In this document: piece by piece, positions 1-64,000 of the stretch | Numbering within the stretch: the first letter of the stretch is position 1 | How the letters are laid out: each line of letters starts with the position of its first letter | NCBI RefSeq assembly: GCF_024502345.1 | Contig: NZ_JALDNN010000001.1 | Reading direction: 5' to 3' (one strand) | DNA length: 64,000 nt | DNA from: Escherichia coli | Lineage (GTDB): Bacteria; Pseudomonadota; Gammaproteobacteria; Enterobacterales; Enterobacteriaceae | Notes under the pieces: generated by a model | Told to the model about the DNA's origin: nothing | The model's input: only the letters and a program-made list of their open reading frames with translations | Database searches by the model: none | Made by a program: the position numbers and the translations under genes

Positions 1-428
1 AGTTTATGCTGACTTAATTGCTCCAGCAGCATTTCGTGGGTGGATTCGAAGCAGCGAAGATGAATGGGCTCGCCTTCTACCACTGCGGCGTTAAGTACGC
101 TACTGACCAGGCGTTTGGAAAGTGCATCAGCCACGCCAACGTCAAACAATAAATTGGATTCTTTGCGATAGTTCACAATATCCAGCATTTCCTGGCTTAA
201 GGTGAACATTTTATCGGCATAGCGATAGACCAGCTCTCCCAGCTCGCTGGGTTCGAGACCACGTCCCTTGCGCTTAAATAATTTGCCTTGCAGGCGCTCT
301 TCCAGAGCCCGGATCTGTCCGGTAATGGTTTGTGGAGTTAAATAAAGCGCCTCCGCTGCGCCAACCACGGAACCTTCTTTATAGACATGCCAGAAGTAAT
401 ACAAGTGGTTGTAATTGATATGAGACAT
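1..428 (-). CDS. nhaR: LysR-family regulator NhaR, N-terminal part (3' end beyond window start)
   Basis: Minus-strand frame from ATG at 426-428 reads [43 protein letters not shown]... with no stop to position 1; lies downstream of nhaA. Confidence 0.85.
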
Positions 429-493
429 GCTCGTTTCTCTCCCTGATAACAATGAAAAGGGAGCCGTTTATGGCTCCCCGGTAAACCGTCCTG

Positions 494-1660
494 TCACACT
501 GATGGACGCAAACGAACGCGTAACCAGCTGTATCCAATTACCGCCGAAGAGATAGAACCGACCAGGATACCGAGTTTCGCCCAGTTAATCAGTTCTGGAT
601 CTACGCTACCAAAGGCCAGGCTGGCAATAAAGATAGACATAGTAAAACCGATACCGCACAGGATCCCCACCGCCATAATTTGCTGATAAGTCGTTCCCTC
701 TGGCAGATGCGCCAGTTTCAAACGCAGCGCCAACCAGCAGAACAGACTAATCCCCAGCGGTTTGCCAATCAGCAAGCCAGCGATGATCCCCAATGGCAGA
801 ATGGAGGTCAAGCCATCCAGCGTGACGCCTTGCAGTGAAACGCCAGCATTAGCAAATGCAAACAGCGGCAAAATCAGATACGCCACCCACGGGTGTAACA
901 CATGCTCCAGTCGCTTCGCTGGAGAACGCCCATGCTTCTCTTTCAAAGGAATAAAGAAGCCGACAATTACCCCCGCCAGGGTTGCGTGAACCCCCGATTT
1001 CAACACCGCAGTCCACAACACTACGCCAACCAGAATATAGACGCCCGTGCGGCGTACACCACACAGATTCAATACCGCGAGTACCGCAATTGCTACAGCC
1101 GCGACGCCAAGAGAGGCCATCGATAAGTCATTAGTGTAGAACAATGCGATGATAATGATGGCCCCAAGATCGTCGATAATAGCCAGAGCCATCAAAAAGA
1201 TCTTCAGTGCTAACGGAACACGACTTCCCAACAGCGCCAGCACACCAAGTGCAAAGGCAATGTCAGTAGCCGCCGGGATCGCCCACCCTTCGCGGGTAAT
1301 CGGATCGGCATAGTTAAAGGCCAGATAGAGTAATGCCGGAACAATCATCCCACCAATAGCGGCGATAACCGGAAATGCGGCCTGGCGTAAGCTGGCTAGC
1401 GATCCTTGCATCAGTTCACGTTTAACTTCCAGACCGACTAACAGGAAAAATACCGCCATCAGCGCGTCATTTATCCATAACAGCATGTTTTTGTTGATTT
1501 CGAGTGAACCAACCCGGAGCTGAACCGGCGTCTCCAGAAAGTCGTGATACCATCCACTGGTTGCGCCGCTGTTGGCCATCATCATCGCCAGGATAGCGGC
1601 AATGATAAGAATAATGCCTCCCGAGGCATCACTGCTAAAGAATCGATGCAGATGTTTCAC
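494..1660 (-). CDS. nhaA: Na+/H+ antiporter NhaA
   Basis: 388-aa ORF, GTG start, translation matches recalled NhaA. Confidence 0.95.
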
Positions 1661-2142
1661 TTTTTATTTCTCTTTCAGGTGAATAGATCGTTTTTACTAT
1701 TTTACCCCGCACGAATCATCGTTAAAATCAGATTATAGTGTAGGAATAACTCGTTTTTTACGAGCAATTAAAGGATTTGCGCCATCAGCGGTGAGATGAG
1801 TTTTTGACGGCTGTAAGCGCTAACGGGTGACCCTAAGCCCTGATAATCATAGCTTAAGGTCAGGATTTCTGAGGGATTAATTAGGAAAAGTAATAATTAA
1901 TTTCTTGTCAGTCGGCGTTATTTGTTAGGACAATATTTCAAAAATAATCCAGCTTGTCGTCAATAATTGCGATAAAGAGATAAATTAAAGTTAAATAATT
2001 AAATCATTAAAAAATTACGCCACAAAAATGCGAGGCGTCTTCAGGATTAGAATCGATAAAACAGAATGGGTTAAAGAGAGCGATATAATAGCGGCGGGTG
2101 CTTGAGGCTATCTGTCTCAGGCATTAGCTGAACGGCAGATAG

Positions 2143-2197
2143 AGAAAAGCCCCGAGTGATATTTTACTATCAACCCGAGGCCCCCTATATGCTGAAC
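2143..2197 (-). ncRNA. sokC: Putative Sok-type antisense RNA overlapping the mokC start (approximate position)
   Basis: Placed by hok/sok family architecture and recalled K-12 layout; not verified by structure. Confidence 0.4.
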
Positions 2198-2398
2198 ACA
2201 TGTAGAGTGCCTCTTACTGACCGTAAGGTCAAGGAGAAGAGAGCAATGAAGCAGCATAAGGCGATGATTGTCGCCCTGATCGTCATCTGTATCACCGCCG
2301 TAGTGGCGGCGCTGGTAACGAGAAAAGACCTCTGTGAGGTTCACATCCGAACTGGCCAGACGGAGGTTGCTGTTTTCACGGCTTACGAATCCGAGTAA
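2189..2398 (+). CDS. mokC: MokC, in-frame upstream extension of hokC
   Basis: ATG at 2189 in frame with hokC; MLNTCRVPLTDRKVKEKRA-MKQHK... Confidence 0.7.
   Translation: MLNTCRVPLTDRKVKEKRAMKQHKAMIVALIVICITAVVAALVTRKDLCEVHIRTGQTEVAVFTAYESE
2246..2398 (+). CDS. hokC: Type I toxin HokC (Hok/Gef family small membrane peptide)
   Basis: 50-aa MKQHKAMIVALIVICITAVVAALVTRKDLCEVHIRTGQTEVAVFTAYESE. Confidence 0.9.
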   Translation: MKQHKAMIVALIVICITAVVAALVTRKDLCEVHIRTGQTEVAVFTAYESE

Positions 2399-2420
2399 GT
2401 GCAACGGCGGGGAGTGATCC

Positions 2421-3759
2421 CATAAGCGCTAACTTAAGGGTTGTGGTATTACGCCTGATATGATTTAACGTGCCGATGAATTACTCTCACGATAACTGGT
2501 CAGCAATTCTGGCCCATATTGGTAAGCCCGAAGAACTGGATACTTCGGCACGTAATGCCGGGGCTCTAACCCGCCGCCGCGAAATTCGTGATGCTGCAAC
2601 TCTGCTACGTCTGGGGCTGGCTTACGGCCCCGGGGGGATGTCATTACGTGAAGTCACTGCATGGGCTCAGCTCCATGACGTTGCAACATTATCTGACGTG
2701 GCTCTCCTGAAGCGGCTGCGGAATGCCGCCGACTGGTTTGGCATACTTGCCGCACAAACACTTGCTGTGCGCGCCGCAGTTACGGGTTGTACAAGCGGAA
2801 AGAGATTGCGTCTTGTCGATGGAACAGCAATCAGTGCGCCCGGGGGCGGCAGCGCTGAATGGCGACTACATATGGGATATGATCCTCATACCTGTCAGTT
2901 CACTGATTTTGAGCTAACCGACAGCAGAGACGCTGAACGGCTGGACCGATTTGCGCAAACGGCAGACGAGATACGCATTGCTGACCGGGGATTCGGTTCG
3001 CGTCCCGAATGTATCCGCTCACTTGCTTTTGGAGAAGCTGATTATATCGTCCGGGTTCACTGGCGAGGATTGCGCTGGTTAACTGCAGAAGGAATGCGCT
3101 TTGACATGATGGGTTTTCTGCGCGGGCTGGATTGCGGTAAGAACGGTGAAACCACTGTAATGATAGGCAATTCAGGTAATAAAAAAGCCGGAGCTCCCTT
3201 TCCGGCACGTCTCATTGCCGTATCACTTCCTCCCGAAAAAGCATTAATCAGTAAAACCCGACTGCTCAGCGAGAATCGTCGAAAAGGACGAGTAGTTCAG
3301 GCGGAAACGCTGGAAGCAGCGGGCCATGTGCTATTGCTAACATCATTACCGGAAGATGAATATTCAGCAGAGCAAGTGGCTGATTGTTACCGTCTGCGAT
3401 GGCAAATTGAACTGGCTTTTAAGCGGCTCAAAAGTTTGCTGCACCTGGATGCTTTGCGTGCAAAGGAACCTGAACTCGCGAAAGCGTGGATATTTGCTAA
3501 TCTACTCGCCGCATTTTTAATTGACGACATAATCCAGCCATCGCTGGATTTCCCCCCCAGAAGTGCCGGATCCGAAAAGAAGAACTAACTCGTTGTGGAG
3601 AATAACAAAAATGGTCATCTGGAGCTTACAGGTGGCCATTCGTGGGACAGTATCCCTGACAGCCTACAAAACGCAATTGAAGAACGCGAGGCATCGTCTT
3701 AACGAGGCACCGAGGCGTCGCATTCTTCAGATGGTTCAACCCTTAAGTTAGCGCTTATG
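2421..3759 (+). mobile_element. IS186 insertion sequence
   Basis: Perfect 23-bp terminal inverted repeats cataagcgctaacttaagggttg at 2421-2443 and 3737-3759; flanked by 10-bp direct repeat ggagtgatcc at 2411-2420 and 3760-3769. Confidence 0.9.
2470..3588 (+). CDS. insL: IS186 transposase InsL
   Basis: 372-aa ORF inside the IS186 inverted repeats. Confidence 0.9.
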   Translation: MPMNYSHDNWSAILAHIGKPEELDTSARNAGALTRRREIRDAATLLRLGLAYGPGGMSLREVTAWAQLHDVATLSDVALLKRLRNAADWFGILAAQTLAVRAAVTGCTSGKRLRLVDGTAISAPGGGSAEWRLHMGYDPHTCQFTDFELTDSRDAERLDRFAQTADEIRIADRGFGSRPECIRSLAFGEADYIVRVHWRGLRWLTAEGMRFDMMGFLRGLDCGKNGETTVMIGNSGNKKAGAPFPARLIAVSLPPEKALISKTRLLSENRRKGRVVQAETLEAAGHVLLLTSLPEDEYSAEQVADCYRLRWQIELAFKRLKSLLHLDALRAKEPELAKAWIFANLLAAFLIDDIIQPSLDFPPRSAGSEKKN

Positions 3760-3850
3760 GGAGTGATCCCCGCCACTTTTCAGGTGCTCGCATATCTTCA
3801 ACGCACCCTAATTTTACCCAAGCCTGCCCACGGGCAGGCTTTTGGGGAGG

Positions 3851-4981
3851 TTAGCGGGTCAGGTCGTCAAAAAACTTCTTCACACCATCAAAGAAGCTCT
3901 TTGAGCGCGGGCTGTTGTGCTCACCGGTTGGGCCACCGAAGCTTTCTTGCAGCTCTTGCAGCAGCTGTTTCTGCTTCTCGTTCAGGCCTACCGGTGTTTC
4001 GACGACAACGCGGCACAGCAAATCACCCTGTGCGCCACCGCGGACAGACTTGACGCCTTTACCGCGCATACGGAAAAGCTTACCGGTCTGGGTTTCGCCA
4101 GGCACTTTCAGTTTGACGCGACCATCAAGGGTCGGTACTTCGATTTCGCCACCCAGCGCCGCCATAGCGAAGTTGATCGGGACTTCGCAATAGAGGTTGT
4201 TGCCTTCACGCTCGAAAATCGGGTGCTGTTTAACCTGAACCTGAACGTACAGATCGCCTGCCGGTGCGCCATGCTCGCCCGCTTCACCTTCGCCCGCAAG
4301 ACGGATGCGGTCTCCAGTGTCCACCCCTGCCGGGATTTTAACGGACAGCGTTTTGCTGCGCTCAACACGACCATGACCATGACATTTGTTGCACGGATCT
4401 TTGATCAGCGTACCGCGGCCCTGACAGTGTGGACAGGTCTGCTGTACAGCGAAGAATCCCTGACGCATCTGCACCTGACCAGAACCATGACAGGTCGGAC
4501 AGGTCTGCGGCTGTGTACCTGGTTTTGCACCGCTACCGTGGCAAACGTCACACTCTTCCAGAGTCGGAATGCGGATCTCTTTGGTCACGCCACGTACAGC
4601 TTCTTCGAGGGTGAGCTCCATGTTATAGCGTAAATCAGCACCGCGCGCCGCACGTTGACGACCACGTCCGCCGCCAAAAATATCGCCGAAAACGTCACCA
4701 AAAATATCGCTGAAGTCTGCGCCGCCGCCAAAACCGCCGCCGCCCATGCCGCCTTGCTCAAACGCAGCATGACCATACTGATCGTATGCCGCACGTTTTT
4801 GCGAGTCGGTCAGAACTTCATAAGCTTCCTTGATCTCTTTAAATTTCGCCTCGGCCTCTTTGTCACCCTGGTTACGGTCCGGGTGGTATTTCATGGCCAG
4901 GCGTTTGTAGGCCTTTTTGATTTCACGCTCTTCCGCTGTTTTGGAAACGCCTAAAATCTCGTAATAATCTTGCTTAGCCAT
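3851..4981 (-). CDS. dnaJ: Chaperone DnaJ (Hsp40)
   Basis: [13 protein letters not shown]-domain, Gly/Phe-rich region, four CxxCxGxG zinc motifs; start set at the MAKQDYY methionine inside the longer ORF. Confidence 0.95.
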
Positions 4982-5069
4982 CTTTTTTAAATTGCCCCTA
5001 GATGAATGCACGGGCGGAGAGGAAATTCCCCTTCGCCCGTGTCAGTATAATTACCCGTTTATAGGGCGA

Positions 5070-6986
5070 TTATTTTTTGTCTTTGACTTCTTCAAATTCA
5101 GCGTCGACAACATCGTCATCTTTCGCGTTGTTTGCAGAAGCATCAGCACCGGCAGTCTGCTGCTGGGCATGTTGCTGCTGGGCGATTTCCATCAGTTTCT
5201 GGGAAACCTGTGCCAGCTCCTGCATTTTCGCTTCGATAGCGGCTTTGTCTTCACCTTTCAGAGCAGTTTCCAGTGCAGTCAGTGCAGACTCGATAGCAGT
5301 TTTGTCGTCAGCCGGCAGTTTGTCGCCTGCTTCTTCAACCTGCTTACGGGTGCTGTGCAGCAGATGGTCGCCCTGGTTGCGAGTCTGTACCAGCTCTTCA
5401 AACTTACGGTCAGCTTCGGCGTTAGCTTCTGCGTCGCGTACCATTTTCTGGATTTCATCTTCGTTCAGACCAGAAGAAGCCTTGATGGTGATCTTCTGCT
5501 CTTTACCGCTGTTTTTATCTTTCGCGGAAACGTGCAGGATACCGTCAGCATCGATATCGAAGGTAACTTCGATCTGCGGCATGCCGCGCGGTGCCGGGTT
5601 GATACCATCCAGGTTGAACTGACCCAGAGATTTGTTATCAGCCGCACGTTTACGTTCACCCTGCAGCACATGGATGGTTACCGCAGACTGGTTGTCTTCA
5701 GCGGTAGAGAACACCTGGCTGTGCTTGGTCGGGATAGTGGTGTTTTTCGCGATCAGCGTCGTCATCACACCGCCCATGGTTTCGATACCCAGAGACAGCG
5801 GGGTAACGTCCAGCAGCAGTACGTCTTTCACGTCACCAGTCAGAACACCCCCCTGAACAGCAGCACCGATTGCTACAGCTTCGTCCGGGTTAACGTCTTT
5901 ACGCGGCTCTTTACCAAAGAACTCAGCAACTTTCTTCTGAACCATTGGCATACGAGTCTGACCACCAACGAGGATAACGTCGTCGATATCAGATACGGAC
6001 AGGCCAGCGTCCTGCAGTGCAACTTTCAGCGGCTCAATGGAACGGTTTACCAGATCTTCAACCAGGCTTTCCAGTTTCGCACGAGTCACTTTGATGTTCA
6101 TGTGTTTCGGACCGGTCGCATCTGCAGTGATGTACGGCAGGTTAACGTCGGTCTGCTGAGCGGAAGACAGTTCGATTTTCGCTTTTTCTGCCGCTTCTTT
6201 CAGGCGCTGCATTGCCAGCGGATCGTTGCGCAGGTCAATGCCCTGATCTTTCTTGAATTCTTCAACCAGGTAGTTGATCAGACGGCTGTCGAAGTCTTCA
6301 CCACCCAGGTGGGTATCACCGTTGGTAGCCAGAACTTCGAAGGTTTTTTCGCCGTCAACTTCGTCGATTTCGATAATAGAAATATCGAAAGTACCACCAC
6401 CCAGGTCATAAACCGCGATAGTACGGTTGCCAGTACCTTTGTCCAGACCGTAAGCCAGCGCAGCTGCGGTCGGTTCGTTGATGATACGTTTTACTTCCAG
6501 ACCAGCGATACGGCCTGCGTCTTTGGTTGCCTGACGCTGAGCATCGTTAAAGTATGCCGGTACGGTGATAACAGCTTCAGTTACCGGTTCACCCAAGTAA
6601 TCTTCAGCGGTTTTCTTCATTTTTTTCAGCACTTCAGCAGAGATCTGCGGCGGTGCCATTTTCTGGCCTTTAACTTCGACCCATGCGTCGCCGTTATCAG
6701 CAGCAATAATTTTGAACGGCATGATGGAAACATCACGCTGTACTTCTTCGTCCTGGAAGCGGCGGCCAATCAGGCGTTTAATCGCAAACAGGGTGTTTTG
6801 CGGGTTCGTCACTGCCTGACGTTTAGCCGGCTGACCAACCAAAGTTTCACCATCCTGGGTATAGGCAATGATAGAAGGCGTGGTGCGATCGCCTTCGGCG
6901 TTCTCCAGCACACGAGGAGTGGTGCCATCCATAATCGCTACACAAGAGTTGGTAGTACCCAGGTCGATACCAATTATTTTACCCAT
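5070..6986 (-). CDS. dnaK: Chaperone DnaK (Hsp70)
   Basis: 638-aa [21 protein letters not shown]... Confidence 0.97.
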
Positions 6987-7030
6987 CTAAACGTCTCCAC
7001 TATATATTCGGTCATCATGTGGTTGTGAGT

Positions 7031-7140
7031 CTGTAATAGGGGCGAAACGTCTGGTTTCAACTGCCCAATTTCATTTTTTTGCAGACTCACTCACTGCGGT
7101 TGACTACTAAATGGGGTCGTAACCCACGTCATCAAGGGGG
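7031..7140 (-). promoter_or_regulatory. Two sigma-32 heat-shock-type promoters upstream of dnaK
   Basis: Minus strand shows CCCCCTTGATGA...GACCCCATTTA and TTGAAA...CCCCTATTA elements resembling the sigma-32 consensus. Confidence 0.6.
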
Positions 7141-7362
7141 AGATGCAAAAATTTTTTGTGCTTTTGCGCAGAAATTTCGCGATATAGCAGGACAAGACGT
7201 GAAACTGACAGCAATTTTATTCATATAAAGAATGAATCGCAGCCAAGACATTCATCAAAAAATTGTAATAAAAAGAAAACATTACGCACCTGAATCTTCT
7301 CTTTATCAGCAGTAAACTAGTGGGTATCCATCCCCCTACCTCTCCCCACTAAGAGAATCCTT

Positions 7363-7767
7363 ATGAAATCCGTTTTTACGATTTCCGCCAGCCTGGCGAT
7401 TAGTCTGATGCTGTGCTGCACGGCGCAGGCAAACGACCATAAAATCCTCGGCGTCATTGCGATGCCGCGTAACGAAACCAACGATCTGGCGCTGAAACTT
7501 CCTGTTTGCCGAATTGTTAAACGCATACAACTCTCTGCCGACCATGGCGATTTACAGTTAAGCGGTGCATCGGTTTATTTCAAAGCCGCCCGTAGCGCCA
7601 GTCAGAGCCTGAATATTCCTTCAGAAATAAAAGAAGGGCAAACCACTGACTGGATCAACATTAACAGCGATAACGACAATAAACGCTGCGTCTCAAAAAT
7701 CACCTTTTCCGGTCATACGGTGAACTCATCGGATATGGCCACGCTGAAAATTATCGGCGACGACTAA
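7363..7767 (+). CDS. yaaI: Secreted/periplasmic protein YaaI (DUF2541)
   Basis: 134-aa ORF with N-terminal signal peptide; position matches K-12. Confidence 0.85.
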
Positions 7768-7792
7768 CGCCAGAATATAGAAGCCACAAAAA

Positions 7793-8506
7793 ATGAATGT
7801 TAATTACCTGAATGATTCAGATCTGGATTTTCTCCAGCATTGCAGTGAGGAACAGTTGGCAAATTTCGCCCGATTGCTCACCCATAATGAAAAAGGCAAA
7901 ACTCGCCTCTCCAGCGTACTGATGCGCAACGAACTGTTTAAATCGATGGAAGGGCATCCCGAGCAACATCGCCGCAACTGGCAGCTGATTGCTGGAGAAT
8001 TACAGCATTTTGGTGGCGATAGTATCGCCAACAAACTGCGCGGACACGGTAAATTGTATCGGGCCATTTTGCTCGATGTTTCAAAACGATTGAAGCTGAA
8101 AGCCGACAAAGAGATGTCTACGTTTGAGATTGAGCAACAGTTACTGGAACAATTTCTGCGTAACACCTGGAAGAATATGGACGAGGAACATAAACAGGAG
8201 TTTCTGCACGCGGTCGATGCGAGGGTGAATGAGCTGGAAGAGCTGCTGCCGCTGCTGATGAAAGACAAATTATTGGCAAAAGGCGTGTCGCATTTGCTTT
8301 CCAGCCAACTGACCCGCATTTTACGCACCCACGCAGCAATGAGCGTACTTGGGCATGGTTTGCTGCGCGGCGCGGGGCTGGGAGGCCCTGTAGGTGCGGC
8401 ACTAAATGGGGTTAAAGCGGTCAGCGGCAGCGCCTATCGCGTGACGATTCCAGCCGTACTGCAAATCGCCTGCCTGCGCCGGATGGTTAGCGCCACTCAG
8501 GTCTGA
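7793..8506 (+). CDS. yaaW: UPF0174 protein YaaW
   Basis: 237-aa ORF; position matches K-12. Confidence 0.85.
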   Translation: MNVNYLNDSDLDFLQHCSEEQLANFARLLTHNEKGKTRLSSVLMRNELFKSMEGHPEQHRRNWQLIAGELQHFGGDSIANKLRGHGKLYRAILLDVSKRLKLKADKEMSTFEIEQQLLEQFLRNTWKNMDEEHKQEFLHAVDARVNELEELLPLLMKDKLLAKGVSHLLSSQLTRILRTHAAMSVLGHGLLRGAGLGGPVGAALNGVKAVSGSAYRVTIPAVLQIACLRRMVSATQV

Positions 8507-8654
8507 TACCGGAAACCGGGGAAAATTTTCATTTTCCCCTCAAAAGATCGTAGACACTGCCCCACTGGCTGATTATTATGCCGCGCCCTGAAAACACTAC
8601 AGTTATTCAGGGAAATTATTTCACCATTCATTCGATGATGATTTTTGAGGAATT

Positions 8655-9221
8655 ATGGGCAACACTAAGTTGGCTAATCCGGCACCGCTGGGCCTGATGG
8701 GCTTCGGCATGACCACCATTCTGCTTAACCTGCACAACGTGGGTTATTTCGCTCTGGACGGTATTATTCTTGCCATGGGCATTTTCTACGGCGGCATCGC
8801 GCAAATTTTTGCTGGTCTGCTGGAGTACAAAAAAGGCAACACTTTCGGTTTAACCGCATTCACCTCTTACGGTTCTTTCTGGCTGACGCTGGTTGCGATT
8901 CTGCTGATGCCGAAACTGGGTCTGACCGATGCGCCAAATGCACAGTTCCTTGGTGTCTACCTGGGTCTGTGGGGCGTATTTACGCTGTTTATGTTCTTCG
9001 GCACGCTGAAAGGCGCACGCGTTCTGCAATTCGTTTTCTTTAGCCTGACCGTGCTGTTTGCCCTGCTGGCGATCGGTAACATTGCCGGTAACGCCGCAAT
9101 CATCCACTTTGCCGGCTGGATTGGGCTGATCTGCGGTGCCAGCGCAATCTATCTGGCGATGGGTGAAGTACTGAACGAGCAGTTTGGTCGCACCGTTCTG
9201 CCGATTGGTGAATCCCACTAA
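8655..9221 (+). CDS. satP: Succinate-acetate/proton symporter SatP (YaaH)
   Basis: 188-aa polytopic membrane protein MGNTKLANPAPLGLMGFGMTTILLNLHN... Confidence 0.92.
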   Translation: MGNTKLANPAPLGLMGFGMTTILLNLHNVGYFALDGIILAMGIFYGGIAQIFAGLLEYKKGNTFGLTAFTSYGSFWLTLVAILLMPKLGLTDAPNAQFLGVYLGLWGVFTLFMFFGTLKGARVLQFVFFSLTVLFALLAIGNIAGNAAIIHFAGWIGLICGASAIYLAMGEVLNEQFGRTVLPIGESH

Positions 9222-9231
9222 TTGTTTTGAG

Positions 9232-9258
9232 ATCCCCCCGCTCGGGGGGATTTTTTTA
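9232..9258 (+). terminator. Rho-independent terminator (satP; probably bidirectional with mog)
   Basis: ccccccgctcgggggg hairpin followed by a T7 run. Confidence 0.7.
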
Positions 9259-9843
9259 TTCGCTAACGTCGCGTCTTGCACTCTTCGGTCTGAATGCTGC
9301 AACCACTTCCGGTGCCGTTTCAACGTATGGCCCTTCCAGCAACTGAATGCAGTACGGTACGCTGGCAAAAATACCGTGTACCACAACGTTACCCGCAGCG
9401 TCCTTCACACCTTCCAGCGTCTCTTTAATAGACTTCGGCTGACCGGGTAAGTTAAGGATCAGCGCCTGTTTGCGAATCACACCAACCTGACGCGAAAGGA
9501 TCGCAGTTGGTACAAAATGCAGGCTTATCTGGCGCATCTGTTCACCAAAGCCAGGCATCTCGCGGTCCGCTACTGCCAGCGTCGCATCGGGCGTTACGTC
9601 ACGACGCGCCGGGCCAGTTCCGCCCGTGGTGAGCACCAGATGGCAACTCATTTCATCCACTAGCTCACACAACGTTTGCTCGATGATCGCCTGCTCATCG
9701 GGGATTAAGCGGGTTTCCAGTTCAAACGGCGTGGTTAGCGCCGATGTCAGCCATTCTTCCAGCGCAGGGATGCCTTTATCCTGATAAACGCCGCTGGATG
9801 CGCGATCAGAGATGGAAACTAAGCCAATACGTAAAGTATTCAT
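9256..9843 (-). CDS. mog: Molybdopterin adenylyltransferase Mog
   Basis: MNTLRIGLVSISDRAS...; start at second Met of the ORF. Confidence 0.93.
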   Translation of the reverse strand: MNTLRIGLVSISDRASSGVYQDKGIPALEEWLTSALTTPFELETRLIPDEQAIIEQTLCELVDEMSCHLVLTTGGTGPARRDVTPDATLAVADREMPGFGEQMRQISLHFVPTAILSRQVGVIRKQALILNLPGQPKSIKETLEGVKDAAGNVVVHGIFASVPYCIQLLEGPYVETAPEVVAAFRPKSARRDVSE

Positions 9844-9957
9844 CAAGATTTTTCCGTTTAAACAGTCTCGTTAAACAGAATGATACACTGCGAAGGGAGT
9901 GACAGACAGGCTTCAGAAGAGGTAGCGTGACCGACTTCCCGGTCACGCTAAGAATGA

Positions 9958-10911
9958 TTACAGCAGATCGCCGATCATTTTTTCCAGTTTTTCCTGGTCA
10001 ATAGCAAACTTACGGATACCTTCCGCCAGTTTATCTACTGCCATTGGATCCTGGTTGTGCTGCCACAGGAACTCGGACTCAGTGATACGCGCCGGACGCG
10101 CTTTCACTTCGCCGGTGTAAGACAGTTTACGTTCGATAGCCCCTTCGCTCTCAGCCAGCTCTTTCAGCAGTGTAGGTGCGATGGTAAGACGGTCGCAGCC
10201 TGCCAGTTCCAGAATTTCGCCGATGTTACGGAAGCTTGCGCCCATAACCACGGTTTCATAACCGTGCTCTTTGTAGTACTGGTAGATTTCAGATACAGAA
10301 ACCACGCCCGGATCTTCTGCCGGAGCGTACTCTTTCTTATCAGTATTCGCTTTGTACCAGTCAAGAATACGGCCAACAAATGGCGAGATCAGGAACACGC
10401 CTGCTTCCGCACAAGCACGAGCCTGAGCGAAGGAGAACAGCAGGGTCAGGTTACAGTTGATGCCTTCTTTTTCCAGCTGTTCTGCAGCACGGATACCCTG
10501 CCAGGTAGAAGCCAGTTTGATCAGAATACGATCGTTGCTAATACCAGCATCGTTGTAGAGTTTGATCAGGCGTTTTGCTTTCGCAATTGACGCTTCGGTG
10601 TCATAGGAAAGACGCGCATCAACTTCAGTTGAGATACGACCCGGAACCAGTTTCAGGATTTCCAGACCAATATTTACTGCCAGTTTGTCGGTCGCGTCCA
10701 CGATCTGCTGCGCGCGATCGTTGCTCTGCTGTTTCGCCCAGGCGACAGCATCATCAATCAACTTACGGTATTCCGGAATCTGCGCTGCGTTAAGAATGAG
10801 AGAAGGGTTGGTTGTGGCATCCTGCGGTTGATACAGCTTCATTGCCGCGATGTCCCCAGTGTCGGCCACTACGGTGGTGTACTGACGAAGGGAGGTCAAT
10901 TTGTCCGTCAT
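9958..10911 (-). CDS. talB: Transaldolase B
   Basis: [39 protein letters not shown]...; start at the internal MTDKL methionine. Confidence 0.95.
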
Positions 10912-11189
10912 GATAGTATTTCTCTTTAAACAGCTTGTTAGGGGGATGTAACCGGTCTGCCCTGATGATATCACGACGCAACGTCAGCGCAACCGCCGAC
11001 AAGACGGTTATCGCCAGGCGAGACTGTTTCGGATTTCTGACACTGCGTTGATATCGCCCGCCATTTTTATACAAAACCTCATGTATGCTACGCAGAAGTT
11101 ATCAAGTACCTCGTAGCGTATATACTTCTTAAACAATTGGTAACGTTTACACAGGAAAGTCATCGCGACCGGCAATAAGAGGGATATGC

Positions 11190-12620
11190 ATGCCAGATTT
11201 TTTCTCCTTTATTAACAGCGTCCTTTGGGGATCGGTAATGATTTACCTGCTCTTCGGCGCAGGTTGTTGGTTCACTTTTCGCACCGGATTTGTGCAGTTT
11301 CGCTACATCCGCCAGTTTGGCAAAAGTCTTAAAAATAGCATTCATCCACAGCCAGGCGGTTTAACCTCATTTCAGTCATTGTGTACCAGTCTTGCGGCGC
11401 GCGTGGGTAGCGGCAACCTGGCCGGCGTTGCGCTGGCAATTACCGCCGGTGGACCTGGAGCCGTCTTTTGGATGTGGGTTGCCGCGTTTATCGGCATGGC
11501 GACCTCGTTTGCCGAATGTTCTCTGGCACAACTTTATAAAGAACGTGACGTCAATGGGCAGTTTCGTGGCGGACCGGCATGGTATATGGCGCGCGGGCTG
11601 GGGATGCGCTGGATGGGCGTTCTGTTCGCCGTCTTTTTGCTCATCGCCTACGGCATAATTTTCAGCGGAGTTCAGGCAAACGCTGTTGCCCGAGCCCTGA
11701 GTTTTTCTTTTGATTTTCCCCCGCTGGTGACAGGCATTATTCTCGCTGTCTTTGCTCTGCTGGCAATCACTCGCGGTCTTCATGGCGTCGCCCGGCTCAT
11801 GCAGGGGTTTGTCCCGTTGATGGCGATAATCTGGGTACTGACCAGCCTGGTGATTTGCGTAATAAATATCGGGCAACTTCCCCACGTCATTTGGTCTATT
11901 TTTGAGAGTGCTTTTGGCTGGCAGGAAGCGGCAGGCGGCGCGGCGGGATATACCTTAAGCCAGGCGATTACTAACGGTTTTCAGCGCAGTATGTTTTCCA
12001 ATGAGGCGGGAATGGGTTCGACGCCAAACGCGGCAGCGGCAGCGGCGTCCTGGCCTCCGCATCCGGCAGCGCAAGGAATTGTCCAGATGATTGGCATTTT
12101 TATCGACACCCTGGTCATCTGTACGGCAAGCGCCATGCTGATATTACTGGCGGGTAACGGCACAACCTACATGCCGCTGGAAGGTATTCAGCTTATCCAG
12201 AAGGCGATGCGGGTGCTAATGGGTTCCTGGGGTGCTGAGTTTGTTACCCTCGTGGTTATTCTGTTTGCCTTCAGCTCCATCGTTGCCAACTACATTTATG
12301 CCGAAAACAATCTCTTCTTTTTACGCCTGAACAACCCTAAAGCGATCTGGTGTTTGCGGATCTGCACCTTCGCAACGGTCATCGGCGGCACCTTGCTAAG
12401 CCTTCCGCTGATGTGGCAACTGGCAGATATCATAATGGCCTGCATGGCTATTACCAATTTGACCGCCATTTTACTGCTCTCGCCTGTGGTTCATACCATT
12501 GCCAGTGATTATCTACGCCAGCGTAAACTCGGCGTGCGCCCGGTGTTTGATCCGTTGCGTTATCCGGATATCGGTCGCCAGCTTTCTCGGGACGCGTGGG
12601 ATGATGTTTCGCAGGAGTAA
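11190..12620 (+). CDS. yaaJ: Alanine/glycine:cation symporter family transporter YaaJ
   Basis: 476-aa membrane protein; position matches K-12. Confidence 0.9.
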   Translation: MPDFFSFINSVLWGSVMIYLLFGAGCWFTFRTGFVQFRYIRQFGKSLKNSIHPQPGGLTSFQSLCTSLAARVGSGNLAGVALAITAGGPGAVFWMWVAAFIGMATSFAECSLAQLYKERDVNGQFRGGPAWYMARGLGMRWMGVLFAVFLLIAYGIIFSGVQANAVARALSFSFDFPPLVTGIILAVFALLAITRGLHGVARLMQGFVPLMAIIWVLTSLVICVINIGQLPHVIWSIFESAFGWQEAAGGAAGYTLSQAITNGFQRSMFSNEAGMGSTPNAAAAAASWPPHPAAQGIVQMIGIFIDTLVICTASAMLILLAGNGTTYMPLEGIQLIQKAMRVLMGSWGAEFVTLVVILFAFSSIVANYIYAENNLFFLRLNNPKAIWCLRICTFATVIGGTLLSLPLMWQLADIIMACMAITNLTAILLLSPVVHTIASDYLRQRKLGVRPVFDPLRYPDIGRQLSRDAWDDVSQE

Positions 12621-12689
12621 TCACAACTATCGATCAACTCATTCTCGTTTTTTGCTAAAGTCGGCATAAATTTCCTGCAAGGACTGGAT

Positions 12690-13466
12690 ATGCTGATTCT
12701 TATTTCACCTGCGAAAACGCTTGATTACCAAAGCCCGTTGACCACCACGCGATATACACTGCCGGAGCTGTTAGACAATTCCCAGCAGTTGATCCATGAA
12801 GTGCGGAAACTGACGCCTCCGCAGATTAGCACGCTGATGCGTATCAGCGACAAACTGGCAGGTATCAACGCCGCTCGCTTTCATGACTGGCAGCCAGATT
12901 TCACGCCGGAGAATGCCCGCCAGGCGATTCTGGCGTTTAAAGGTGATGTCTACACCGGCTTGCAGGCCGAAACCTTCAGCGAAGACGATTTCGATTTTGC
13001 CCAACAGCATTTGCGAATGCTTTCCGGCTTGTATGGCGTACTGCGCCCACTCGATTTAATGCAGCCTTATCGTCTGGAAATGGGGATCCGTCTTGAGAAT
13101 GCCCGAGGGAAAGATCTGTATCAATTCTGGGGAGATATCATCACCAACAAGCTGAACGAGGCGCTCGCAGCACAAGGCGATAATGTGGTGATTAATCTGG
13201 CGTCAGATGAGTATTTTAAATCGGTGAAGCCGAAGAAATTGAATGCCGAGATTATCAAGCCGGTGTTCCTCGATGAGAAGAACGGCAAATTTAAGATAAT
13301 CAGCTTCTACGCTAAGAAAGCACGCGGTCTGATGAGTCGTTTCATTATTGAAAATCGGCTGACCAAACCAGAGCAACTGACTGGTTTTAATAGCGAAGGT
13401 TACTTCTTTGATGAAGCTTCCTCCAGCAATGGCGAACTGGTGTTTAAACGCTACGAGCAGCGTTAA
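12690..13466 (+). CDS. yaaA: Peroxide stress protein YaaA (UPF0246)
   Basis: 258-aa [17 protein letters not shown]... Confidence 0.92.
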
Positions 13467-13478
13467 GTTTGTAGTCAA

Positions 13479-13600
13479 TGCCGGATGCGGCGTGAACGCC
13501 TTATCCGGCCTACAAAAGCATGCAGATTCAATATATTGCAGAATTCACGTAGGCCTGATAAGACGCGCCAGCGTCGCATCAGGCGCTGAATGCCGGATTG
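13479..13600. repeat. REP/BIME palindromic repeat units
   Basis: gccggatgcggcgtgaacgccttatccggcctaca and gtaggcctgataagacgcg...gtcgcatcaggcg motifs. Confidence 0.8.
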
Positions 13601-13618
13601 TTACCCGGCATTTGTCAT

Positions 13619-13915
13619 TTAGCGGTGATGTTTGCCTGGACCATGACCGCCGTGATGATCATGATGAGCTTTCTTATGGTGACGCGGCGGTGGCGGCGGT
13701 CCGTGTGGGTGCCAGCGATTGCCTCGCCATTCATAATGTTGTTTCCACCAGCCGTGGTCGCGCCAGTGACCGCCATCCCAGTAATAGCCACGATTATCAC
13801 GATCGCCTATCTGTAATTTTACTGACGGGACTAACGTAATTTCCGCAGCCTGCGTTGCCATGGGAGCGACCAGAACCAGGGAAAGTGCGAGTACGATAGA
13901 TTGCATCTTTTTCAC
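13619..13915 (-). CDS. yaaX: His/Gly/Trp-rich secreted protein YaaX (DUF2502)
   Basis: 98-aa ORF with signal peptide; position matches K-12. Confidence 0.85.
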
Positions 13916-14072
13916 AGGTTACTCCTTTTATCATTGCCCGTTATGGGTCGATATCCGGAGATTACGCGATGAGAACGGCGGTTGTTATTCTCCGCAATCC
14001 TAATCTCTAAGTTACCGCATTTATTGAGAATTTCTCCTTTTTCCCTGTCGTTTCTCTCCATATTTTCTTCAC

Positions 14073-14108
14073 AAAAAAGCCGGGCTGCATAAAAGCAAAC
14101 CCGGCCTG
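14073..14108 (-). terminator. Rho-independent terminator downstream of thrC
   Basis: Minus-strand hairpin aggccgggtttgcttttatgcagcccggc followed by a T run. Confidence 0.7.
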
Positions 14109-14128
14109 ATTGAGATAATGAATAGATG

Positions 14129-15415
14129 TTACTGATGATTCATCATCAATTTACGCAACGCAGCAAAATCGGCGGGCAGATTATGCGAAAGCAAGGGTAA
14201 ATCGGCACGTTCTGCCAGCTCTTTTGGCAGATCCAACGTTTCACCGAGAATCGCTTCCACGCTCTCTTTAAATTTCGCCGGATGCGCGGTGCCGAGGAAC
14301 AAGCCATATTCGCCTGGATTCAACTGGTCACGCAGCGCACGATACGCTACGGCAGCGTGCGGCTCCGAGGTGTAGCCCAGTTCTTTTAACTCACGCATTG
14401 TCTGTTGCGTGGTTTCATCATCCACGGCTGCATAACCCAGCTCTTTCAGTTGCCAGATTTTGCGGCGGAACAACTCTTCCACACGCGGCCAGTTGTTCGG
14501 CTGACTCACGTCCATCGCGTTGGATAACGTCGCCTGAGTCGCTTTGGGTGACCACTGACCGTCATGCAGGAAACGTGGCACGGTATCGTTCACGTTGGTC
14601 GCAGCAATAAAACGTTTCACCGGCAGACCGAGTGACTTCGCCAGCAGACCCGCCGTCAAATCGCCGAAGTTTCCGCTTGGCACCGAGACAACCAGCTGGT
14701 TGCGCGCCTCCTGCGGCAGCTGCGCAACAGCTTCAAAGTAGTAGCAAATCTGCGCCAGCAAACGGCTGATGTTAATCGAGTTAGCCGAGTTTAACCCCAG
14801 CGCCACTTTCAGCTCTTCATCATCAAACGCCTGCTTCACCAGCGCCTGACAGGCATCGAAATCGCCGTCGATGGCAACAGTTTCGATATTGCCGCCCAAT
14901 GTACAGAACAGTTTTTCTTGCAGTGGACTGATTTTGCCTCGTGGATAGAGGATAACCACTTTCACATTCGGTAAACCGTAGAAAGCATGAGCCACTGCCG
15001 CTCCGGTATCACCGGAGGTCGCGGTCAGAATGGTCACTGGCTTATCGCCCGCAATATGGGTCAGCATTTGTGCCATAAAGCGACCGCCGAAATCTTTAAA
15101 TGCCAGCGTTGGCCCGTGGAACAATTCCAGACAACCGACATCGCTTTCAACATTGGCGACCGGAGCCGGGAAGGCAAACGCCGCGCGCACGCGCTCTTCC
15201 AGGATTTCCTGCGGGATTTCATCACCAATAAACGCCGAGAGGATCTTCGCACTGCGGGTGACAAAATCCAGCTTCAGCATCTCATCAATTTCAGTCAGGC
15301 TGAATTCCGGCAGGTCGTGCGGAAAAAACAGCCCCTGATTTTTGCCCAACCCCTGGGTTACGGCTTGCGCAAAGCTGACCTGCTCATTGTGATCTTTAAG
15401 ATTGTAGAGTTTCAT
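14129..15415 (-). CDS. thrC: Threonine synthase
   Basis: 428-aa MKLYNLKDHNEQVSFAQAVTQGLGKNQGLFFPHDLPEF... Confidence 0.97.
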   Translation of the reverse strand: MKLYNLKDHNEQVSFAQAVTQGLGKNQGLFFPHDLPEFSLTEIDEMLKLDFVTRSAKILSAFIGDEIPQEILEERVRAAFAFPAPVANVESDVGCLELFHGPTLAFKDFGGRFMAQMLTHIAGDKPVTILTATSGDTGAAVAHAFYGLPNVKVVILYPRGKISPLQEKLFCTLGGNIETVAIDGDFDACQALVKQAFDDEELKVALGLNSANSINISRLLAQICYYFEAVAQLPQEARNQLVVSVPSGNFGDLTAGLLAKSLGLPVKRFIAATNVNDTVPRFLHDGQWSPKATQATLSNAMDVSQPNNWPRVEELFRRKIWQLKELGYAAVDDETTQQTMRELKELGYTSEPHAAVAYRALRDQLNPGEYGLFLGTAHPAKFKESVEAILGETLDLPKELAERADLPLLSHNLPADFAALRKLMMNHQ

Positions 15416-16348
15416 TTAGTTTTCCAGTACTCGTGCGCCCGCCGTATCCAGCCGGCAAATATGAACAAAACCTTCCTGATTTTGCAGGTAGTTCTTACCC
15501 AACCAGTCGGCAACGCGCTGGGCGGTATCCGGCTTGTCACACAGAGCGAACAAGGTCGGGCCGGAGCCGGAGATACCGCTCGCTACCGCGCCGATTTCCG
15601 CGACCGCCTGCCGCGCCTGCCGGAAGCCAGGCAGTAACCGTTCACGGTAGGGTTCTGCGATAACATCTTTCATCAGCTTCGCGGCAAGCTCAGGCTGACG
15701 GGAATAGCAAGCGTGAATGAAGCCTGCCAGATGTCGCCCGTGCGCAATGCAATCCTGGCGGCGATACTGCGCCGGTAAAATAGCCCGGGCTTCTGCCGTC
15801 GAGACTTTAATCCCCGGATACGCCAGCACCCACAGCCACTCATCAAACCCTGGCACTTGCTGGCTGATGATGTCGTTTTCTTCGATCATCAACTGCATAC
15901 CACCAAGAAAACACGGTGCCACGTTGTCGTAATGAATGCTGCCGGAGATTCGTCCTTCCAGCTCGCCCATCAAAGCCAGCAAACGAGTGTCATTAAGCGG
16001 CTTGCCACAGTGTTCATTCATCGCCATCAGCGCCGCGACCACCGAACAGGCGCTGGAGCCTAAGCCCGAACCGATCGGCATATTCTTTTCCAGAGTCATC
16101 GCCACTGGAATTTGCTTCCCAAGCTCCTGGCAAAAACGCTCCCAGCACTGATAAACGATATTTTCCCGTGGTTCTGACGGCAGCTTATCGGCAAAGCGTC
16201 CGAGGTTGTTGAGACTGAATGTCTCTGCCGCCTCAACCGTGACTACATCTCCGAGCAATGCACCATCAACGGGTGTCACCGCCGCCCCGAGCACATCAAA
16301 CCCGACGCTCATATTGGCACTGGAAGCCGGGGCATAAACTTTAACCAT
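15416..16348 (-). CDS. thrB: Homoserine kinase
   Basis: 310-aa [24 protein letters not shown]... Confidence 0.97.
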
Positions 16349-16349
16349 G

Positions 16350-18812
16350 TCAGACTCCTAACTTCCATGAGAGGGTACGTAGCAGATCGGCAAAGACACC
16401 GGCAGCGGTAACGTCATTGCCCGCACCATATCCGCGCAGCACCAACGGCAGCGGCTGATAATAGTGGCTATAGAAGGCCAGGGCGTTTTCGCCATTTTTC
16501 ACTTTGAACAGCGGATCATTACCATCCACTTCGGCAATCTTCACGCGGCAGACGCCATCTTCATCAATATTGCCAACATAGCGCAAAACTTTTCCTTCAT
16601 CACGGGCCTTCGCCACGCGCGCGGCAAAGAGATCGTCGAGCTGTGACAGATTCGCCATAAAAGCGGCAACATCACCCTCGGCGTTAAACTCTGCGGGCAG
16701 CACAGGTTCAATTTCAATATCCGCCAGCTCCAGTTCACGTCCCGTTTCACGAGCGAGAATTAATAGTTTACGCGCTACATCCATACCAGAAAGATCATCT
16801 CGCGGATCCGGTTCGGTATAACCCATTTCCCGCGCCAGCGTAGTCGCCTCGGAGAAACTCATGCCTTCGTCTAACTTGCCGAAGATATAAGAAAGCGAAC
16901 CTGAAAGAATGCCGGAGAACTTCATCAATTCATCACCAGCATTGAGCAGATTTTGCAGGTTCTCAATAACCGGTAATCCAGCCCCAACGTTGGTGTCATA
17001 GAGGAATTTACGCCGCGATTTTTCCGCCGCATGACGCAACAGATGGTAGTAATCCATCGACGAGGTGTTGGCCTTTTTGTTCGGCGTGACAACGTGGAAA
17101 CCTTCGCGCAAGAAGTCGGCATATTGATCCGCCACTGCCTGGCTGGAGGTGCAGTCAACAATGACCGGGTTTAGCAGATGATATTCTTTCACGAGGCGAA
17201 TTAAGCGCCCGAGATTAAACGGCTCTTTGGCTTGCGCCAGTTCTTCCTGCCAGTTTTCCAGATTTAGGCCATGCACATTGGTGAGCAGAGCCTTCGAGTT
17301 AGCAACACCGCAGACACGTAAGTCGATATGTTTATTCTTCAACCAGCTTTGCTGACGCTTCAGTTGCTCCAGCAGCGCACCGCCAACGCCACCGACGCCA
17401 ATCACAAACACTTCGATAACCTGATCGGTATTGAACAGCATCTGATGAGTAACGCGCACGCCAGTGGTCGCATCATCGTTATTTACCACGACAGAGATTG
17501 AGCGTTCAGAAGATCCCTGAGCAATAGCGACAATGTTGATATTGGCGCGGGCCAGCGCGGCAAAGAATTTCGCCGAGATCCCACGCAAGGTACGCATACC
17601 ATCACCTACCACCGAGATAATGGCCAGCCGTTCCGTCACCGCCAGCGGCTCCAGTAAGCCTTCTTTCAGTTCCAGGTAGAACTCTTCCTGCATTGCCCGT
17701 TCAGCTCGCACACAGTCGCTTTGTGGAACGCAGAAACTGATACTGTATTCGGAAGATGATTGCGTAATCAGCACCACGGAAATACGGGCGCGTGACATCG
17801 CTGCAAAGACGCGCGCCGCCATGCCGACCATTCCTTTCATCCCCGGGCCGGAAACGCTGAACATTGCCATGTTATTCAGATTGGAAATGCCCTTGACCGG
17901 TAATTCGTCTTCATCACGACTGGCACCAATGAGCGTACCTGGTGCTTGAGGATTTCCGGTATTTTTAATCAGGCAAGGGATCTGGAACTGGGCGATGGGG
18001 GTAATGGTACGGGGGTGAAGAACTTTAGCGCCGAAGTAAGAAAGCTCCATCGCTTCCTGGTAGGACATCGATTTCAACAACCTCGCATCGGGCACCTGAC
18101 GCGGGTCGCAGGTATATACCCCGTCAACGTCCGTCCAAATCTCGCAACAATCGGCGCGTAAACAGGCAGCCAGCACCGCCGCGGAGTAGTCGGAACCGTT
18201 GCGTCCAAGTACCACCAGTTCGCCTTTTTCATTACCGGCGGTGAAACCTGCCATCAGCACCATGTGATCAGCCGGAATACGACTTGCCGCAATACGGCGG
18301 GTGGACTCAGCAATATCGACGGTAGATTCGAGGTAATGCCCCACTGCCAGCAGTTTTTCGACCGGATCGATAACGGTAACGTTGTGACCACGCGCTTCTA
18401 ACACGCCGGCCATAATGGCGATTGACATTTTCTCGCCACGGCAAATCAGCGCAGCGTTAATGCTATCCGGGCACTGCCCTAACAAACTAATGCCATGCAG
18501 GACATGTTTTATTTGAGCAAATTCCTGGTCGACGAAAGTTTTCAATTGCGCCAGCGGGAATCCCGGCTGGGCGGCGGCGAGTCCCGTCAGAAGTTCGGCA
18601 AAAATACGTTCGGCATCGCTGATATTGGGTAAAGCATCCTGGCCGCTAATGGTTTTTTCAATCATCGCCACCAGGTGGTTGGTGATTTTGGCGGGGGCAG
18701 AGAGGACGGTGGCCACCTGCCCCTGCCTGGCATTGCTTTCCAGAATATCGGCAACCCGCAGAAAACGTTCTGCATTTGCCACTGATGTACCGCCGAACTT
18801 CAACACTCGCAT
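16350..18812 (-). CDS. thrA: Bifunctional aspartokinase I / homoserine dehydrogenase I
   Basis: 820-aa product from the internal [17 protein letters not shown] start; the track ORF is a 14-codon upstream extension. Confidence 0.97.
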
Positions 18813-18840
18813 GGTTGTTACCTCGTTACCTTTGGTCGAA

Positions 18841-18875
18841 AAAAAAGCCCGCACTGTCAGGTGCGGGCTTTTTTC
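18841..18875 (-). terminator. thr operon attenuator terminator
   Basis: Minus-strand agcccgcacctgacagtgcgggct hairpin plus T run, between thrL and thrA. Confidence 0.9.
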
Positions 18876-18892
18876 TGTGTTTCCTGTACGCG

Positions 18893-18961
<69 letters not shown>

Positions 18962-19171
18962 TGTTGTGTACTCTGTAATTTTTATCTGTCTGTGCGCTAT
19001 GCCTATATTGGTTAAAGTATTTAGTGACCTAAGTCAATAAAATTTTAATTTACTCACGGCAGGTAACCAGTTCAGAAGCTGCTGTCAGAGACTCTTTTTT
19101 TAATCCACACAGAGACATATTGCCCGTTGCAGTCAGAATGAAAAGCTGAAAAATACTTACTAAGGCGTTTT

Positions 19172-19858
19172 TTATTTGGTGATATTTTTTTCAATATCAT
19201 GCAGCAAACGGTGCAACATTGCCGTGTCTCGTTGCTCTAAAAGCCCCAGGCGTTGTTGTAACCAGTCGACCAGTTTTATGTCATCTGCCACTGCCAGAGT
19301 CGTCAGCAATGCCATGGCTCGTTCGCGTAAAGCTTGCAGTTGATGTTGGTCTGCCGTTGTGTCACTTTTCGCCGGTTGTTGTATTAATGTTGCTAATTGA
19401 TAGCAATAGACCATCACCGCCTGCCCCAGATTGAGCGAAGGATAATCCGCCACCATCGGCACACCAGTAAGAACGTCAGCCAACGCTAACTCTTCGTTAG
19501 TCAGCCCGGAATCTTCGCGACCAAACACCAGCGCAGCATGGCTCATCCATGAAGATTTTTCCTCTAACAGCGGCACCAGTTCTACTGGCGTGGCGTAGTA
19601 ATGATATTTCGCCCGACTGCGCGCAGTGGTGGCGACAGTGAAATCGACATCGTGTAACGATTCAGCCAGCGTCGGGAAAACTTTAATATTATCAATAATA
19701 TCACCAGATCCATGTGCGACCCAGCGGGTGGCTGGCTCCAGATGCGCCTGACTATCGACAATCCGCAGTTCGCTAAACCCCATCGTTTTCATTGCCCGCG
19801 CCGCTGCCCCAATATTTTCTGCTCTGGCGGGTGCGACCAGAATAATCGTTATACGCAT
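19172..19858 (-). CDS. lasT: SpoU/TrmH-family RNA methyltransferase LasT (YjtD)
   Basis: MRITIILVAPARAENIGAAARAMKTMGF...; start at the internal Met. Confidence 0.9.
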   Translation of the reverse strand: MRITIILVAPARAENIGAAARAMKTMGFSELRIVDSQAHLEPATRWVAHGSGDIIDNIKVFPTLAESLHDVDFTVATTARSRAKYHYYATPVELVPLLEEKSSWMSHAALVFGREDSGLTNEELALADVLTGVPMVADYPSLNLGQAVMVYCYQLATLIQQPAKSDTTADQHQLQALRERAMALLTTLAVADDIKLVDWLQQRLGLLEQRDTAMLHRLLHDIEKNITK

Positions 19859-20257
19859 ATTGCCACTCTTCTTGACCAAATAACCGCGAACAGGGTGATC
19901 ACTGTCAACTTATTACGCGGTGCGAATTTACAAACTCTTAACGTAAGTCGCAGAAAAAGCCCTTTACTTAGCTTAAAAAAGGCTAAACTATTTCCTGACT
20001 GTACTAACGGTTTAATTGTTAAAAAATGCTACATATCCTTCTGTTTACTTAGGATAATTTTATAAAAAATAAATCTCGACAATTGGATTCACCACGTTTA
20101 TTAGTTGTATGATGCAACTAGTTGGATTATTAAAATAATGTGACGAAAGCTAGCATTTAGATACGATGATTTCATCAAACTGTTAACGTGCTACAATTGA
20201 ACTTGATATATGTCAACGAAGCGTAGTTTTATTGGGTGTCCGGCCCCTCTTAGCCTG

Positions 20258-20398
20258 TTATGTTGCTGTTAAAATGGTTAGGATGACAGCCGTTTTTGAC
20301 ACTGTCGGGTCCTGAGGGAAAGTACCCACGACCAAGCTAATGATGTTGTTGACGTTGATGGAAAGTGCATCAAGAACGCAATTACGTACTTTAGTCAT
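20258..20398 (-). CDS. yjjY: Small protein YjjY (46 aa)
   Basis: MTKVRNCVLDALSINVNNIISLVVGTFPQDPTVSKTAVILTILTAT; below the ORF-track length cutoff. Confidence 0.7.
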   Translation of the reverse strand: MTKVRNCVLDALSINVNNIISLVVGTFPQDPTVSKTAVILTILTAT

Positions 20399-20493
20399 GT
20401 TACGCCGATCATGTTAATTTGCAGCATGCATCAGGCAGGTCAGGGACTTTTGTACTTCCTGTTTCGATTTAGTTGGCAATTTAGGTAGCAAAC

Positions 20494-21210
20494 ATGCAGA
20501 CCCCGCACATTCTTATCGTTGAAGACGAGTTGGTAACACGCAACACGTTGAAAAGTATTTTCGAAGCGGAAGGCTATGATGTTTTCGAAGCGACAGATGG
20601 CGCGGAAATGCATCAGATCCTCTCTGAATATGACATCAACCTGGTGATCATGGATATCAATCTGCCGGGTAAGAACGGTCTTCTGTTAGCGCGTGAACTG
20701 CGCGAGCAGGCGAATGTTGCGTTGATGTTCCTGACTGGCCGTGACAACGAAGTCGATAAAATTCTCGGCCTCGAAATCGGTGCAGATGACTACATCACCA
20801 AACCGTTCAACCCGCGTGAACTGACGATTCGTGCACGCAACCTGCTGTCCCGTACCATGAATCTGGGTACTGTCAGCGAAGAACGTCGTAGCGTTGAAAG
20901 CTACAAGTTCAATGGTTGGGAACTGGACATCAACAGCCGTTCATTGATCGGCCCTGATGGCGAGCAGTACAAGCTGCCGCGCAGCGAGTTCCGCGCCATG
21001 CTTCACTTCTGTGAAAACCCAGGCAAAATTCAGTCCCGTGCTGAACTGCTGAAGAAAATGACCGGCCGTGAGCTGAAACCGCACGACCGTACTGTAGACG
21101 TGACGATCCGCCGTATTCGTAAACATTTCGAATCTACGCCGGATACGCCGGAAATCATCGCCACCATTCACGGTGAAGGTTATCGCTTCTGCGGTGATCT
21201 GGAAGATTAA
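20494..21210 (+). CDS. arcA: Aerobic respiration control response regulator ArcA
   Basis: 238-aa [36 protein letters not shown]... Confidence 0.97.
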
Positions 21211-21229
21211 TCGGCTTTACCACCGTCAA

Positions 21230-21263
21230 AAAAAACGGCGCTTTTTAGCGCCGTTTTTATTTT
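21230..21263 (+). terminator. Rho-independent terminator after arcA (bidirectional with creD)
   Basis: aacggcgctttttagcgccgtt hairpin followed by a T run. Confidence 0.75.
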
Positions 21264-21269
21264 TCAACC

Positions 21270-22622
21270 TTATTTCCAGATACGTAATTCATCGTCCGTT
21301 GTAACGTCTTTACTGGCTTTCATTTTCGGCAGTGAAAACGCATACCAGTCGATATTACGGGTCACAAACATCATGCCGGCCAGCGCCACCACCAGCACAC
21401 TGGTTCCCAACAACAGCGCGCTATCGGCAGAGTTGAGCAGTCCCCACATCACACCATCCAGCAACAACAGCGCGAGGGTAAACAACATGCTGTTGCGCCA
21501 ACCTTTCAATACCGCCTGCAAATAAATACCGTTCATTAACGCCCCAATCAGACTGGCGATTATCCATGCCACGGTAAAACCGGTATGTTCAGAAAGCGCC
21601 AGCAAGAGCAAATAAAACATCACCAATGAAAGCCCCACCAGCAAATATTGCATTGGGTGTAAGCGTTGCGCGGTGAGCGTTTCAAAAACAAAGAACGCCA
21701 TAAAAGTCAGCGCAATCAGCAGAATGGCATACTTAGTCGCCCGGTCAGTTAATTGGTATTGATCGGCTGGCGTCGTCACTGCGACGCTAAACGCGGGGAA
21801 GTTTTCCCAGCCGGTATCATTGCCTGAAGCAAAACGATCACCGAGATTATTAGCAAACCAGCTGCTTTGCCATTGCGCCTGAAAACCTGACTCACTAACT
21901 TCCCGTTTGGCTGGTAGAAAATCACCTAAAAAACTGGGATGCGGCCAGTTGCTGGTTAAGGTCATTTCGCTATTACGCCCGGTAGGCACCACAGAAAGAT
22001 CGCCGGTACCGCTTAAATTCAATGCCATATTCAGCTTCAGGTTCTGCTTGCGCCAGTCCCCTTCGGGTAAAGGGATATGCACGCCCTGCCCGCCTTGCTC
22101 TAACCCGGTGCCGGGTTCAATGGTCAGCGCCATTCCGTTAACTTCAGGCGCTTTCACCACACCAATACCACGCGCATCCCCGACGCTAACCACAATAAAT
22201 GGCTTGCCTAAGGTGATATTTGGCGCGTTGAGCTCGCCAAGACGCGAAACATCGAAATCGGCTTTTAGCGTTAAATCACTGTGCCAGACCTGACCGGTAT
22301 AAATCCCTATCTTGCGTTCTTCCACGTTCTGATTGCCATCAACCATCAATGACTCAGGTAACCAAAAATGGATAAAACTTCGTTTCCGCTCCACGGTTTT
22401 ATCCTCTTCCTGCACCGTATAAAGCTCGGTCACAGGAATAGCGATAAGCGGCCCAACGAGTTTTTGCGGCCCGCTGGTACTTTGGCGAATCGCATCTTCC
22501 ACATCGCTACGGTAATCGGCACGTTCGACAATCACCTGCCGAATCAGCATTATCGGAATCAACAACAGCAATACTGCACCAAACAGGGTGGTCATTTTCC
22601 AGAACAGGGGGGATTTCAACAT
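21270..22622 (-). CDS. creD: Inner membrane protein CreD
   Basis: 450-aa ORF; cre operon order creA-creB-creC-creD. Confidence 0.93.
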   Translation of the reverse strand: MLKSPLFWKMTTLFGAVLLLLIPIMLIRQVIVERADYRSDVEDAIRQSTSGPQKLVGPLIAIPVTELYTVQEEDKTVERKRSFIHFWLPESLMVDGNQNVEERKIGIYTGQVWHSDLTLKADFDVSRLGELNAPNITLGKPFIVVSVGDARGIGVVKAPEVNGMALTIEPGTGLEQGGQGVHIPLPEGDWRKQNLKLNMALNLSGTGDLSVVPTGRNSEMTLTSNWPHPSFLGDFLPAKREVSESGFQAQWQSSWFANNLGDRFASGNDTGWENFPAFSVAVTTPADQYQLTDRATKYAILLIALTFMAFFVFETLTAQRLHPMQYLLVGLSLVMFYLLLLALSEHTGFTVAWIIASLIGALMNGIYLQAVLKGWRNSMLFTLALLLLDGVMWGLLNSADSALLLGTSVLVVALAGMMFVTRNIDWYAFSLPKMKASKDVTTDDELRIWK

Positions 22623-22679
22623 AGTCTTCTCCTTTGCAATGGCAGCAGGATACGAAGGCTATGTGGGAAGAATTTGAAG

Positions 22680-24104
22680 CTATGTGAAGTGACGGTGAAG
22701 TCGAAGCGAGGCCAGCACGCCACCTTCCTGCACGTTGCGCAGCGTGACTTCGCCGTTAAACAAACGGGCGACCTCACTGACAAACGCCAACCCCAGACCG
22801 CTGCTTTTTTGCCCATTTGCACGCGGCAAAGAGTAAAAGCGTTCAAAAATACGTGACAGCGCGTAGTCAGGAATACCACTACCGGTATCCAGCACCTTAA
22901 GGGCGACGTGTTCCTGATCCACTTCGGCGCTTAGCGTTATGCGACCGCTCTCGGGGGTAAAATCGATTGCGTTATCCAGTAAATTCCCCAGCGCCTGCTC
23001 CAGTAACGCCGGTTCAGCAGCAACATTAACCTCAGTGGGCATAACATGTAGAGTGATGTTTTTTTCTGCCAACTGCACGGTGCGCGCTTCGCTGACGCGG
23101 CGAAATAATGCCGCCACATCAACAGCAGTCAGAACGACTTCCTGACGATTCTCCAGTCTTGCCTGGCGTAGTAACGTTTCCACCAGCGCCTGCATTCGCG
23201 CATTTTGCGTCAGAATGTTGTCAGTAAAACGAGCTACCACTTCCGGCGGCGGACCTTCGCGTAAAATTTCCGCCGCGCCACGAATCGCCGCCAGTGGGCT
23301 TTTTAGCTCATGGGTTAACGCATAAACATACTGCTCAATATAGTTTTTCCCTTCCAGCTTCACGCGCATACTTTCCAGCGCCTGCGCAAGCTTACGCAAC
23401 TCGCTACTGCCGAGTTCAGGAAGAGGAACGGGCTTATTGTCAGTGACGGAATCGGCATAGCGAGTGAGCCGGGCAATGGAGCGGTTGATCCACCAAACCA
23501 TGCCTGCGCCAATCACCAGTGCAATCCCCAGCAAAATGGCGCTGGCCCATAAAATTCGCCGCTCGCTGCGCTTAATGACCGGAGCCATCGCCGCGTTCGG
23601 TTTGCCTACGCTCAAAACGCCAATAAGCCGCGAGCCGTCCATAATCGGCGCGGCAACATACATCACCGAACTTTCGGGATCGGCAGGATTTTGCAACGTG
23701 CTGCGCGCACCATACTGACCACGCAACGTTAGCCAGACGTCATTCCAGCGCGAATAATCCTGCCCAACGGCTTTATTTGCCGAATCGAACAATACTTTGC
23801 CCTGCGCATCGGTCATATAGACATGATATTCATTGCGCACTTTGTTAATGCCACCGATATTAGCGCGAAACGGGCGATGTTGTAGCTGATTAAACGCCTG
23901 CGCCAGTTGCCCATGCGTTGGGTCCCCAGAGAGCAAATCGGGACGCGCCAGCTCCGCCAGCAACGTTGCGGTGTCGATCAGCGTCCCCTCCGTTGCTCTT
24001 CGCACGCCCGGTTTAACTTCTTTGACAAAAATAGCCAGTACGAACCAGGCCGCCACCGCCACCAGTAAAAAATAGCCCAGCAACAACCGCATGCCGATAC
24101 GCAT
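22680..24104 (-). CDS. creC: Sensor histidine kinase CreC
   Basis: 474-aa ORF with TM segments and HisKA/ATPase motifs. Confidence 0.93.
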   Translation of the reverse strand: MRIGMRLLLGYFLLVAVAAWFVLAIFVKEVKPGVRRATEGTLIDTATLLAELARPDLLSGDPTHGQLAQAFNQLQHRPFRANIGGINKVRNEYHVYMTDAQGKVLFDSANKAVGQDYSRWNDVWLTLRGQYGARSTLQNPADPESSVMYVAAPIMDGSRLIGVLSVGKPNAAMAPVIKRSERRILWASAILLGIALVIGAGMVWWINRSIARLTRYADSVTDNKPVPLPELGSSELRKLAQALESMRVKLEGKNYIEQYVYALTHELKSPLAAIRGAAEILREGPPPEVVARFTDNILTQNARMQALVETLLRQARLENRQEVVLTAVDVAALFRRVSEARTVQLAEKNITLHVMPTEVNVAAEPALLEQALGNLLDNAIDFTPESGRITLSAEVDQEHVALKVLDTGSGIPDYALSRIFERFYSLPRANGQKSSGLGLAFVSEVARLFNGEVTLRNVQEGGVLASLRLHRHFT

Positions 24105-24793
24105 TACAGGCCCCTCAGGCTATATCCCATGCCGCGATGAGTATTAATCGGTGAAAGATCGGGGTTGATGGCGCGCAGCTTGGCACGCAACGTTTTAATG
24201 TGGGTATCGACGGTGCGATCGTAGGTGTCCTGCGCATCTTCCCACACGCTATCCATTAGTTGCTGGCGTGACCAGACGCGGCCTGGCGACTTGAGTAACG
24301 TCTTCAGCAATAAAAACTCATACCGCGTCAGCGTTAATGGCGTGTCAAACCAGCTGATCTGCGCCGCGGGTTCATTCAATTCAAAATGACCAATACGGAT
24401 GACGGGAGACGGCGACGAGAACTTCTTCATCCGACGCAGTAAGGTGCGCACCCTGGCGCACACTTCGCGGGGTGAAAACGGTTTAGCCACATAGTCGTCA
24501 GCGCCAATTTCCAGCCCAAGCAGGCGATCGACCTCTTCACTTCGGGCCGTCAGGAACAGTACAGGTAACGCCGGATGGAGCGCCAGTAACTGGCGGCACA
24601 ATTCAAAGCCGCTGATATCAGGCAAACCAACGTCGAGAATCATGACGTCGGGAACCAGCTGGCGAGCTTTATCCAGCACCGGCAAGCCTCGCTCAAAGAC
24701 CTCGACGGCAAAACCTTCCTGCTGCAACATGTAGACCAGCGTGTCGGCTATCCCTTGCTCATCTTCCACTAACCAGACCGTTTCCCGTTGCAT
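24104..24793 (-). CDS. creB: Response regulator CreB
   Basis: 229-aa OmpR-family regulator; 1-nt overlap with creC. Confidence 0.93.
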   Translation of the reverse strand: MQRETVWLVEDEQGIADTLVYMLQQEGFAVEVFERGLPVLDKARQLVPDVMILDVGLPDISGFELCRQLLALHPALPVLFLTARSEEVDRLLGLEIGADDYVAKPFSPREVCARVRTLLRRMKKFSSPSPVIRIGHFELNEPAAQISWFDTPLTLTRYEFLLLKTLLKSPGRVWSRQQLMDSVWEDAQDTYDRTVDTHIKTLRAKLRAINPDLSPINTHRGMGYSLRGL

Positions 24794-24805
24794 AAATCGC
24801 CTCTG

Positions 24806-25279
24806 TTATTGCCGCCACGGCATAACAGGAACCGCGCTAATCGCGTTTTTCGGCGAACCTTCTACAACTTTGTCGGAGTAAGCCAGATAAGCGAGCGCGT
24901 TGCGTTTGGCGTCATAAAAGCGCACGACCTGTAACGACTTAAAGACCAGGGACGTGCGTTTTTTGAATACTACCTCGCCCTGAGCTTTGCCGTTTTTAAT
25001 ACGATCCGACAGTTCAATCGGCCCGACTTGCTGACAAGAAATGGCCGCATCGGAGGTATCTTCCGCCAAGCCCAATCCCCCTTTAATACCCCCGGTTTTC
25101 GCCCGGCTCACATAACAGGTGACATTTTTCACATCGGGATCGTCAAAGGCTTCCACAACAATTTTGTGATCCGGGCCGATCATTTTAAATACGGTGTCGA
25201 CCGAACCAATCTCTTCTGCATGAGCCAATGGCCCCAGCATTATCAGGCTTAAAGACAGGATCAAATGCTTGTATTTCAT
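24806..25279 (-). CDS. creA: Periplasmic protein CreA
   Basis: 157-aa ORF with signal peptide. Confidence 0.9.
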
Positions 25280-25489
25280 ATTGTTACCATTTTTATCTAT
25301 TACACGAGCAATTAGTTCGTCACGGTAAATAACATATTGATTAAGAACAAAATCTCAATACTTTTATTTCCGTCAAGCCCTAAAACATACTCTACTAAGA
25401 AAAAAACACTGAATGCTAAAACAGCAAAAAATGCTATTATCCAATTACCTGATGTCAGGTGCTCGTTGTTGAAAGGATGAGGATATTTT

Positions 25490-26359
25490 ATGGATCAGGC
25501 CGGCATTATTCGCGACCTTTTAATCTGGCTGGAAGGTCATCTGGATCAGCCCCTGTCGCTCGACAATGTAGCGGCGAAAGCAGGTTATTCCAAGTGGCAC
25601 TTACAGAGAATGTTTAAAGATGTCACTGGCCATGCTATTGGCGCGTATATTCGTGCTCGTCGTTTGTCGAAATCGGCGGTCGCACTACGCCTGACTGCGC
25701 GTCCGATTCTGGACATCGCGCTGCAATACCGCTTCGACTCTCAACAGACATTTACCCGCGCATTCAAGAAGCAGTTTGCCCAGACTCCTGCACTTTACCG
25801 CCGTTCTCCTGAATGGAGCGCCTTTGGTATTCGCCCGCCGCTACGTCTGGGTGAATTCACAATGCCAGAGCACAAATTTGTCACCCTGGAAGATACGCCG
25901 CTGATTGGTGTTACCCAGAGCTACTCCTGTTCGCTGGAGCAAATCTCTGATTTCCGCCATGAAATGCGTTATCAGTTCTGGCACGATTTTCTCGGCAACG
26001 CGCCGACCATTCCGCCAGTGCTCTACGGCCTGAATGAAACGCGTCCGAGTCAGGATAAAGACGACGAACAAGAGGTATTCTATACCACCGCGTTAGCCCA
26101 GGATCAGGCAGATGGCTATGTACTGACGGGGCATCCGGTGATGCTGCAGGGCGGCGAATATGTGATGTTTACCTATGAAGGTCTGGGAACCGGCGTGCAG
26201 GAGTTTATCCTGACAGTATACGGAACGTGCATGCCAATGCTCAACCTGACGCGTCGTAAAGGTCAGGATATTGAGCGATACTACCCGGCAGAAGACGCCA
26301 AAGCGGGAGATCGCCCAATTAATCTGCGCTGTGAACTGCTGATTCCTATCCGCCGTTAA
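25490..26359 (+). CDS. rob: AraC/XylS-family regulator Rob (right origin-binding protein)
   Basis: 289-aa MDQAGIIRDLLIWLEGHLDQPLSLDNVAAKAGYSKWHLQRMFK... Confidence 0.95.
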   Translation: MDQAGIIRDLLIWLEGHLDQPLSLDNVAAKAGYSKWHLQRMFKDVTGHAIGAYIRARRLSKSAVALRLTARPILDIALQYRFDSQQTFTRAFKKQFAQTPALYRRSPEWSAFGIRPPLRLGEFTMPEHKFVTLEDTPLIGVTQSYSCSLEQISDFRHEMRYQFWHDFLGNAPTIPPVLYGLNETRPSQDKDDEQEVFYTTALAQDQADGYVLTGHPVMLQGGEYVMFTYEGLGTGVQEFILTVYGTCMPMLNLTRRKGQDIERYYPAEDAKAGDRPINLRCELLIPIRR

Positions 26360-27003
26360 CGCTGCAGCTCATCTAATGCAGGGGCGTCCAGATGCGAGAT
26401 GTCCCCTGCGGTTTCAACGACCCAGCCAGACGCCAGCCACAGGCTTTCCTGATAATCCACGCGCGAAATAGAACAGTTACGCAGACGTAAGCGGCGCTCT
26501 GCCCATGCTGGTAATCCGAGAATCGTACTCACCAGGCATCCCAGTGCAATACCATGACTCACCAGCAGCGGTCGGCTTTCCTGCGGTAAGTCCCGGCAAG
26601 ATTCCAGTGCCGCATTGACGCGATCGCTGAGCTCCTGCATTGACTCACCTTCAGGAATACGCCCGTCAACGGTGCCATTGACCAGCTGCCGACGCCAGTT
26701 CTCTTCTTCTTCGGTCAGAGAATCGATATGTCTTTTTTCCAGCACACCCATGTTTAATTCACGCAGGCGAGAATCAAAGATGATGTCACAGCCGCAGGCC
26801 TGGGCGATGATTTCCGCCGTACGCCGGGTGCGTCCTAAATCGCTACTGATAATATGCGTAATGCCAAGCTCTTTGGCACGGGTTGCCACCTGCATCGCCT
26901 GTTGCTCACCTTTGGCGGTCAGCGGGCTGTCAGACTGGCCCTGAATACGTTGCTCGGCGTTCCACTGCGTTTCACCGTGGCGGACTAGGTATACCTGTAA
27001 CAT
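26356..27003 (-). CDS. gpmB: Phosphoglycerate mutase family phosphatase GpmB (YtjC)
   Basis: 215-aa MLQVYLVRHGETQWN...; convergent 4-nt overlap with rob. Confidence 0.93.
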   Translation of the reverse strand: MLQVYLVRHGETQWNAEQRIQGQSDSPLTAKGEQQAMQVATRAKELGITHIISSDLGRTRRTAEIIAQACGCDIIFDSRLRELNMGVLEKRHIDSLTEEEENWRRQLVNGTVDGRIPEGESMQELSDRVNAALESCRDLPQESRPLLVSHGIALGCLVSTILGLPAWAERRLRLRNCSISRVDYQESLWLASGWVVETAGDISHLDAPALDELQR

Positions 27004-27042
27004 GCTTTTTTTCCGTATACTGCTGTAACGTTAATTTTCTGA

Positions 27043-27567
<525 letters not shown>

Positions 27568-27574
27568 GCGCCTG

Positions 27575-27705
27575 ATGCGACGCTGCCGCGTCTTATCATG
27601 CCTACCAAACATATTGAAATTACGGGTATTTGTAGGACGGATAAGGCGTTCACGCCGCATCCGGCATTCGGTGCACGATGCCTGATGCGCCACGTCTTAT
27701 CAGGC
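27575..27705. repeat. REP/BIME palindromic repeat units
   Basis: Multiple gccggatgcggcgtgaacgccttatccggcctaca-type units. Confidence 0.8.
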
Positions 27706-27713
27706 CTACAAAA

Positions 27714-28055
<342 letters not shown>

Positions 28056-28087
28056 TTAGCGGGGGAAGCAAAATGCCTCCCCCGGTT

Positions 28088-28105
28088 GTACTCGCTAAAG
28101 AGTAC
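28088..28105 (-). promoter_or_regulatory. TrpR operator in the trpR promoter (autoregulation)
   Basis: Palindrome GTACTCGCTAAAGAGTAC about 50 bp upstream of the trpR start. Confidence 0.65.
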
Positions 28106-28129
28106 GATAGCATATCATAAACGTGCGGA

Positions 28130-30067
28130 TCAGTAACGACGTCCCCATTCCGTGGCGCTCATCAACGTCGGTTTATCCCCCATGAAATAGCGGTAGTAAG
28201 CGTCATAAGCCAGCACGTTCTTCACATAACCACGCGTCTCGGAGAACGGAATACTCTCGACAAATGCCACTGCGTCGATACGCCCGGCGCTGTTGCCAAG
28301 CCAGGTTCGCACCCGTCCAGGTCCGGCGTTATAAGCCGCTGAGGAGAAAATACGGTTATTACCAAATTGCTGATAAACATATTGCAGGTAACTGGTGCCA
28401 ATGTTGATATTCGTTTCCGGATCCAGCAATTGCCCAGGGCTGCTATAACCAGGAATAGAGAACATCTTCACCGTATGGGTCGCCGTGCCCGGCATAATCT
28501 GCATCAGGCCGCTGGCCCCTACCGGTGATTTCACTTTCGGATTCCAGGCGCTCTCCTGACGGGCAATCGCCATCGCATAGCTTTGCGGGATCTCCTTCCC
28601 ACTGGTGTAACGTTTGAAAAGATCGTTGTAAGCCAGCGGGAATCGCTCTTCCAGATGATCCCACAGCTTCCCGGCGATCGTTGCCTGAACGCTAAGATCC
28701 CACCATTGGTTGTTGAAAGCATACCGCGCCAGTTGAGCCTGCTCTGTTTTTGACTTGCTCTTCACCAGATTGGCCCACTCGCTACGCGCGGTGTTATCGA
28801 GATTCCAGTACATCAACTCGCGCACGCGCGCCATCTCCGGCCCCTGAGTCAGGGCGCTGTCAACATTCTGCGGCGCTTTATCAATCTTCAGCTCATACTC
28901 TTCGCCGATGCGTTGTGCTGCAACCATCGGGTAGAAACCACGCTGTTGCATGAGTTGATGCAAAATCTCTTTTGCTTCAGCTTCACGTCCGCGTTCCAGC
29001 AATAAATCCGCCTGCCAGTAACGCCATTCATCTTTCTCTTTCGCCTCCATCGGCAAACGCGCCAGCCAGGTATTCAGGCCGCGACGATCGCCAGTGCCAA
29101 GCGCCATGCGCACACGGCGTTCAATAAGCGAAGTAGATTGCGAGCGCATAATGGCGTCATCGCGCCATTTCGCCTGCTCGTCGGTGACATCGTTGCCCAT
29201 CAAACGCCAGGCGACGATATCGCGCAGCTCCTGAATCTGATCTTCATTAAGCTGCTGCGCCTGGGCAAGCGATGGGATCATCAGCCGTGCATTCTCAGCA
29301 TCCTGCCGCGCCACACTGGCAAACGCCACCGCCGCCATTTGACGGGTAAAATCGGTCGCGCCAGTTGTACGCGCGAAGGTCAGTACCGTATTAGGGTTGT
29401 TCGCCAGTGAAATGATTGCCGAGGCGATAGTCTGGTAATCGGCAGGCATCTGCCCTGCCAGCACTGTTACCAGGCCTGTGTTACCCGCTTTCATCGCCAG
29501 ACGGATACGCTCTAAATACGCCAGCGGATCTTGTTTACCTGACGCACGCCAGACGCTAAATAACTTGTCACAGGCGTTAGGCTGGCTCTTGCCGGTTAGC
29601 CACAGCTCTTTCGCCCCTTGCCAGGCTTCTTCACTCTGCCCGGTGTTCCATTTCGCATAGTAGTAATTACATTGCGCTTCGGTAGTTCCGGGCTTTTCCG
29701 GGCTAAAGGCTAACAAGCCACGCCAGTCTTCACGCCGCGCCAGTTCATTGACGAAACGAGATTGCAGCGTGCGAGCGGGAGGAAGCGTGGGGTTAGCGCG
29801 AACAAAGTTAGTGACCGTCACCGCCGGTTGATTCATCAGATCATCGGTGATCTGGCGGTATTCCAGGTAGGGATAAAGCGGATAATCCTTCAGTCCAGGC
29901 ATCATTTGTTCGACCACATCCATTTGTCGATTATCCCAGGCCTGCTTGATTTGCGCGTAACGGCTACGCTGCTCATCCAGTGAGTCGGCTCGCGCTACGC
30001 TGCTGACCGTCAGCAGACAGACACCGGTAGCCAACAGCCGCCAGGTAACTTGTTTGGCTTTTTCCAC
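28130..30067 (-). CDS. slt: Soluble lytic murein transglycosylase Slt70
   Basis: 645-aa product from MEKAKQVTWRLLA...; the track ORF is a 10-codon extension. Confidence 0.95.
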   Translation of the reverse strand: MEKAKQVTWRLLATGVCLLTVSSVARADSLDEQRSRYAQIKQAWDNRQMDVVEQMMPGLKDYPLYPYLEYRQITDDLMNQPAVTVTNFVRANPTLPPARTLQSRFVNELARREDWRGLLAFSPEKPGTTEAQCNYYYAKWNTGQSEEAWQGAKELWLTGKSQPNACDKLFSVWRASGKQDPLAYLERIRLAMKAGNTGLVTVLAGQMPADYQTIASAIISLANNPNTVLTFARTTGATDFTRQMAAVAFASVARQDAENARLMIPSLAQAQQLNEDQIQELRDIVAWRLMGNDVTDEQAKWRDDAIMRSQSTSLIERRVRMALGTGDRRGLNTWLARLPMEAKEKDEWRYWQADLLLERGREAEAKEILHQLMQQRGFYPMVAAQRIGEEYELKIDKAPQNVDSALTQGPEMARVRELMYWNLDNTARSEWANLVKSKSKTEQAQLARYAFNNQWWDLSVQATIAGKLWDHLEERFPLAYNDLFKRYTSGKEIPQSYAMAIARQESAWNPKVKSPVGASGLMQIMPGTATHTVKMFSIPGYSSPGQLLDPETNINIGTSYLQYVYQQFGNNRIFSSAAYNAGPGRVRTWLGNSAGRIDAVAFVESIPFSETRGYVKNVLAYDAYYRYFMGDKPTLMSATEWGRRY

Positions 30068-30277
30068 AAGCGCATCCTCTAAGTGTAAATACATCAATGC
30101 AGCGTCATGCCGCGTAATAGATTTATGCTAACCAGTCATTGCCGTTTACGCCACGTTACGGACACTTTTTTACTTTTACTGCGAAGGTGATCGACCAACT
30201 GGGATTAGGCGGGGAAAAAGGCTACACTTCGCCTTTGAAAACTCATCATCACGATAAACATAGAGGCGAAGTCCAAC

Positions 30278-31945
30278 GTGGCTCAATTCGTTTATACCAT
30301 GCATCGTGTCGGCAAAGTTGTTCCGCCGAAACGTCATATTTTGAAAAACATCTCTCTGAGTTTCTTCCCTGGGGCAAAAATTGGTGTCCTGGGTCTGAAC
30401 GGCGCGGGTAAGTCCACCCTGCTGCGCATTATGGCGGGCATTGATAAAGACATCGAAGGTGAAGCGCGTCCGCAGCCAGACATCAAGATTGGTTACCTGC
30501 CGCAGGAACCGCAGCTGAACCCGGAACACACCGTGCGTGAGTCCATTGAAGAAGCGGTTTCTGAAGTGGTTAACGCCCTGAAACGCCTGGATGAAGTGTA
30601 TGCGCTGTACGCCGATCCGGATGCCGATTTTGACAAGCTGGCCGCTGAACAAGGCCGTCTGGAAGAGATCATTCAGGCTCACGACGGTCATAACCTGAAC
30701 GTACAGCTGGAGCGTGCGGCGGATGCGCTGCGTCTGCCGGACTGGGACGCGAAAATCGCTAACCTCTCCGGTGGTGAGCGTCGTCGCGTGGCGTTGTGCC
30801 GCCTGCTTCTGGAAAAACCAGACATGCTGCTGCTCGACGAACCGACCAACCACCTGGATGCCGAATCCGTGGCCTGGCTGGAACGCTTCCTGCACGACTT
30901 CGAAGGCACCGTTGTGGCGATTACTCACGACCGTTACTTCCTCGATAACGTTGCAGGCTGGATCCTCGAACTTGACCGCGGTGAAGGTATTCCGTGGGAA
31001 GGCAACTACTCCTCCTGGCTGGAGCAGAAAGATCAGCGCCTGGCGCAGGAAGCTTCACAAGAAGCGGCGCGTCGTAAGTCGATCGAGAAAGAGCTGGAGT
31101 GGGTACGTCAGGGAACTAAAGGCCGCCAGTCGAAAGGTAAAGCACGTCTGGCACGCTTTGAAGAGCTGAACAGCACCGAATATCAGAAACGTAACGAAAC
31201 CAACGAACTGTTTATTCCACCTGGACCGCGTCTGGGTGATAAAGTGCTGGAAGTCAGCAACCTGCGTAAATCCTACGGTGATCGCCTGCTGATTGATGAC
31301 CTGAGCTTCTCGATCCCGAAAGGGGCAATCGTCGGGATCATCGGTCCGAACGGCGCGGGTAAATCGACCCTGTTCCGTATGATCTCTGGTCAGGAACAGC
31401 CGGACAGCGGCACCATCACTTTGGGTGAAACAGTGAAACTGGCATCGGTTGATCAGTTCCGTGACTCAATGGATAACAGCAAAACCGTTTGGGAAGAAGT
31501 TTCCGGCGGGCTGGATATTATGAAGATCGGCAACACCGAGATGCCAAGCCGCGCCTACGTTGGCCGCTTTAACTTTAAAGGGGTTGATCAGGGTAAACGT
31601 GTTGGCGAACTTTCCGGTGGTGAGCGCGGTCGTCTGCATCTGGCGAAGCTGCTGCAGGTTGGCGGCAACATGCTGCTGCTCGACGAACCAACCAACGACC
31701 TGGATATCGAAACCCTGCGCGCGCTGGAAAACGCCCTGCTGGAGTTCCCGGGCTGTGCGATGGTTATCTCGCACGACCGTTGGTTCCTCGACCGTATCGC
31801 CACGCACATCCTGGACTACCAGGATGAAGGTAAAGTTGAGTTCTTCGAAGGTAACTTTACTGAGTACGAAGAGTACAAGAAACGCACGCTGGGCACAGAC
31901 GCACTGGAGCCGAAGCGTATCAAGTACAAGCGTATTGCGAAGTAA
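30278..31945 (+). CDS. ettA: ABC-F translational throttle EttA (YjjK)
   Basis: 555-aa, GTG start, two ABC ATPase cassettes (GLNGAGKST, LSGGERRRV). Confidence 0.96.
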   Translation: MAQFVYTMHRVGKVVPPKRHILKNISLSFFPGAKIGVLGLNGAGKSTLLRIMAGIDKDIEGEARPQPDIKIGYLPQEPQLNPEHTVRESIEEAVSEVVNALKRLDEVYALYADPDADFDKLAAEQGRLEEIIQAHDGHNLNVQLERAADALRLPDWDAKIANLSGGERRRVALCRLLLEKPDMLLLDEPTNHLDAESVAWLERFLHDFEGTVVAITHDRYFLDNVAGWILELDRGEGIPWEGNYSSWLEQKDQRLAQEASQEAARRKSIEKELEWVRQGTKGRQSKGKARLARFEELNSTEYQKRNETNELFIPPGPRLGDKVLEVSNLRKSYGDRLLIDDLSFSIPKGAIVGIIGPNGAGKSTLFRMISGQEQPDSGTITLGETVKLASVDQFRDSMDNSKTVWEEVSGGLDIMKIGNTEMPSRAYVGRFNFKGVDQGKRVGELSGGERGRLHLAKLLQVGGNMLLLDEPTNDLDIETLRALENALLEFPGCAMVISHDRWFLDRIATHILDYQDEGKVEFFEGNFTEYEEYKKRTLGTDALEPKRIKYKRIAK

Positions 31946-31951
31946 TGCGTA

Positions 31952-32105
31952 AAATGCCGGATGCGGCGTGAACGCCTTATCCGGCCTACAAACCAAGAAA
32001 TTTCAATACGTTGTGAATCTCCAGGCCTGATAAGACGCGGTAAGCGTCGCATCAGGCATTGAGCACCGAATGCCGGATACGGCGTGAACGCCTTTTCCGG
32101 CCACA
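31952..32105. repeat. REP/BIME palindromic repeat units
   Basis: tgccggatgcggcgtgaacgccttatccggcctaca and related units. Confidence 0.8.
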
Positions 32106-32250
32106 ACAGCCTTAGTATCCGCAATTTCGTAGCGGGTCACCCGTGCAGGTTTTTTCAAACCTTGTTTAATCTCGACAGCCTCTTCCAGAGAGGTTTTCAA
32201 CTCATCAAAAAACTTATTTTATACCTCGCCTTTGAGCCGTTTCATCGCGG

Positions 32251-33483
32251 TTATCTCTGCTCCCCCATCATCTCCCGCACCAGCTCCACGCAGCGCAGGA
32301 AACGGCTGTCATAATCGTCCTCTTCAACCCGCACGAATTCGATATTGTTCTCTTCCAGCATCTCCACCAGCAAGTTCTGGAACTCTTTGCGATCCACCGA
32401 ACTGCCGAGGCTGCGTAAACCATCCGCCACCCACGGCGTGTTGTTCTCCAGCAGGATCACCAGATCGAAACGGTATTCATCAATCAACGCCTGTACGAAC
32501 GGATGCTCACGCCCTTCGTACTTTTTGCAGAACGCCTGGGTAGTGACAAAATCAGTGTCAATAAACGCCACTTTATTGGCATATTTCACTGCAAAATCAA
32601 TGTATTGTGCGTGGCCCAGCGCGATTTTATCGTAATCGGAATACTGCAATGCGATCTCATCACCGCCGAGGTGTGAAAAGACATAATCGCGACCATATTC
32701 CCACGCACTGGTGGTATTGAAGATATTGGCAAGTTTGTTTACCAGGGTGGATTTACCGCTCGACTCGCCACCAAGGATCGCCACGGTACGTACAAAGAAC
32801 GGCTTCACTTCCGTAGGAATATATTCCCAGTAGCGGAACGGGTTTTCGCGGATCTGCGCACCGCTGATACTCATAAAGGTACGTTTCGGATCGACCAGCA
32901 CCGTCTCGATCCCCAGATGTTCCATATACTGTGGCGCATCGGCTTCTTCCGAGGTGTAGATCAGGTCCGGCTGAATCCCCTTTTCAGCCATAAACTTTTT
33001 GATGCCGTTGCTCCACACATCCCAGCCGTGCGGATACGGCTCCATGCCCTCTTCGTTGAAAGCATGAATGCGAATATTTTTCTGATATTTAAAAGTTTGC
33101 AATAACCAGCGCAGACGATCCGGCACGGTCGGCTGCTGCGACATGGCACTGTCTTCGAACAACGCGCGGTCACGGGTATCGTCAAAACCCATAATGATAT
33201 GCAGCTCGTCAACCTGGCTACAGGCGCGCTGGATAAGGTAGATATGTCCGGTATGCAGTGGGTAGAACTTACCGAATACCACACCAATGGTTTTCTTCTG
33301 CCGGGGAAACTCAAGCCCCAAAAAACGGTGCAACGCCTCCAGCTTTTGCGCGCTGGGGCTTTTGATTTTGGCATTCAGTAACTGGCTTAAATACCCTTTG
33401 GTCATACCGCTGGCATCAGCTACCTGCTGTAGCGTGCAGCCCTGTTGCTTGATGGCAGTTTTCAGGTAATCAAATGACGACAT
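32251..33483 (-). CDS. nadR: Trifunctional NAD biosynthesis/regulator NadR
   Basis: 410-aa from MSSFDYLKTAIKQQGCTLQQVADASG... Confidence 0.95.
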   Translation of the reverse strand: MSSFDYLKTAIKQQGCTLQQVADASGMTKGYLSQLLNAKIKSPSAQKLEALHRFLGLEFPRQKKTIGVVFGKFYPLHTGHIYLIQRACSQVDELHIIMGFDDTRDRALFEDSAMSQQPTVPDRLRWLLQTFKYQKNIRIHAFNEEGMEPYPHGWDVWSNGIKKFMAEKGIQPDLIYTSEEADAPQYMEHLGIETVLVDPKRTFMSISGAQIRENPFRYWEYIPTEVKPFFVRTVAILGGESSGKSTLVNKLANIFNTTSAWEYGRDYVFSHLGGDEIALQYSDYDKIALGHAQYIDFAVKYANKVAFIDTDFVTTQAFCKKYEGREHPFVQALIDEYRFDLVILLENNTPWVADGLRSLGSSVDRKEFQNLLVEMLEENNIEFVRVEEDDYDSRFLRCVELVREMMGEQR

Positions 33484-33503
33484 ATCTCCCTCCGTATTTC
33501 TCA

Positions 33504-34886
33504 TTATAAGTCGTCGAACACGCTAAGCGCGTCGGAGAGTTTTTTAACGCCAAAAATCTGCATCCCTTCCGGCGCTTTTTTCGGTACGTTAGCCGCCGGA
33601 ACAATCGCCCGGCGAAAACCGTGTTTCGCCGCTTCAGAGATTCGTTCCTGACCGCTGGGCACCGGGCGGATCTCCCCTGCCAGCCCGACTTCACCAAACA
33701 CCACCAGATCCTGCGGCAGCGGTCTGTCACGCAGGCTGGAAACCATCGCCAGCAGTAACGCTAAATCAGCGCTGGTTTCGGTCACCTTAACGCCGCCGAC
33801 CACGTTCACAAACACATCCTGATCGGCCATTTGCAGACCACCGTGACGGTGCAACACAGCCAGCAGGATTGCCAGACGGTTTTGTTCCAGCCCCACTGCC
33901 ACGCGGCGTGGGTTCGCCATCATCGAGTGATCGACCAGCGCCTGAATCTCCACCAGCAGTGGACGCGTTCCTTCCCATACCACCATCACTGAGCTACCGG
34001 AGGTCACTTCATCGCCGCGGCTTAAGAAAATTGCCGAAGGGTTGCTGACTTCACGCAGCCCCTGTTCGGTCATCGCGAAGACGCCCAGCTCATTCACCGC
34101 GCCGAAGCGGTTTTTATGGCTGCGCAAGGTGCGAAAACGGGAGTCGGCATCGCCATCCAAAAGCACCGAACAGTCGATACAGTGTTCCAGCACTTTCGGG
34201 CCAGCCAGCGAACCATCTTTGGTTACGTGCCCCACCATGACAATCGCCACACCGCGCGTTTTGGCGAAGCGTGTCAAATAAGCCGCTGTTTCACGCACCT
34301 GCGCCACGCTACCAGGCGATGACTGTACATCCGCCATATGCATCACCTGGATCGAGTCAATTACCATCAGCTTCGGTTGCTCTTCTTCGGCAATCAGGCA
34401 GATCTGTTCGATGCTGGTTTCCGACAACATATTGAGATTGTCAGTCGGCAGGCCAAGGCGATGAGCGCGCATTGCCACCTGTTGCAGCGACTCTTCGCCG
34501 GTGACATACAGCGTTTTCATCTGCTGGGCCAGTTTGCACAGCGTTTGCAGTAGCAGCGTGGATTTCCCCGCACCAGGGTTACCGCCAATCAGAATGGCAC
34601 TTCCTGGCACCACGCCGCCGCCTAGTACGCGGTCGAACTCTTTAAATCCGGTGGAAAAACGCGGCAGCTCTTCAAGGCTGATATCGGAGAGTTTCTGGAC
34701 TTTTGCCACCCCGGCGCTACCGGCATAGCCGCTGAGACGCTCGTTACGCGCCACCGTTGGCGACGCAGCAAGACGCACCTCGGTGATGGTGTTCCAGGCA
34801 TGACAGGCACTGCACTGCCCCTGCCAGCGCGGATAATCGGCCCCGCATTCATTACAAACAAAGGCGCGTTTTGGAGCTTTTGCCAC
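33504..34886 (-). CDS. radA: DNA repair protein RadA (Sms)
   Basis: 460-aa from GTG start (M)AKAPKRAFVCNECGADYPRWQGQCSAC...; Walker A GNPGAGKST. Confidence 0.95.
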   Translation of the reverse strand: MAKAPKRAFVCNECGADYPRWQGQCSACHAWNTITEVRLAASPTVARNERLSGYAGSAGVAKVQKLSDISLEELPRFSTGFKEFDRVLGGGVVPGSAILIGGNPGAGKSTLLLQTLCKLAQQMKTLYVTGEESLQQVAMRAHRLGLPTDNLNMLSETSIEQICLIAEEEQPKLMVIDSIQVMHMADVQSSPGSVAQVRETAAYLTRFAKTRGVAIVMVGHVTKDGSLAGPKVLEHCIDCSVLLDGDADSRFRTLRSHKNRFGAVNELGVFAMTEQGLREVSNPSAIFLSRGDEVTSGSSVMVVWEGTRPLLVEIQALVDHSMMANPRRVAVGLEQNRLAILLAVLHRHGGLQMADQDVFVNVVGGVKVTETSADLALLLAMVSSLRDRPLPQDLVVFGEVGLAGEIRPVPSGQERISEAAKHGFRRAIVPAANVPKKAPEGMQIFGVKKLSDALSVFDDL

Positions 34887-34934
34887 GGTGTACCTCGTTA
34901 ATGCTGTGCCGCCCGCAGGATGGCGGGCGAGCAA

Positions 34935-35903
34935 TTACTTCTGATTCAGGCTGCCTGAGAGGATGCAGAATACCCCCATCAGGTCAGCGTGACGGATGGT
35001 GACTTCCGCCTTTTCATTCACTTTTGGCTTGGCATGGTAGGCAATCCCCAGCCCTGCCGCTTTGATCATCGGCAGGTCATTGGCTCCATCGCCAATCGCC
35101 ACGGTCTGCGCCAGCGGGATTTCATACTCCTGCGCGAGGCGAGTCAGAGTTTTCGCTTTGTACTGCGCGTCTACGATGTCGCCGATCACATTGCCGGTAA
35201 ATTTACCGTCCATGATCTCCAGTTCATTGGCTACCACGGCTGTCAGGCGCAGCTTGTCGCGCAGGTATTCAGCAAAGAAAGTAAAGCCGCCGGAGGCAAT
35301 CGCCACTTTCCAGCCCAGCGTTTCCAGCTTGAGCACCAGTTGCGTTAAGCCTGGCATCAGCGGCAGATTTTCACGCACCTGTTGCAGAATATTGGCGTCA
35401 GCGCCTTTCAGCGCCGCCACACGGCTGCGCAGGCTGGCGGTAAAATCGAGTTCGCCGCGCATCGCCCGTTCGGTTACTTCCGCCACCATCTCGCCCGTTC
35501 CGGCCAGTTTGGCAATTTCATCAATACATTCAATCTGGATGGCGGTGGAATCCATGTCCATCACCAGCAAACCCGGCGTGCGCAGGTGCGGGATTTTCCC
35601 CAGCGGGGCGACATCCAGTTGCGCTTCATGGGCCAGGCGCGTAGCCCGTGCGGTGAGTGAACCTGCCAGACGAATCACCTGATAATCTTCCACGCACCAG
35701 GCGGCAACAATCACCATCGCCGCACCCAGTTTGCTCTGGTATTGGGTCAGACGCTGTTTATCCAGCCCACGACCATACAGCAGCCAGCCGCTACGACCTG
35801 CGTGGTAATCCAGTGGCATCACTTCATCACCACTTAATGAAAGAGGCAGACCCGGCCATAAAGAGACATCTTCAGGCAGGTCGCACCAGGTAATGTTAGG
35901 CAT
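34935..35903 (-). CDS. serB: Phosphoserine phosphatase
   Basis: 322-aa from MPNITWCDLPEDVSLWPGLPLSLSGDEVMPLDY... Confidence 0.95.
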   Translation of the reverse strand: MPNITWCDLPEDVSLWPGLPLSLSGDEVMPLDYHAGRSGWLLYGRGLDKQRLTQYQSKLGAAMVIVAAWCVEDYQVIRLAGSLTARATRLAHEAQLDVAPLGKIPHLRTPGLLVMDMDSTAIQIECIDEIAKLAGTGEMVAEVTERAMRGELDFTASLRSRVAALKGADANILQQVRENLPLMPGLTQLVLKLETLGWKVAIASGGFTFFAEYLRDKLRLTAVVANELEIMDGKFTGNVIGDIVDAQYKAKTLTRLAQEYEIPLAQTVAIGDGANDLPMIKAAGLGIAYHAKPKVNEKAEVTIRHADLMGVFCILSGSLNQK

Positions 35904-36008
35904 TAAGGCTCCTGTAAAATCGTTCGAAGCAGGGAAAATAACGCATGAGGCTACCTTGTATCCATTGCTTCTGGCAACATTAAGTCTCAAATTTTCAAAG
36001 GGTGGAAG

Positions 36009-36653
36009 ATGGCTCGCACAAAACTGAAATTCCGGCTGCATCGGGCAGTGATTGTCCTGTTCTGTCTTGCCTTGTTAGTGGCGCTGATGCAGGGGGCGTC
36101 ATGGTTTAGTCAAAACCACCAGCGACAGCGTAATCCACAGCTGGAAGAACTGGCCCGCACCCTGGCGCGTCAGGTGACGCTGAACGTTGCACCGCTGATG
36201 CGTACCGACTCACCGGATGAAAAACGCATTCAGGCGATCCTCGATCAGTTAACGGATGAAAGCCGTATCCTCGACGCGGGTGTGTATGACGAACAAGGCG
36301 ATCTTATCGCACGTTCTGGCGAAAGCGTCGAAGTGCGCGACCGGCTGGCGCTCGACGGTAAAAAAGCGGGCGGTTATTTTAACCAGCAGATTGTCGAACC
36401 AATTGCCGGGAAAAACGGACCGCTCGGTTATCTGCGCCTGACGCTCGACACCCATACGCTCGCCACCGAAGCCCAACAGGTGGATAACACCACTAACATT
36501 TTACGCCTGATGTTGCTGCTCTCACTGGCAATCGGCGTAGTGCTGACCCGCACGCTGCTACAGGGTAAACGTACCCGCTGGCAGCAATCGCCCTTCCTGT
36601 TAACCGCCAGCAAACCGGTGCCGGAAGAGGAAGAAAGCGAGAAAAAAGAGTGA
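36009..36653 (+). CDS. ytjB: Membrane protein YtjB (Smp)
   Basis: 214-aa MARTKLKFRLHRAVIVLFCLALLVALMQG... Confidence 0.9.
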   Translation: MARTKLKFRLHRAVIVLFCLALLVALMQGASWFSQNHQRQRNPQLEELARTLARQVTLNVAPLMRTDSPDEKRIQAILDQLTDESRILDAGVYDEQGDLIARSGESVEVRDRLALDGKKAGGYFNQQIVEPIAGKNGPLGYLRLTLDTHTLATEAQQVDNTTNILRLMLLLSLAIGVVLTRTLLQGKRTRWQQSPFLLTASKPVPEEEESEKKE

Positions 36654-36680
36654 CCCATTACTACAAGAAAGGAAATCGTT

Positions 36681-37697
36681 ATGTCCACATTACGCCTGCT
36701 CATCTCTGACTCTTACGACCCGTGGTTTAACCTGGCGGTGGAAGAGTGTATTTTTCGCCAAATGCCCGCCACGCAGCGCGTTCTGTTTCTCTGGCGCAAT
36801 GCCGACACGGTAGTAATTGGTCGCGCGCAGAACCCGTGGAAAGAGTGTAATACCCGGCGGATGGAAGAAGATAACGTCCGCCTGGCGCGGCGCAGTAGCG
36901 GTGGCGGCGCGGTGTTCCACGATCTCGGCAATACCTGCTTTACCTTTATGGCTGGCAAGCCGGAGTACGATAAAACCATCTCCACGTCGATTGTGCTCAA
37001 TGCGCTGAACGCGCTCGGCGTCAGCGCCGAAGCGTCCGGACGTAACGATCTGGTGGTGAAAACCGCCGAAGGCGACCGCAAAGTCTCAGGATCGGCCTAT
37101 CGCGAAACCAAAGATCGTGGCTTCCACCACGGCACCTTGCTGCTCAATGCCGACCTTAGCCGCCTGGCAAACTATCTCAACCCAGATAAAAAGAAACTGG
37201 CGGCGAAAGGCATTACCTCAGTGCATTCCCGCGTGACCAACCTCACCGAGCTGCTGCCGGGGATCACCCATGAGCAGGTTTGCGAGGCCATAACCGAGGC
37301 CTTTTTCGCCCATTATGGCGAGCGCGTGGAAGCGGAAATCATCTCCCCGGACAAAACGCCAGACTTGCCAAACTTCGCCGAAACCTTTGCCCGCCAGAGT
37401 AGCTGGGAGTGGAACTTCGGTCAGGCTCCGGCATTCTCGCATCTGCTGGATGAACGCTTTAGCTGGGGCGGCGTGGAACTGCATTTCGACGTTGAAAAAG
37501 GCCATATCACCCGCGCCCAGGTGTTTACCGACAGCCTCAACCCCGCGCCGCTGGAAGGCCTCGCCGGGCGACTGCAAGGCTGCCTGTACCGCGCGGATAT
37601 GCTGCAACAAGAGTGCGAAGCGCTGTTGGTTGACTTCCCGGACCAGGAAAAAGAGCTACGGGAGTTGTCGACGTGGATAGCGGGGGCGGTAAGGTAA
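36681..37697 (+). CDS. lplA: Lipoate-protein ligase A
   Basis: 338-aa [55 protein letters not shown]... Confidence 0.96.
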
Positions 37698-37728
37698 CTC
37701 GCTGATTAAAATACCAAAGGAAGGGAAT

Positions 37729-37992
37729 ATGATCGATCTGGAAAACCAAGAGCGGGAGATTATCAATTTAATGTTAAGCCAGCGTATTTCCTGGCTAGCC
37801 GCCGTGCGTATCAGGCATAAATTATCGCTTGCTGAAGTAAGTAAAATGTTAGGTATCTCGATTAATTCTCTAAAATAGATCGAAAAGACGGAACGGTTTA
37901 GCTCAAACATCAAAAGCAAAATGGCAGAAATTTATGGTTGTCCACCAGAGTTGCTGATATGCCCTTCCTGGATGACGGCTGAACATAAATGA
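37729..37992 (+). pseudogene. Small XRE-type HTH gene interrupted by an in-frame TAG codon (37876-37878)
   Basis: Strong RBS aaaggaagggaatATG; MIDLENQEREIINLMLSQRISWLAAVRIRHKLSLAEVSKMLGISINSLK*IEKTERFSSNIKSKMAEIYGCPPELL...; occupies the slot where K-12 has yjjJ/hipH. Confidence 0.5.
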
Positions 37993-38090
37993 ATAGATTC
38001 GTGAATAGATACTTGAATGTATTTTATTTTCTATCCATATGAAAAATAATAGTAAATCTATAAATCAGTTGCTATTGATGAATAGATACT
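37988..38090. repeat. Three copies of the motif TGAATAGATAC
   Basis: atgaatagatt, gtgaatagatac and gatgaatagatac within about 100 bp. Confidence 0.6.
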
Positions 38091-38120
38091 AAAAAGCCGG
38101 AGCAGTCTCCCGCTCCGGCT
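38091..38120 (-). terminator. Rho-independent terminator downstream of deoD
   Basis: gccggagcagtctcccgctccggc hairpin with a T run on the minus strand. Confidence 0.75.
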
Positions 38121-38152
38121 TAACACAACAATCGTCTTTCAGCGAAACACAA

Positions 38153-38872
38153 TTACTCTTTATCGCCCAGCAGAACGGATTCCAGTGCGATTTTGATCAT
38201 GTCGTTGAAGGTGGTCTGACGCTCAGCGGCAGTGGTTTGCTCGTGAGTGCGGATGTGGTCAGACACGGTGCAGATGGTCAGGGCTTTCGCGCCAAACTCT
38301 GCAGCCACGCCGTAGATACCAGCCGCTTCCATTTCCACGCCGAGAATGCCGTATTTTTCCATCACGTCGAACATTTCGCCGTCCGGAGAGTAGAACAGGT
38401 CAGCGGAGAACAGGTTACCCACGCGAGCATCAACGCCCAGTGCTTTAGCCGCGTCTACCGCGTTACGCACCATGTCAAAGTCAGCGATAGCGGCAAAGTC
38501 ATGATCTTTAAAACGGATGCGGTTAACTTTGGAATCGGTGCAGGCACCCATACCGATAACGACGTCGCGCAGTTTTACGTGCGGCAGAACTGCGCCACAG
38601 GAACCCACGCGGATAATTTTCTTCACGCCGAAATCGGTGATCAGTTCTTTGGTGTAGATGGAGCAGGACGGGATACCCATACCGTGACCCATTACGGAAA
38701 TTTTGCGGCCTTTGTAAGTACCGGTGAAGCCCAGCATACCGCGAACGTTGTTCACTTCACGGGCATCTTCAAGGAAAGTTTCAGCAATATACTTCGCACG
38801 CAGCGGGTCGCCTGGCATCAAAACTACGTCAGCGAAATCGCCCATTTCTGCATTAATGTGTGGGGTAGCCAT
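38153..38872 (-). CDS. deoD: Purine nucleoside phosphorylase DeoD
   Basis: 239-aa [51 protein letters not shown]... Confidence 0.97.
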
Positions 38873-38951
38873 TGTTTTATCCTTATCAACATGTTTTCAC
38901 CCTCTCCCTGTGGGAGAGGGCCGGGGTGAGGGCATCAAGCCGCACCCATTA

Positions 38952-40196
<1,245 letters not shown>

Positions 40197-40226
40197 TCAA
40201 ATTTAAATGATCAGATCAGTATACCG

Positions 40227-41549
40227 TTATTCGCTGATACGGCGATAGACAGTTGGTGTGCTTTCCGGTGCTTTATCGGCAAGTTTAATTGCCGCTTTCA
40301 CCGCTTTCGCCGCTTCCTGCCAGCTGTTTTCGTCTTTCGCGTGGATAACCGCCAGCGGACGCTGACCGTCTACCTGGTCGCCCAGACGCGCCATATCAGT
40401 AAAGCCGACGCTGTAATCGATGGTGTCAGATGCCTGACGGCGTCCACCGCCCATTGCAACCACTGCCATCCCCAGCGCGCGGGTATCCATTTCACTGACA
40501 AAACCTTCGGTATCAGCATAGACTGCTTTCGTCAGCATCGCTGTCGGCAGATACTTCGCGTAGTTCTCAACGAAGTCGGTCGGGCCTTTTTGTGCCGCTA
40601 CCATACGACCAAAGACTTCTGCCGCTTTACCGTTGTCCAGCACCGCCTGCAATTTCGCGCGCGCTTCGGCGTCATCTTTCGCCAGTTTGCCGGAGATCAG
40701 CATCTCCACGCACAGCGCCATCGTGACATCAAACAGACGCGGGTTACGATATTCACCCGTCAGGAACTGCACCGCTTCACGAACTTCAACCGCGTTACCT
40801 GCACTGGAGGCCAGCACCTGATTCATATCGGTGAGCAGCGCGGTGGTGCGCACGCCAGCGCCGTTAGCCACGCCAACAATCGCTTCGGCAAGGGCTTCAG
40901 AGAGTTCGTAGGTCGGCATAAACGCGCCGCTACCCACTTTCACGTCCATCACCAGCGCATCCAGACCTTCCGCAAGTTTCTTCGCCAGAATAGAGGCGGT
41001 GATCAGCGGGATGGAGTCCACGGTTGCGGTAATATCACGGGTCGCGTAGAAACGTTTATCCGCCGGAGCCAGTGAGCTGGTCTGACCGATAATCGCCACG
41101 CCGACGTCTTTAATAATTTCGCGGAAACGGTTGTCATCCGGGAAAATGTCGAAGCCAGGGATGGATTCCAGTTTGTCTAGCGTACCGCCAGTATGACCGA
41201 GGCCACGACCGGAGATCATCGGAATATAGCCGCCGCAGGCAGCGACCATCGGCCCCAACATCAGCGAAGTGACATCGCCGACGCCACCGGTGGAGTGTTT
41301 ATCAACAATCGGTCCATTCAGATGCAGGCTTTTCCAGTCGAGAACGGTTCCTGAATCTCGCATCGCCATGGTCAGCGAGACACGCTCAGGCATTGTCATA
41401 TCGTGGAAGAAAATGGTCATCGCGAGGGCGGCAATCTGCCCTTCGGAGATAGTGTTGTCGCGAATACCGTTGATAAAGAAACGAATTTCTTCATCGCTCA
41501 GCGCATGACCATCACGTTTTTTACGAATAATTTCTTGTGCGAGAAACAA
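40227..41549 (-). CDS. deoA: Thymidine phosphorylase DeoA
   Basis: 440-aa, TTG start, (M)[40 protein letters not shown]... Confidence 0.96.
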
Positions 41550-41580
41550 GGTAACCTCCCGAGGAAAAGAGTATGAGGCG

Positions 41581-41670
41581 GCTTTTGCCGGATGCGTCTA
41601 CGCCTTATCCGGCCTACGGGTAGATACGTCTCGTAGGCCTGATAAGCGCAGCGCATCAGGCGTAAAGCAT
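41581..41670. repeat. REP palindromic repeat units
   Basis: gccggatgcgtctacgccttatccggcctacg and gtaggcctgataagcgcagcgcatcaggcg. Confidence 0.8.
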
Positions 41671-41675
41671 CTTAC

Positions 41676-42455
41676 TTAGTAGCTGCTGGCGCTCTTACCG
41701 TCGCCGTGGCCCAGCGCTTTCAGCAGGCTTGCCAGCAGGCTGGAAGCGCCAAAGCGGTAGTGACGCGCATCTGCCCAGTCAGCACCGAACAGTTCATCTG
41801 CGATGGCGAGATATTTCTGCGCATCTTCCGCAGTACGCACGCCGCCCGCCGGTTTGAAACCAACGTTTTTTTCTACGCCCATATCACGGATCACTTCCAT
41901 CATGATCCGCGCGCTTTCCGGCGTCGCGTTCACTGCCACTTTACCGGTAGAGGTTTTGATGAAGTCAGCACCCGCTTTGATGGAGATTTCAGACGCTTTG
42001 CGGATCAGCGCTTCGTCTTTCAGTTCGCCGGTTTCGATGATCACTTTCAGCAGTACATTCGCTGCCGCGCAAGCCTCTTTACAGGCTTTCACCAGGTCAA
42101 AACCAACCTGCTCGTTACCCGCCATCAGCGCGCGGTACGGGAACACAACGTCAACTTCATCAGCACCGTAGGCGATTGCCGCACGGGTTTCTGCCAGCGC
42201 GATTTCGATGTCGTCGTTACCGTGTGGGAAGTTGGTTACCGTAGCAATACGGATTTCCGGGGTGCCCTGCTCTTTCAGTGTCTTGCGAGCAATCGGGATA
42301 AAGCGAGGATAGATACAGATAGCGGCGGTATTGCCGACCGGCGTTTTGGCCTGATGACACAGGGCGATCACTTTCTCGTCGGTGTCGTCGTCATTCAGGG
42401 TGGTCAGGTCCATCAATTTCAGTGCACGCAGGCTGCTTGCTTTCAGATCAGTCAT
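41676..42455 (-). CDS. deoC: Deoxyribose-phosphate aldolase DeoC
   Basis: 259-aa from [39 protein letters not shown]... Confidence 0.96.
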
Positions 42456-42712
42456 TTCATTCTCCTGGCTTGTCGCCAATAAAATTCACCTTGCGAGTTT
42501 GTTAGTATTCTAACATCTACTCCGCAACACACTTCGATACACATCACAATTAAGGAAATCTACTTACAAGTTTGCATCACTGTAATGCGATCTGGTTCAA
42601 ATAATTCACTTTCAAATGAATGCGTCAGTGGTGGCAAACGCATCAGGATCAAAGTGAACATCACGAAACTTCTTACAATGGCGCATCACCTTCGGCATAA
42701 AAGGAAAAGAAG

Positions 42713-44263
42713 ATGCCCACTTCTCATGAAAATGCACTGCAACAACGTTGCCAGCAAATTGTCACCAGCCCAGTGCTTAGCCCGGAGCAGAAGCGCCATT
42801 TTCTGGCACTGGAAGCAGAAAACAATCTGCCTTACCCACAGCTTCCTGCCGAAGCCCGCCGCGCGCTGGATGAAGGTGTAATCTGCGATATGTTTGAAGG
42901 TCATGCGCCGTACAAACCGCGCTATGTCTTACCCGATTACGCCCGTTTTCTGGCGAACGGTTCCGAATGGCTGGAGCTGGAAGGCGCGAAAGATCTTGAT
43001 GACGCACTCTCTCTGCTGACCATTCTTTACCACCACGTACCGTCGGTCACATCGATGCCGGTCTACCTGGGGCAACTGGATGCGTTGTTGCAACCGTATG
43101 TTAGAATTCTAACACAAGACGAGATCGATCTTCGAATAAAACGTTTCTGGCGTTACCTCGACAGAACCCTGCCAGACGCCTTTATGCACGCCAATATCGG
43201 CCCGTCTGATTCGCCTATTACCCGCGCGATCTTACGTGCAGACGCAGAGTTGAAGCAGGTTTCACCGAACCTGACCTTTATCTACGATCCTGAAATCACC
43301 CCTGATGACCTGCTGCTGGAAGTGGCGAAGAACATCTGTGAATGTAGCAAACCGCACATCGCCAACGGTCCGGTGCATGATAAAATTTTCACAAAAGGGG
43401 GCTACGGGATTGTGAGCTGTTACAACTCACTGCCGCTGGCTGGTGGTGGCAGCACGCTGGTACGCCTTAACCTGAAAGCCATTGCCGAGCGCAGCGAATC
43501 GCTGGATGACTTCTTTACGCGCACTCTACCGCACTACTGCCAGCAGCAGATCGCCATCATCGATGCGCGGTGTGAATTCCTCTATCAACAATCACACTTC
43601 TTTGAGAATAGCTTCCTGGTGAAAGAAGGGCTGATTAACCCTGAACGTTTTGTGCCAATGTTTGGCATGTATGGGCTGGCGGAAGCGGTTAACTTGCTGT
43701 GTGAGAAAGAAGGGATTGCCGCGCGCTACGGTAAAGAAGCCGCCGCAAATGAAGTGGGTTATCGCATCAGCGCGCAACTGGCGGAGTTTGTCGCCAATAC
43801 CCCCGTGAAATATGGCTGGCAAAAACGCGCCATGTTACACGCACAGTCGGGGATCAGTTCCGATATCGGCACCACGCCGGGCGCGCGTTTGCCGTATGGC
43901 GATGAGCCAGATCCGATCACCCATCTGCAAACTGTCGCCCCGCATCATGCTTATTATTATTCCGGCATCAGCGACATTCTGACGCTCGACGAAACCATCA
44001 AACGTAACCCGCAGGCACTGGTACAGCTTTGCCTCGGTGCCTTTAAAGCCGGAATGCGTGAATTTACTGCCAATGTCAGCGGTAACGATCTGGTTCGCGT
44101 TACCGGTTATATGGTGCGTTTGTCGGATTTAGAAAAATATCGCGCCGAAGGTTCACGCACCAACACCACCTGGCTGGGCGAAGAAGCCGCACGCAACACT
44201 CGTATTCTGGAACGCCAGCCGCGCGTGATAAGCCATGAACAGCAGATGCGCTTTAGTCAGTAA
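42713..44263 (+). CDS. yjjI: YjjI, glycine-radical-enzyme-like protein (DUF3029)
   Basis: 516-aa ORF; position and length match K-12 yjjI. Confidence 0.88.
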
Positions 44264-45098
44264 GATTATCCCCTTCTCCTGCGTTGACGGGCCAGGCAGT
44301 CGTCTGGCTCTGTTTTTGCAGGGCTGCAATCTGCGCTGCAAAAACTGTCACAATCCGTGGACGATGGGACGCTGCAATGATTGCGGAGAGTGCGTGCCAC
44401 AGTGTCCGCATCAGGCGTTGCAGATTGTTGACGGCAAAGTGCTGTGGAACGCTGTGGTCTGCGAGCAATGTGATACCTGCCTGAAGAGGTGTCCGCAACA
44501 TGCCACGCCAATGGCGCAATCCATGAGCGTGGATGAGGTGCTTAGCCATATCCGCAAAGCGGTGCTGTTTATTGAAGGGATAACGGTAAGCGGCGGCGAA
44601 GCCACGACCCAACTGTCGTTTGTAGTGGCGCTATTTACAGCCATCAAAAACGATCCGCAACTGCGCCACCTCACCTGCCTCGTGGACAGTAACGGTATGT
44701 TGAGCGAAACCGGCTGGGAAAAATTACTCCCGGTGTGCGACGGCGCGATGCTCGATCTCAAAGCGTGGGGGAGCGAATGTCATCAGCAATTAACCGGACG
44801 CGATAATCAGCAGATTAAGCGCAGCATCTGTTTGCTGGCAGAGCGCGGTAAGCTGGCGGAACTGCGTTTGCTGGTAATTCCAGACCAGGTGGATTATTTG
44901 CATCACATCGATGAGCTGGCGACGTTTATCAAGAGACTTGGCGATGTTCCGGTTCGCCTGAATGTGTTTCATGCCCACGGCGTGTATGGCGAGGCGCAAA
45001 GCTGGGCGAGCGCCACGCCGGAAGACGTTGAGCCGTTGGCTGATGCGTTAAAGGTGCGCGGGGTGAGCCGGTTGATATTTCCGGCGCTCTATTTGTGA
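44235..45098 (+). CDS. yjjW: YjjW, radical-SAM glycyl-radical activating enzyme
   Basis: 287-aa; CxxxCxxC cluster (CNLRCKNC) plus additional Cys motifs; overlaps the yjjI end. Confidence 0.88.
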
Positions 45099-45100
45099 CA

Positions 45101-45285
45101 TGCCGGATACGGCCTACGGTTCGGCACAAACCTGTAGGCATGATAAGACGCGTCAAGCGTCGCATCAGGCATTGTGCGCCAACTGCCGGATGCGGCGTGA
45201 ACGCCTTATCCGGCCTACGGTTCGGCACAAACCTGTAGGCATGATAAGACGCGACAAGCGTCGCATCAGGCATTATGCGCCGACT
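45101..45285. repeat. Tandem duplication of a REP/BIME unit (period about 101 bp)
   Basis: cctacggttcggcacaaacctgtaggcatgataagacgcg[t/a]caagcgtcgcatcaggcatt[g/a]tgcgcc occurs at about 45113 and 45214. Confidence 0.85.
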
Positions 45286-45311
45286 GCCGGATGCTGCCTA
45301 CGAAGGGCAAA

Positions 45312-46094
45312 CTACCCACGAACGTTAAACACCGCATACGTGTTATTAAGCAACACTTCGGCAATCTCATCCGCCGGTTCCCGGCGCAACTCGCAAAGCA
45401 CGTCAAACACCCGCGCAGCCTGTTCCGGGCGGTTAGGCTGCCCTTGAAAGCCGTTGAGCGGCATATCCGGCGCGTCGGTTTCCAGCAACAACGATGCCAG
45501 CGGTAATTTTGCGATGACATCGCGGGTTTTACTGGCGCGTGGATAGGTGATAGTACCGCCTACGCCGATTTTGTAGCCCAGCTGTACAAACCGCTCGGCC
45601 TGTTGCAGGCTGCCGGAAAAACCGTGAACCACGCCAGTGCGCGATAAATCGTGGCGTTTAAGATGCATCGCCAGTTTGTCGTGTGTGCGCCGTGAATGCA
45701 GGATCACCGGCAGATCGTAGCGTTTCGCCAGTTTCAGTTGTTCGTCGAGTAACCACTGCTGCCTCTCAAATTGCGGATCGTCGCCGAAGAGATCCAGACC
45801 GATCTCCCCCACCGCCACCACCTTCGCCGGACGCCTTTCCAGCGCCTGCTGTAGCTGATCAAGAGACACATCGCTATGTTTTTCCAACATCCCCGGATGC
45901 AACCCCAATGCGGCATACAGCGGTTGATATTTTTCCGCTAACGCCTGCACGCGGGCAAAATTTTCCGCCTCTGTCGCCGGAACAATGATCTTGCCTACAC
46001 CCGCTTGTGCCGCGCGTTGCAGGCTGGCCTCTTCATCGCCACTAAACGGCGGAAAATCAAAATGGCAGTGGGTGTCGATAAAACGGCAAATCAA
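45312..46094 (-). CDS. yjjV: TatD-family metal-dependent hydrolase YjjV
   Basis: 260-aa MICRFIDTHCHFDFPPF... (HxH metal motif). Confidence 0.9.
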   Translation of the reverse strand: MICRFIDTHCHFDFPPFSGDEEASLQRAAQAGVGKIIVPATEAENFARVQALAEKYQPLYAALGLHPGMLEKHSDVSLDQLQQALERRPAKVVAVGEIGLDLFGDDPQFERQQWLLDEQLKLAKRYDLPVILHSRRTHDKLAMHLKRHDLSRTGVVHGFSGSLQQAERFVQLGYKIGVGGTITYPRASKTRDVIAKLPLASLLLETDAPDMPLNGFQGQPNRPEQAARVFDVLCELRREPADEIAEVLLNNTYAVFNVRG

Positions 46095-47164
46095 GCCAGA
46101 TCCTCATTGTTAAATGTCGGGTCGTTCGCCTGCGGAGCATCGCTCACTTCGGCAACCAGCGTATCGTTGGCGACTGGCGCAGGCGGAATAACAATCGATT
46201 CCGGCGTCACCACTGGCACCAGATGGCGGGTAAGCGGCGCTTTTTCAGTTAATAGCTTGCCAACCGTGGCGAGGAAATAACGACCGCATAAACGCCCAAG
46301 TTTATAGTCTTCACGCAGCGCCGGAATCCGACTGCCAAGCGCGATACTATGTAATGGCTTCGGCGGATAAATTTCGAATATCCGCAGCTTGCCCGGTGGT
46401 TTCTCAATAAATTGCTGAATGTCACGATAGCTGGTTTCATGATGCTGCACCAGATTGACCAGCGGCTGCAGGCTACTGTCACCCAGCCAGCGTTCCATGC
46501 GTTTGAACCACTGCGGCGTGTAGTACATTTGTGACGGCACAGTGCGGATGACGACCAACGTTTTAGCGCCCTGCCTTGCCGCCTCTTTAACCGGAATCGC
46601 ATCACTGATCCCGCCATCCAGGTAGTTAATGCCTTCCAGCGACACTCCGCTACGATAAAAGCCAGGTATCGCACTGGAGGCGCGAATCACATCCAGCCAG
46701 TTTTGTTTGGTTGGTAAAAAGTAATTCGGCGCGTAGTCATCCTGACGACAGGCGCACATATAAAACGATTTGCCGCTGTCAAACAACCGCGCGGCGGTAT
46801 CCATTTGCAACGGCATCTGGCTTGCGGTGGCCTCCACCAGCCAGTCGAGATCGATAAGATTTCCTCCACGGACAAAGCGCAATGGATCGAAAAATTCGCG
46901 TTTTGTGGTATAGCGCATGATGACTTTGCGCGCGTAACCGGGCTGATTGCAGATAAACGCCGAGAGGTTCTGCGCCCCGGCAGATGTGCCGAGATAAAGA
47001 TCGAAAGGATTAAACTGCGCGCGCATAAACTCATCCAGCACGCCAGCCGTGAAAATTCCACGCTGTCCGCCGCCTTCGCACACCAGAGCTATTCGTCCAG
47101 GCTGGAACGGCCTTAGCGACAACGGCGCAATATTACCCAGCGTTACAGGTATTCGCTGCCCCAC
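46091..47164 (-). CDS. yjjU: Patatin-like phospholipase YjjU
   Basis: GxGxxG...GTSAG patatin motifs; start set at the GTG giving 357 aa, which is uncertain. Confidence 0.85.
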   Translation of the reverse strand: MGQRIPVTLGNIAPLSLRPFQPGRIALVCEGGGQRGIFTAGVLDEFMRAQFNPFDLYLGTSAGAQNLSAFICNQPGYARKVIMRYTTKREFFDPLRFVRGGNLIDLDWLVEATASQMPLQMDTAARLFDSGKSFYMCACRQDDYAPNYFLPTKQNWLDVIRASSAIPGFYRSGVSLEGINYLDGGISDAIPVKEAARQGAKTLVVIRTVPSQMYYTPQWFKRMERWLGDSSLQPLVNLVQHHETSYRDIQQFIEKPPGKLRIFEIYPPKPLHSIALGSRIPALREDYKLGRLCGRYFLATVGKLLTEKAPLTRHLVPVVTPESIVIPPAPVANDTLVAEVSDAPQANDPTFNNEDLA

Positions 47165-47285
47165 CTCTGCCTTCCTGTTTTTGTTGTGAAAGAATGACAA
47201 AGTAACGCAATTTATTATTCGCTAAAACCGCAAAAGCCAGTCCGCTGGACTGGCTTTGGATAAAATTTTCTTAATGGTCTGAAAT

Positions 47286-47447
47286 CTAGGGTCGTTTTCG
47301 GCCCATGAACAAACTCACCAGGAACAGAATAATCCCGACGACAAAGACAATTTTAGCTGCGCCTGCAGCGGTACCGGCCAGACCACCAAACCCAAGTGCG
47401 GCGGCGATTAACGCGATAACCAGAAATATGATGCCCCAACGAAACAT
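47286..47447 (-). CDS. ytjA: Small membrane protein YtjA (DUF1328)
   Basis: 53-aa [53 protein letters not shown]. Confidence 0.85.
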
Positions 47448-47573
47448 AAGCGTCTCCTTTACCATAGTTAATGTCACCGCTTGATATGAGCGTGAAAATC
47501 ACTCAATGCGATATTTTTAGTGTGGTGCACATCGCGCCTCCCGACAAAGTTCGGGAGGACGAATTACGACGAA

Positions 47574-48179
47574 TTACTTAGTTTTCAGATCATTTTTAAC
47601 GCTTTTCACACCATCTACCGCTTTGGCGATACTTTCAGCACGGTCACTTTGTGCCTGAGAATCTACGGTACCGAAGAGCTGAACCACGCCATCGGTGGTT
47701 TCAACTTTCACATGACGGGAAGGGACGATATCGTCCGCCAGCAGTTTGGCTTTGATTTCACTGGTGGTGGCGGTGTCACCCGCGTAGCCCTTCACCGAGC
47801 CTTCTTTAGCGTCGCGAACGTGCAGTTTGTCGCTGACAGAGGTCACCCCTTCAACGCCTTTCGCCACTTTTACTGCCTCTTCGGCCTGGGCCTGGCTTTC
47901 AACGAAACCGCTCAGGGTCACGACTTTTTGATCGGTTTTTACAGAGATATCGGTGCTCTTGATGTTGTCATGATCCACCAGGGCCGCCTTCACTTTCGCG
48001 GTGATGGCGCTGTCATCCATGAAATTACCGACTTTATTCATAGAGCTATCGACTTTTTGCCCTGCGCTTTCATTGGTAGTCTGCGCGTTGTTTTCCGCGT
48101 AGGCAGAGCCGGTCGCGACGGCAGAGGTCAACATTACAGCCAGCAGAGTTTTCGAAATCTTCAGTCTTGTCATAGTCAT
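47574..48179 (-). CDS. osmY: Osmotically inducible periplasmic protein OsmY
   Basis: 201-aa from [28 protein letters not shown]...; two BON domains. Confidence 0.95.
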
Positions 48180-48571
48180 CGATTTATTCCTGTATGTTTG
48201 CTCGTAATTTGAGCCTGGCAACACGAGGTTGCATTGCTGAATAGGGAGAGACTTCACCCTCTACAGAAGTCAATGGTCGCCATCACAAAAGCGATGAGTG
48301 ATAAATAACGACCATTACAGCCTCTGAATCAGTTATTAATATCGGTAGAATGACAATCGACGGCTTTAGATACTGATATCTACGCATTGAACGGTATTTA
48401 ACGCCGTCAGAAATGTCATCACTTTGTTAAATATAGATCACAATTTTGAAACCGCTCGTGATATCAGCGAAAACATAAGCAAAAGTGAATGTTTTAAGAA
48501 CATTCCGTAAGCGGCTAATAAGGAAGGGAAATTGACAGGGCGCAGCGGCTACCGCGCCCTGGAGGCAAGAA

Positions 48572-50158
48572 TTAATGCTCGCGGGTCTGGTGGAACTGAA
48601 CGTCCGGATAACGTTCCTGCGCCAGGCGCAGATTGACCATGCTGGTAGCGATGTAAGCGAGGTTATCGCCGCCATCAAGCGCCAGTTGGCTTTCGTTCTT
48701 ACGCTTGAACTCTTCGAATTTCTTCGCGTCCGCACATTCTACCCAGCGGGCAGTGGCAACGTTGACTGACTCATACACTGCTTCAACGTTGTATTCGCTC
48801 TTCAGGCGCGCTACAACCACATCAAACTGCAGCACACCAACTGCACCAACGATCAGGTCGTTGTTGGAGATCGGACGGAACACCTGCACCGCGCCCTCTT
48901 CGGAAAGCTGTACCAGCCCTTTGAGCAGCTGTTTTTGCTTCAGCGGATCTTTCAGGCGGATACGACGGAACAGTTCTGGTGCGAAGTTCGGAATACCGGT
49001 GAACTTCATCATCTCACCCTGGGTAAAGGTGTCGCCGATCTGAATGGTGCCGTGGTTGTGCAGGCCGAGGATATCGCCAGGATACGCTTCTTCAACGTGC
49101 GAACGGTCACCCGCCATAAAGGTCAGCGCGTCAGAGATCACCACGTCTTTCGCGGTGCGCACCTGGCGCAGCTTCATGCCTTTTTCATATTTACCGGATA
49201 CCACGCGCATAAACGCCACGCGGTCGCGGTGTTTCGGGTCCATGTTGGCCTGAATTTTAAATACGAAGCCGGTAAATTTGTCTTCGCTCGCTTGTACGGT
49301 ACGGGTATCAGTCTGACGCGGCATCGGCGCAGGTGCCCACTCCACCAGGCCATCCAACATATGATCGACGCCGAAGTTACCCAGCGCAGTACCGAAGAAT
49401 ACCGGAGTGATTTCGCCCGCAAGGAACAGCTCTTTGTCGAACTCGTTAGACGCGCCTTTAACCAGTTCCAGTTCGTCACGCAGCTGCTGTGCCAGATCTT
49501 CACCAACCGCAGCATCGAGATCCGGGTTATTCAGCCCTTTAACAATGCGGACTTCCTGAATGGTGTGCCCTTTACCGCTCTGATAGAGATAGGTTTCATC
49601 TTTATAAAGGTGGTAAACGCCTTTAAACAGCTTGCCGCAGCCAATCGGCCAGGTGATCGGCGCACAGCCGATTTTCAGCTCGTTCTCAACTTCATCGAGC
49701 AGTTCCATCGGGTCGCGGATATCACGGTCAAGTTTGTTCATAAAGGTGAGGATCGGCGTGTCGCGCAGACGGGTAACTTCCATCAGCTTACGGGTACGAT
49801 CTTCAACACCTTTTGCGGCGTCGATAACCATCAGGCAGCAGTCCACCGCCGTCAGGGTACGATAGGTATCTTCCGAGAAGTCTTCGTGCCCCGGGGTGTC
49901 TAGCAGGTTAACCAGGCAATCGTGATACGGAAACTGCATCACAGACGTAGTAATGGAGATCCCACGCTGCTTTTCCATCTCCATCCAGTCCGACTTAGCG
50001 TGCTGGTTGGAACCACGGCCTTTTACTGTACCAGCGGTCTGAATGGCCTGTCCGAACAGCAGCACCTTCTCGGTGATGGTAGTTTTACCGGCGTCCGGGT
50101 GAGAAATAATTGCAAAGGTTCTTCTTTTCGCTACCTCTGCGGCCAAAAGGCTTGTCAT
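48572..50158 (-). CDS. prfC: Peptide chain release factor 3 (N-terminus differs from K-12)
   Basis: 528-aa from [27 protein letters not shown]...; K-12 RF3 as recalled begins MTLSPYLQEVAKRR. Confidence 0.93.
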
Positions 50159-50176
50159 AATTGTTGTCTCTTTGAT

Positions 50177-50293
50177 TATGTACAATCATATGTACAAAGA
50201 AAAATTCATGCCGCTGATTGTACATTTTGGAGGTATCAGAGCATAGCAGAACATGATCAGTAGGTGTATTTGTAGCCAAAGAACATTTGTACA
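50177..50293. repeat. Cluster of four TGTACA hexamers (two as TATGTACAA spaced 12 bp)
   Basis: TGTACA at 50179, 50191, 50219 and 50288, far above chance; lies between the prfC start and the dinI-like gene. Confidence 0.6.
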
Positions 50294-50346
50294 TGCAGCA
50301 ATCTTTGTTCTATTGACACTGTTTATTCATACAGTTAAAAATAACA

Positions 50347-50362
50347 CTGTATACAAACACAG
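50347..50362 (+). promoter_or_regulatory. LexA (SOS) box upstream of the dinI-like gene
   Basis: ctgtatacaaacacag = CTGT-N8-ACAG, 16 bp upstream of the start codon. Confidence 0.75.
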
Positions 50363-50377
50363 TGTAGAGGGATTTTT

Positions 50378-50626
50378 ATGCGTATTGAGATCTGCATAGC
50401 CAAAGAGAAAATGACTAAAATGCCAAACGGTGCTGTGGATGCGTTAAAGGAAGAATTAACTCGACGCATCAGTAAGCGTTATGACGATGTAGAGGTGATC
50501 GTAAAAGCCACCAGCAACGATGGCCTTTCTGTTACGCGCACCGCCGATAAAGATTCAGCTAAAACTTTTGTTCAGGAAACTCTGAAAGATACCTGGGAGT
50601 CTGCTGACGAGTGGTTTGTTCACTAA
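50378..50626 (+). CDS. DinI-family DNA-damage-inducible protein
   Basis: 82-aa [31 protein letters not shown]...[15 protein letters not shown]; C-terminus resembles DinI (QETWESADDWF). Confidence 0.85.
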
Positions 50627-51052
50627 TTAACACGTAAAATCGGTAACGGCTGGAAATCATTCAATACTCGCACTATCGGAAGTTCACCAGCCAACCGCAG
50701 CACGTTCTTGCATACGACGTGTCTGCGGTTTTTCAACCATTCAGATACAGCACTCTCATCACATTCATTCTTCCGCATTAAAGTATATATGACCATATCA
50801 CCTTAATATTTTTCTTCTTCAGATAAAAATTGTTATCTATGTATACTTTTAAACCGAATCCGTGTAGAGTCTCTACCTAAGTTAGTTCGCAGCTACCCCT
50901 TCAGTTTGCGCCATTAACCTCCTGACTTTTGCCGCTATCTGTAAGCATTCCTGTATACCTGAAACTACAGGGTTCATCTACGAACTTTAAGAACACCCAG
51001 GATAAAAATTGTCAACTATATTATATATAACACCATACTAATTCGAGGCTAT

Positions 51053-51166
51053 ATGAACAGCATACTGATAATCACTTCACTACTTATCATATTCAGCATT
51101 TTTGGTCATGCTCTAATAAAATTAGGGATTGGCATATCCAATAACCCGGACAAAACCGATGTATAA
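51053..51166 (+). CDS. Hypothetical 37-aa hydrophobic peptide
   Basis: [37 protein letters not shown]; GAGG 5 nt upstream of the ATG; promoter-like AT-rich element upstream. Confidence 0.35.
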
Positions 51167-51234
51167 GTCAACATATCCTGAATCAGACATACAATATTGC
51201 AATGAAAACCAATAATATTTTAAGGAATATCTTC

Positions 51235-51468
51235 ATGAAATCAAAAGACACCCTAAAGTGGTTCCCTGCGCAGCTTCCTGAAGTCAGAATTATCCTGGGA
51301 GATGCTGTCGTGGAAGTAGCAAAACAGGGAAGACCTATCAATACCAGAACATTGCTTGATTACATTGAAGGAAACATAAAGAAAAAGTCATGGCTGGATA
51401 ACAAAGAATTATTACAAACAGCGATATCAGTTCTTAAAGACAACCAAAATTTAAATGGTAAAGTGTAA
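51235..51468 (+). CDS. ydfK: YdfK/YnaE-family prophage protein (cold-shock-inducible family in K-12)
   Basis: 77-aa MKSKDTLKWFPAQLPEVRIILGDAVVEVAKQGRPINTRTLLDYIEG...; AGGAA RBS. Confidence 0.7.
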   Translation: MKSKDTLKWFPAQLPEVRIILGDAVVEVAKQGRPINTRTLLDYIEGNIKKKSWLDNKELLQTAISVLKDNQNLNGKV

Positions 51469-51847
51469 TACCTCCCCTGAAAAATAATTTTTCAATGCAT
51501 TAAAAAAATATCAACAACTACGTTATTCCGCAACAACCTACTTTTTTTACCATTTTTCCACTTTAACAACATTTTGCTCCACTTTTCCACGACCAAACAA
51601 CTTAAAATCTGGTTAAAATAACATACAACACTATTATTCGTCTTCCTCGAGTCCGCCCGGAGTTCGAAAAACAAACCGAGTTAAAGCCATTTTTCAAAAA
51701 ATCGATTTTTGGTTACACCAAAATTACGGGACTGCATCCGAATTCGTTTATTTTCGAACGTATACATACAAATATGTACAATAATAAGCGAAATAATTTT
51801 TGGATATGCATTATGATATGTACACCAATTTCGTATAGAGTCTCACT

Positions 51848-52438
51848 ATGTCTCGAATTTTTGCTTACTGTCGGATATCAACGCTGGATCAGACCCCCGA
51901 AAATCAACGCCGGGAAATCGAAAGTGCAGGTTTTAAAATCAAACCTCAGCAAATAATCGAAGAACACATTAGCGGCTCAGCAGCAACCAGTGAGCGTCCT
52001 GGTTTTAACCGGTTGCTTGCTCGCCTGAAATGTGGTGATCAATTGATTGTGACAAAACTGGATCGCCTTGGTTGTAATGCAATGGATATCAGGAAAACAG
52101 TGGAACAACTGACCGAAACAGGTATCAGAGTGCATTGCTTAGCATTGGGGGGCATTGACCTGACCAGTCCAACAGGAAAAATGATGATGCAAGTAATTTC
52201 AGCAGTCGCTGAATTTGAACGAGACCTTTTACTTGAACGCACTCATTCCGGGATAGTAAGAGCCCGGGGCGCAGGGAAACGTTTTGGTCGACCACCTGTG
52301 TTAAATGAAGAACAGAAACAGGTGGTATTCGAACGAATTAAGTCAGGTGTAAGTATAAGTGCCATTGCCCGGGAATTCAAAACCTCGCGGCAAACCATTT
52401 TAAGAGCCAAAGCAAAACTTCAGACACCTGACATATAA
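51848..52438 (+). CDS. pin: Serine recombinase, Pin-like DNA invertase (PinQ/PinR type)
   Basis: 196-aa [15 protein letters not shown]...; resolvase/invertase catalytic N-domain plus C-terminal HTH. Confidence 0.85.
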
Positions 52439-52535
52439 AAAATAATCTCGGTGTGAGATGCTTTACGTCTTCCAAGCCCCCTTCCTTGCCGTAAATGGAA
52501 AGATACATCTAATTATAGAATTTATATGTTTTACC

Positions 52536-53111
52536 CTACGGCAGTGCTGGCCATTCAATATCCTGTGCAGTTGACGTATCAACACGGTTCAGCAATACCC
52601 GATACTTTTTCCATGCTTCCAGCAACGAGATTTCTTCCTCCGTTGCAATTTCCAGATCTGCAGCATCCTGAAGCGGCGCAATATGCTCACTGGCTACCTG
52701 CATCAGGTTGTTTTTTGTTTCTTCCGCCTCCCGGATCCGGAACAGTTTTTCTGCTTCCGTATCCTTCACCCAGGCTGTGCCGTTCCACTTCTGAAACTCC
52801 CCTTCCGGGGATAACCAAGTGACATTTTCCGGTAATGGGCCAAGTTCAGAAATAAATAACGCGTCGCCGGAAGCCACGTCATAGACGGTTTTACCCCGAT
52901 GGTCTTCAACGAGATGCCACGATGCCTCATCACTGTTGAAAACAGCCACAAAGCCAGCCGGAATATCTGGCGGTGCAATATCGGTACTGTTTGCTGGCAG
53001 ACCTGTATGAGGTGGAATATATGCATCACCTTCACCAATAAATTCATTAGTTCCGGCCAGCAGATTATAAATTGTTATGGTCCGTGGTTGTTCACTCATT
53101 CTGAAATCCAT
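52536..53111 (-). CDS. tfa: Tail fibre assembly protein Tfa
   Basis: 191-aa from the ATG preceded by an AGGTG SD; ...[37 protein letters not shown]... as recalled for TfaQ/TfaR. Confidence 0.85.
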
Positions 53112-53119
53112 GTTCACCT

Positions 53120-54022
53120 CTACTTAATATCAGAGACAGAATATTGTTTATTGAACGTATGGGTGTGAGCACCAATAACGATGCTACTTCCGTGGCTATG
53201 TGCGCCAGAGATGACATTACCTACGGGATTTTCTGGATTAATCCGGTGTATATGCGAACCAGGGCGAAACCGGTTATTAGCCTGATGTTGTATCAGTACA
53301 TCATCAGCCTGATGTTCAGGGTTAATACAGACCTGCCCGGAACGTGAGCAATACGTCCGATAATCGCCGCATCCAATATATTTAGTATCCGCATAACGGC
53401 AAACAGAATTACCCGGACAGTATGCATATGTGCCAAATACTGCCGACTGGCGGGATTGTGCGTATTCCCAGTTAATTGATTCTGTTTTTTTATTAAAGTT
53501 ATCCCATGCCTGCTTCATCTGCCGGGCAACACTTTCAAACGGCACCTGACCACATCCGGCTCCCATTGCAGGGAATACCACCGTTTTTATTTTCCTGTCT
53601 GTCGTTGCGTGTTTATTGTGCTGAAAGATGGCAAGCAGAGCGGCCCAGGTTGCGTTATATACAGCGTCTGTTCCGTCAATTGTCAGCGGAACACGCATTG
53701 TTGGCGCATGTACCAGCCAGGGATGATGATTATGCCCCGTTTCAATAACAAATGCAGAACCTACAGGCTGCTCGCCGAGATATTCACGAAGAATATGATT
53801 CTGAACGCGGGACTGTAACTGAGTACCGAAGAATGCGGTAATGGCGGCATCAACACCGCCATCCATCAGGCCGAAACTGTTTGCCGCACTTACCATGCAG
53901 TCAAATTCCCTGATTGTTTCAAATGGCTTTCCGACAATATTCACATTATCTGCATTTGCGAATACCCGCTTAAATGCTTCAGCCATTTCTGTTACTGGTG
54001 CAGAAAGAATGAGCGTAATCAT
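53120..54022 (-). CDS. Macrodomain protein with tail-fibre-like His-x-His C-terminal region
   Basis: Macrodomain motifs [42 protein letters not shown]; C-terminal ...[18 protein letters not shown]; ATG overlaps the stop of the upstream stf fragment. Confidence 0.6.
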
Positions 54023-54186
54023 GCAAGCCTCACAATATAGTTAAATGCGATGTTTTTGACGGTGTTTTCCGCGTTACCAGCAGCGTTAACGGTGATGGTG
54101 TGTCCATGTGACCCTATCGCAACGGAGTGCGTATGAGCACCAATACCGACAGTATGCGCGTGTGCACCTGCAGATACTGCTGTAAA
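54019..54186 (-). pseudogene. Side tail fibre (Stf) C-terminal fragment
   Basis: ...[51 protein letters not shown]; joined out of frame to the terminase fragment upstream. Confidence 0.7.
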
Positions 54187-54892
54187 AACGCATGAAATGT
54201 GCCGACTCGTTAGCGGCTTTTTCGATCTGGCAGGAGCCTTTGATTTTAGGCGTCGAGCCGCGAATGGATTTTGGCCATACAGAGCCCTCAATACGTTTAT
54301 CCCCCAGCAGGGTTGGCGAACCCTCTTTTTCAACATCCGGTTCGAACGAGGAAAGTTCGTCATAGCAGACCACATCCACGGATTTTTCACGGTAGTTTTT
54401 GGCGGCAGCGCCGCCCAGGCACCATAAACCGACGCCCGATGAAAAGCGTTTCAGCGTGAGGGTATTATCACGATGTTTACGACCCAGCCATGGGGAAAGG
54501 TCTTTCAGGCATGGCACGTCCCTAATCGTCGTCTCCACGTGAGACTTCATAAAATCTTCAGCGGCAGAATCCGTGGGCTGAAAAAGCAGACTGTTTCGGG
54601 ATTTATGCTCAATAAAATACCCGACCACCCCCAGCAACATCTTTGTATAGCCAACACGGGCAGATTTAATCAGATTAACTGTGCGGATCTGATCATTCCC
54701 CATACTGTTCATGATGGCGATCTGGAACGGCAGCGTTTTCCATTCGCCGTCACCGTATGAGGATTCTTTCGGCAGATAATAATACTGATCAGCCCATTCA
54801 ACTGCCGTCATCGGTACAACCCTGACCAGAGGCTGCAGCGCAACCGAAACGGCAGCCATCAGATTATTCAGTTGTTGCTCTGATATATTCAT
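54185..54892 (-). pseudogene. Terminase large subunit (lambda gpA-like) N-terminal fragment, about 235 codons
   Basis: MNISEQQLNNL...PMTAVEWADQYYYLPKESSYGDGEWKTLPFQ...[41 protein letters not shown] closely parallels lambda gpA 1-215, then similarity stops. Confidence 0.85.
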
Positions 54893-55370
54893 CCAGCAAA
54901 TCCGGTAATTTATCCCCTGCCCGCGCACACTGATTTGCGCCCTTCGCAATAAGGGTTTTCAGATGGTCAAGATGACGTGGCGTTAAATCCGGGAACTGTC
55001 GCTGCATGGATAACGGAATAGAATCAAGCGTACTGGACAATGCCATCGCCAGCTTGCTGAGGGCGAAAACGCAGAAGTCTGAATCGATGAGCTTACCTTC
55101 GGTTACCTGATTTTTAAGTTTTTGAGCTACGGCCTGTTCTTCTGTCAGTTCAGCTCTGGCCCGAAGCAGCCTTTCCTCCAGATCGCCCCCGTCATCAGGT
55201 GTTCTATGATTGTGTTGTCGCCGCTCGCGATCTATCTCCAGTACAGTTTTAACGTCATAAAAAACTTCCCTCCCCCGACGCTCGACAGGAGGAACGCCCC
55301 ATTTATCAAATGCCTGAACAGAGATACCGATGGAGGAGGCCATATCACTTTTATTCAATAAAAAGGCCAT
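54864..55370 (-). CDS. noh: Terminase small subunit, Nu1-like (Noh)
   Basis: MAFLLNKSDMASSIGISVQAFDKWGV... resembles lambda Nu1; GGAGAGGAG SD; 3' end overlaps the terminase-A fragment start. Confidence 0.8.
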   Translation of the reverse strand: MAFLLNKSDMASSIGISVQAFDKWGVPPVERRGREVFYDVKTVLEIDRERRQHNHRTPDDGGDLEERLLRARAELTEEQAVAQKLKNQVTEGKLIDSDFCVFALSKLAMALSSTLDSIPLSMQRQFPDLTPRHLDHLKTLIAKGANQCARAGDKLPDLLDEYIRATTE

Positions 55371-55797
55371 CTCCTCTCCATAAGTCATCGATAAAAAGCG
55401 ATACAACAACCATGTGTTTTTACAAAACCATTTGATATCATTTAATTTTTTCACATTAATGACATCAAAGCACATCGTAAGGTTGTTGTATTTATTTTAT
55501 TTTCACCTTACTTATCAATTAGATATACCAAACAATTAAACAACAACCACCCCCTCAAAAAATCTCATAAATAGCGAAAAACCGCGAGGTCGCCGCCCCG
55601 TAACCTGTCGGATCGCCGGAAAGGACCCACAAAATGATAATAATTATCATCTACATATCACAACGTGCGTGTACGCCATCAAACCACGTCAAATAATCAA
55701 TTATGACGCAGGTATCGTATTAATTGATCCGCATCAACTTAACGTAAAAACAACTTCAGACAATACAAATCAGCGACACAGAATACGGGACAACCTC

Positions 55798-55989
55798 ATG
55801 TCAACGAAGAACAGAACCCGCAGAACAACAACCCGCAACATCCGCTTTCCTAACCAAATGATTGAACAAATTAACATCGCTCTTGATCAAAAAGGGTCCG
55901 GGAATTTCTCAGCCTGGGTCATTGAAGCCTGCCGTCGGAGACTAACGTCAGAAAAGAGAGCATCTACATCAATCAAAAGTGATGAATAA
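55798..55989 (+). CDS. YlcI/YnfO-family small prophage protein (DUF3950)
   Basis: 63-aa MSTKNRTRRTTTRNIRFPNQMIEQINIALDQKGSGNFSAWVIEACRRRLTSEKRASTSIKSDE. Confidence 0.7.
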   Translation: MSTKNRTRRTTTRNIRFPNQMIEQINIALDQKGSGNFSAWVIEACRRRLTSEKRASTSIKSDE

Positions 55990-56242
55990 TGAATATCCCG
56001 GTTTCTTTACCTCCCCTCCCACCCCGCACAGGACTGGCGAACGTGTGGGACAAATATGTGAGTCATAAACGCCTTATCTTCAGAAATGCAGTTGGCATCC
56101 GAACAGGACGATATTGTAACTTCACCTAATTACGAGGCATTGCAGTAGTTGAATTGTAGTTCTGTATTAGCCTGACAGTGACAGAATGCGATATTGACTC
56201 TGTCACAGGTGAAATAGTTTGAATGGTTAGCAGTTATGGCGA

Positions 56243-56449
56243 TCAGTCAACCACCAGGGAATAATCCTTCGAATTCTTATCGTGCTTCACCAACGCTGCC
56301 TCAATTGCCCTGAATGCTTCCAGAGACACTTGATGTTCTATACATGCAATTACAACATCCGGATAACTCATAGAAATGGTGCTAGTGAGCATAGTTTTTA
56401 CACGGACCTGATCCAAGGATGAGTCATCAGTGTATTGATCTTTATGCAT
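56243..56449 (-). CDS. Hypothetical 68-aa protein (possibly a truncated YdfO-like gene)
   Basis: ORF only; identity uncertain. Confidence 0.35.
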
Positions 56450-56744
56450 TTTGTCGCTCCATGCGTTTGCTCTTCACTTGCGGCTAAAAATATAACGTCA
56501 AATCACTCAGCATGAAAGTGTGAAAGTTTCAGCGCGTTTCCCTTACATAATCTGTCGTTTGTATTCTCTCCAGGCATACCGGAAAGACTAGGTATTGTCA
56601 CACAACCAATACCACCGACTATCGAGATTTATATCTATTCGGTAATGTTTAAATATAAAAAAACCCCGTAAAAACGAGGTTTATGGGTAAATTGTATTGT
56701 TGAATAGCATCTGATAAGAAATTGATGCTAATACTATAAACACA

Positions 56745-56918
56745 CTAGATTAAATCAATCTTGATATCATAGCTTTCAAGACCAGTCATTTTTTCCCGTG
56801 CAGTAAACTGGATACTGGTAACTTCTTTCCCGGTCTTTTTCTTAAGCTCAATAATTTTTTTTGTTATATATTCAGAAATATCTGCTTCTGTTTTTGTTTT
56901 TAACTCTTCAATGTTCAT
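56745..56918 (-). CDS. gnsB: GnsA/GnsB-family protein
   Basis: 57-aa MNIEELKTKTEADISEYITKKIIELKKKTGKEVTSIQFTAREKMTGLESYDIKIDLI. Confidence 0.85.
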   Translation of the reverse strand: MNIEELKTKTEADISEYITKKIIELKKKTGKEVTSIQFTAREKMTGLESYDIKIDLI

Positions 56919-57090
56919 CATTTCCTCTTTTAGTCTGTTATGACTTTCCTGGTACACAGTAGTGTCAATTATATGGAGCAAACGTATAAAAGATAAGATG
57001 AAACATCGCAATAATCAACATACGACAGTCTAAATTTCGCACAAACAGATAAAGATGATTATCCTTTATTATCAAGGCATTAGAATGAAA

Positions 57091-57321
57091 TCAATTCAAG
57101 AGTCTCATTGCTGCTTCCAGAATTTCTTCTGAAGTTACATGTCGATCCGCTGCTACATAAATGACTTTATGATCTCCGGTCAGAGATGGAAACCCTGCAG
57201 CCATTACAGTGAGATGTGTTGTTTCGCCATTTGGATATTCACGCATGATGGTGTTAACTCCGGTCATCACTGGCACTACCATTGCTGGTTCAGAGTTAAA
57301 AAAAACTATTATTTTTTTCAT
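57091..57321 (-). CDS. Hypothetical 76-aa protein
   Basis: MKKIIVFFNSEPAMVVPVMTGVNTIMREYPNGETTHLTVMAAGFPSLTGDHKVIYVAADRHVTSEEILEAAMRLLN. Confidence 0.45.
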   Translation of the reverse strand: MKKIIVFFNSEPAMVVPVMTGVNTIMREYPNGETTHLTVMAAGFPSLTGDHKVIYVAADRHVTSEEILEAAMRLLN

Positions 57322-57363
57322 GATGTTACCGTAATATGTGAGTATCCATCGACTAGACACTAA

Positions 57364-57386
57364 GCAAAAAAGCTCCCGAAGGAGCC
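57364..57386 (-). terminator. Rho-independent terminator (minus strand)
   Basis: gctcccgaaggagc hairpin followed by TTTTTT on the minus strand. Confidence 0.6.
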
Positions 57387-57592
57387 TTCATTTTCACTTT
57401 CTTAAATCTAACGACAGACGGCTAACATTTAAGTATTGTGAAATATTATCAAATGTAATCATCATTGATTTACAAAAGATACATTTTGCCCCGAAAGGAT
57501 TCCTGTCAGAAACATCAAAAGATGATGTTCTATACTGAGAACCATGGCAACACGGGCATCTAAAGTGAATATGGTTTGTAATATTTTCTACC

Positions 57593-57805
57593 TCAAAGTG
57601 CCACTACATGAACAGCCGCGGGGCCTTTAGGTCCGTTCTCAATACCAAATTCGACTTGCTGATTCTCAGTTAACGTTTTGAAATCGTTGCTCTGAATAGC
57701 TGAGAAATGGACAAACACATCTTTGCTACCATCTTTCGGCGTGATGAAACCAAAACCTTTTTCAGGGTTAAACCATTTCACTAAACCAGTCATTTTGTTA
57801 GACAT
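57593..57805 (-). CDS. cspI: Cold shock protein, CspI-like
   Basis: 70-aa [70 protein letters not shown]. Confidence 0.92.
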
Positions 57806-58174
57806 CATTATTACCTTTTGAAGAAGTGAGCCCTTGGGCAGAATGGTCCGAAAAAAAATATCAGAGAGAAAAACCAACAAGGAAATCTCAAGAGGTACAA
57901 ATAATAAAATTATAACAATGACTGCTTCAGATAATTTTGTAACAAACCAGAACACCATTAACGCATGATTAACCAACCATAGCAAGGATTACTTTTGTAA
58001 AGAAAAACACACGAATGAAACAATAGCTTTATTTATTAATAAAACGTGTCATTCTGTCTAATGACCTTTTATCTTACCCTTAAGATTTCAAGGATTTTGA
58101 CTCATGGAAGAGTCCTTTTTATTTAAATTTCACATTCAGCGCTAAAAATAATCCGATTTAATGTTAATCTACAT

Positions 58175-59196
<1,022 letters not shown>

Positions 59197-59301
59197 GGAT
59201 ATTTATCAGGATTTATCGGTTTCTGAACCCTGGATATGTTTATCTGTCCCGGCCTGTTGAATCAGGCGGGGAAAAGGTAAAGACAATCAAGAGGATTATT
59301 T

Positions 59302-59574
59302 ATGGACAATAACACCATTTCTCTACAGGAGTTGCTCGACTGCATTTCAAAGCTTCGGGATGATGTAAATGCCCTCACTGTTGCATTTTCATATTTGGCC
59401 TTATCAATTCCCAGAGAACAAATGCAACCAACACTGGCATCGCTCCTGCTTGAATCACGCAACCCCAAATGGTCCCAGGAACAACAAAATTCTTTCAAGT
59501 GGCTGGCGGCATTACTGGAAGAAAAATATGCTGGTAAAATTACCATTTCGGTGGAGTCTTCAGAGAATCAGTAA
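59302..59574 (+). CDS. Hypothetical 90-aa protein on the opposite strand within the lysis cassette
   Basis: AGGA 7 nt upstream of the ATG; MDNNTISLQELLDCISKLRDDVNALTVAFSYLALSIPREQMQPTLASLLLE... Confidence 0.35.
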   Translation: MDNNTISLQELLDCISKLRDDVNALTVAFSYLALSIPREQMQPTLASLLLESRNPKWSQEQQNSFKWLAALLEEKYAGKITISVESSENQ

Positions 59575-59884
59575 TTCTTCCTGGTAGCTTTCCTTTGTAG
59601 GTTATCCACACATTCTGCGCCTCTAAAATTACGGGGCGCTTTTCCGGCGACTGCTCATCCCCTTCACATAACCCGGCTGCAACTTCCAGGAAGACCTGTC
59701 TGATGCTCCTTCTGGCTGCTGCCTCATAAAACTCCAGCGCGGCACCTTCAACACGGTCCAGCGAGATGTCCAGGTCAAAAATTTCACCGTCAAAGCGTTT
59801 TTTGTCCCTTAATGCTACAGTTACCGCAACTTTATTCTCAAAATTGCGGATCCCTTTCACAATCAGTTCATAGTTTTGTGTCAT
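59540..59884 (-). CDS. YdfR-like prophage protein (DUF1327)
   Basis: MTQNYELIVKGIRNFENKVAVTVALRDKKRFDGEIFDLDISLDRVEGAALEFYEAAARRS... Confidence 0.65.
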   Translation of the reverse strand: MTQNYELIVKGIRNFENKVAVTVALRDKKRFDGEIFDLDISLDRVEGAALEFYEAAARRSIRQVFLEVAAGLCEGDEQSPEKRPVILEAQNVWITYKGKLPGRITDSLKTPPKW

Positions 59885-59888
59885 TGAA

Positions 59889-60104
59889 TTACTCTCCCCG
59901 TGCAACCTTACGCTTGTCTTCTTTAATCTTGAAATAAAGGTTTGTCAGGTACGTCAGCAAGCCAAATACCAGACTACCCAGCACACCGATTGCAGCCCAC
60001 TGTGACGGAGTTACTTTATCGAGTAACTGCAATGCCCAGAAACCAGCATTACCAGCCGATGTGCCATAGGCGATACCTGTTGTTAACTTATCCATTGATT
60101 TCAT
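59889..60104 (-). CDS. Phage holin (EssQ/EssD type)
   Basis: 71-aa [71 protein letters not shown]. Confidence 0.88.
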
Positions 60105-60322
60105 ATCCTCACCCCGATGTACACAGATGGTGCAATATGTTTGAAAAGATCGGAGTCTATGGGGTAGTTTTTATAGCAAACGTTGTTCTCAACGGCGCTA
60201 AAAAACAGACACATTAAAAATGTGGGTAATTATTTTAAAAGAAAATCATATATTAAATAATAATACGAGATATGTTTTCATATTTAGTGTACTGTATACG
60301 GCCATTTATACAGGAAAAGCCT

Positions 60323-60493
60323 ATGTCAGAACGTAAAGACTCAAAATCACGCCGTAATTATCTCGTTAAATGTTCCTGCCCAAACTGCACCCAAGAGTCA
60401 GAACACAGTTTTTCAAGAGTACAAAAAGGTGCCCTTTTGATCTGCCCTCATTGCAACAAAGTATTCCAGACAAATCTTAAAGCTGTAGCTTGA
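60323..60493 (+). CDS. Small zinc-ribbon protein (56 aa)
   Basis: MSERKDSKSRRNYLVKCSCPNCTQESEHSFSRVQKGALLICPHCNKVFQTNLKAVA; CxCPNC...CPHC; AGGAAAAG RBS. Confidence 0.55.
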   Translation: MSERKDSKSRRNYLVKCSCPNCTQESEHSFSRVQKGALLICPHCNKVFQTNLKAVA

Positions 60494-60552
60494 TTGATTT
60501 TATTCGTAACAAGTATTTTTTATATTTTAATAACATATTTAAAGCAGATAAT

Positions 60553-60576
60553 AAAAAACCCGCCTGAGCGGGTTTA
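60553..60576. terminator. Bidirectional rho-independent terminator
   Basis: aaaaaacccgcctgagcgggttt. Confidence 0.7.
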
Positions 60577-60856
60577 ATATTGTGGTACTTTTTGTGGGAG
60601 TCATCCACTTACGCACTTTGTTTTGCTATGCCAGCAGTTAGCTTCTGCTGTAAAACTATTCATGCAGCAAACCTGCACTTCACCACAATGGTTAGCATAC
60701 TTTTCCTGATTAAGTTATTGCCAAATATGCTGGCCATTGTTTCATGTATTGGACCTCCTTACTCTTTATTAAAGAGATCCAATATTCACCACTCTGTCTG
60801 TATCTCCACTCAGGCATCAGCCTTCTTCGTTATCGTATACAGACAAACTATGAATT

Positions 60857-61072
60857 TTAATCAGTAATTATGACATTTGCTGCTGCAGGACCTTTAGCAC
60901 CACTCTCTACAGAGAAGGTAACCTTTTGACCTTCAAATAAGATTCGATAATTATCATTCTGAATCGCAGAAAAATGCACAAACACATCTTTACTACCATC
61001 AACAGGAGAAATAAAGCCAAAACCTTTATCAGCGTTAAACCATTTTACTAAACCAGTCATTTTATTTGACAT
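60857..61072 (-). CDS. cspB: Cold shock protein, CspB-like
   Basis: 71-aa [71 protein letters not shown]. Confidence 0.92.
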
Positions 61073-61372
61073 TCTACATTCCTTAACTTGAGCCTTTCGG
61101 CATAAATGGCTTGTATAACAGAAACGACTTCGTACTTAATTGGAGAGACTCAAAGAAGGAATAAGTGAATAACACCTGAAATGAGAACTGCTTTAGTAAA
61201 CTACTTCGTATATCGTCTGTTCTTCAAACCGACGCAATCATTAACGCATAGTTGAACATATGAAGCAATGTTTATTTTAGACATCCAGCCATCTTCAACC
61301 CCATCAAAAAACTATAGCTTTCTTCAGGAACGTGTGTATAGTGCGCCAAGTTATCAGTATTAAGGAATTTTT

Positions 61373-61585
61373 TTGTCCCGTAAAATGACAGGAATTCTCA
61401 AAACCTTTGACGGCAAAAGCGGCAAAGGTCTTATAACCCCATCCGATGGTCGTATCGATGTCCAGCTTCATGTTTCAGCGCTCAATCTCCGCGATGCAGA
61501 AGAAATTACCACCGGATTACGCGTGGAATTTTGCCGGATAAATGGTCTGCGTGGACCATCAGCTGCCAATGTTTACCTTTCATGA
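61373..61585 (+). CDS. cspF: Cold shock-like protein, CspF/CspH type
   Basis: 70-aa [70 protein letters not shown]. Confidence 0.88.
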
Positions 61586-61639
61586 GCTATATTAAAGCTT
61601 TAACTTCAAGCCCCATCGAATCAAACATGGAGAGTTTTC

Positions 61640-61729
61640 ATGAATAAACCCGTCTGTCTTGATGACTGGTTGATTGGCTTTAAAAGCTTATGCTGTACTT
61701 TGACCTTAATAGCTCTGCTAATAATGTAA
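61640..61729 (+). CDS. Hypothetical 29-aa hydrophobic peptide
   Basis: [29 protein letters not shown]; GGAGAG SD 6 nt upstream. Confidence 0.3.
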
Positions 61730-61876
61730 TAAGCAGACTCATTGTATCTATGGACATTGTACTGGAAGAAAACATTTTAAACATCAGGCAAAAAACAAAG
61801 TCACCCGATAAATAATAAGTAAACTAACATGAATCCCGTAATGAGATTCAACATCTCTATTACCCTATTTAAAGCA

Positions 61877-61912
61877 CAAAAACCCGCTCATCAGCGGGTT
61901 TTCTACTTTTTC
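61877..61912 (+). terminator. Rho-independent terminator
   Basis: aacccgctcatcagcgggtt hairpin followed by a T run. Confidence 0.7.
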
Positions 61913-62007
61913 TTAACTTCGGGTATACAAAGCCCATCGTTGAAAAAATTTTATCCATATTTTTTGAAAAATGCAAGCATCACGTCGCCATCTTCGGCGA
62001 AAATCAC

Positions 62008-62760
62008 TTATCTCGTCACCTTTCTCAATTGTGCTTCAGCGTAAGATTCCTCCTGCCAGCACTTTGTAACCAGTTTATCAATGACATTTGCATATCCTTT
62101 ATACCACTGATAATCACTCAGGTCCGGTACCAGCTTCTGGACATGATGCCGCGCCAGTGTGGTTGGTAAACGACTAAACCGTTTTCCATTGCAACGCCCA
62201 CAAATCTTATAAACAGGTGTGCCATGAAGCCGGGTCCTTTTTTCATCCAAGACAATACCTTTACCCTTACACCCTCTGCACGCTGTGCTGACTTCTCCCT
62301 TACCATGGCAATGCTGACATAGTTCCTTCACCCACTCTTCTTTGATAACAGATTCCCCGCTTCTGGAGTGTTTCACCACTTCGCGCAATACATTATGAAA
62401 TCCAGTACCAGCACAATGCTCACAACGAGCCTTACTTGCCGCAGACCTGGAATAATCAGCAAAGGCAAAATTCACAAGGTAAGGAATAATCTGTAGCCGG
62501 GTTTCTTCACTCAATTTATTCAATGTCGGGTTATCCAGTGCCATCGCGTAATTGAGCAGACCTTCAATCGCAAACTGAGGATCCTGAACACCAACTTTTG
62601 CCAGGAATAAGGCAAACCCAAGCGGTGCTTTCGACTGCACCATCCCCTGCGCAGCCATCACATCCGTAATCGTTAAACCACCAGAGCCTGTCGCCGGTGC
62701 GTCATCACTCAATTTTGGAGATTTTGGGGAGTAATATTTTGGTAAGGCTTCAAGGTTCAT
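62008..62760 (-). CDS. Late-gene antiterminator Q (QuuQ/YdfT type)
   Basis: 250-aa ORF with Cys-rich zinc-finger-like segment CEHCAGTG...CQHCHGKGE...CRGCKGKG...CGRCNGK. Confidence 0.8.
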   Translation of the reverse strand: MNLEALPKYYSPKSPKLSDDAPATGSGGLTITDVMAAQGMVQSKAPLGFALFLAKVGVQDPQFAIEGLLNYAMALDNPTLNKLSEETRLQIIPYLVNFAFADYSRSAASKARCEHCAGTGFHNVLREVVKHSRSGESVIKEEWVKELCQHCHGKGEVSTACRGCKGKGIVLDEKRTRLHGTPVYKICGRCNGKRFSRLPTTLARHHVQKLVPDLSDYQWYKGYANVIDKLVTKCWQEESYAEAQLRKVTR

Positions 62761-62820
62761 GCTCGTTCTCCACTTACGCCAGTACGCCTATTGCCAGCGC
62801 ACGATCGATAAAACGAAATA

Positions 62821-63171
62821 TCAGCTCCAGCTGGGAGCCATACTTCTCTTCAAATGCCACGGTAAACGCTGGTTAATATCGGCATTGTCCACATCCTCGA
62901 CGTCAGGAAGAGACACAAAGACGCCATTTGCAGACTGCGCCACAGCGTCAGCAATGAAGTGAGTGCCACCAGCACGTTGTAAAATCATTGCCCATCCCAG
63001 CGGGAAAATCTGATCGCCATCGGCACGAAGGCGGTTAAATAATGCGTTCTCTGTTACATCCAGCCACTCAGCAGCTTCAGCGTACCCCACCGGCAACGCC
63101 GCGATAGTTTTTCTGACAGCTTTCACGTACCACTCAGGCTGTTTTTCCACTTTCCAGTGATGATTACCCAC
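62821..63171 (-). CDS. Hypothetical early-region protein, possibly CII-like regulator
   Basis: 116-aa, GTG start, immediately downstream of cro; family not identified. Confidence 0.45.
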   Translation of the reverse strand: MGNHHWKVEKQPEWYVKAVRKTIAALPVGYAEAAEWLDVTENALFNRLRADGDQIFPLGWAMILQRAGGTHFIADAVAQSANGVFVSLPDVEDVDNADINQRLPWHLKRSMAPSWS

Positions 63172-63424
63172 GGCTTACCTCCTGTTCCTGTGGTTTAAAC
63201 CCATTCTGGTTTTGGCTAGATTGAAAACGTGCCGGATAAAGAATCTGCATTTCGCTGATTTCACCCTTAAAAAAATTGGCCAGACGTTCTGCAAGATCGA
63301 TAGATGGAATTTGTTCCAGTCTTTCAATACGACTCAGCGTCGCTGGATTGACCTGAACGCCAGCAGCAACATGCTGCAAAGTAAATCCGTGCGCCTTACG
63401 CACATTCCGTAATGGTGATTGCAT
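63164..63424 (-). CDS. Cro-like HTH (XRE family) regulator
   Basis: 86-aa MQSPLRNVRKAHGFTLQHVAAGVQVNPATLSRIERLEQIPSIDLAERLANFF...; divergent from cI. Confidence 0.75.
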   Translation of the reverse strand: MQSPLRNVRKAHGFTLQHVAAGVQVNPATLSRIERLEQIPSIDLAERLANFFKGEISEMQILYPARFQSSQNQNGFKPQEQEVSRG

Positions 63425-63438
63425 ATGACCTCCACATA

Positions 63439-63501
63439 TTGCGTGATGAGCATATTATTTCACGCAAATATTTTGCGCAAGTTGATTTGCTTAACGCGCA
63501 A
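63439..63501. promoter_or_regulatory. Two dyad-symmetric operator candidates between cro and cI
   Basis: TTGCGTGA-N13-TCACGCAA at 63439-63467 and TTGCGCAA-N13-TTGCGCAA-type dyad at 63473-63501. Confidence 0.6.
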
Positions 63502-63521
63502 TAAAGAAATGTAATAAACGC

Positions 63522-64000
63522 ATGAACATAGGAAACCGAGTCAGACAACTTCGCCAAGCGAAGAACATGAAAATCGCCGATCTCGCTGAAGCAATAGGAG
63601 TGGATGCGGCGAATATCTCACGCCTGGAAACAGGTAAGCAGAAACAATTCACTGAACAAGCCCTGAGTAATATTGCCAGGAGCTTAGGTGTTGATATTGC
63701 TGATCTCTTTACCTCAGACTTCAAAAGTAATACTGTATGTAAAAACAGTGTTAGTGAGGATGTTGCGCAGGTGAAGGATGTATTCCGTATTGAAATGCTG
63801 GATGTCAGTGCCAGTGCGGGAAATGGCCTTATCCAGGGCGGTGATGTCATTGATGTGATTCATGCCATTGAATACAGAACTGATAATGCTGTATCGATGT
63901 TTGGCGGACGGCCAGCCAATCACATTAAAGTTATCAACGTTCGTGGGGACAGTATGTGTCCAACCATTGAGCCAGGAGATCTCATCTTCGTTGATGTCAG
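63522..64000 (+). CDS. CI-like repressor (HTH plus S24 LexA-type peptidase domain), truncated by window end
   Basis: MNIGNRVRQLRQAKNMKIADLAEAIGVDAANISRLETGKQ...VINVRGDSMCPTIEPGDLIFVDV; open to the last base. Confidence 0.8.
   Translation, partial: MNIGNRVRQLRQAKNMKIADLAEAIGVDAANISRLETGKQKQFTEQALSNIARSLGVDIADLFTSDFKSNTVCKNSVSEDVAQVKDVFRIEMLDVSASAGNGLIQGGDVIDVIHAIEYRTDNAVSMFGGRPANHIKVINVRGDSMCPTIEPGDLIFVDV

Follow-up and report, generated by a model that had tools for sequence, protein, structure and literature searches.

Four copies of the palindromic hexamer TGTACA lie close together upstream of the RF3 gene prfC in an Escherichia coli prophage, which raises the question of the protein that reads them. 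The window, i.e. the whole stretch of 64,000 nucleotides analysed here, carries these copies at positions 50179, 50191, 50219 and 50288. A preliminary description of the sequence had proposed three roles for them: arm-type sites of the integrase in the attR arm, operators for a phage regulator such as CI, or the promoter architecture of prfC. The four perfect copies within 115 bp were recovered at these positions. The longer 8-mer TTGTACAT is present at all four (starting at 50178 and 50190 on the minus strand and at 50218 and 50287 on the plus strand), and the extended motif TATGTACAA, found at 50177 and 50189, gives the arrangement TATGTACAA-N3-TATGTACAA that had been pointed out. The four predicted arm-type sites are named a to d from the outside inwards. 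Site a (TTGTACAT, 50287..50294, plus strand) is the outermost site of the P arm, at about 187 bp from the core, and is identical in the attP of free phages. Site b (TTGTACAT, 50218..50225, plus strand) has the same orientation as site a and is also seen in free-phage attP. Sites c (TTGTACAT on the minus strand, 50190..50197) and d (TTGTACATAA on the minus strand, 50178..50185) are respectively the distal and the proximal member of a pair spaced by 12 bp, and the TGTACA of site d ends 20 nt before the ATG of a substitute prfC start. Substitutions in this arm are few within E. coli and avoid the 8-mers; in strain ZY22049, three of them flank site a, which is itself intact.

The motif scan of the window counted 12 TGTACA against 10.7 +/- 3.3 expected, a background level without enrichment, and the cluster stands out by its density only, the clustering alone being significant. 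Sequences of 64 kb were simulated with first-order Markov models, 150 for each of three training sets: the whole window, the prophage part and the AT-rich intergenic part. Not one of the 450 simulated sequences contained as many as four copies in 115 bp (the maximum was three, in 2/450), in line with the earlier claim that the cluster exceeds chance. The G+C content of the cluster region is 33%. In the 13.7 kb of prophage DNA of the window, three TGTACA are found besides the cluster, as the composition predicts.

The cluster had been placed at the prophage/prfC boundary, and this position has to be corrected. Comparison of attL, attR, the K-12 attB and the free-phage attP mapped a core or overlap region, ATTATTTCTCACCC on the minus strand (50097..50110), that is common to the four att sequences. 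The base at 50111 is of phage type, which puts the crossover on the prfC-distal side of that position. The crossover took place within this core, inside prfC, and the cluster sits in phage DNA at 70-190 bp from it. The core and its flanks contain no TGTACA, and the word of the arm sites is thus distinct from the core-type sequence. The attR unit, composed of the P arm of attP and the core, extends over 50097..50323 and is delimited by mosaic boundaries. Alignment with the prophage-free K-12 defines a hybrid prfC (48572..50158, minus strand; annotated as 528 aa in NZ_CP031919) in which a phage N-terminus is in frame with the host codons. The phage-supplied substitute 5' end corresponds to codons 1-16 (50111..50158, minus strand), with a ribosome-binding region just upstream, and is identical in the free phages cdtI and Ayreon. 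In the K-12 alignment, homology starts only about 10 codons into prfC; the first prfC codons, the ribosome-binding region and all the DNA upstream are foreign with respect to the K-12 sequence MTLSPYLQEVAKRR..., and the cluster is absent from this prophage-free strain. An in-frame replacement N-terminus with its ATG is found in the window, in free-phage attP, in another enterobacterium and in SXT. The junction and arm sequence was detected at a coverage of at least 80% in 654 of 5,426 complete E. coli genomes (about 12%).

The int gene and the attL of this prophage lie outside the window, and attL was read from O145:NM FWSEC0002, a genome with an identical junction. The other prophage end in that genome comprises yjjG, the original prfC 5' fragment and the gene of a 407-aa tyrosine integrase (Int). 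The attL arm located directly upstream of the int ATG (tcTGTACAtatgctTGTACAtaaTGTACAaagcgg...gattTGTACAaggtgagtaATG) carries four TGTACA, at -66, -54, -45 and -15 from this ATG. The 22-bp block TGTACATATGnTTGTACATAAT is common to this int-proximal arm and to the window arm, and the window-arm block TGTACATATGaTTGTACATAAT recurs in the int-proximal arm as TGTACATATGcTTGTACATAAT. The free phages cdtI (AB285204) and Ayreon (MF807953), which encode the same Int at 98% identity, have an intact attP. Sites a and b, which are inverted, come first in it, followed by the direct pair c and d with its 12-bp spacing and by the mimic of the prfC 5' end; then comes the core, which about 170 bp separate from sites e to h, and the int ATG closes the order. 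Four TGTACA sites are found on each side of the core, the eight sites lying at -78 to -187 and +171 to +222 from it. The comparison with attP arms of related prfC-integrating phages, suggested at the outset, consequently finds the sites in both arms. Ayreon and E. coli strain SWYH are homologous up to about 50323, a position just outside site a; their DNA beyond it is unrelated and has no dinI. This mosaic boundary indicates that the conserved recombination module ends just outside the outermost site.

The attP was also searched for other protein-binding sequences. The IHF consensus WATCAANNNNTTR has no match with at most one mismatch in attP between the arm sites and the core (L005, positions 2540-3000), a result that is compatible with bending by another factor or with a degenerate site. 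The accessory-factor layout to be expected in an intasome of this kind is thus not visible in the sequence. The stretch from the core to the TGTACA sites of the int-proximal arm contains semi-conserved blocks, CTCCTTTCA (twice) and GATTGCTTTC (L005, positions 2790-2930, and the equivalents in L006, L095 and L096). These blocks are candidate sites of the excisionase or of a bending protein. In the window arm, GATTGCT likewise stands ahead of the outermost site (reverse complement of about 50296-50302).

Further TGTACA copies are located upstream of a pin-like recombinase gene (51848-52438), which encodes a protein of 196 aa of the resolvase/invertase family. The double occurrence of the extended motif at this place was verified, with TGTACA starts at 51775 and 51819 inside ATATGTACA (positions 50188, 51772 and 51816 in the window). 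The idea that these copies are part of the same system was rejected. The region upstream of pin recurs at about 91% identity in eight phages devoid of this integrase, which have TGCACA and TGAACA at the two positions and a TGTACA elsewhere, and the pin module is absent from cdtI and Ayreon, both with a complete attP. The allele with both copies is confined to DNA linked to this integrase (the window, 2H10 and PhiR63_1), and as one linked haplotype it does not speak for selection. The copies upstream of pin are best explained by drift in AT-rich DNA.

The conservation of the motif was then followed in relatives of Int. A scan of viral contigs with an integrase profile gave only predictions of E. 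coli prophages, 97-99% identical and cut at int, i.e. no diversity, and the diversity set comes from a scan of species-representative genomes. Int homologues from 85% down to 41% identity were found in Salmonella, Trabulsiella, Pantoea, Xenorhabdus, Serratia, Symbiopectobacterium, Erwinia, Vibrio, Shewanella, Marinobacterium, Microbulbifer, Acinetobacter, Pseudomonas and others. The upstream flanks, where they are recognisable, always correspond to a prfC 5' fragment that ends about 200-234 bp before int, and the same prfC junction is found in Salmonella, Pantoea, Xenorhabdus, Serratia, Vibrio, Shewanella and the SXT/R391 elements. In 38 species-level loci, the 100 bp preceding int contain TGTACA at a density of 20.3 per kb, against 0.105 per kb elsewhere, an enrichment of about 190-fold; nearly all the TGTACA of each locus of about 7 kb fall within these 100 bp. 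An unbiased count of repeated 6-mers in the 38 loci gives ATGTAC and TGTACA as the most recurrent. In an alignment of the int-proximal arm from seven genera, the mean column identity is 67% and the invariant elements are the core, TGTACA, TGTACATAA and TGTACA, where TGTACATAA is the invariant form of site f. Conservation of site g in the int-proximal arm is limited to the closest genera, and the GC-rich Pseudomonas relatives keep only TGTAC/GTACA cores. The exact definition of the site is approximate for these two reasons.

The P arm was searched in viral contigs by requiring a TGTACA pair 12 bp apart, situated 55-85 bp upstream of the core and running into prfC. Two matches were obtained, with well under one expected by chance. 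One is the attR of another enterobacterium (L172), in which aattTGTACAcgctgtTGTACAtatctgagaaacgacataATG is followed by a substitute prfC N-terminus; the other is an arm of the SXT/R391 type. In a genuine SXT/R391 ICE of E. coli (NZ_AP022095), setR, croS, setCD, eexS and traG adjoin a hybrid prfC, and the junction consists of gtgTGTACAAAtccgTGTACAAActaaaagaatttatacATG followed by the substitute prfC N-terminus. The L172 and SXT/R391 attR display the same 12-bp pair, 18-20 nt before the substitute prfC ATG. The presence of the same word and of the same pair in these arms indicates that motif and geometry are common to the whole prfC-targeting family. The attL arm of the SXT type contains gtgTGTACAAActtgaGTACAAA, then, about 230 bp further, gagTGTACAAAcagtgTGTACAAA, followed by a convergent xis; four (T)GTACAAA are present in this arm. 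A 47.6-kb metagenomic contig classified as viral (L173) contains, at positions 700-1100, a P arm of the SXT/R391 type, a substitute prfC start and the core. Past the core there is no prfC, and about 230 bp devoid of perfect TGTACA precede a different integrase-like gene (MKRVNLTDTWLRANKGK). This contig may represent a tandem or hybrid arrangement at prfC.

A sister lineage of Int (44-47% identity), represented in Gifsy-1, SPN3UB, Kluyvera, Citrobacter and Edwardsiella, adjoins MKNIRNFSIIAHID, the 5' end of lepA. In the intact attP of SPN3UB, GTCCACcgctgtGTCCAT is separated by about 45 bp from a substitute lepA ATG, which the core follows; a further stretch of about 150 bp leads to GTCCACcagcgcGTCCAT...ATGGAC...ATGGAC and then to the int ATG. 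The layout, including the 12-bp pair, is kept in this lineage, but both arms carry the word GTCCAy/ATGGAC instead of TGTACA. The insertion in lepA at ..FSIIAHID and that in prfC at ..FAIISHPD are at the same structural position of two paralogous GTPase genes.

The domains of Int were also compared between the lineages. The SXT-type Int, with TGTACA as arm motif, is identical to the phage Int at 57% in the arm-binding domain, 22% in the core-binding domain, 39% in the catalytic domain and 38% over the whole protein. The corresponding values for Int of the lepA lineage, with GTCCAy as arm motif, are 46-49%, 44%, 44-48% and 44-46%. The similarity of the arm-binding domain therefore tracks the arm motif. 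The similarity of the recombination directionality factor (RDF) does not. All the lineages examined have a small HTH_17-like gene together with int. The candidate Xis of the phage is 80% identical to that of Pantoea and weakly similar to the SPN3UB excisionase, and it has no detectable similarity with the SXT Xis, which goes with the same arm motif. Since the Int domain follows the motif and the RDF shows the opposite trend, the arm-binding domain of Int is the best candidate reader. Int contains the Pfam domains PF13356 Arm-DNA-bind_3 (residues 3-90, E = 1.9e-16), PF22022 Phage_int_M and PF00589 Phage_integrase. Its residues 1-80 match the solved N-terminal arm-binding domain 3JTZ/3RMP and its residues 1-96 match 3JU0. 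The Int of this prophage belongs to the cdtI-phage/SXT cluster, with a DUF4102 (Arm-DNA-bind_3) N-terminal domain. The cdt1-phage integrase and IntSXT have been grouped in one 'SXT cluster' of DUF4102 integrases, all inserting at prfC (PMC8138268). Integration at prfC is documented for the cdt1 phage (Asakura 2007, as cited in PMC8138268) and for Stx1a and Stx2c phages (PMC10132054).

From these comparisons, the four TTGTACAT sites are very probably arm-type sites of the prophage tyrosine integrase, located in the attR (P) arm; we give this reading, which is drawn from sequence, a probability of about 0.8. The first of the three roles proposed earlier is thus the one retained: the motif and the 22-bp block recur in the other arm, the sites are conserved across genera while the spacers diverge, the word changes in the sister integrase lineage, and the distribution follows the arm-binding domain of Int. 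The four sites would have formed the P arm of attP and become attR on integration. Each Int protomer would place its N-terminal domain on an arm site and its C-terminal domains on a core site, and attP would be folded into an intasome capturing attB inside prfC codons 17-21. During excision, Int would bridge the P arm to the int-proximal arm (attL) with the help of the excisionase. The P arm carries a replacement start because integration removes codons 1-16 of prfC together with its promoter, and as a result sites c and d fall 20-40 nt upstream of the new ATG; in the other arm, site h adjoins the int ribosome-binding site. By analogy with IntS of KplE1, occupancy by Int could repress int and possibly the hybrid prfC too. 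The physical binding by the N-domain, the geometry of the intasome and the effect of Int on prfC and int expression are what we infer from this arrangement. The sites are perhaps no longer used in this strain, where the prophage is defective and int and attL are outside the window.

Among the other possible readers, the RDF deserves attention: the sites could be bound by the excisionase, the small HTH_17-like protein, rather than by Int, and set the directionality of recombination. A gene of this type stands beside int in every lineage examined, TorI of KplE1 binds within attL where it overlaps the intS promoter (PMC2951348), and RDF sites typically consist of direct repeats spaced by about one helical turn. 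We nevertheless consider this improbable, since RDF similarity runs counter to the motif where the Int arm-binding domain fits it, eight sites are distributed over both arms and in both orientations, and the blocks CTCCTTTCA and GATTGCTTTC are better RDF candidates. Still less weight is given to another DNA-binding protein encoded by the element and linked to the int module. The comparative data do point to a lineage-specific reader and do not name it directly, but only int and the small RDF are common to lambdoid phages, SXT/R391 ICEs and the other carriers of the motif, and Int already has an arm-binding domain whose conservation tracks the motif. An accumulation by chance of an AT-rich palindrome in AT-rich phage DNA would agree with the absence of enrichment over the window, with the low G+C of the region (33%) and with the drift-like copies near pin; it is effectively refuted by the simulations (0/450), by the enrichment of about 190-fold in 38 species and by the invariance across genera, and its probability is close to nil.

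A role in transcription is another matter, as the phage must supply a prfC promoter, which has to be located within 50159-50377 because the dinI-like gene is divergent. The cluster could then act mainly as promoter or operator of the hybrid prfC (and, in the opposite arm, of int), with RNA polymerase or a transcription factor of host or phage origin as its reader in place of the recombination machinery. The -10-like hexamers TACAAT, TATGAT and CATAAT are embedded in the sites, and integration of SXT/R391 is reported to restore a functional prfC (PMC12210918). On the other hand, a scan for sigma-70 sites (-35/-10 with a spacing of 16-18 nt) over 50159-50377 detected none on the minus strand, only weak -10-like hexamers devoid of a -35, and in the equivalent region of the cdtI attP none was found on the prfC-sense strand nor upstream of int. 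Sister lineages living in the same hosts have TGTACA in one case and GTCCAy in the other, which speaks against a host factor, and a host transcription factor or RNA polymerase was rejected as the reader. The motif also travels with int across elements with unrelated regulators, and this reading is therefore held to be very unlikely. The promoter proposed for prfC is plausible by its geometry only (proximal sites 20 nt before the ATG); no sigma-70-like site accompanies it and the motif follows the integrase lineage. Operators for CI or Cro are not supported, as the sites do not follow the repressor/immunity module: the lambdoid mosaics differ in it, and the SXT/R391 elements are under SetR/CroS control. 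A promoter role and an arm-site function are compatible with each other, with a possible overlap and repression by Int.

Several features were observed around the attR unit. A dinI-like gene (50378-50626, plus strand; PF06183) lies behind a near-consensus promoter, with TTGACA at 50313-50318, and is preceded by two LexA boxes (CTGT-N8-ACAG) at 50319-50334 and 50347-50362. Ayreon lacks this SOS-regulated moron, which is found beside other integrases in O157 genomes. The prophage is defective: the N-terminal fragment of a lambda-type terminase gpA (54086-54949, minus strand) adjoins the C-terminal fragment of a tail fibre (53120-54022, minus strand), which indicates that the head and tail genes were deleted. 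It retains the lysis genes (58175-60104), Q (62008-62760) and csp genes. A full-length match to Rfam IS009 (221 bits; 52570-52768, minus strand) is located inside the tail-fibre-assembly gene, beside the pin-like recombinase. Matches to the cspA thermoregulator (RF01766) at 57566-57963 and 60794-61233, both on the minus strand, cover the cold-shock genes of the prophage and their 5' leaders.

The hybrid RF3 gene is common in E. coli, about 12% of complete genomes carrying the phage-derived prfC 5' end and the arm; in these genomes, the phage-supplied start of RF3 is embedded among predicted integrase sites. This integrase family mobilises Shiga-toxin and CDT phages in E. coli as well as the SXT/R391 multidrug-resistance ICEs. 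The map obtained here (sites of the form TTGTACAT(A/T), eight sites, a 12-bp pair per arm) is concrete and testable, and enables the design of a minimal attP, studies of directionality and tests of interference between phages and ICEs at prfC. A more speculative extension, to which we give little credence, is that TGTACA is common to every prfC-targeting integrase, with cross-reactions (cross-excision, tandem capture or exclusion) and a coupling of RF3 and Int expression to the recombination state through occupancy by Int. Cross-reaction is conceivable because the prfC-targeting elements, from lambdoid phages converting to Stx or CDT up to the SXT/R391 resistance ICEs, have a common arm word and a common attB, with which the Int of one element could assemble on the arms of another, and coupling because the proximal sites are 18-20 nt before the prfC start and the last site adjoins the int ribosome-binding site.

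Arm-type sites are a classical feature of integrase systems. The integration at prfC of this phage group and of SXT/R391 is already known, and the arm sites are mechanistically ordinary; no description of the arm sites or of a shared TGTACA word for the prfC-targeting family was found in the literature searched, which did not cover the primary SXT and cdtI papers. Among the closest known systems are cdtI (the CDT-1 phage, AB285204), the prfC-integrating Stx1a/Stx2c phages, Ayreon, 2H10 and PhiR63_1, with Int 97-98% identical and an identical P arm. The prophage of the window differs from the cdtI/Ayreon group as a defective remnant with another cargo and mosaic (dinI, csp genes and the pin-like recombinase). 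Like the P1, P2 and P'1-P'3 sites of lambda Int, the sites are short repeats in both attP arms, distinct from the core and, by our reading, recognised by an N-terminal domain. The family of this domain, the sequence, number and positions of the sites, and the lack of an IHF consensus in attP distinguish them from lambda. KplE1 (CPS-53) with IntS/TorI, and likewise HK620/Sf6, share with this system a heterobivalent Int with an arm-binding domain and the order core, sites, int ATG. In KplE1, arm-type sites overlap the int promoter region inside attL, Int and the RDF repress int, and the arm sites of IntS, placed between the core and the start of int, are a precedent established by experiment (PMC2951348). 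The differences are that KplE1 targets the tRNA gene argW, needs no substitute promoter or N-terminus and has another arm-site sequence, and that binding was shown experimentally for KplE1 whereas we infer it for the TGTACA sites.

The SXT/R391 elements insert at the same position, supply a prfC 5' end and have the core ...AT(T/C)TC(T/G)CACCC...; both systems use a DUF4102-type integrase, and the present comparison adds the TGTACA-type pair 12 bp apart before the substitute ATG and the further copies in the other arm. Their integration is reported to restore a functional prfC through the start codon and N-terminus of the element (PMC12210918), and their module (IntSXT, Xis and attP) was described by Hochhut & Waldor 1999 and Burrus & Waldor 2003, as cited in PMC5812530, PMC2791158 and PMC4344509. 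However, Int is only 38-39% identical overall, against 57% in the arm-binding domain, the RDFs are devoid of detectable similarity, and the vehicle is a conjugative element instead of a lambdoid phage. In SXT, transcription of int runs towards attL, converges with that of xis and depends on SetCD (PMC4344509), whereas the int of the phage begins 15 bp past the last arm site and points away from attL. Finally, the elements of the Gifsy-1/SPN3UB type use the equivalent codons of a paralogous translational GTPase gene, for which they supply a substitute 5' end, and have the same arm layout; their word is GTCCAy/ATGGAC and their target lepA, as against TGTACA and prfC here.

Follow-up and report, generated by a model that had tools for sequence, protein, structure and literature searches.

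We consider it likely that the dinI-like gene in the 64-kb stretch of DNA analysed here (the window) forms, with its own regulatory DNA, an autonomous LexA-controlled moron cassette, which encodes a paralogue of DinI and lies in a defective lambdoid prophage integrated in prfC. The cassette spans 50313-50733 (~420 bp) and consists of a promoter, two predicted operators, the gene and a terminator (Table 1). A sequence-only reading had outlined the feature as 50347-50626. The proximal LexA box and the open reading frame do lie inside that span, which leaves out the -35 hexamer at one end and the terminator at the other.

Table 1. Elements of the dinI-like cassette in window coordinates, listed from left to right; operators, promoter elements and terminator are predicted
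Feature	Coordinates	Strand	Description
-35 hexamer	50313-50318	+	TTGACA; marks the left end of the conserved cassette
Distal LexA operator (box 1)	50317-50336	no strand	CACTGTTTATTCATACAGTT; core CTGTTTATTCATACAG at 50319-50334; exact pattern match
-10 hexamer	50337-50342	+	AAAAAT; predicted transcription start ~50349-50350, inside box 2
Proximal LexA operator (box 2)	50345-50364	no strand	CACTGTATACAAACACAGTG; core CTGTATACAAACACAG at 50347-50362; exact pattern match
Shine-Dalgarno	50367-50371	+	GAGGG, 6 nt before the ATG; GAGGG or GGGGG in variants
dinI-like gene	50378-50626	+	Stop codon included; ATG start, 82 aa; Pfam, PDB and fold matches; RefSeq 'DinI-like family protein' (WP_001217539.1)
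Conserved 3' untranslated region	50627-50694	+	Nearly invariant in 18 aligned variants
Intrinsic terminator	50695-50733	+	Stem-loop CCGCAGCACGTT...GACGTGTCTGCGG (50695-50728), then TTTTT (50729-50733); right cassette boundary

By homology and predicted structure, the 82-aa product is a true paralogue of DinI, itself an SOS protein, in agreement with the sequence-only reading, which had called it a DinI homologue. The protein matched the Pfam DinI family over the complete profile (PF06183, positions 1-63 of 63; E = 1.2e-19; score 70.8 bits, cut-off 24.2) and gave a full-length alignment with E. coli DinI (PDB 1GHH/7YWA; residues 1-81, E = 7.9e-13, phmmer). An AlphaFold2 model built on an input alignment of ten sequences had a mean pLDDT of 83.9, with strands at residues 2-8, 39-45 and 49-53 and helices at residues 19-31 and 58-79. 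This predicted fold is of the DinI type: a small alpha/beta protein of ~80 residues, in which a three-stranded sheet packs on two helices and the C-terminal helix is long. When the model was compared to the PDB with Foldseek, it matched 1GHH (TM 0.82) and 7YWA, the structure of DinI on the RecA filament (TM 0.80); the next match had an E value of 1e-2.

Cryo-EM of the DinI-RecA filament, together with mutagenesis, has identified two RecA-contacting surfaces of DinI: a hydrophobic pocket into which RecA loop L2 fits, formed by L13, L21, W71, W77 and F78, and an acidic patch formed by E24, E69 and D76 (PMC9926225). In our alignment with E. coli DinI, the pocket residues correspond to M15, L23, W73, W79 and F80 of the window protein and the acidic residues to E26, D71 and E78; five of the eight are identical and the other three are conservative replacements. 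This conservation of contact residues suggests that the cassette protein would bind RecA.

The gene had been described as preceded by a single canonical LexA box (CTGT-N8-ACAG) 16 bp upstream of its start codon. We observed that this box, CTGTATACAAACACAG (= ctgtatacaaacacag), is present exactly as described, and that the distance is right by the usual count, with 15 bases (50363-50377) between the box and the ATG. What had been overlooked is a second, higher-scoring box farther upstream. The window contains three CTGT-N8-ACAG motifs, against 0.57 expected from shuffles, and two of the three fall within the 44 bp directly upstream of the dinI-like gene.

We scored both boxes with a symmetric position weight matrix built from 28 E. 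coli LexA operators (the lists of Lewis 1994 and Fernandez de Henestrosa 2000), of which only the chromosomal dinI site was checked against a genome, its sequence being verified in K-12. Box 1 scored 23.2 bits, similar to the uvrB, dinQ and sulA operators, and box 2 scored 19.0 bits, similar to the lexA, uvrA and ydjQ operators. Both values are within the range of the known operators, whose leave-one-out scores were mostly 12-27 bits (polB, 5.0). Background scores in the window had a mean of -32.7 (sd 10.5), and the best other non-SOS position reached 13.7 bits. As a cross-check of the matrix, the Gifsy-1 LexA box, which has a published heterology index of 4.55 (PMC8072944), scored 23.9 bits. 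The 20-bp LexA consensus used for comparison was TACTGTATATATATACAGTA.

The two boxes are 28 bp apart, centre to centre, on either side of the -10 hexamer. Box 1 fits exactly into the spacer that separates the -35 from the -10 hexamer, and the predicted transcription start falls within box 2, which, taken as a 16-mer, begins 4 nt past the -10. We compared 24 distinct upstream variants, drawn from five unrelated contexts: the CTGT/ACAG arms of box 2 were invariant in every one and those of box 1 in 23, the exception having CTGG. Substitutions were confined to the middle of the box 1 N8, the stretch separating the two boxes and the vicinity of the Shine-Dalgarno sequence. Because the cassette variants are closely related, the invariance of the arms is only moderate evidence of selection. 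The strength and placement of the operators point to LexA occupancy of both boxes, and together they very probably keep the dinI-like gene off until DNA is damaged.

The promoter is the best sigma-70-like match in 50100-51900 (10/12, with an 18-nt spacer), and transcription would start near 50349-50350. Across the 24 upstream variants the -35 hexamer reads TTGACA or TTGATA, and no cassette variant, BP-4795 included, departs from the -10 core NAAAAT. At the other end of the cassette, the predicted terminator is a GC-rich hairpin of 12-13 bp located 68 nt past the stop codon; the fold of 50620-50750 had an energy of -31.9 kcal/mol (z = -3.06). When variants were folded singly, the hairpin was kept in diverged copies through changes in both arms, for example CAGCACG/CGTGTCTG to CGGTACG/TGTACCG. 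A simple terminator scan overlooked it because its loop is 9 nt long, and RNAalifold did not recover it because indels shift the arms out of register. Within the conserved 3' untranslated region, a small hairpin at 50648-50692 is a possibility; the pairs predicted by RNAalifold showed no covariation. A search of Rfam gave no family match in 50100-50900.

Several other candidates in and around the cassette were rejected. A minus-strand 'terminator-like' site (50365-50344) is merely the palindromic box 2 and the A-rich -10 region read backwards. We found no support for genes at 50253-50399 (+) and 50335-50469 (-), two open reading frames that overlap the cassette's promoter and operator sites. 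A minus-strand frame at 50623-50796, annotated in PhiR63_1 as 'hypothetical' (51 aa), spans the right cassette boundary and is disrupted in every other context.

We compared the contexts of the gene across 80 IMG/VR loci encoding the same protein (98-100% identical). By their flanks, the loci could be sorted into five or more unrelated contexts on the upstream side and eight or more on the downstream side. Shared sequence runs from the -35 hexamer to the foot of the terminator hairpin, and the cassette is transcribed opposite to the tail genes, against the direction of late transcription. The same boundaries recur in all these settings, and the cassette therefore fits the definition of a moron; with its own promoter and terminator and its orientation, this bears out the term 'moron' that had been applied to it.

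The full-length cassette was found in 1512 of 5426 complete E. coli genomes. Up to nine matching places were present per genome, and some O157 and other STEC strains had six to eight; these counts include partial matches and a near-universal relic. The relic, a decayed cassette without promoter or start codon, sits in the intergenic region of ecpE and ykgJ and is fixed there in nearly all E. coli, K-12 among them. The K-12 relic retains ~93% identity in the 3' untranslated region and ~75-79% in the coding part. Fixation of the relic at this site shows that a position at the end of a prophage does favour persistence.

Persistence of this kind could also be explained if the cassette were a neutral passenger, kept only by adjoining an attachment site at which decay deletions stop and serving neither phage nor host at present. 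The cassette survives in a prophage that deletions have reduced to a remnant, the ecpE-ykgJ relic is fixed in nearly all E. coli, and deletion of the Gifsy homologues had no induction phenotype (PMC3121763), all of which would be expected of a passenger. We nevertheless regard this explanation as improbable. The dN/dS of the gene was 0.08-0.23 when calculated against homologues of 60-70% identity, a sign of purifying selection, and all eight RecA-contact residues are kept, identically or conservatively. Many independent contexts, and 1512 of the 5426 complete genomes, carry an intact open reading frame together with intact operators and terminator, and where selection truly lapsed, in the K-12 relic, the gene decayed.

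The same gene is widespread in phages. The 751 bp around it are 100% identical to Escherichia phage PhiR63_1 (PV340573, annotated as 'DNA-damage-inducible protein') and 99.5% identical to phage 2H10. Protein identity is 93.9-100% for the copies in 2H10, cdtI, mEp460, CP-1639 (dinI), VT1-Sakai (H0001) and many Stx-converting phages. In phage cdtI it is annotated as 'RecA filament binding protein DinI', and RefSeq genomes with the same prfC junction carry the 'DinI-like family protein' annotation given in Table 1. PhiR63_1 and its kin likewise have the gene at the end of a prophage-ordered record, and their copy shows no substantive difference from that in the window. The feature tables returned for these phage and genome records contained no annotation of the two LexA operators, the promoter or the terminator, and our literature searches turned up no description of these elements for the E. 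coli cassette.

We also examined eight diverged phage homologues (37-70% protein identity), and a LexA-like box was present upstream of all eight. The two-box geometry was kept in PhiR12_2 and in BP-4795, whose protein is 60% identical. A single box 13-19 nt from the start codon was observed in Klebsiella phages P12620-1 and Kp4884-1 and in mEp237, Gifsy-1 and SEN34. The box of Yersinia phage YeP3 is 305 nt upstream and is separated from dinI by an additional open reading frame. These comparisons suggest that LexA control is a constant of phage DinI genes and that two operators flanking the -10 are particular to this lambdoid-end cassette. In PhiR12_2 the promoter and first ~17 codons are nearly identical to the cassette and the sequence then diverges; we considered this as a sign of stronger constraint on the operators than on the gene and rejected it in favour of a recombination breakpoint near codon 17.

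The cassette lies at the far, non-integrase end of the prophage, beyond the tail-fibre genes. Its placement at the prophage end, which had been proposed from the sequence, is supported by two observations: ~280 bp to the left, within prfC, the sequence again becomes homologous to the K-12 chromosome, and the PhiR63_1 record ends at ~50095. prfC is on the minus strand to the left of the cassette and is nearly identical to K-12 from about codon 20 onward. Just upstream of that point the codons differ from K-12 and encode the same residues (EVAKRRTFA), the first nine residues of the protein differ, and the DNA further upstream is unrelated. This break in the alignment indicates that integration took place within the 5' end of prfC and that the element brought a new 5' end and promoter for the gene, as SXT/R391 elements do when they integrate at prfC.

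The prophage itself is a remnant without head, tail or replication genes. The genes that survive are Nu1, a truncated terminase, a tail-fibre fragment with an assembly gene, Pin, lysis genes, cold-shock genes and Q; from the immunity region there remain a cII-like fragment and cro-like and cI-like genes. In e14 of K-12, which we scanned as a relative of the immunity region, no LexA-like site reached 12 bits. The repressor of the window prophage combines an HTH with a Peptidase_S24 domain, which makes a link to RecA-dependent repressor cleavage mechanistically possible. Given how heavily the prophage has been deleted, however, 'tuning induction' cannot matter for the propagation of this particular copy.

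The prfC junction raises a further explanation, in which the LexA boxes also, or mainly, control the divergent prfC, so that release factor 3 would be SOS-regulated in the lysogen. Because prfC codons 1 to ~19 and everything upstream of them come from the phage, the gene's promoter has to be within the phage DNA at 50159 to ~50312, beside the boxes. Against this, four or more other contexts of the cassette carry the boxes with no prfC in the vicinity, and similarity starts only at the -35 hexamer; the boxes are 160-205 bp from the prfC start codon; and our scan identified no minus-strand sigma-70-like site overlapping them. We judge control of prfC by these boxes to be highly improbable.

Least probable of all is that the gene belongs to an antirepressor module, as in the Gifsy dinI-gfoA/gftA-irsA operon or Tum of phage 186, with the LexA promoter driving an antirepressor against the prophage repressor: although the distant YeP3 box precedes an extra open reading frame and the Gifsy-type homologues of Gifsy-1, mEp237 and SEN34 have small same-strand frames downstream, the cassette in the window is monocistronic with flanks that change right after its conserved terminator, its protein is a DinI domain only, tblastn of the whole window with the partner frames of Gifsy-1, mEp237, SEN34 and YeP3 found no homologue (best E 0.45), the gene lies outside the early region, and a self-cleaving S24-type repressor needs no antirepressor.

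We therefore return to the autonomous LexA-controlled cassette and propose how it would act. In an undamaged cell, LexA dimers would sit on both operators, one over the promoter spacer and one over the predicted transcription start. Either bound operator would exclude RNA polymerase, and the gene would therefore be silent. Upon DNA damage, RecA filaments would form, LexA would cleave itself and the promoter would be released. The resulting monocistronic transcript would have a leader of ~28 nt with a good Shine-Dalgarno sequence and would end at the cassette's own terminator. [quoted passage not shown] The extra dose of DinI may stabilise the filaments and compete with slowly cleaved substrates: cassette DinI would take groove features that UmuD and CI-type repressors need, and could therefore slow their cleavage. 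With its HTH and Peptidase_S24 domains, the prophage repressor would be a member of this slowly cleaved class.

Any effect on prophage induction or mutagenesis, in direction as in size, would be a consequence of this scheme. The sequence-only reading had suggested that a prophage DinI could tune induction or repressor cleavage, and we hypothesize such a tuning role for the cassette. We can extend it, as a doubtful possibility, to a dosage effect. The two-operator copy might be a later or higher-threshold SOS gene than chromosomal dinI, and under sustained damage the summed copies might act through competition with CI-type repressors and UmuD in the RecA groove as a dosage-dependent brake on SOS mutagenesis and on the induction of all co-resident lambdoid prophages, Stx prophages included.

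The feature itself is already known. It is an ordinary annotated prophage gene: phage records that call it DinI number in the dozens, and E. coli genomes in the thousands. Prophage DinI has been listed as cargo in several papers, and SOS control of prophage homologues has been established in Salmonella (PMC3121763, PMC8072944). In the literature on the E. coli lambdoid dinI cassette, we found annotations and speculation only, and no LexA footprint, transcript data or RecA binding. Our analysis adds its precise anatomy, namely the two predicted operators flanking the -10, the cassette boundaries, the terminator and the retained RecA-contact residues. The two-operator promoter is a detail within a known kind. 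The possible importance of the cassette lies in the many pathogenic E. coli that carry several copies of the cassette. If their combined dose slows RecA-stimulated cleavage of CI-type repressors, the antibiotic inducibility of Stx and other lambdoid prophages would be affected. The idea that DinI dose affects prophage induction has already been raised (PMC8456039), and we found no test of it in searchable papers.

The known systems closest to the cassette are Tum, the Gifsy homologues and chromosomal dinI. Tum of coliphage 186, with split versions in PSP3 and Fels-2, is a LexA-controlled antirepressor with a DinI-like C-terminal half (PMC3121763). Compared by description, Tum is a 146-aa protein whose antirepressor activity resides in the non-DinI half, whereas the window protein has neither such a half nor such a partner.

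[quoted passage not shown] Similar to the cassette gene, they are prophage-borne and directly follow a LexA box, with 13-19 nt between box and start codon. Experimental evidence for LexA control of prophage dinI homologues comes from the Gifsy phages of Salmonella only, where expression is induced 4.6-23 fold by nalidixic acid from a LexA-dependent promoter (PMC8072944, PMC3121763). Non-polar deletion of the homologue in Gifsy-1 and Gifsy-3 caused no significant change in induction reporters (PMC3121763), and any phenotype of the cassette may therefore be small. The Gifsy proteins are 77 aa long and 42-45% identical to the cassette protein. Unlike the cassette, the Gifsy genes have one box, overlapping the -10, and are located in the early region near ninB-type genes. 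Each is the first gene of a LexA-repressed dinI-gfoA/gftA-irsA operon with an antirepressor, which is absent from the window. The Gifsy repressors are not cleaved, whereas the repressor of the window prophage is of the S24 type.

Chromosomal dinI of K-12 (b1061) encodes a protein ~44-49% identical to the cassette protein over its full length, with the same predicted fold. It shares with the cassette the conserved RecA-contact residues, LexA control (predicted for the cassette), monocistronic organisation and a terminator of its own. Compared to chromosomal DinI, the cassette protein has two-residue insertions after K11 and D59 and is without the GH insertion. The promoters differ as well: chromosomal dinI has one operator (ACCTGTATAAATAACCAGTA) overlapping the -10, whereas the cassette has two that flank it. 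Finally, the cassette is mobile and often present in multiple copies, unlike chromosomal dinI.

A decayed, unannotated relic of the dinI cassette is carried by nearly all complete E. coli genomes in the ecpE-ykgJ intergenic region. The relic extends from about codon 25 of dinI through the terminator, and it lacks the promoter, the boxes and the start codon. Its identity to the window was about 93% in the 3' untranslated part and only about 75-79% in the coding part. In some strains the cassette at ecpE-ykgJ is intact (L051). We observed a mosaic dinI in Escherichia phage PhiR12_2 (L087, 247-562): it nearly matches the window from the promoter, with its two operators, to about codon 17; the remainder of the gene is ~30% diverged in DNA, and the terminator is different. 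This mosaic indicates that recombination happens within the cassette.

The prophage that carries the cassette in the window has undergone heavy deletion, evident at 52536-55475 and 62008-63171 (see table). At 52536-55475, Nu1 and a truncated terminase large subunit adjoin an ORF of the tail-fibre region and the gene for tail-fibre assembly; no head or tail genes separate the two groups. Antiterminator Q likewise adjoins a cII-like fragment, and replication genes are absent (62008-63171). Directly upstream of the tail-fibre assembly gene lies a Macro-domain ORF; this domain is unexpected in a protein of the tail-fibre region. Three ORFs follow the cassette on the same strand, the last of which encodes an intact Pin-type serine invertase that is frameshifted in some prophages identical in other respects.

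Features of the prophage and its junction, and the cassette relic (window coordinates unless stated)
Feature	Position	Strand	Remarks
prfC start codon	50158	-	
8-mer ATGTACAA/TTGTACAT, direct copies	50178-50185, 50190-50197		
8-mer ATGTACAA/TTGTACAT, inverted copies	50218-50225, 50287-50294		
YnaM/YnfT-family ORF	51053-51166	+	37 aa
YdfK-like ORF	51235-51468	+	
Pin-type serine invertase	51848-52438	+	196 aa
IS009	52570-52768	-	Rfam, 220.9 bits; within tail-fibre assembly gene
Macro-domain ORF	53120-54022	-	300 aa; Pfam PF01661, E 7e-19
Terminase large subunit, truncated	54086-54949		
Nu1	54864-55475		
cspA-type thermoregulator leader	57566-57963	-	Rfam; belongs to prophage cold-shock gene
cspA-type thermoregulator leader	60794-61233	-	Rfam; belongs to prophage cold-shock gene
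Antiterminator Q	62008-62760		
cII-like fragment	62821-63171		
cI-like gene	from 63522, past window end	+	HTH + Peptidase_S24 repressor of prophage
LexA-like site TACTGTATGTAAAAACAGTG	63731-63750		in cI-like gene; 23.8 bits
Cassette relic	K-12 MG1655 304183-304494 (L086 ~1184-1495)		ecpE-ykgJ

The top-scoring LexA-like site of the window, TACTGTATGTAAAAACAGTG, is located inside the repressor gene, in the stretch coding for the inter-domain linker (SNTVCKNS). No sigma-70-like promoter was found adjoining this site (63731-63750). The exact 18-mer of the site was present in at least 107 IMG/VR contigs, each time within the same repressor allele. A related prophage in prfC of strain 2013C-4974 (L003) has this site too (25.7 bits).

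L003 bears a second strong LexA-like box as well (CACTGTTCATAAATACAGTA, 18416-18435; 22.6 bits), with the RusA gene on one side and a gene for a KilA-N domain protein on the other. The latter could be a KilA-N/antirepressor-type gene under LexA control. The segment bearing CACTGTTCATAAATACAGTA is deleted in the window's prophage.

The insertion point of the window's prophage is the 5' end of prfC (~50095-50312). Comparison with K-12 showed that prfC codons 1 to about 19 in the window are a phage-supplied substitute, in which the EVAKRRTFA stretch is synonymously recoded relative to K-12. All DNA upstream of prfC is also supplied by the phage, and release factor 3 is therefore expressed from phage DNA here. 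Between the phage-supplied prfC start and the dinI promoter, four copies of the 8-mer ATGTACAA/TTGTACAT are clustered in 117 bp. These are probably arm-type binding sites for integrase or excisionase beside the attachment core. The integration site of this prophage, the 5' end of prfC, is the same as that of the SXT/R391 elements.

Follow-up and report, generated by a model that had tools for sequence, protein, structure and literature searches.

The closest described relatives of the small gene analyzed here are two paralogues carried by prophages of Escherichia coli K-12, ynaM (b4744), which is followed by ynaE and pinR in Rac, and ynfT (b4748), which is followed by ydfK and pinQ in Qin. By chromosomal SPA tagging, ynaM and the Qin copy (then named ynfQ) were detected among 36 small proteins (VanOrsdel et al. 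2018, PMC6001520). The level of YnaM-SPA was above that of most newly found small proteins, and the tagged K-12 protein was comparatively abundant in ordinary, unstressed LB cultures, while its start codon gave no ribosome peak in retapamulin or Onc112 data (Weaver et al. 2019, bioRxiv 10.1101/511675). The neighbouring genes ydfK and ynaE have been published as cold-induced and co-regulated with the csp genes, and a tiling-array study found that ydfK and pinQ change as one unit. Two further reports concern the RNA upstream of them. According to later papers that cite Raghavan et al. 2011, that work observed short leader transcripts of ynaE and ydfK that end prematurely, and RNAs designated 'ttcC-ynaE' and '5' UTR-ydfK' were found bound to Hfq (Bilusic et al. 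2014). Regarding transcriptional control, in-vitro gSELEX with RpoS holoenzyme gave published peaks at 1432638 and 1630740, and a cluster of predicted Fur sites (17.1 bits) was placed at the old start of ydfK/ynaE (PMC2189734).

In this work, a member of this family was analyzed in a 64-kb stretch of E. coli DNA (64,000 nt, contig NZ_JALDNN010000001.1), which is referred to as the window. Like K-12 YnaM and YnfT, the peptide encoded in the window is 37 aa long, and 36 of the 37 residues are identical, residue 18 being Ser in K-12 and Gly here. As in K-12, where the genes lie upstream of ynaE/ydfK and pinR/pinQ, the ORF of the window is followed by ydfK and a pin gene. The similarity continues through about 430 nt of upstream sequence, which includes both of the 19-nt elements described below and is ~92-93% identical between the window and the K-12 copies. 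The upstream neighbour is different, a dinI-like gene being found in the prfC-adjacent prophage of the window, whereas ttcC occupies this position in Rac and a truncated ydfJ in Qin. The ORF is the known YnaM/YnfT small protein gene, already entered in EcoCyc, RefSeq and UniProt, and immunoblots have already revealed its product.

Gene identity and prophage setting

An initial reading of the window, made from the letters and a list of open reading frames (the sequence-only reading), had described a 37-aa ORF with a GAGG Shine-Dalgarno. Both the ORF with its translation and the Shine-Dalgarno, which lies 4 nt before the ATG, were confirmed from the sequence and the ORF list. The description of this ORF as unannotated was wrong, as RefSeq/PGAP names it 'YnaM/YnfT family protein' (Table 1). 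The peptide matched the NCBIfam model of the YnaM/YnfT family with 59.9 bits (cutoff 35) over profile positions 1-34 of 34, and YnaM/YnfT was the only family matched. The PHROGs group to which it was assigned has the function entry 'unknown', and neither YnaM nor YdfK had a match in Pfam or PADLOC. In a megablast search against 5,426 complete E. coli genomes, the region was recovered at 100% identity in many strains. The exact peptide sequence was present on at least 1000 contigs, and the 90% cluster to which it belongs contains UniProt YNAM_ECOLI.

Table 1. Coordinates of the features at the ynaM-ydfK locus, numbered from the first nucleotide of the window
Feature	Position	Strand	Basis or remark
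prfC	48572-50158	minus	promoter region adjoins the prophage end
dinI-like gene	50378-50626	+	upstream of the 608-nt intergenic region
Predicted G+C-rich intrinsic terminator, hairpin 50693-50730 plus TTTTT	50693-50735	+	fold energy; conservation in Rac and Qin
Promoter-like site P1, TTCAGA-18 nt-TATACT, predicted start near 50854	50818-50847	+	consensus scan, 9/12
19-nt element copy 1, GATAAAAATTGTTATCTAT	50822-50840		fills the P1 spacer, ~-32 to -14
Predicted 5' leader of the ynaM-ydfK transcript, ~199 nt	50854-51052	+	starts at the predicted P1 start
19-nt element copy 2, GATAAAAATTGTCAACTAT	51001-51019		ends 33 nt upstream of the ynaM ATG
Shine-Dalgarno GAGG	51045-51048	+	direct reading; invariant in the alignment
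ynaM/ynfT-family gene, 37-aa single-helix small membrane protein	51053-51166	+	NF041477, phrog_35882, RefSeq WP_001372053.1
Second promoter-like site TCAACA-16-TACAAT, possible ydfK-specific promoter	51168-51195	+	scan of the spacer
ydfK (cold shock protein YdfK/YnaE family), 234 nt	51235-51468	+	RefSeq annotation, phrog_2718
Serine invertase (pin)	51848-52438	+	downstream of ydfK

The interval from the stop codon of the dinI-like gene to the start of ydfK was 608 nt with 36.7% G+C, which bore out the long AT-rich dinI-ydfK intergenic setting proposed before. The gene order of the 37-aa ORF, ydfK/ynaE and pin was the same in the window, in an identical RefSeq locus, in Rac, in Qin and in phage mEp460, and the wider synteny of terminator, ynaM, ydfK, pin and tfa was found in Rac, Qin, the window and mEp460. 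The RefSeq features under the matching region were, in this order, 'YnaM/YnfT family protein', 'cold shock protein YdfK', a recombinase and tail-fibre genes. Beyond the pin invertase, the tail-fibre assembly gene and the tail-fibre genes lie on the minus strand. In the active phage mEp460 the ynaM-ydfK cassette is placed directly after int/attP, which requires the attP of mEp460_ev081 to be located immediately upstream of the terminator block. The ynaM ORF is also present, and carries no annotation, in the record of mEp460_ev081 (2271-3104).

Several observations were made around the prophage end. It adjoins the promoter region of prfC (window 48572-50378), and the same insertion beside prfC/osmY was found in many other strains of E. 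coli, among them O55:H7 CB9615. In the segment 50313-50362, a strong promoter-like site of the dinI-like gene, TTGACA-18-AAAAAT, carries two LexA-type boxes (CTG-N10-CAG, 50319-50334 and 50347-50362); a minus-strand 'terminator' call at 50365-50344 corresponds to the palindrome of the second box. The hexamer TGTACA occurs 12 times in the window, and six of these occurrences are clustered at two places (50179-50293 and 51775-51824), four where prfC meets the prophage and two a short distance ahead of the pin gene, several of them as ATATGTACAA. The clustered hexamers could be integrase arm-type sites or control elements of pin.

Distribution and coding constraint

The whole module was detected in 2,808 of the 5,426 complete E. 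coli genomes with 89.5-100% identity; about half of these genomes carry the YnaM/YnfT peptide, often in 2 or 3 copies. A phmmer/HMMER search against 1.84 billion representatives returned three clusters, and a YdfK-based scan of 100,044 species, one genome per species, returned two E. coli loci only. The family is very narrow and confined to lambdoid prophages of the Escherichia type, with an identity of at least 87% in all three clusters. As these searches gave no distant homologues, the test of conservation could use population-level variation only. There are in essence two haplotype groups among the copies available, and the conservation arguments thus rest on few independent events.

For the alignment, 18 distinct copies were used, namely those of the window and of K-12 Rac and Qin together with copies taken from further E. 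coli chromosomes and from prophage contigs in IMG/VR. Among these copies, the ynaM ORF had 8 variable sites with 9 changes, 7 of which were synonymous and 2 non-synonymous (G18S and H19Y); synonymous changes make up 23% of all those possible (P = 0.0008). The two control frames over ynaM showed no synonymous enrichment (2 S/7 N and 0 S/9 N), and in ydfK 8 synonymous and 5 non-synonymous substitutions were counted. The excess of synonymous changes demonstrates that the YnaM peptide is under purifying selection. Synonymous constraint in related prophages was a check put forward with the sequence-only reading, and its outcome favoured a real protein. Together with the match to the family HMM and the published immunoblots of the K-12 paralogues, this substantiated the proposal of a genuine gene for a single-helix hydrophobic peptide, the mean hydropathy of which was 1.8-2.5 over residues 1-29 (19-residue window).

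Over more than 30 nt around the ATG, the Rac and Qin copies of K-12 do not differ, so sequencing reads from there cannot be placed uniquely; this may explain why YnaM was missed in ribosome-profiling screens for start sites. As a separate observation, ynaM contains a perfect inverted repeat, ATTGG-CATAT-CCAAT (51128-51142), and the 35 nt around it (51113-51147) showed zero variation in the 18 sequences, third codon positions included.

Predicted terminator and promoter-like site upstream of ynaM

The hairpin downstream of the dinI-like gene had a fold energy of -20 kcal/mol (z = -3.6), and none of 200 shuffles was as stable. It is kept in the K-12 Rac and Qin copies, and is predicted to terminate the dinI-like gene and to insulate the cassette from upstream transcription. 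A block of ~100 nt carrying this hairpin (50630-50731) was also present, at 83-98% identity, in over 200 records of lambdoid phages, among them lambda (24162-24256, between ea31 and ea47), HK97, phi80 and many Stx phages. From this distribution the block looks like a common module junction. In those lambdoid phages it is present without ynaM-ydfK after it. The sole Rfam signal at the locus was a sub-threshold match to CssrB on the opposite strand (50696-50735, 24 bits vs 76), which was due to the terminator hairpin; the reverse complement of this hairpin is part of the Rfam model of CssrB, an sRNA of Shigella. Membership in CssrB was rejected because only the shared hairpin matched, on the other strand and far below the required score.

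Upstream of ynaM, the scan gave no plus-strand promoter-like site other than P1. Its hexamers agree with the consensus at 9 of 12 positions with a spacing of 18 nt, and similar sites are as frequent in shuffled sequence (7 in the region vs 5.7 expected). The block that holds P1 (50796-50855) had only 3 variable sites in 60 nt, compared with 30% variable sites just upstream (50736-50795) and 22% just downstream. Both copies in K-12 have P1 at a distance of 235 nt from the ATG, and it differs there in one base of the spacer only. According to our own coordinate conversion, the two published RpoS gSELEX peaks correspond to ~50845 and ~50879 in the window, within ~50 bp of P1 at a resolution of ~100 bp. 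The ynaE/ydfK hexamers given in a published RpoD gSELEX paper were set aside, as they are located 0.7-1 kb away and outside the conserved module. Judged from the hexamers and their conservation, a sigma-70-like promoter at the first 19-nt copy is plausible.

The pair of 19-nt elements

The direct repeats reported at 50822 and 51001 were present as described, with 17 of 19 positions identical. The two copies share the exact 12-mer GATAAAAATTGT, their start-to-start spacing is 179 bp, equal to 17.05 helical turns, and within copy 1 there is a near-palindrome, GATAAAAA/TTGTTATC. When the 608-nt region was shuffled 200 times with its dinucleotides preserved, 16 matches were reached by the best pair in two shuffles and 17 in none, so the pair is real and somewhat beyond chance. 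Copy 1 had one variable site (50830 T/C) in 17 sequences, and copy 2 had no substitution in 18 sequences, one of which carried a 1-nt deletion in the A run. No further copy was found in the window at up to 2 mismatches, and the only extra exact matches in 2.9 million viral contigs came from three unrelated AT-rich contexts.

The elements had been proposed as a duplicated promoter-like sequence. This was upheld in part: copy 1 is inside the conserved sigma-70-like site, but copy 2 has no convincing hexamers. The promoter scan gave no acceptable -35/-10 pair with a spacing of 16-18 nt at copy 2, where the position equivalent to -35 reads CCAGGA and the best -10-like hexamer is TATATT (51017-51022), the last T of which is lost in the K-12 haplotype. 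Copy 2 is part of a second conserved block (50976-51052), which also holds the Shine-Dalgarno.

Three known types of site were compared with the 19-mer and rejected. As a Fur box it agreed by eye with ~10 of 19 positions of the 19-bp consensus, and the predicted Fur cluster is located elsewhere. A hix/gix-type invertase crossover site was rejected since, compared with the hix sequence, the half-site order of the 19-mer is reversed and its spacing is wrong. Integrase arm-type sites were rejected since over 350 nt separate the elements from the att boundary of Rac.

It is quite conceivable, at somewhat less than an even chance, that the repeat as such is without function, copy 1 being kept as the spacer of the promoter and copy 2 as part of the translation-initiation region, while their likeness is the relic of a small duplication or a coincidence in AT-rich DNA. 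The position of both copies inside larger conserved blocks, the end of the similarity at exactly 19 nt, the restriction of further copies to unrelated contexts and the existence of only two haplotype groups are all in line with this explanation. It does not fit well with a match above that of every shuffle, with a spacing of an integral number of helical turns, or with the absence of substitutions from the 19 nt of copy 2, although this copy is upstream of the Shine-Dalgarno, where no known signal needs it. A functional pair would instead consist of DNA sites for one regulator, which would block the promoter spacer when bound at copy 1 and would be assisted from copy 2 through cooperative binding or looping. 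In the most extended form of this idea, the elements would be a phased operator pair through which a host or prophage regulator loops the DNA and switches ynaM-ydfK on in the cold or under other stress, and YnaM would be a cold- or stress-specific membrane regulator acting with YdfK; we consider this extended form unlikely. As far as the literature found goes, the 19-nt repeat is the only part of the locus that had not been described before, and its possible regulatory role is a minor question.

The predicted leader between P1 and ynaM

The sequence-only reading had also suggested that ~150 nt following copy 1 contain no ORF and could be a small RNA. The first part holds only loosely, since each strand has mechanical ORFs (31-33 codons) in this stretch. 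None of them showed coding-type substitutions (S/N = 4/9, 5/17 and 3/14), and one was broken by stops in relatives. The second part was not supported. The leader RNA (50854-51070) folded no better than shuffled sequence (z = +0.21; 107 of 200 shuffles at least as stable), and RNAalifold on the 18 sequences revealed one-sided GC/GU changes only and no double-sided compensatory pair, a comparison of low power because there are only two haplotype groups. No Rfam match and no predicted terminator were found within 50854-51052. Between P1 and ydfK, variation was highest in the segment 50856-50975 (21.7% variable sites), and only the 60 nt upstream of the P1 block exceeded it. Given this variability and the lack of a stable fold, compensatory pairs and an Rfam match, the stretch between the two 19-nt copies most probably serves as a 5' leader rather than giving rise to an sRNA of its own. 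In view of the Hfq-bound leader RNAs published for ynaE and ydfK, some RNA species may nevertheless arise from it. The reports of these leader RNAs are older than the ynaM/ynfT annotation, and may describe the ynaM mRNA or its leader.

An independent trans-acting sRNA of ~150 nt, starting from copy 1 and ending before ynaM, is therefore improbable. It would agree with the premature ynaE/ydfK leader transcripts that have been reported and with the co-precipitation of 'ttcC-ynaE' and '5' UTR-ydfK' with Hfq. However, such an RNA would need to end where no terminator is predicted, its fold energy is that of shuffles, it has neither compensatory pairs nor an Rfam family, and variation in this segment far exceeds that in the promoter block, the two coding regions and the ynaM-ydfK spacer; the published leaders themselves may simply represent ynaM mRNA. 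Sequence scans for signals of an antisense RNA gave no terminator on the minus strand near the ORF and no antitoxin RNA from Rfam, and promoter-like sites on this strand were at chance level.

The spacer between ynaM and ydfK

The spacer between ynaM and ydfK was 68 nt, and no terminator was predicted within it. It contains the second promoter-like site (Table 1), and the published predicted Fur cluster maps to ~51210 in the window. With this layout, ynaM might be mainly a regulatory upstream ORF, the translation of which, rather than the peptide, tunes ydfK, for example in the cold. The invariable distance of ynaM from ydfK, the uninterrupted spacer and the strong cold regulation of ydfK would suit such a role. 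On the other hand, the selection acts on the amino-acid sequence (7 S/2 N), the tagged peptide is stable and abundant, and ydfK has a promoter-like site of its own. These facts make a mainly regulatory ORF quite unlikely.

Discussion

The ORF of the window is a known gene of the YnaM/YnfT family, carried by a lambdoid prophage of Escherichia at the prophage end by the attachment site, and it very probably belongs to a cassette of P1, leader, ynaM and ydfK. The cassette would be organized in a moron-like order, namely the terminator hairpin, P1 overlapping with copy 1 of the 19-nt element, an unstructured and fast-evolving leader of ~200 nt, ynaM, and ydfK. Transcription would start at P1, and ynaM would be co-transcribed with ydfK. 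The peptide would insert into the inner membrane of lysogens and, rather than acting as a toxin, may modulate a membrane protein or a membrane property, possibly in the cold-shock context of ydfK. The two nearly invariant 19-nt copies would be DNA sites of a single regulator.

The core of this finding was already known, and beyond bookkeeping it matters little. The conserved promoter block, the fast-evolving unstructured leader and the two nearly invariant 19-mers narrow the work on the function and control of YnaM.

Long leaders are common in type I toxin genes such as tisB, zorO and dinQ. A type I toxin-antitoxin system, in which translation of a membrane-depolarising peptide would be held off by an antisense or nearby sRNA from one of the repeated elements, is very unlikely here: the peptide is short, hydrophobic and prophage-encoded, with a single helix, a polar tail and a long leader, but its K-12 paralogue accumulates to a comparatively high level in normal, unstressed growth in LB, unlike type I toxins, YnaM/YnfT is its only family match, the minus strand shows neither promoter-like sites above chance nor a terminator or Rfam antitoxin RNA, and the leader has no stable inhibitory fold. 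The toxin analogy of the sequence-only reading was not supported.

Compared with Hok, Ldr, Ibs, TisB, ShoB, ZorO and DinQ, YnaM has the same small hydrophobic single helix, prophage association and long 5' leader; it differs from these toxins in having no sequence similarity to them and no evident antisense RNA, and in being abundant in normal growth. The mRNAs of cspA, cspB, cspG and cspI have long 5' UTRs. The ynaM locus resembles them in the AT-rich region upstream of the promoter and in the leader of ~200 nt, and its downstream gene ydfK is cold-induced together with the csp genes; no cold-box was seen by eye in the printed sequence, and the cspA thermoregulator of Rfam gave no match. Lambdoid phage morons include bor and lom of lambda and gp15 of HK97. 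The ynaM unit is unlike them in that no terminator was found directly after it and transcription may read on into pin. Like these morons, it is an extra AT-rich gene with a promoter-like site of its own, situated between the tail-fibre genes and the attachment site, separated from the preceding gene by an upstream terminator, and probably expressed in the lysogen.

Follow-up and report, generated by a model that had tools for sequence, protein, structure and literature searches.

Why does a complete serine recombinase gene stand beside phage tail-fibre genes when no segment that it could invert is recognisable next to it? This question is raised by a prophage locus in a 64,000-nucleotide stretch of Escherichia coli DNA, called the window throughout, in which the first-pass annotation had described a Pin-type invertase next to tfa and the fibre genes. 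The recombinase gene and its neighbours are:

51848..52438, plus strand: pin (PinQ/PinR-type), a small serine recombinase of 196 aa, recognised by its open reading frame and Pfam domains
52536..53117, minus strand: tfa (tail-fibre assembly; Pfam Caudo_TAP, 3.7e-43), convergent with pin
53120-54022, minus strand: macro-domain gene, neighbour of tfa, between stf and tfa
54019-54390, minus strand: stf, truncated

The product of pin, encoded by a single intact open reading frame, carries the Pfam domains Resolvase (PF00239, 4.6e-36) and HTH_7. The gene shows 99.3% nucleotide identity to pinR and pinQ of strain K-12 and belongs with them by this near-identity and by its surroundings, ydfK upstream and tfa and stf downstream; many further copies of the pin unit are named pinQ or pinR in RefSeq. 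Thus, pin is an already known gene of E. coli lambdoid prophages at an ordinary locus, for which a useful reinterpretation is given here. Its 5' side points towards ydfK and attR, its 3' end towards tfa, which is context outside the recombinase unit; the tfa gene of phage lambda matches the window only from 52546 onward, i.e. inside tfa. The annotation was right about a complete recombinase gene beside tfa and the fibre genes, and the span of 51689-52438 that it assigned to pin does contain the gene; the start of this span, however, takes in about 160 bp of upstream DNA.

The window was searched for the components of an inversion system. Neither a second serine recombinase nor a second tfa or fibre copy in inverted order was found in it, in agreement with the earlier statement that inverted alternative copies are missing. 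The motif AAACC-NN-GGTTT, allowing up to two mismatches, occurred 26 times in the 64 kb as compared to 31 matches expected by chance, and not once between 51165 and 53574, so none lies near pin; the reported absence of a Gin/Hin-type crossover pair was thereby confirmed. A search for Gin/Hin/pix-type sites yielded nothing above chance, the e14 crossover 16-mer is absent from the window, and a scan of 50200-56000 for inverted repeats returned chance-level pairs only, with no meaningful pair flanking a segment. Hence, the two inverted crossover sites of about 26 bp that flank an adjacent segment in Gin/Hin/Cin/Pin systems do not exist at pin. Furthermore, the invertase genes of Mu, P1, and e14 adjoin their invertible segments with the 5' end, whereas pin turns its 3' end to tfa.

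The kinship of the protein points elsewhere. A protein alignment gave identities of 83%, 77%, and 75% to the recombinases of loci L029, L030, and L031, and of 32% to gamma-delta resolvase, 35% to Gin, and 34% to Hin; the recombinase of locus L034 is 78% identical over its full length. The score of pin with Gin, 103 bits, is only slightly above that with gamma-delta resolvase, 82 bits. Homologues were present on 1637 plasmids, most of them at 60-85% identity. The L030 homologue is divergent from a Tn3-family tnpA gene, the L031 homologue lies downstream of one, the L034 homologue adjoins a tnpA annotated as ISSba14 family, and the L029 homologue adjoins a tnpA pseudogene interrupted by IS600. 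Apparently, pin is close to recombinases that stand next to Tn3-family transposases, whereas close sequence kinship to Gin and Hin is lacking (34-35% identity vs 75-83% to transposon-linked TnpR). Three of the seven related res loci used below (L035-L037) have no annotated transposase nearby, and the family therefore also includes resolvases of plasmids and phage-plasmids. No stated link between PinR or PinQ and Tn3 was found in the literature searched.

The DNA on both sides of pin was then compared with these loci. A half-site matrix was built from the seven related res regions, which share the half-site [G/A]TG[T/A][A/C]CGAAA at fixed offsets, and was used to score the window. The following features were obtained:

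51734..51761, plus strand: remnant of res site I, 28 bp, half-sites GCATCCGAAT and, on the minus strand, ACGTTCGAAA
51774..51807, plus strand: remnant of res site II, 34 bp, half-sites ATGTACAATA and, on the minus strand, ATATCCAAAA
51812..51817, plus strand: -10-like hexamer TATGAT at the TATAAT position of the related res regions, colinear with L029, L030, L031, and L034-L037
51816..51838, plus strand: remnant of res site III, two minus-strand half-sites GTGTACATAT and CTATACGAAA
52444..52481, minus strand: right terminal inverted repeat (IRR) of the Tn3 family, 38 bp, reverse complement GGGGGCTTGGAAGACGTAAAGCATCTCACACCGAGATT

Six half-sites, at 51734, 51752, 51774, 51798, 51816, and 51829, lie at offsets identical to those of the related loci, with no indels over 105 bp, and score 5.9-11.4 bits. 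They are predicted binding sites with reduced scores, and their positions describe a three-subsite res directly upstream of the tnpR-like gene. Site I keeps the distance of 18 bp between half-site starts seen in the transposon copies, with both arms weakened, and would represent the ancestral crossover site. The half-sites of site II (offsets +40 and +64 from site I, as in the transposon copies) reach 6.7 and 9.2 bits; taken together, those of sites I and II score 5.9-9.2 bits as compared to 8.5-17 bits in the transposon copies. Site III (offsets +82 and +95, again as in the transposon copies) is the best preserved subsite with 9.2 and 11.4 bits, and only five positions in the 64-kb window score at least 11.4 bits. 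It overlaps the hexamer TATGAT, which is probably the -10 element of the pin promoter. A simple promoter and terminator scan found no consensus promoter directly upstream of pin and no terminators, and the -10 assignment therefore rests on homology. By analogy with TnpR proteins, which repress themselves, the Pin protein probably still binds the well-preserved site III and the right half of site II, overlapping its own -10 element, and thereby represses its own gene; autoregulation at 51812-51838 is thus predicted.

The terminal repeat begins 6 bp past the pin stop codon. When it was aligned with the two terminal repeats of the L029 transposon, IRL and IRR, and with the IRR of L034, 27 columns were invariant; it is the sole match of this kind in the window, where 0.05 would be expected. 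The DNA alignment to L029 covers positions 51752-52481 and ends exactly at the outer CCCC of the repeat, and the alignment to L030 starts at 51738, inside res site I. Anywhere in the window, no left terminal repeat was detected, and the element is therefore truncated. A tblastn search of the window with the L034 TnpA gave no match better than E = 4, so that a tnpA gene is lacking as well. The pin module, without tnpA and left repeat, is a remnant and not a transposon.

The res remnant, the gene, and the IRR are colinear with plasmid-borne transposon copies; by descent, pin is thus not the Pin-type invertase of the first-pass annotation. We consider it likely that the pin unit is a res-tnpR-IRR fossil, the right end of an ISSba14-like Tn3-family transposon, and that this explains the absent segment in cis: there is no reason for the resolvase remnant of a transposon to be flanked by an invertible segment. 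Enzymes of this family presumably act by resolution between two directly repeated res sites; a single orphan res would then lack a recombination partner, and an invertible segment would never have belonged to it.

The pin unit, including the conserved upstream DNA, was found in 2803 of 5426 complete E. coli genomes, with up to three copies each. It occupies the phage 'b region', where it lies between tfa and attP, and is passed on as a block. In phage HannyBb, the unit adjoins another fibre gene, and of tfa only a 3' fragment is present; the unit is thus not linked to tfa. Among lambdoid phages, none was found with the ancestral transposon intact; the search yielded only phage-plasmids of the P1/SJ46 type that carry other Tn3-family elements. 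An empty site, i.e. a tfa flank without the unit, was likewise not found among phages, because the 48 bp at 52482-52529 always accompany the unit; the earliest matches of pin-less phages (ev099, mEp332) start at 52530. The insertion event itself is therefore inferred.

Upstream of the res remnant, three further features were distinguished, all given without strand:

51474..51535: 62-bp segment confined to the sequence class of the window, an indel in the upstream-region alignment
51536..51733: conserved non-coding DNA from ydfK to the res remnant, specific to lambdoid prophages
51695..51712: palindrome caaaaaatcgatttttgg, a conserved dyad outside the res remnant

For the region 51469-51760, no transposon or plasmid homologue was obtained; there were no true plasmid matches, only chromosomes or prophage-like records mislabelled as plasmids. 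The 62-bp segment contains, at 51481-51503, a partial second copy of the stretch formed by the right half of res site II and the -10 element (the local alignment of AAATAATTTTT-CA-ATGCATTA with 51790-51813 was reached by none of 1000 shuffles), and a second palindrome at 51489-51506. A tRNA scan of the locus was negative, and a GTTCGAA stretch at about 51660, considered as a tRNA fragment, was not recognised by ARAGORN. Rfam detected no RNA family in the pin upstream region; its sole match within 50200-53200 was IS009, inside tfa.

The palindrome at 51695-51712 had been noted as near-perfect, about 135 bp upstream of pin, and as a candidate crossover site. The description is accurate, as the palindrome pairs at eight of nine positions and ends 136 bp before the pin ATG, but it makes a poor crossover site: it lies outside the res homology, no partner occurs in the 14 viral contigs that carry it (one copy per element), and its arms span 24 bp end to end instead of 28, like no res subsite. 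Its right arm (51707-51716, minus strand, GTAACCAAAA) scores 6.0 bits, near the site I arms of the window, whereas the left arm fails the matrix. A similarity to site I and site III seen by eye was dropped, and the palindrome segment showed no significant similarity as a diverged res copy (P = 0.19). It seems unlikely to us that the palindrome is instead a protein-binding site, bound either by Pin as an extra subsite or by an architectural protein of the host. Its dyad has been kept in the related loci aligned through a mirrored A:T to C:G change that divides two sequence classes, with a one-sided intermediate in L005, and palindromes of this quality are somewhat enriched in the window (13 vs about 6.7 expected); the half-site-like right arm would also fit. 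However, besides the failing left arm, the 24-bp span, and the missing res similarity, at least one such palindrome is expected by chance in 380 bp of this AT-rich composition with a probability of about 0.06, and another lies at 51489, so that by itself the palindrome is only marginally more than chance. Nor is the conservation palindrome-specific, because the whole 300-bp region is about equally conserved. As a lead only, the minus strand reads AATCGATTTTTTG, one mismatch from the IHF consensus, WATCAANNNNTTR.

The catalytic residues of pin were compared with those of gamma-delta and Tn3 resolvase. One codon stood out:

52073..52075, plus strand: codon TGT for Cys76, aligned with catalytic Arg71 of gamma-delta/Tn3 resolvase

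This equivalence follows from alignments to gamma-delta resolvase and Gin, both of which have Arg there. Of 120 close homologues, 112 have arginine at this position as well, as do the four transposon-linked copies in the alignment; codon 76 is TGT in the window, in K-12 pinR and pinQ, and in the L019 class, and CGT or CGC in the transposon copies. Hence, the catalytic set Y6, R8, S10, D36, R68, and R71 (Tn3/gamma-delta numbering) is incomplete in pin. Y7, R9, S11, Asp72, and R73 are kept in the alignment; the D36 equivalent is Glu across the whole pin clade, and Cys76 occurs in prophage alleles only. In Tn3 resolvase, the exchanges R71A and R71K abolished recombination and reduced cleavage about 1000-fold while binding was kept, as determined with an activated variant and not for R71C (PMC2794168). 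The prophage alleles carry nine further prophage-specific substitutions relative to transposon-linked TnpR. Nevertheless, the open reading frame is still under purifying selection: between the two Cys-bearing prophage classes, 34 differences are non-synonymous and 25 synonymous, which gives a dN/dS of 0.38 (binomial P = 0.001). Given the weakened half-sites of sites I and II and the change of Arg71 to Cys, the prophage allele would be at best a feeble recombinase. A locus at the same prfC site, L038, combines prophage flanks with an L029-type allele (93-100% identity along the gene), which restores the Arg, the TATAAT, and stronger subsites; this probably reflects a natural exchange of the allele by gene conversion.

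Published experiments assign pin-type proteins an effect on another element. In a peer-reviewed study (NAR 2025), the inverted fraction of the e14 P segment reportedly rose from about 30% to 88% when PinQ was overproduced, and the enzyme was called active (PMC12529663); PinR overproduction raises P-segment inversion likewise (preprint to PMC12529663). T2 survivors carry the inversion, and deletion of pinQ lowers both inversion and survival (PMC12529663). Overproduction of PinE resulted in 49% inverted P segment, and in a pinE mutant with intact pinQ and pinR the segment was locked in one orientation (PMC12529663). All overexpression was carried out in pinE+ cells, and Table S4 contains no strain with PinQ in a ΔpinE background (PMC12529663). 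The first-pass suggestion that the target of an active enzyme may lie elsewhere is in line with these claims of action in trans (PMC12529663) insofar as there is no segment in cis. The e14 half-site TTCTCCCAAACC matches the 12-bp half-site of the pin family, GTGTCCGAAACC, at nine of 12 positions, which makes a trans effect on the P segment plausible; it would be exerted in trans, and PinQ may modulate PinE rather than catalyse.

What, then, does the protein do? It could be the invertase of a once-invertible stf/tfa segment that was frozen by loss of a crossover site and of the alternative fibre genes; that the segment is frozen had been named as one possibility in the first-pass annotation. 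Its position beside tfa and stf, resembling that of gin, cin, and pinE beside fibre genes, and the label 'DNA invertase' given by PHROGs and phage annotators speak for this. It is nevertheless extremely improbable and already contradicted by evidence: pin points its 3' end at tfa and a transposon terminal repeat separates the two, no remnant of a crossover site was found, identity to Gin and Hin is only 34-35%, HannyBb carries the unit beside an unrelated fibre gene with only the 3' fragment of tfa, and a BLAST survey by the authors of PMC12529663 saw no inversions in Rac or Qin. Alternatively, pin might still function as a resolvase at the res that precedes it and separate, e.g., dimers of the circular phage genome, or tandem or duplicated prophages each bearing the unit. 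Six half-sites in perfect register over 105 bp, an intact reading frame under purifying selection in thousands of genomes, active phages that carry the unit (HannyBb, Turner, Kati, 2H10, and others), and up to three unit copies per genome would all suit such a role. We regard it as rather improbable in view of the low scores of sites I and II and the Cys in place of Arg71; furthermore, the Rac and Qin copies of K-12 are inverted and about 200 kb apart, and by the topological filter of resolvases inverted copies are no substrate.

Two readings concern the action on e14, and each seems less likely than not. PinQ/PinR-type proteins could be active trans invertases at the P-segment crossover sites, switching tail-fibre-like genes (anti-phage StfE2). 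The overproduction, survivor, and deletion data for PinQ, the preprint result for PinR, the related half-site, and intact Ser11, Arg9, Asp72, and Arg73 favour this, although Cys replaces the equivalent of Arg71. In the pin family, crossover sites measure 28 bp, whereas those of Gin, Hin, and Pin are 26 bp. A reversible catalyst would be expected to approach the 49% obtained with PinE, and 88% rather resembles bias or selection; the P segment was locked in the pinE mutant despite intact pinQ and pinR, and the effect was never separated from PinE, as the overexpressing cells were pinE+ throughout (PMC12529663). Trans inversion is compatible with transposon ancestry and incompatible with a crippled enzyme: if PinQ itself catalyses inversion, Cys76 is tolerated and the feeble activity assumed above is wrong. 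It is also possible, with about the same reserve, that PinQ/PinR-type proteins are catalytically crippled transposon resolvases (Arg71 to Cys) kept by selection as sequence-specific DNA-binding proteins, which bias PinE-driven inversion to one orientation. Their anti-phage effect would then come about by binding to the e14 crossover sites or by mixed complexes with PinE, not by catalysis of their own, and PinQ and PinR would represent a 'pseudo-recombinase' that has been domesticated to serve as a directionality factor.

The descent from a Tn3-family transposon matters because the pin gene is very common and was recently promoted as founding example of 'recombinase-activated' phage defence. 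The invertible segment is missing because pin is a stranded Tn3 resolvase end with a decayed cognate res and a lost arginine, and this changes the meaning of the experiments. The labels 'DNA invertase' and 'PinR' on plasmid transposon resolvases and on pin are annotation carry-over and not evidence of inversion.

Compared with known systems, the locus is closest to those of PinQ (b1545, Qin) and PinR (b1374, Rac) of K-12, which have the same 196 aa, Cys76, and 99.3% nucleotide identity, share the layout ydfK/ynaE-pin-tfa-stf, and, like related loci aligned, possess the upstream region and the terminal repeat. In Qin, as in the prophage of the window, a packaging-gene::stf deletion has removed the head and tail genes; no complete genome was found with the terL'::'stf deletion of the window. 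The window prophage differs in its integration next to prfC instead of the Rac and Qin sites, in the macro-domain gene between stf and tfa, and in the extra 62-bp upstream segment (51474-51535), which the loci of the second sequence class, from phages and viral contigs, do not have.

With Gin (Mu), Cin (P1), Hin (Salmonella), and PinE (e14), pin has in common that it is a small serine recombinase with a C-terminal helix-turn-helix, that it adjoins phage tail-fibre genes, that it carries an 'IDxTSP' motif before helix E, and that its family uses related half-site sequences. Members of the Gin/Cin/Hin/PinE family share roughly 60% identity or more and can substitute for one another. They depend on Fis, which binds a recombinational enhancer in the 5' part of the gene; the sequences of Fis sites are too degenerate for such an enhancer to be predicted in pin. 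The identity of pin-type protein to PinE is 38% (PMC12529663). Unlike these invertases, pin has no inverted 26-bp pair and no invertible segment, its gene is reversed, and the cognate sites of its family are of the res type with 28/34 bp and three subsites.

The gamma-delta/Tn3 elements resemble the pin unit in a res of sites I, II, and III upstream of tnpR, a promoter within res, and 38-bp terminal repeats beginning with GGGG; their site I is also 28 bp long, with 12-bp arms around four central bp, as in the pin family. Their half-site reads TGTCYNNTA, whereas that of the pin family is TGT[A/C]CGAAA; site III of the pin family appears as two half-sites in direct orientation, unlike that of gamma-delta/Tn3, and pin shows 32% identity to gamma-delta resolvase and Cys in place of Arg71.

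The ISSba14-like transposons, with examples from Shewanella baltica pSBAL11703, Klebsiella IncFIB plasmids, Vibrio anguillarum pJM1, and the E. coli IncK2/Z plasmid pSTEC17_183-b, differ from the pin unit in that the latter has no transposase gene and no left repeat, weakened half-sites, and Cys for Arg71, and lies in a phage b region, whereas the ISSba14-like TnpR genes lie on plasmids. Their TnpR proteins are 75-83% identical to pin without internal gaps, and they share with the pin unit the three-subsite res with identical spacing, the -10 element between sites II and III, and the 38-bp terminal repeat 6 bp past the stop codon.

The window carries E. coli chromosome with yjjV, yjjU, ytjA, osmY and prfC on the minus strand at 45.3-50.2 kb, and beyond prfC the right end of a lambdoid prophage with the following genes:

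50378-50626, DinI-like gene, first gene listed of the prophage right end
between the DinI-like gene and ydfK, small ORF of the YnaM/YnfT type
51202-51468, ydfK (ORF as listed; the 234-bp RefSeq version maps to about 51235-51468)
51848-52438, plus strand, serine recombinase (pin)
52536-53117, minus strand, tfa
53120-54022, minus strand, macro-domain gene
after the macro-domain gene, stf C-terminal fragment fused to a terminase large-subunit fragment
farther along, Nu1, then lysis cassette and Q antiterminator

The same layout is found in the K-12 prophages Qin (ydfK-pinQ-tfaQ-stfQ) and Rac (ynaE-pinR-tfaR-stfR), and window pin is 99.3% identical in DNA to pinR and pinQ alike. The first-pass annotation had described a complete Pin-type invertase gene; the ORF is unbroken, Resolvase and HTH_7 domains were found, and a second serine recombinase is absent from the window. 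The finding is thus real, and the gene was already known.

Assignment to the invertases was not upheld. Compared with solved structures, Pin matched Gin (103 bits) and γδ resolvase (82 bits) about equally poorly, sharing 35% identity with Gin, 34% with Hin and 32% with γδ resolvase in the alignment, and Tn3-family tnpR (resolvase gene) copies are far closer. Matches to Pin at E ≤ 1e-60 are encoded by 1637 plasmids, mostly with 60-85% identity, and in the four loci inspected (L029, L030, L031 and L034) the homologue occupies the tnpR position of a Tn3-family element. On a Klebsiella IncFIB plasmid (L030, 77% in the alignment) it and a Tn3-family transposase gene point away from each other with 160 bp between them; on pJM1 (L031) it lies directly downstream of such a transposase; on a Shewanella baltica plasmid (L034, 78% over all 196 residues without a gap) it is transcribed away from a "Tn3-like element ISSba14 family transposase"; and on an E. 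coli IncK2/Z plasmid (L029, 83%) it adjoins a transposase N-terminal pseudogene broken by IS600. Additionally, a 64%-identical homologue with a complete res-like upstream region was observed on the phage-like Arsenophonus nasoniae plasmid paNv_CAN10 (L037, 3501-4106), with terL on one side of it and a HigA/RelE pair on the other. No transposase is annotated there; hence the family also serves non-transposon replicons, where its role is probably multimer resolution.

Homology to the transposon copies reaches beyond the coding sequence. The local alignment with L029 spans 51752-52481 and ends at ...CCAAGCCCCC, the outer end of the right terminal inverted repeat (IRR) of the L029 element, which is flanked at both ends by GGGGTCCGCTTGGAAAACGGAATCCCACGCTAAG... 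repeats. Window positions 52444-52481, aligned with both repeats of L029 (IRL, the left one, and IRR) and with the L034 IRR, gave 27 invariant columns; this is the only such repeat sequence in the window (0.05 expected), and it starts 6 bp past the stop codon, as in L029 and L034. Upstream of the gene, 10-bp half-sites, [G/A]TG[T/A][A/C]CGAAA, follow the same fixed pattern in seven related loci, forming res site I (28 bp), site II (34 bp) and site III (two half-sites on one strand), with TATAAT between sites II and III. A matrix built from the 42 half-sites of these loci detected all six half-sites in the window at identical offsets (51734+, 51752-, 51774+, 51798-, 51816- and 51829-), with no insertion or deletion over 105 bp. 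The window half-sites score 5.9-11.4 bits, as compared to 8.5-17 bits for sites I and II of the transposon copies; the window has TATGAT as its -10 hexamer. In all seven related loci the site III half-sites are apparently direct, not inverted, and 13 bp apart; classical γδ/Tn3 site III differs from this arrangement. Neither a transposase remnant nor a left terminal repeat was found in the window, and no transposon or plasmid homologue was found for the DNA left of 51734. Colinear homology, res and right repeat, with transposase and left repeat missing, therefore indicate that the locus is a res-tnpR-IRR fossil of an ISSba14-like Tn3-family transposon.

A neighbouring invertible segment, as an invertase would suggest, was likewise missing, in agreement with the first reading: duplicated or inverted tfa or fibre genes are absent from the window, AAACC-NN-GGTTT-type cores are no commoner than in shuffled sequence with none near pin, and a repeat scan found no inverted-repeat pair bracketing a segment. 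The palindrome caaaaaatcgatttttgg that had been proposed as a candidate crossover site is present at 51695-51712, with 8 of its 9 positions paired and its end 136 bp ahead of the ATG. It lies outside res, 22 bp left of site I within prophage-specific DNA; its arms span 24 bp, a span found in no res subsite, and only the right arm (GTAACCAAAA, 6.0 bits) resembles a resolvase-family half-site by matrix scoring, similarity to res being not significant (P = 0.19). Every IMG/VR contig with the palindrome has exactly one copy of it and also carries pin. We rate the palindrome as a poor candidate for a crossover site. It is also statistically weak: 13 palindromes of this quality were observed in the window where about 6.7 would be expected, one or more would turn up in 380 bp of the local 33%-GC sequence with a probability of ~0.06, and a second lies at 51489. 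Its conservation counts in its favour, as does a single mirrored A:T to C:G change that separates the sequence classes, the related locus L005 having a one-sided intermediate; we regard a role as a binding site as possible, if rather doubtful.

The ~200 bp that separate ydfK from the res remnant (51536-51733) and include the palindrome are non-coding and strongly conserved, and gave no Rfam match and no convincing ORF. In this DNA, TTTTCCAC motifs are repeated at 51553-51590, and a GC-rich stretch at 51650-51668 is hairpin-like. The adjoining 62-bp segment (51474-51535), present in the window's sequence class and missing from second-class phage and viral-contig loci, holds part of the site II-right/-10 stretch a second time (a significant match), together with a further 18-bp palindrome (51489-51506); it may stem from either a duplication or a second res fragment.

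The fossil and the ~200 bp upstream co-occur in 2803 of 5426 complete E. coli genomes. Active phages, e.g., HannyBb and Turner, also carry the block, in the b region, with attP/int on one side and the tail-fibre genes on the other. Since the fibre gene beside it in HannyBb is a different one, and only a 3' fragment of tfa is there, the adjacency of pin and tfa is positional, not functional.

Several features of the neighbouring genes were also observed. Compared to strain 06-00048, ~23.6 kb of head and tail genes are missing, with a junction at ~54183-54185 joining the terminase fragment to the stf C-terminal end; the exact junction had no match among the complete genomes of the collection, and K-12 Qin carries an analogous fusion, nohA::stfQ. 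The macro-domain protein (300 amino acids, ADP-ribose-binding/hydrolase type) is encoded between stf and tfa, its gene overlaps the stf stop by 4 nt, and GAHxH repeats in its C-terminal ~50 residues resemble the StfR tip; it may be either a fusion to the fibre tip or a passenger gene with an anti-defence role. The order stf-macro-tfa is shared by only 16 of 5426 genomes, many relatives having stf-tfa without this gene. A full-length match to Rfam IS009 (221 bits; gathering score 117) at 52570-52768 (-), within the 3' part of tfa, may represent a real RNA or merely conserved tfa sequence.

Pin carries Cys76 (TGT) at the position of Arg71 of γδ/Tn3 resolvase, as do K-12 PinR and PinQ and a second prophage class (L019-L023) differing by 10% in DNA. 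Arginine is found in all four aligned transposon-linked copies, in Gin, Hin and γδ resolvase, and in 112 of the 120 closest database homologues (motif not located in three); the five with cysteine are PinQ/PinR and L019-type clusters, together ~3950 member sequences. In Tn3 resolvase, R71A and R71K abolish recombination and lower strand cleavage about 1000-fold, and none of the mutations tried abolished site I binding (Olorunniji and Stark, PMC2794168); by analogy, we infer that this may apply to Cys76. The pin ORF is not decaying: the two Cys-bearing classes differ by 34 non-synonymous and 25 synonymous changes, a dN/dS of 0.38 (P = 0.001 for departure from neutrality), and dN/dS against transposon copies is 0.16-0.20. 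Furthermore, the same prfC prophage in E. coli GCA_910593615.1 (L038, 6001-6591) has prophage-type flanks around an allele 93-100% identical to the L029 transposon copy in 60-nt sliding windows. The replaced part, pin plus promoter-proximal res, restores Arg, TATAAT and stronger forms of both site II-right and site III. This looks like natural gene conversion, and transposon and prophage gene pools would thus still exchange.

Enzymes of this family would normally act on two res sites in direct repeat to resolve cointegrates or multimers. With a single res stranded without a partner, one would expect no rearrangement nearby, and the window shows none. Pin may still bind the subsites that are best preserved; as these overlap its own -10 element, it would thereby repress itself. 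Cys76 and the weakening of sites I and II would make it at best a feeble recombinase. The K-12 res-pin units of Rac (L032, 6085-6675) and Qin (L033, 3623-4213) lie ~200 kb apart in inverted orientation. The stretch between them covers the replication terminus region and would be inverted by any recombination that the two units still undergo.

In the literature searched, no statement was found of the transposon ancestry of pin, the in-register res remnant or the Arg71-to-Cys change. These make a recently published PinQ/PinR mechanism directly testable. Kirigo et al. (PMC12529663; also preprint) reported that PinQ and PinR invert the P segment of prophage e14 in trans, thereby blocking phage T2. 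The P segment was locked in a pinE mutant with intact pinQ and pinR, all overexpression experiments were done in pinE+ cells (PMC12529663 and preprint), and inversion reached 88% with PinQ as compared to roughly 50%, the value expected of a reversible catalyst, upon overproduction of the e14 invertase PinE (PMC12529663). On these results, PinQ may either catalyse the inversion itself or do no more than modulate PinE. The 64-kb window contains neither the e14 crossover 16-mer nor other e14 sequence. The e14 half-site TTCTCCCAAACC agrees with the resolvase-family consensus GTGTCCGAAACC at 9 of 12 positions, which makes some interaction of Pin with e14 sites plausible.

Follow-up and report, generated by a model that had tools for sequence, protein, structure and literature searches.

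What is a gene for a macrodomain protein doing between the end of a side-tail-fibre gene and tfa, the gene of the tail fibre assembly chaperone, in an Escherichia coli prophage? We address this question for one open reading frame (ORF), hereafter the macro ORF, in a stretch of 64,000 nucleotides of E. coli DNA (GCF_024502345.1 NZ_JALDNN010000001.1), referred to as the window, from whose first letter all positions are counted (Table 1). The ORF comprises 300 codons from its ATG start and lies in a decayed, Qin-like lambdoid prophage adjoining prfC/osmY, in which the gene order runs terminase small subunit, N-terminal part of the terminase large subunit, a deletion junction, the end of the fibre gene stf, macro, tfa, pin, ydfK and a DinI-like gene. 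An earlier note on this DNA had described the macro gene as overlapping the fibre frame at its start and as ending 8 nt before tfa, and this description stands: the macro ATG overlaps the TGA stop codon of the stf remnant as ATGA (54019-54022), a GAGG within the last stf codons forms its Shine-Dalgarno sequence, and the macro stop codon is separated from the tfa ATG (53111) by 8 nt, AGGTGAAC, which contain a Shine-Dalgarno sequence in turn. When scanning the macro ORF for promoters and terminators, we found sites at a frequency not above the shuffled expectation and none that bracketed the ORF, which accordingly lacks the promoter and terminator of its own that mark an autonomous moron; a search for a composition anomaly likewise returned a base composition like that of its flanks. 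Judged from the sequence, co-transcription and translational coupling of the macro gene with the fibre and chaperone genes are firmly predicted. Elsewhere in the prophage remnant, we observed two cspA-type thermoregulator 5' leaders (Rfam RF01766; 57566-57963 and 60794-61233, both on the minus strand), each preceding a cold-shock gene, as is the case for cspI and cspB in the Qin prophage of K-12.

Table 1. Positions of the features discussed, in window coordinates, with the evidence for each.
Feature	Position	Strand	Evidence
macro ORF	53120-54022	-	ORF translation, Pfam Macro
Macro2/Ymx7-type macrodomain including N-terminal beta-alpha extension, residues 1-195	53438-54022	-	Pfam, AlphaFold, Foldseek, profile
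Cysteine-rich segment, residues 196-245	53288-53437	-	invariant columns in the alignment of 15 relatives
Variable His-x-His tail, residues 246-300, and stop codon	53120-53287	-	hhalign against Stf C-termini
Side-tail-fibre (stf) remnant, last 54 codons	54019-54184	-	identity to the E. coli 06-00048 fibre gene
Terminase large subunit N-terminal part, lambda gpA-like	54185-54892	-	ORF translation; annotation in matching genomes
tfa, tail fibre assembly chaperone	52536-53111	-	phrog_105, E 4.8e-99
pin-type serine invertase, convergent with tfa	51848-52438	+	phrog_125 DNA invertase, E 5.4e-68

We examined the macrodomain by profile search and by structure prediction with a fold search, and both matched it, so that the earlier claim of a macrodomain is upheld and the domain is real and complete. 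The Pfam Macro model (PF01661) aligns over its full length (1-118) with residues 44-169 (E 1.5e-18), with signature segments at residues 44-61, 104-112 (VHAPTMRVP) and 147-161 and with the motif residues N48-x6-G55 G56 V57 D58, H105 and the loop G154-A-G-C-G158. In the AlphaFold model, which was built on 67 relatives, residues 1-195 reach a pLDDT of 93-99, whereas residues 200-300 are poorly predicted. Searching the PDB with Foldseek returned 207 matches at E<=0.001, of which the best 50 of 207 are macrodomains throughout, the first of them being yeast Ymx7/YMR087W (1njr, E 2.8e-11). By profile and by fold, the protein thus belongs to the macro superfamily (PF01661), and within it the Macro2/Ymx7-like clade is the closest in both sequence and structure. 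The family profile aligns with 1njr at E 1.1e-15 (profile 2-178 to chain 15-217, the N-terminal extension included), and in this alignment N48, D58 and H105 fall on Ymx7 N80, D90 and H145; Asn80, Asp90 and His145 are reportedly the catalytic residues proposed by Kumaran et al. in 2005. Across 15 close relatives (alignment A1), none of the three residues varies, and among 67 diverse ones (alignment A2), conservation of N48 and D58 is at least 90%. The Macro_2 model (PF14519) matches the ORF weakly and partially (E 4.3e-4), and among the NCBIfam macro models every one scores far under its curated cut-off. Beyond the N-terminal extension, the protein shares with Ymx7 (1njr, 1txz, 1ty8) the N-x6-GG-[VF]-D motif and the His of the H-x-P-T strand; it differs from this eukaryotic housekeeping enzyme in that identity is about 21% and that Ymx7 has no Cys/His-x-His tail, and an equivalent activity of the phage protein is a prediction. 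Overall, we regard it as firm that macro is a genuine gene under selection, with a Macro2-type active site that is intact as far as its residues indicate.

[quoted passage not shown] The suggestion in the earlier note that the protein reverses ADP-ribosylation is weakened for this reason, since the clade assignment points towards a different type of reaction. The DarG/AdfM (ALC1-like) clade was also considered and rejected: PADLOC returned for the macro ORF a marginal DarG match alone (E 0.0048, 38 residues), and the DarG macrodomain 5m3i ranks 24th in the PDB fold search, well behind Ymx7. In the viral fold search, the best matches came from giant viruses and jumbo phages, with the tk.4 homologue of Acinetobacter phage 133 at rank 29 (E 8.5e-5, 15% identity).

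Next, we investigated the C-terminal third of the protein. Within the cysteine-rich segment, Y201, C202, C208, C225, C232, H237, Q238, D240 and D241 are invariant across the 15 relatives of alignment A1, and AlphaFold places two beta-hairpins there at a pLDDT of 55-66; from this conservation, the segment (residues 196-245) is probably a small metal-binding module. It is followed by three His-x-His (HxH) motifs, H257/H259, H275/H277 and H286/H288, in a stretch of low AlphaFold confidence. The earlier note had remarked that this C-terminus resembles the fibre end upstream, and the likeness is borne out both by hhalign, which pairs the C-termini of the family (A4) with those of the Stf fibres (A5) at a probability of 88% and E 3.3e-6, aligning HxH...NKQYSVSDI of the macro tail with HxH...NAENTVKNI of the fibre, and by a 22-nt direct repeat of 86% identity between the macro tail (53160-53181) and the stf remnant (54128-54149). 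The profile-profile match of the HxH runs suggests that the macro tail is descended from a fibre 3' end. However, the note's further idea that a fibre C-terminus was captured locally does not hold, because all full-length relatives aligned have the same architecture of macrodomain, Cys segment and then 1-4 HxH repeats with a variable end, which makes the fibre-like tail a trait of the family. The Cys/HxH module has no match in Pfam or among PDB sequences, and upon searching for fusions to other domains, we saw only family members and truncated remnants among the matches listed. That the Cys/His tail is specific to this family and related to fibre tips is a firm reading of these comparisons.

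The protein as a whole is neither a fibre nor a chaperone by the features that define them. Collar and fibre Pfam domains are missing from the macro ORF, save for Phage_fiber at E 7.9, and, unlike gp37/Stf-type fibre proteins, it neither flanks a tip insert with HxH runs nor has their C-terminal ending. AlphaFold on three linked C-termini, as a pseudo-trimer, reached a pLDDT of 30, too low to speak for or against trimerisation. It is also not a member of the Tfa (Caudo_TAP) family, and its PHROG matches are to phrog_2613 and phrog_14717 only. The fibres that stand upstream of macro genes are themselves of the T4 gp37/lambda Stf type, since a search with the profile of their C-termini (A5) finds 2xgf, the tip of T4 gp37, at E 2e-26. 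The GxHxH repeats in the last ~45 residues of the macro protein can be aligned to the C-terminal HxH run of such a fibre, whose gene the macro gene directly follows; in contrast to gp37 and Stf, the macro protein has no collar, no second HxH run across a tip insert and no ...AFNYIVRLA end, and its N-terminus is a globular enzyme domain. The His-x-His motifs of gp37 are said, after Bartual et al. in 2010, to coordinate iron ions along the trimeric needle.

Comparing divergent pairs of family members, we obtained a dN/dS of 0.10-0.16 for the macrodomain, about 0.1 for the Cys segment and 0.3-0.45 for the tail, values that indicate strong purifying selection on the macro gene. Decayed copies were encountered as well: one on a plasmid is frameshifted, another is interrupted by IS3, and many in Salmonella are remnants truncated at the N-terminus, so that decay in resident prophages is common even though intact copies are under purifying selection. 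Copies damaged by truncation, frameshift or IS insertion include P0278, P0291 and P0272-P0280 (Salmonella), L011 5989-6880 and record H13, and some of the truncated forms occur on ~100 contigs each. The match in SEN34 is a short macro remnant downstream of an O-acetyltransferase gene.

The window itself preserves an intact macro gene in a prophage that has lost all of its head and tail genes. The stf remnant is 99.9% identical to the 3' end of an intact 2940-bp fibre gene in E. coli 06-00048, with homology ending at 54184, and the terminase fragment, annotated 'phage terminase large subunit family protein' in matching genomes, begins its homology at 54183. At this deletion junction (~54183/54184), the N-terminal part of the terminase large subunit is fused out of frame to the last 54 stf codons, the deletion having taken with it the head genes, the tail genes and the larger part of stf. 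The fibre fragment that the earlier note described upstream of macro is therefore present, but it amounts to just these 54 codons joined out of frame to terminase. The same junction occurs in 0 of 5426 complete E. coli genomes. Other strains carry terminase-to-fibre fusions of their own (K-12 nohA/stfQ; records H89 and H118). At the same chromosomal site, E. coli 06-00048 retains an intact prophage end, with the full fibre gene, a macro gene of the same length (99.9%), tfa and pin. The macro copy of the window is an intact passenger stranded in a dead prophage, and its expression may be weak, if there is any.

The tfa gene of the window shares ~97% DNA identity with tfaQ of K-12, and 97 bp separate it from pin, in the same layout as pinQ in the K-12 Qin prophage. 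The Rfam family IS009 (RF02111) matches 52570-52768 on the minus strand with 220.9 bits; as this match is wholly contained in the 3' half of the tfa reading frame, the 'sRNA' family coincides here with a conserved protein-coding stretch. The Pin invertase that had been pointed out beyond tfa is there, but none of the marks of a Pin/Gin/Cin invertible fibre segment accompany it: we found no crossover core of the AAACCNNGGTTT type (gix/pix-like) at 51-55 kb of the window, no long inverted repeats around the macro cassette, and no second fibre-tip/tfa (Sv'/U') set near pin, where a single tfa is present. We firmly conclude that pin is an orphan invertase in the window and that macro lies in no invertible segment.

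Upon extending the analysis to other genomes, we find that macro together with its HxH tail recurs beside tfa across several kinds of phage. The triad of fibre, ATGA overlap, macro and tfa is seen in lambdoid prophages (E. coli 06-00048, Salmonella Gifsy-1), in the P2-like phages Chuche and SEN4/SEN5, in P1-like phage-plasmids and in an Erwinia myovirus-type prophage. Many protein clusters of the macro family come from E. coli, Salmonella, E. albertii, E. fergusonii, Citrobacter and Erwinia, so the family, as its homologues delimit it, is widespread in enterobacterial prophages and is not peculiar to the window. Among complete E. coli genomes, macro DNA is found in 127 of 5426 (2.3%), with 22 copies on plasmids. 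The Qin prophage of K-12 provides the comparison without the gene. Its fibre end (93% identical to that of the window over the last 162 nt) and its tfa (97%) abut directly, from which the macro ORF is a clean optional cassette of ~910 bp; on this comparison, we consider it firm that macro is dispensable for closely similar fibre/chaperone pairs. The direct abutment also contradicts the earlier view of macro as sitting in a slot normally held by a fibre tip or chaperone. K-12 stfQ, which had been proposed as possibly the same gene, was rejected, since StfQ is a fibre C-terminus without a macrodomain and only HxH motifs align. In a spread sample of 60 E. coli records, macro was the sole insert seen at the fibre-tfa junction. 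Between the window and Chuche, macro is 89% identical, against 74% for the fibre 3' end and 69% for tfa; as it is better conserved than its flanks, the cassette must have been transferred among fibre modules, each time to the same position.

The earlier note could not assign the arrangement to a described system, and we also found none in the literature, which holds neither a functional study of the macro family nor virion-proteome data for it as far as we found; the family as such is nevertheless already known to databases. PGAP names its members 'macro domain-containing protein' or 'phage tail protein', PHROG 2613 is listed as 'unknown function', and the Gifsy-1 copy STM2588.1n already carries a pfam01661 annotation. 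In related elements, tfa is directly followed, on the opposite strand, by genes for the modification of surface polysaccharides, namely a serine acetyltransferase (L010 7493-8038), an LPS N-acetylglucosaminyltransferase with a DapH/GlmU-like acyltransferase (L011 7520-9206) and an O-acetyltransferase (L008 3769-4860), and the fibre end is thereby also a site of conversion genes in these elements.

Beyond the family, relatives of the macrodomain (residues 1-195) at 35-65% identity occur in many organisms, either as stand-alone proteins of ~200 aa or fused to unrelated domains, and several of the multi-domain forms look eukaryotic by their sequences. The closest macro-only relative, P0121 (64% identity, 207 aa), is encoded on a phage contig (L012 2104-7161) beside two ParB_N genes and a gene for a 460-aa methyltransferase, in a block just upstream of the terminase gene that, from its gene content, looks like an anti-restriction or accessory island and not like a tail region. 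The macro proteins of jumbo phages, phiRSL1 ORF054 (L005 3971-4507), Noxifer gp265 (L006 3983-4630) and FBKp24 gp159 (L007 3914-4513), are stand-alone proteins of 180-215 aa amid non-structural genes such as those for RNA 2'-phosphotransferase and thymidylate synthase; in FBKp24, the macro gene lies five genes downstream of the RNA 2'-phosphotransferase gene. The labels under which they are annotated, 'tail protein' or 'phage tail assembly-like', seem to have been carried over from the enterobacterial family, and we rejected these proteins as evidence of a structural role, given that they stand alone among non-structural genes.

Small optional genes that are linked to a receptor-binding module and spread with it are known from other phages, such as llp of T5, which lies beside pb5, and cor of phi80, N15 and HK022. 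The products of llp and cor are receptor-blocking membrane proteins or lipoproteins, whereas macro has a nucleotide-binding enzyme fold of cytoplasmic type and no signal sequence. Phage macrodomains acting in counter-defence are a recent finding, shown only in 2025-2026 for AdfM against DarTG2 (10.1101/2025.11.20.689424; PMC13309987). AdfM of T4 (Tk.4) counters ADP-ribosylation by DarT2 enzymatically (10.1101/2025.11.20.689424), and the AdfM proteins of chimalliviruses (PhiKZ gp104 and PhiPA3 gp108) are macrodomain anti-DarT2 factors (PMC13309987). The likeness to the macro ORF is that of phage-encoded macrodomains; AdfM is a stand-alone, DarG-like protein (ALC1 clade, N/K active site) that is encoded outside fibre modules and has no fibre-like tail.

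The account that we lean towards, as a possibility short of a probability, is that macro encodes an accessory enzyme, expressed late, whose substrate is a small molecule of the 1''-substituted ADP-ribose type and whose role is probably counter-defence. The exchangeable 'fibre tip + Tfa' module would carry macro as an optional cassette, and the macro product would join a domain of Macro2 (Ymx7) type, enzymatically competent as predicted from its residues, to a putative Cys/His metal-binding segment and a fibre-derived HxH tail. With no promoter or terminator of its own and with its coupling to the fibre gene, it would be made late in infection alongside fibre and chaperone. In the infected cell, the macrodomain would bind and hydrolyse its small molecule, for which the candidates are a compound like ADP-ribose-1''-phosphate or an NAD-derived immune signal or by-product, and this may blunt NAD/ADP-ribose-based host immunity triggered by late structural proteins; the Cys/His tail could serve for oligomerisation or docking. 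The observations on which the account draws are the fold, the conserved active-site residues, the purifying selection, the conserved slot and the optional presence of the gene. Enzymatic function is supported by Ymx7, a phosphatase of the same clade whose active-site residues align, and by P0121 and the relatives in jumbo phages and giant viruses, as the genes of P0121 and of the jumbo phages lie in non-tail regions. Counter-defence is made plausible by AdfM, where macrodomains of another clade counter DarTG2, by published cases of several defences that respond to late structural proteins, and by the finding that the side tail fibre and its chaperone trigger type II Thoeris, which signals through His-ADPR, in Pseudomonas phages (10.64898/2026.06.04.730250). 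Against it, macro lies in a late operon, whereas early expression has been described for many of the counter-defence genes that are well studied; the macrodomains known to act against DarT fall into another clade, the DarG-like one; and the Thoeris link comes from unrelated, N4-like Pseudomonas phages. A soluble enzyme alone would also leave the strict conservation of the slot and the fibre-derived tail unexplained. The position between the fibre and chaperone genes would have a functional reason if the HxH-tethered, co-translated Macro2 domain destroyed or sequestered a 1''-linked ADP-ribose signal, such as His-ADPR or gcADPR, at the place where TIR- or NAD-based defences sense the folded fibre-chaperone complex, as type II Thoeris does in Pseudomonas phages. 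Macro would then be an anti-signalling enzyme of a novel, trigger-coupled sort, a version that we regard as unlikely.

The fixed slot and the fibre-like tail are better explained than under the enzyme account if macro is a virion protein, in which the HxH tail, folded with the aid of Tfa, would trimerise or dock on the gp37/Stf tip and display the macrodomain as a receptor-binding or receptor-modifying (esterase- or phosphatase-like) domain. The slot between the fibre gene and tfa is constant across lambdoid, P2-like, P1-like and Erwinia contexts, with macro as the sole insert at the junction in the 60-record sample, and the cassette always enters it even as it moves between fibre modules; start and stop codons overlap as they typically do in structural operons, the C-terminus resembles the HxH run of gp37-type fibres, and the tail evolves faster and varies in repeat number, as receptor-binding tips do. 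However, closely similar tips and Tfa proteins work without macro in K-12 Qin, the known ligands of macrodomains are intracellular nucleotides, macro has one HxH run where gp37 has HxH on both sides of the tip insert, the literature yielded no virion proteomics for any member, and the 'tail protein' names elsewhere look like annotation transfer; taken together, we judge a place in the virion somewhat unlikely, although it is the chief competitor of the enzyme account. A benefit to the lysogen, through altered host NAD/ADP-ribose physiology or the exclusion of superinfecting phages, would suit the location, as the tail-fibre end of a prophage is a classic place for conversion genes and acetyltransferase and glycosyltransferase genes occur just downstream of tfa, and macro is intact in the decayed prophage of the window at 99.9% identity to the copy in the intact one. 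A moron-like gene of this kind is nonetheless improbable, given a gene that has no promoter or terminator of its own, whose ATG overlaps the fibre stop codon, that is co-oriented with the late operon and that resembles its flanks in composition, and given the truncated remnants common in Salmonella, by which retention in lysogens is not strict. We give similarly little credence to recombinational hitch-hiking, whereby the gene would persist, with little or no benefit, through its flanks (the fibre 3' end and the tfa 5' end), which are more recombinogenic than any other sequences in enterobacterial phages, and the HxH tail would be a scar of insertion into a fibre gene. The tail does look like a truncated copy of the fibre end, the cassette is rare (2.3% of E. 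coli genomes), and remnants and frameshifted copies are frequent, but a dN/dS of ~0.1 in the macrodomain and the Cys segment, held across saturated synonymous divergence, and invariant active-site residues speak against it. The probability that is left over falls to explanations outside these four.

The locus thus encodes a predicted macrodomain enzyme of phages that is unusual in its fusion and constant in its genomic position, already named in databases, for which we found no functional study in the literature. The family is common in Salmonella, where Gifsy-1 carries it, and is present in lambdoid, P2-like and P1-like elements of E. coli; what is unique to it is the fusion to a fibre-derived, probably metal-binding tail and its fixed place in the most frequently exchanged module of phages. 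As a counter-defence enzyme, macro would widen phage anti-immunity by a substrate class and by a late, trigger-coupled timing, whereas if it is borne on the fibre, it would be the first case of a macrodomain at work outside the cell. Under either reading, the family would be relevant when therapeutic phages are engineered by exchange of their tail fibres, since macro is carried along with the fibre tip.

Follow-up and report, generated by a model that had tools for sequence, protein, structure and literature searches.

An out-of-frame terminase–side-tail-fibre junction as the scar of an internal deletion in a cryptic lambdoid prophage between prfC and yjjG of Escherichia coli

In the 64,000-nt stretch of Escherichia coli DNA analysed here (the window; contig NZ_JALDNN010000001.1 of RefSeq assembly GCF_024502345.1), an open reading frame that starts as a phage large-terminase gene runs out of frame into the end of a side-tail-fibre gene, which raises the question of how these two unrelated genes came to be joined and what the event meant for the prophage that carries them. 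According to the collinearity of its flanks with one intact prophage, the cleanness of the join and its inheritance, the junction is the scar of an internal deletion, of the kind known from the decay of cryptic prophages such as DLP12 and Qin.

The genes of interest at 51.8-55.7 kb lie on the minus strand. The whole fused ORF (54086-54892, taken from the ORF list and the sequence) encodes 268 aa and ends at a TAA stop (54086-54088), while its terminase frame starts from the ATG at 54892 (MNISEQQ...), with a 29-nt overlap with nu1. Its first part, terL' (54185-54892, minus strand), represents codons 1-236 of a gpA-type large terminase and is 68% identical to residues 1-236 of lambda gpA, with ...ESAHFMRF as the last residues; the terminase similarity stops at 54185, and the gpA match ends at residue 236-237. 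Regarding domains, the ORF matches Pfam GpA_ATPase (E=2.5e-38, residues 49-264, profile positions 5-214 of 247) and still contains the Walker A/B motifs (KSARVGYT and VVCYDEL), so that the ATPase domain is partial, and Pfam reports no match to the GpA_nuclease domain in terL'. A full-length gpA-type protein has ~641 aa and includes the nuclease, and the intact relatives indeed have 641-642 aa with PF20454. By its predicted domain content, terL' is a truncated pseudogene, not a functional terminase.

Downstream of 54185 the terL frame continues through 32 codons of fibre DNA (54086-54184, minus strand), which are unrelated to terminase and similar to nothing. The same DNA in a different codon phase (54183, 54180 and so on) holds stf' (54019-54184, minus strand), that is, the last 54 codons and the stop of a lambda-type side-tail-fibre gene. 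The 54 encoded residues are 78% identical to the lambda Stf C-terminus (residues 248-314) and match tail-fibre PHROGs at 4e-31, including phrog_295 (tail fibre, profile positions 743-794 of 794). The C-terminal HxH-repeat region of lambda-type Stf is present in stf'; the N-terminal tail-attachment domain, the shaft and the gene's own start are missing, with 54 of 1132 codons left. The stf' frame has no plausible start codon, the only candidate being a GTG inside the terL DNA. Rfam gives no match inside 54019-54892, and the promoter and terminator scans of 51400-56200 return counts at chance level. The initial annotation, which had proposed ~235 terminase codons, a break at about 54185 and ~55 fibre codons, was right within one or two units on each value (236, 54183/54184 and 54, respectively), and its description of a gpA-like frame followed by fibre DNA in another phase is correct throughout.

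To locate the endpoints, the intact lambdoid prophage at prfC-yjjG of E. coli 1504D004 (NZ_CP149565.1; extracted locus L002) served as the reference. It carries both halves of the junction in one prophage with an apparently complete morphogenesis module, and it occupies the same site as the scarred element. A Megablast search of 5,426 complete RefSeq E. coli genomes divides the region exactly at the junction, with the fibre match running to 54184 and the terminase match starting from 54183; the two halves are found together in single genomes. Pairwise BLAST places window positions 44105-54184 at L002 3-10082 and positions 54183-59240 at L002 31738-36794, the latter overlapping the fibre-side alignment by 2 bp; stf' corresponds to L002 9917-10082, the 3' end of a 1132-aa stf gene. 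At the base level, with a slash marking the join, the fibre side reads ...GCTGTA/CCGGAC and the terminase side ...GGCACATA/AAAACG. The longer parental reads are ...CAGATACTGCTGTA/CCGGACAG... for the fibre and ...GGGCACATA/AAAACGCATG... for the terminase, and the window itself reads ...CAGATACTGCTGTAAAAACGCATG... The junction therefore lies at 54183-54184, where the dinucleotide TA, common to both parental sequences, forms a 2-bp microhomology with 0 filler bases; some terminase alleles match from 54182, which makes 3 common bp (GTA). Each side's ORF is truncated at this clean junction, from which filler and mobile-element DNA are absent. Aligning the endpoints and looking for microhomology had been suggested at the outset, and the 1504D004 relative provides both.

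Both flanks of the scar are collinear with the 1504D004 prophage and 99.9-100% identical to it, with ~6 mismatches in window 50000-55500 and 0 in terL' or stf', which makes this prophage an excellent proxy for the state before the deletion. In contrast with the window, it has a 642-aa terL, the 19 head and tail genes, the 1132-aa stf and a replication/regulatory block. The absent stretch is L002 10083-31739, equal to 21,657 bp as read from a proxy rather than the direct ancestor, and the true size may differ by ~0.5 kb because stf is shorter in some relatives (979 aa in strain 06-00048). With it went 406 of the 642 terL codons, 1078 of the 1132 stf codons and 19 whole head and tail genes, namely W, portal, S49 protease, D, E, FI, FII, Z, U, V, G, T, H, M, L, K, I, J and lom. 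The claim that one clean deletion took the rest of the terminase gene and all head and tail genes is thus borne out by flanks collinear with one intact prophage. Judging from the sequence comparison, the deletion is recent when set against how far the prophage family has diverged.

The explanation that fits best, and in our view very probably the correct one, is that the junction is the scar of a single intra-prophage deletion in a lambda/Qin-like element between prfC and yjjG. An illegitimate join, either homology-independent or guided by microhomology, would have taken place at the common TA in the prophage state and removed ~21.66 kb, from large-terminase codon 237 through codon 1078 of the 1132-codon side-tail-fibre gene. 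Since the product cannot form particles, the event probably occurred in a lysogen. What is left is the 268-aa terL' ORF, with 236 native codons and 32 of nonsense, and a 54-codon piece of stf that cannot be translated, in an element presumably no longer able to cut and package DNA or to build particles. The parts kept are cos, nu1, the lysis cassette and Q on the left and the macro-tfa-pin-ydfK-ynaM-dinI accessory end on the right. The distance of the macrodomain gene from the terL start has changed from ~22.5 kb to ~0.9 kb, and late transcripts would now reach macro-tfa over this shorter distance.

As for the recombination mechanism, the clean join at 2-3 common bases between unrelated genes points to illegitimate recombination, whether microhomology-mediated or homology-independent. 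Illegitimate recombination in E. coli is known from aberrant lambda excision and from spontaneous deletions. The case described here resembles these in its clean join, the 2-3 bp in common, the lack of filler or IS DNA and the removal of tens of kilobases; it differs in an unusual 24-nt patch of imperfect homology that lies nearby and out of register. The patch, with 19/24 (79%) identity between the two breakpoints, includes the 11-mer CAGATACTGCT (54171-54181, plus strand), which stands just left of the join and, in the intact relative, recurs at the terminase breakpoint, ~28 nt into the stretch that was deleted. A shared word as long as this one was found in 1/1000 random site pairs at ±50 nt and in 17/1000 at ±100 nt, and the local-alignment score of the patch was equalled by 78/2908 random pairs. 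A deletion at a direct repeat was considered and rejected, the join being ~15-28 nt out of register with the 11-mer and the 24-nt patch. The patch may nevertheless have helped the two sites to pair.

On the terminase side of the scar, the neighbouring genes are intact. The nu1 gene for the terminase small subunit (54864-55370, minus strand) encodes 168 aa with a Pfam Phage_Nu1 match at E=2e-20; an alternative upstream ATG at 55475 would give 203 aa, and other contigs that carry the junction have 168- or 203-aa gene calls. Its counterpart in the intact 1504D004 prophage is annotated as terminase small subunit at L002 32419-32925. Upstream of nu1, lambda-like cos DNA is kept around the cosN cohesive-end sequence GGGCGGCGACCT (55587-55598, minus strand). 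The minus strand of the window reads ...CCGACAGGTTACGGGGCGGCGACCTCGCGGTTTTTCGCTATTTATGA..., and at the cos site CGGGGCGGCGACCTCGCGGTTTTTCGCTATTTATGA, against GGGCGGCGACCTCGCGGGTTTTCGCTATTTATGA at the lambda left end; the lambda-type cos site is complete.

On the fibre side, the next gene is an intact 300-aa macrodomain ORF (53120-54022, minus strand; Pfam Macro, E=7e-19), whose ATG (54020-54022) overlaps the stf' stop (54019-54021) as ATGA and which is preceded, at 5 nt, by a GAGG Shine-Dalgarno sequence of its own. The AlphaFold model confirms the predicted Macro fold for residues 1-180 and is usable for these only, the C-terminal 120 residues having pLDDT <50. The gene belongs to a large family found in prophages of Escherichia, Salmonella, Citrobacter and Erwinia. 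PADLOC reports only a weak DarG-like match (E=0.005), which is not meaningful. The macrodomain gene is followed by the intact gene for the 191-aa tail fibre assembly protein, tfa (52536-53111, minus strand; Pfam Caudo_TAP, E=4e-43), with 96.9% DNA identity to K-12 tfaQ, and by the gene for a 196-aa pin-type serine DNA invertase (51848-52438, plus strand; Pfam Resolvase and HTH_7), which is convergent with tfa. The initial annotation had the scar place the macrodomain ORF directly downstream of itself. This is correct as geometry, but the deletion did not create the arrangement, as stf-macro-tfa with the same ATGA overlap is native in intact relatives. A 63-nt gap now separates the terL' stop from the macrodomain gene, whose translation may earlier have been coupled to that of stf.

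Scars of the same type are present in two cryptic prophages of K-12. One is DLP12 (nohD - aaaD - tfaD), which has an intact Nu1 homologue, an N-terminal fragment of terminase A and a tail-fibre module directly after it; as here, all head and tail genes are gone and cos and the lysis genes are kept (PMC3945230). The fragment, aaaD, is a 309-nt terminase-A pseudogene between nohD and tfaD. DLP12 differs in keeping ~103 terminase codons against 236, in a right endpoint in tfa rather than stf, in its chromosomal locus and in having no macrodomain gene.

Qin (nohA - stfQ - tfaQ - pinQ - ydfK - ynfT) is a member of the same phage family, and the label "Qin-family" used at the outset is well founded, several segments being 93-97% identical to it at the DNA level. 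This range applies to the Qin-like part kept on the left, with ynfO, gnsB, ynfN, cspI, rzpQ, rrrQ, essQ, cspB, cspF and the Q antiterminator. The two elements share gene order in the kept right end, where pin-tfa corresponds to pinQ-tfaQ, and in the lysis/cold-shock/Q region, and both have lost the structural genes that lay between the packaging genes and the C-terminal part of the fibre gene. In contrast to the window, however, Qin has no recognisable terL; nohA abuts an open 320-aa StfQ, which retains ~260-320 fibre codons against 54 here, matches the C-terminal ~260 residues of the intact fibre only and shows no terminase similarity. Qin also is without the 0.9-kb macrodomain gene, so that the stfQ stop leads straight to the tfaQ start, as if window position 54018 were joined to 53105, and it is located at ydfJ, not at prfC. 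The DLP12 and Qin scars are of the same type as the scar described here and independent of it. The pattern of loss and retention matches published surveys, in which incomplete prophages preferentially lose terminase and portal genes and are enriched in tail-fibre and integrase genes (PMC7744054).

The occurrence of the junction was followed by its 40-mer (CACCTGCAGATACTGCTGTAAAAACGCATGAAATGTGCCG) and by the fusion protein. The junction is found in 0 of the 5,426 complete RefSeq E. coli genomes, and the exact 40-mer has no match among GTDB species representatives; it is therefore draft and metagenome assemblies that support it. The fusion protein of 268 aa occurs in identical form in 74 collection blocks, including NCBI assemblies (GCA_036619395.1, GCA_050022275.1, GCA_050023715.1, GCA_028654935.1 and GCA_050029375.1), several human-gut metagenomes and Logan runs, and the IMG/VR contig UViG_2660237951_000013 carries the same junction. 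The gene for the exact fusion protein always adjoins prfC; its 40-nt junction never varies, and over 12.8 kb the identity is 99.85-100%. The NCBI entry for the product is WP_072215954.1 ([quoted passage not shown]), recorded on 44 contigs, the longest of 4.74 Mb. The chromosomal flank of the window has at most 98.6% identity to any complete RefSeq genome. Because the same junction recurs in independent NCBI assemblies and gut metagenomes, the scar is real and marks one E. coli lineage, in which it is passed on vertically.

This deletion is not the only loss in the element. At ~62862-62867 there is a second deletion scar, at which the N-terminal ~101 codons of ymfL run into the final ~30 of the DUF968/ydfU gene beside Q, with ~5.7 kb missing in comparison with many intact relatives (Rha, HTH_36 replication protein, PerC, Dam, RusA, KilA-N and DUF968). 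This second junction (40-mer TCTCTTCAAATGCCACGGTAAACGCTGGTTAATATCGGCA) has 0 spanning matches in complete E. coli genomes, one contig in IMG/VR, which carries both scars, and one contig of 2.7 kb in JGI/ENA metagenomes, which is too short to span both. An exact-protein look-up of the ymfL' fusion finds nothing on record, and that of the Q protein finds only intact prophages among the longest contigs. Past the window end, the carrier contigs hold only a cI-like S24 repressor, a truncated SIR2-like ORF and the integrase; yfdPQR, present in 1504D004 between the cI-like repressor and int, is missing from the carriers.

Both scars are present in every unambiguous carrier contig that is long enough, that is, in the IMG/VR contig and in four contigs (L028, L029, L034 and L035) from carriers re-fetched with 10-kb flanks. 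A further carrier contig (L031) has the first scar only; its left 7.6 kb are 99.7% identical to K-12 Qin, the switch falls in a common 403-bp ynfO repeat, and the contig may be a recombinant or an assembly chimera. With a second scar and a reduced early-left region, and with both scars occurring together in the carriers, the statement of the initial annotation that the terminase–fibre deletion was the event that made the prophage cryptic goes beyond what can be demonstrated.

Several other readings of the locus were weighed against a single intra-prophage deletion followed by ordinary decay. One reading is that two or three deletions sculpted a ~16-kb unit, cI-cro-Q-lysis-cos-nu1-terL'-macro-tfa, which is controlled by the cI-like repressor, SOS-inducible and maintained by the host, rather than being a product of random decay. 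We consider this unlikely. If it were true, the benefit for the host could lie in the conserved accessory macrodomain, Tfa and Pin genes being expressed near the late promoter; alternatively, the cos-bearing element could be mobilisable by helper lambdoid phages or serve as a store of nu1/cos and stf/tfa modules for recombination.

Domestication of nu1 together with the N-terminal terL fragment, for example to poison, as a decoy, the terminase of lambdoid phages that superinfect the cell, is very unlikely. It would agree with a 268-aa ORF that is open, free of substitutions in comparison with the intact gene and still in possession of the Walker A/B region, as well as with intact nu1 and cos and the recurrence of a nu1-plus-A' remnant in DLP12. 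Zero divergence, however, is no evidence for selection, being equally expected of a recent event, and the length of A' varies from ~0 codons in Qin to 103 in DLP12 and 236 here, which speaks against a conserved functional unit; moreover, the C-terminal 32 residues are frame-shift nonsense.

The junction could also stem from recombination between different lambdoid elements, be it a pair of prophages or a prophage and a newly arriving phage, instead of a simple internal deletion. Mosaic lambdoid prophages do recombine with infecting phages at the nu1/A/cos and stf/tfa modules (PMC3945230), and L031 joins the scarred right end to a K-12-type Qin left part. Such an origin is nevertheless highly improbable: a single intact prophage at this locus matches the two flanks at 99.9-100% identity, the chromosomal DNA on either side is collinear as well, and the join, unlike a homologous exchange, lies in non-homologous DNA (terL against stf) with 2 common bases. 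As for L031, its switch inside the ynfO repeat may be an assembly chimera.

Hardly credible is a deletion by the pin-type serine invertase, which would have joined two quasi-crossover sites in direct orientation, with TA as the 2-bp core of the staggered cut. The pin gene is 1.7 kb away, serine invertases need a matching 2-bp core for strand exchange and the junction has exactly 2 common bp, and invertase-driven exchange in tail-fibre genes is documented in work cited by PMC3945230. However, a 26-bp site of the Din-family type is found at neither parental breakpoint, a degenerate hix/gix/cix-type consensus, allowed up to 3 mismatches, has no match in the window or L002, and there are no inverted repeats around the fibre module (51400-54400); Pin-mediated deletion was rejected on these grounds. 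Besides, serine invertases strongly prefer inversion over deletion. Finally, an assembly or sequencing artefact has practically no probability, for although prophage repeats often break or mis-join assemblies and no complete RefSeq E. coli genome has the junction, it was assembled independently and identically in isolates, several metagenomes, Logan runs and the IMG/VR contig, and 2 bp common to both sides leave no repeat to collapse.

A single internal deletion being the preferred reading, the scar is a further case of a known type of prophage decay, with its own endpoints and a near-identical intact reference, and it is unsurprising to phage biologists; by itself it is of little consequence. 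It does provide a base-resolved example of lambdoid decay in which the packaging and morphogenesis genes went as a single block, with cos/nu1, the lysis genes and the fibre-assembly/accessory end staying behind. The remnants of DLP12 (R, Rz, cos, nu1 and A') and of Qin and Rac (stf and tfa) recombine with infecting lambda (PMC3945230), and the cos-nu1-terL' and stf'-macro-tfa segments are homologous DNA still open to recombination with infecting lambdoid phages, as in those experiments. Regarding annotation, WP_072215954.1 should be described as a frame-shifted terminase pseudogene fused to fibre DNA, not as a terminase family protein. The 40-nt junction can be used as a lineage marker for one E. 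coli clade.

The prophage carries a second deletion scar in addition to the junction that joins the terminase large subunit out of frame to the side tail fibre (window 54183/54184). The second junction lies at window 62862–62867, within an ORF on the minus strand (62821–63171) in which the N-terminal ~101 codons of ymfL are fused to the last ~30 codons of DUF968/ydfU, and the DUF968/ydfU remnant adjoins the Q antiterminator. Compared with many intact relatives, ~5.7 kb is absent here, with Rha, replication, PerC, Dam, RusA, and KilA-N genes. According to a search of 5,426 complete E. coli genomes, none has this junction, and the 2 scars are found together in every unambiguous contig with the terminase/fibre scar that reaches far enough to cover both sites.

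Continuation of the element past window position 64000 is provided by positions 1–2700 of the IMG/VR contig UViG_2660237951_000013, which also has the terminase/fibre scar. Its gene content there consists only of a cI-like S24 repressor, a truncated SIR2-like ORF (201 aa), and an integrase (407 aa). Since yfdP/Q/R and a 377-aa hypothetical gene, which are present in an intact relative, are missing, these data suggest a third reduction beyond the window end and a whole element of ~16 kb versus ~49 kb.

As for the terminase/fibre deletion, both of its breakpoints have in common the 11-mer CAGATACTGCT (window 54171–54181), located inside a 24-nt patch with 79% identity (31701–31724 in the locus of the undeleted prophage of E. 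coli 1504D004), yet the true junction is not in register with this repeat. Such sharing is statistically unusual: the tests gave values between 1/1000 and 27/1000. The frame-shifted fusion product (window 54086–54892, minus strand) corresponds to NCBI record WP_072215954.1, named "phage terminase large subunit family protein"; it is entered as an ordinary protein and not as a pseudogene. Among contigs with this scar at prfC, a 17,978-bp Logan contig (SRR10682086) has a left part of 7.6 kb that is 99.7% identical to K-12 Qin, the usual site of which is ydfJ. The switch to Qin sequence falls within a 403-bp common ynfO segment, and the contig represents either a true homologous exchange between 2 Qin-like prophages or an assembly chimera.

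A complete lambda-type cos with lambda-like flanks (cosN GGGCGGCGACCT, window 55587–55598 and flanks, minus strand) is retained upstream of intact nu1. A helper phage with lambda cos specificity could in principle cut or package the remnant in trans.

The macrodomain protein (300 aa, window 53120–54022, minus strand), encoded between stf and tfa, belongs to PHROG group phrog_2613 and to a family that is widespread among Escherichia, Salmonella, Citrobacter, and Erwinia prophages, with 1712 matches, frequently named "phage tail protein". In contrast to the window prophage, K-12 Qin lacks the gene precisely from end to end. Conservation is strong over residues 1–245, including the motif SAAN...DGGVD...GAGCG; C202, C225, and C232 are invariant and C208 is found in at least 90% of sequences, while the C-terminus is variable, with fibre-tip-like HxH repeats. 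The macro fold predicted by the AlphaFold model is confirmed for residues 1–180 only, and the best structure match is yeast Ymx7/Poa1, followed by TTHA0132 and MacroD2.

Rfam models, all on the minus strand, place an IS009 sRNA inside the 3' end of tfa (window 52570–52768) and 2 cspA-type thermoregulator leaders at 57566–57963 and 60794–61233, both upstream of prophage cold-shock genes (cspI-like and cspB-like).
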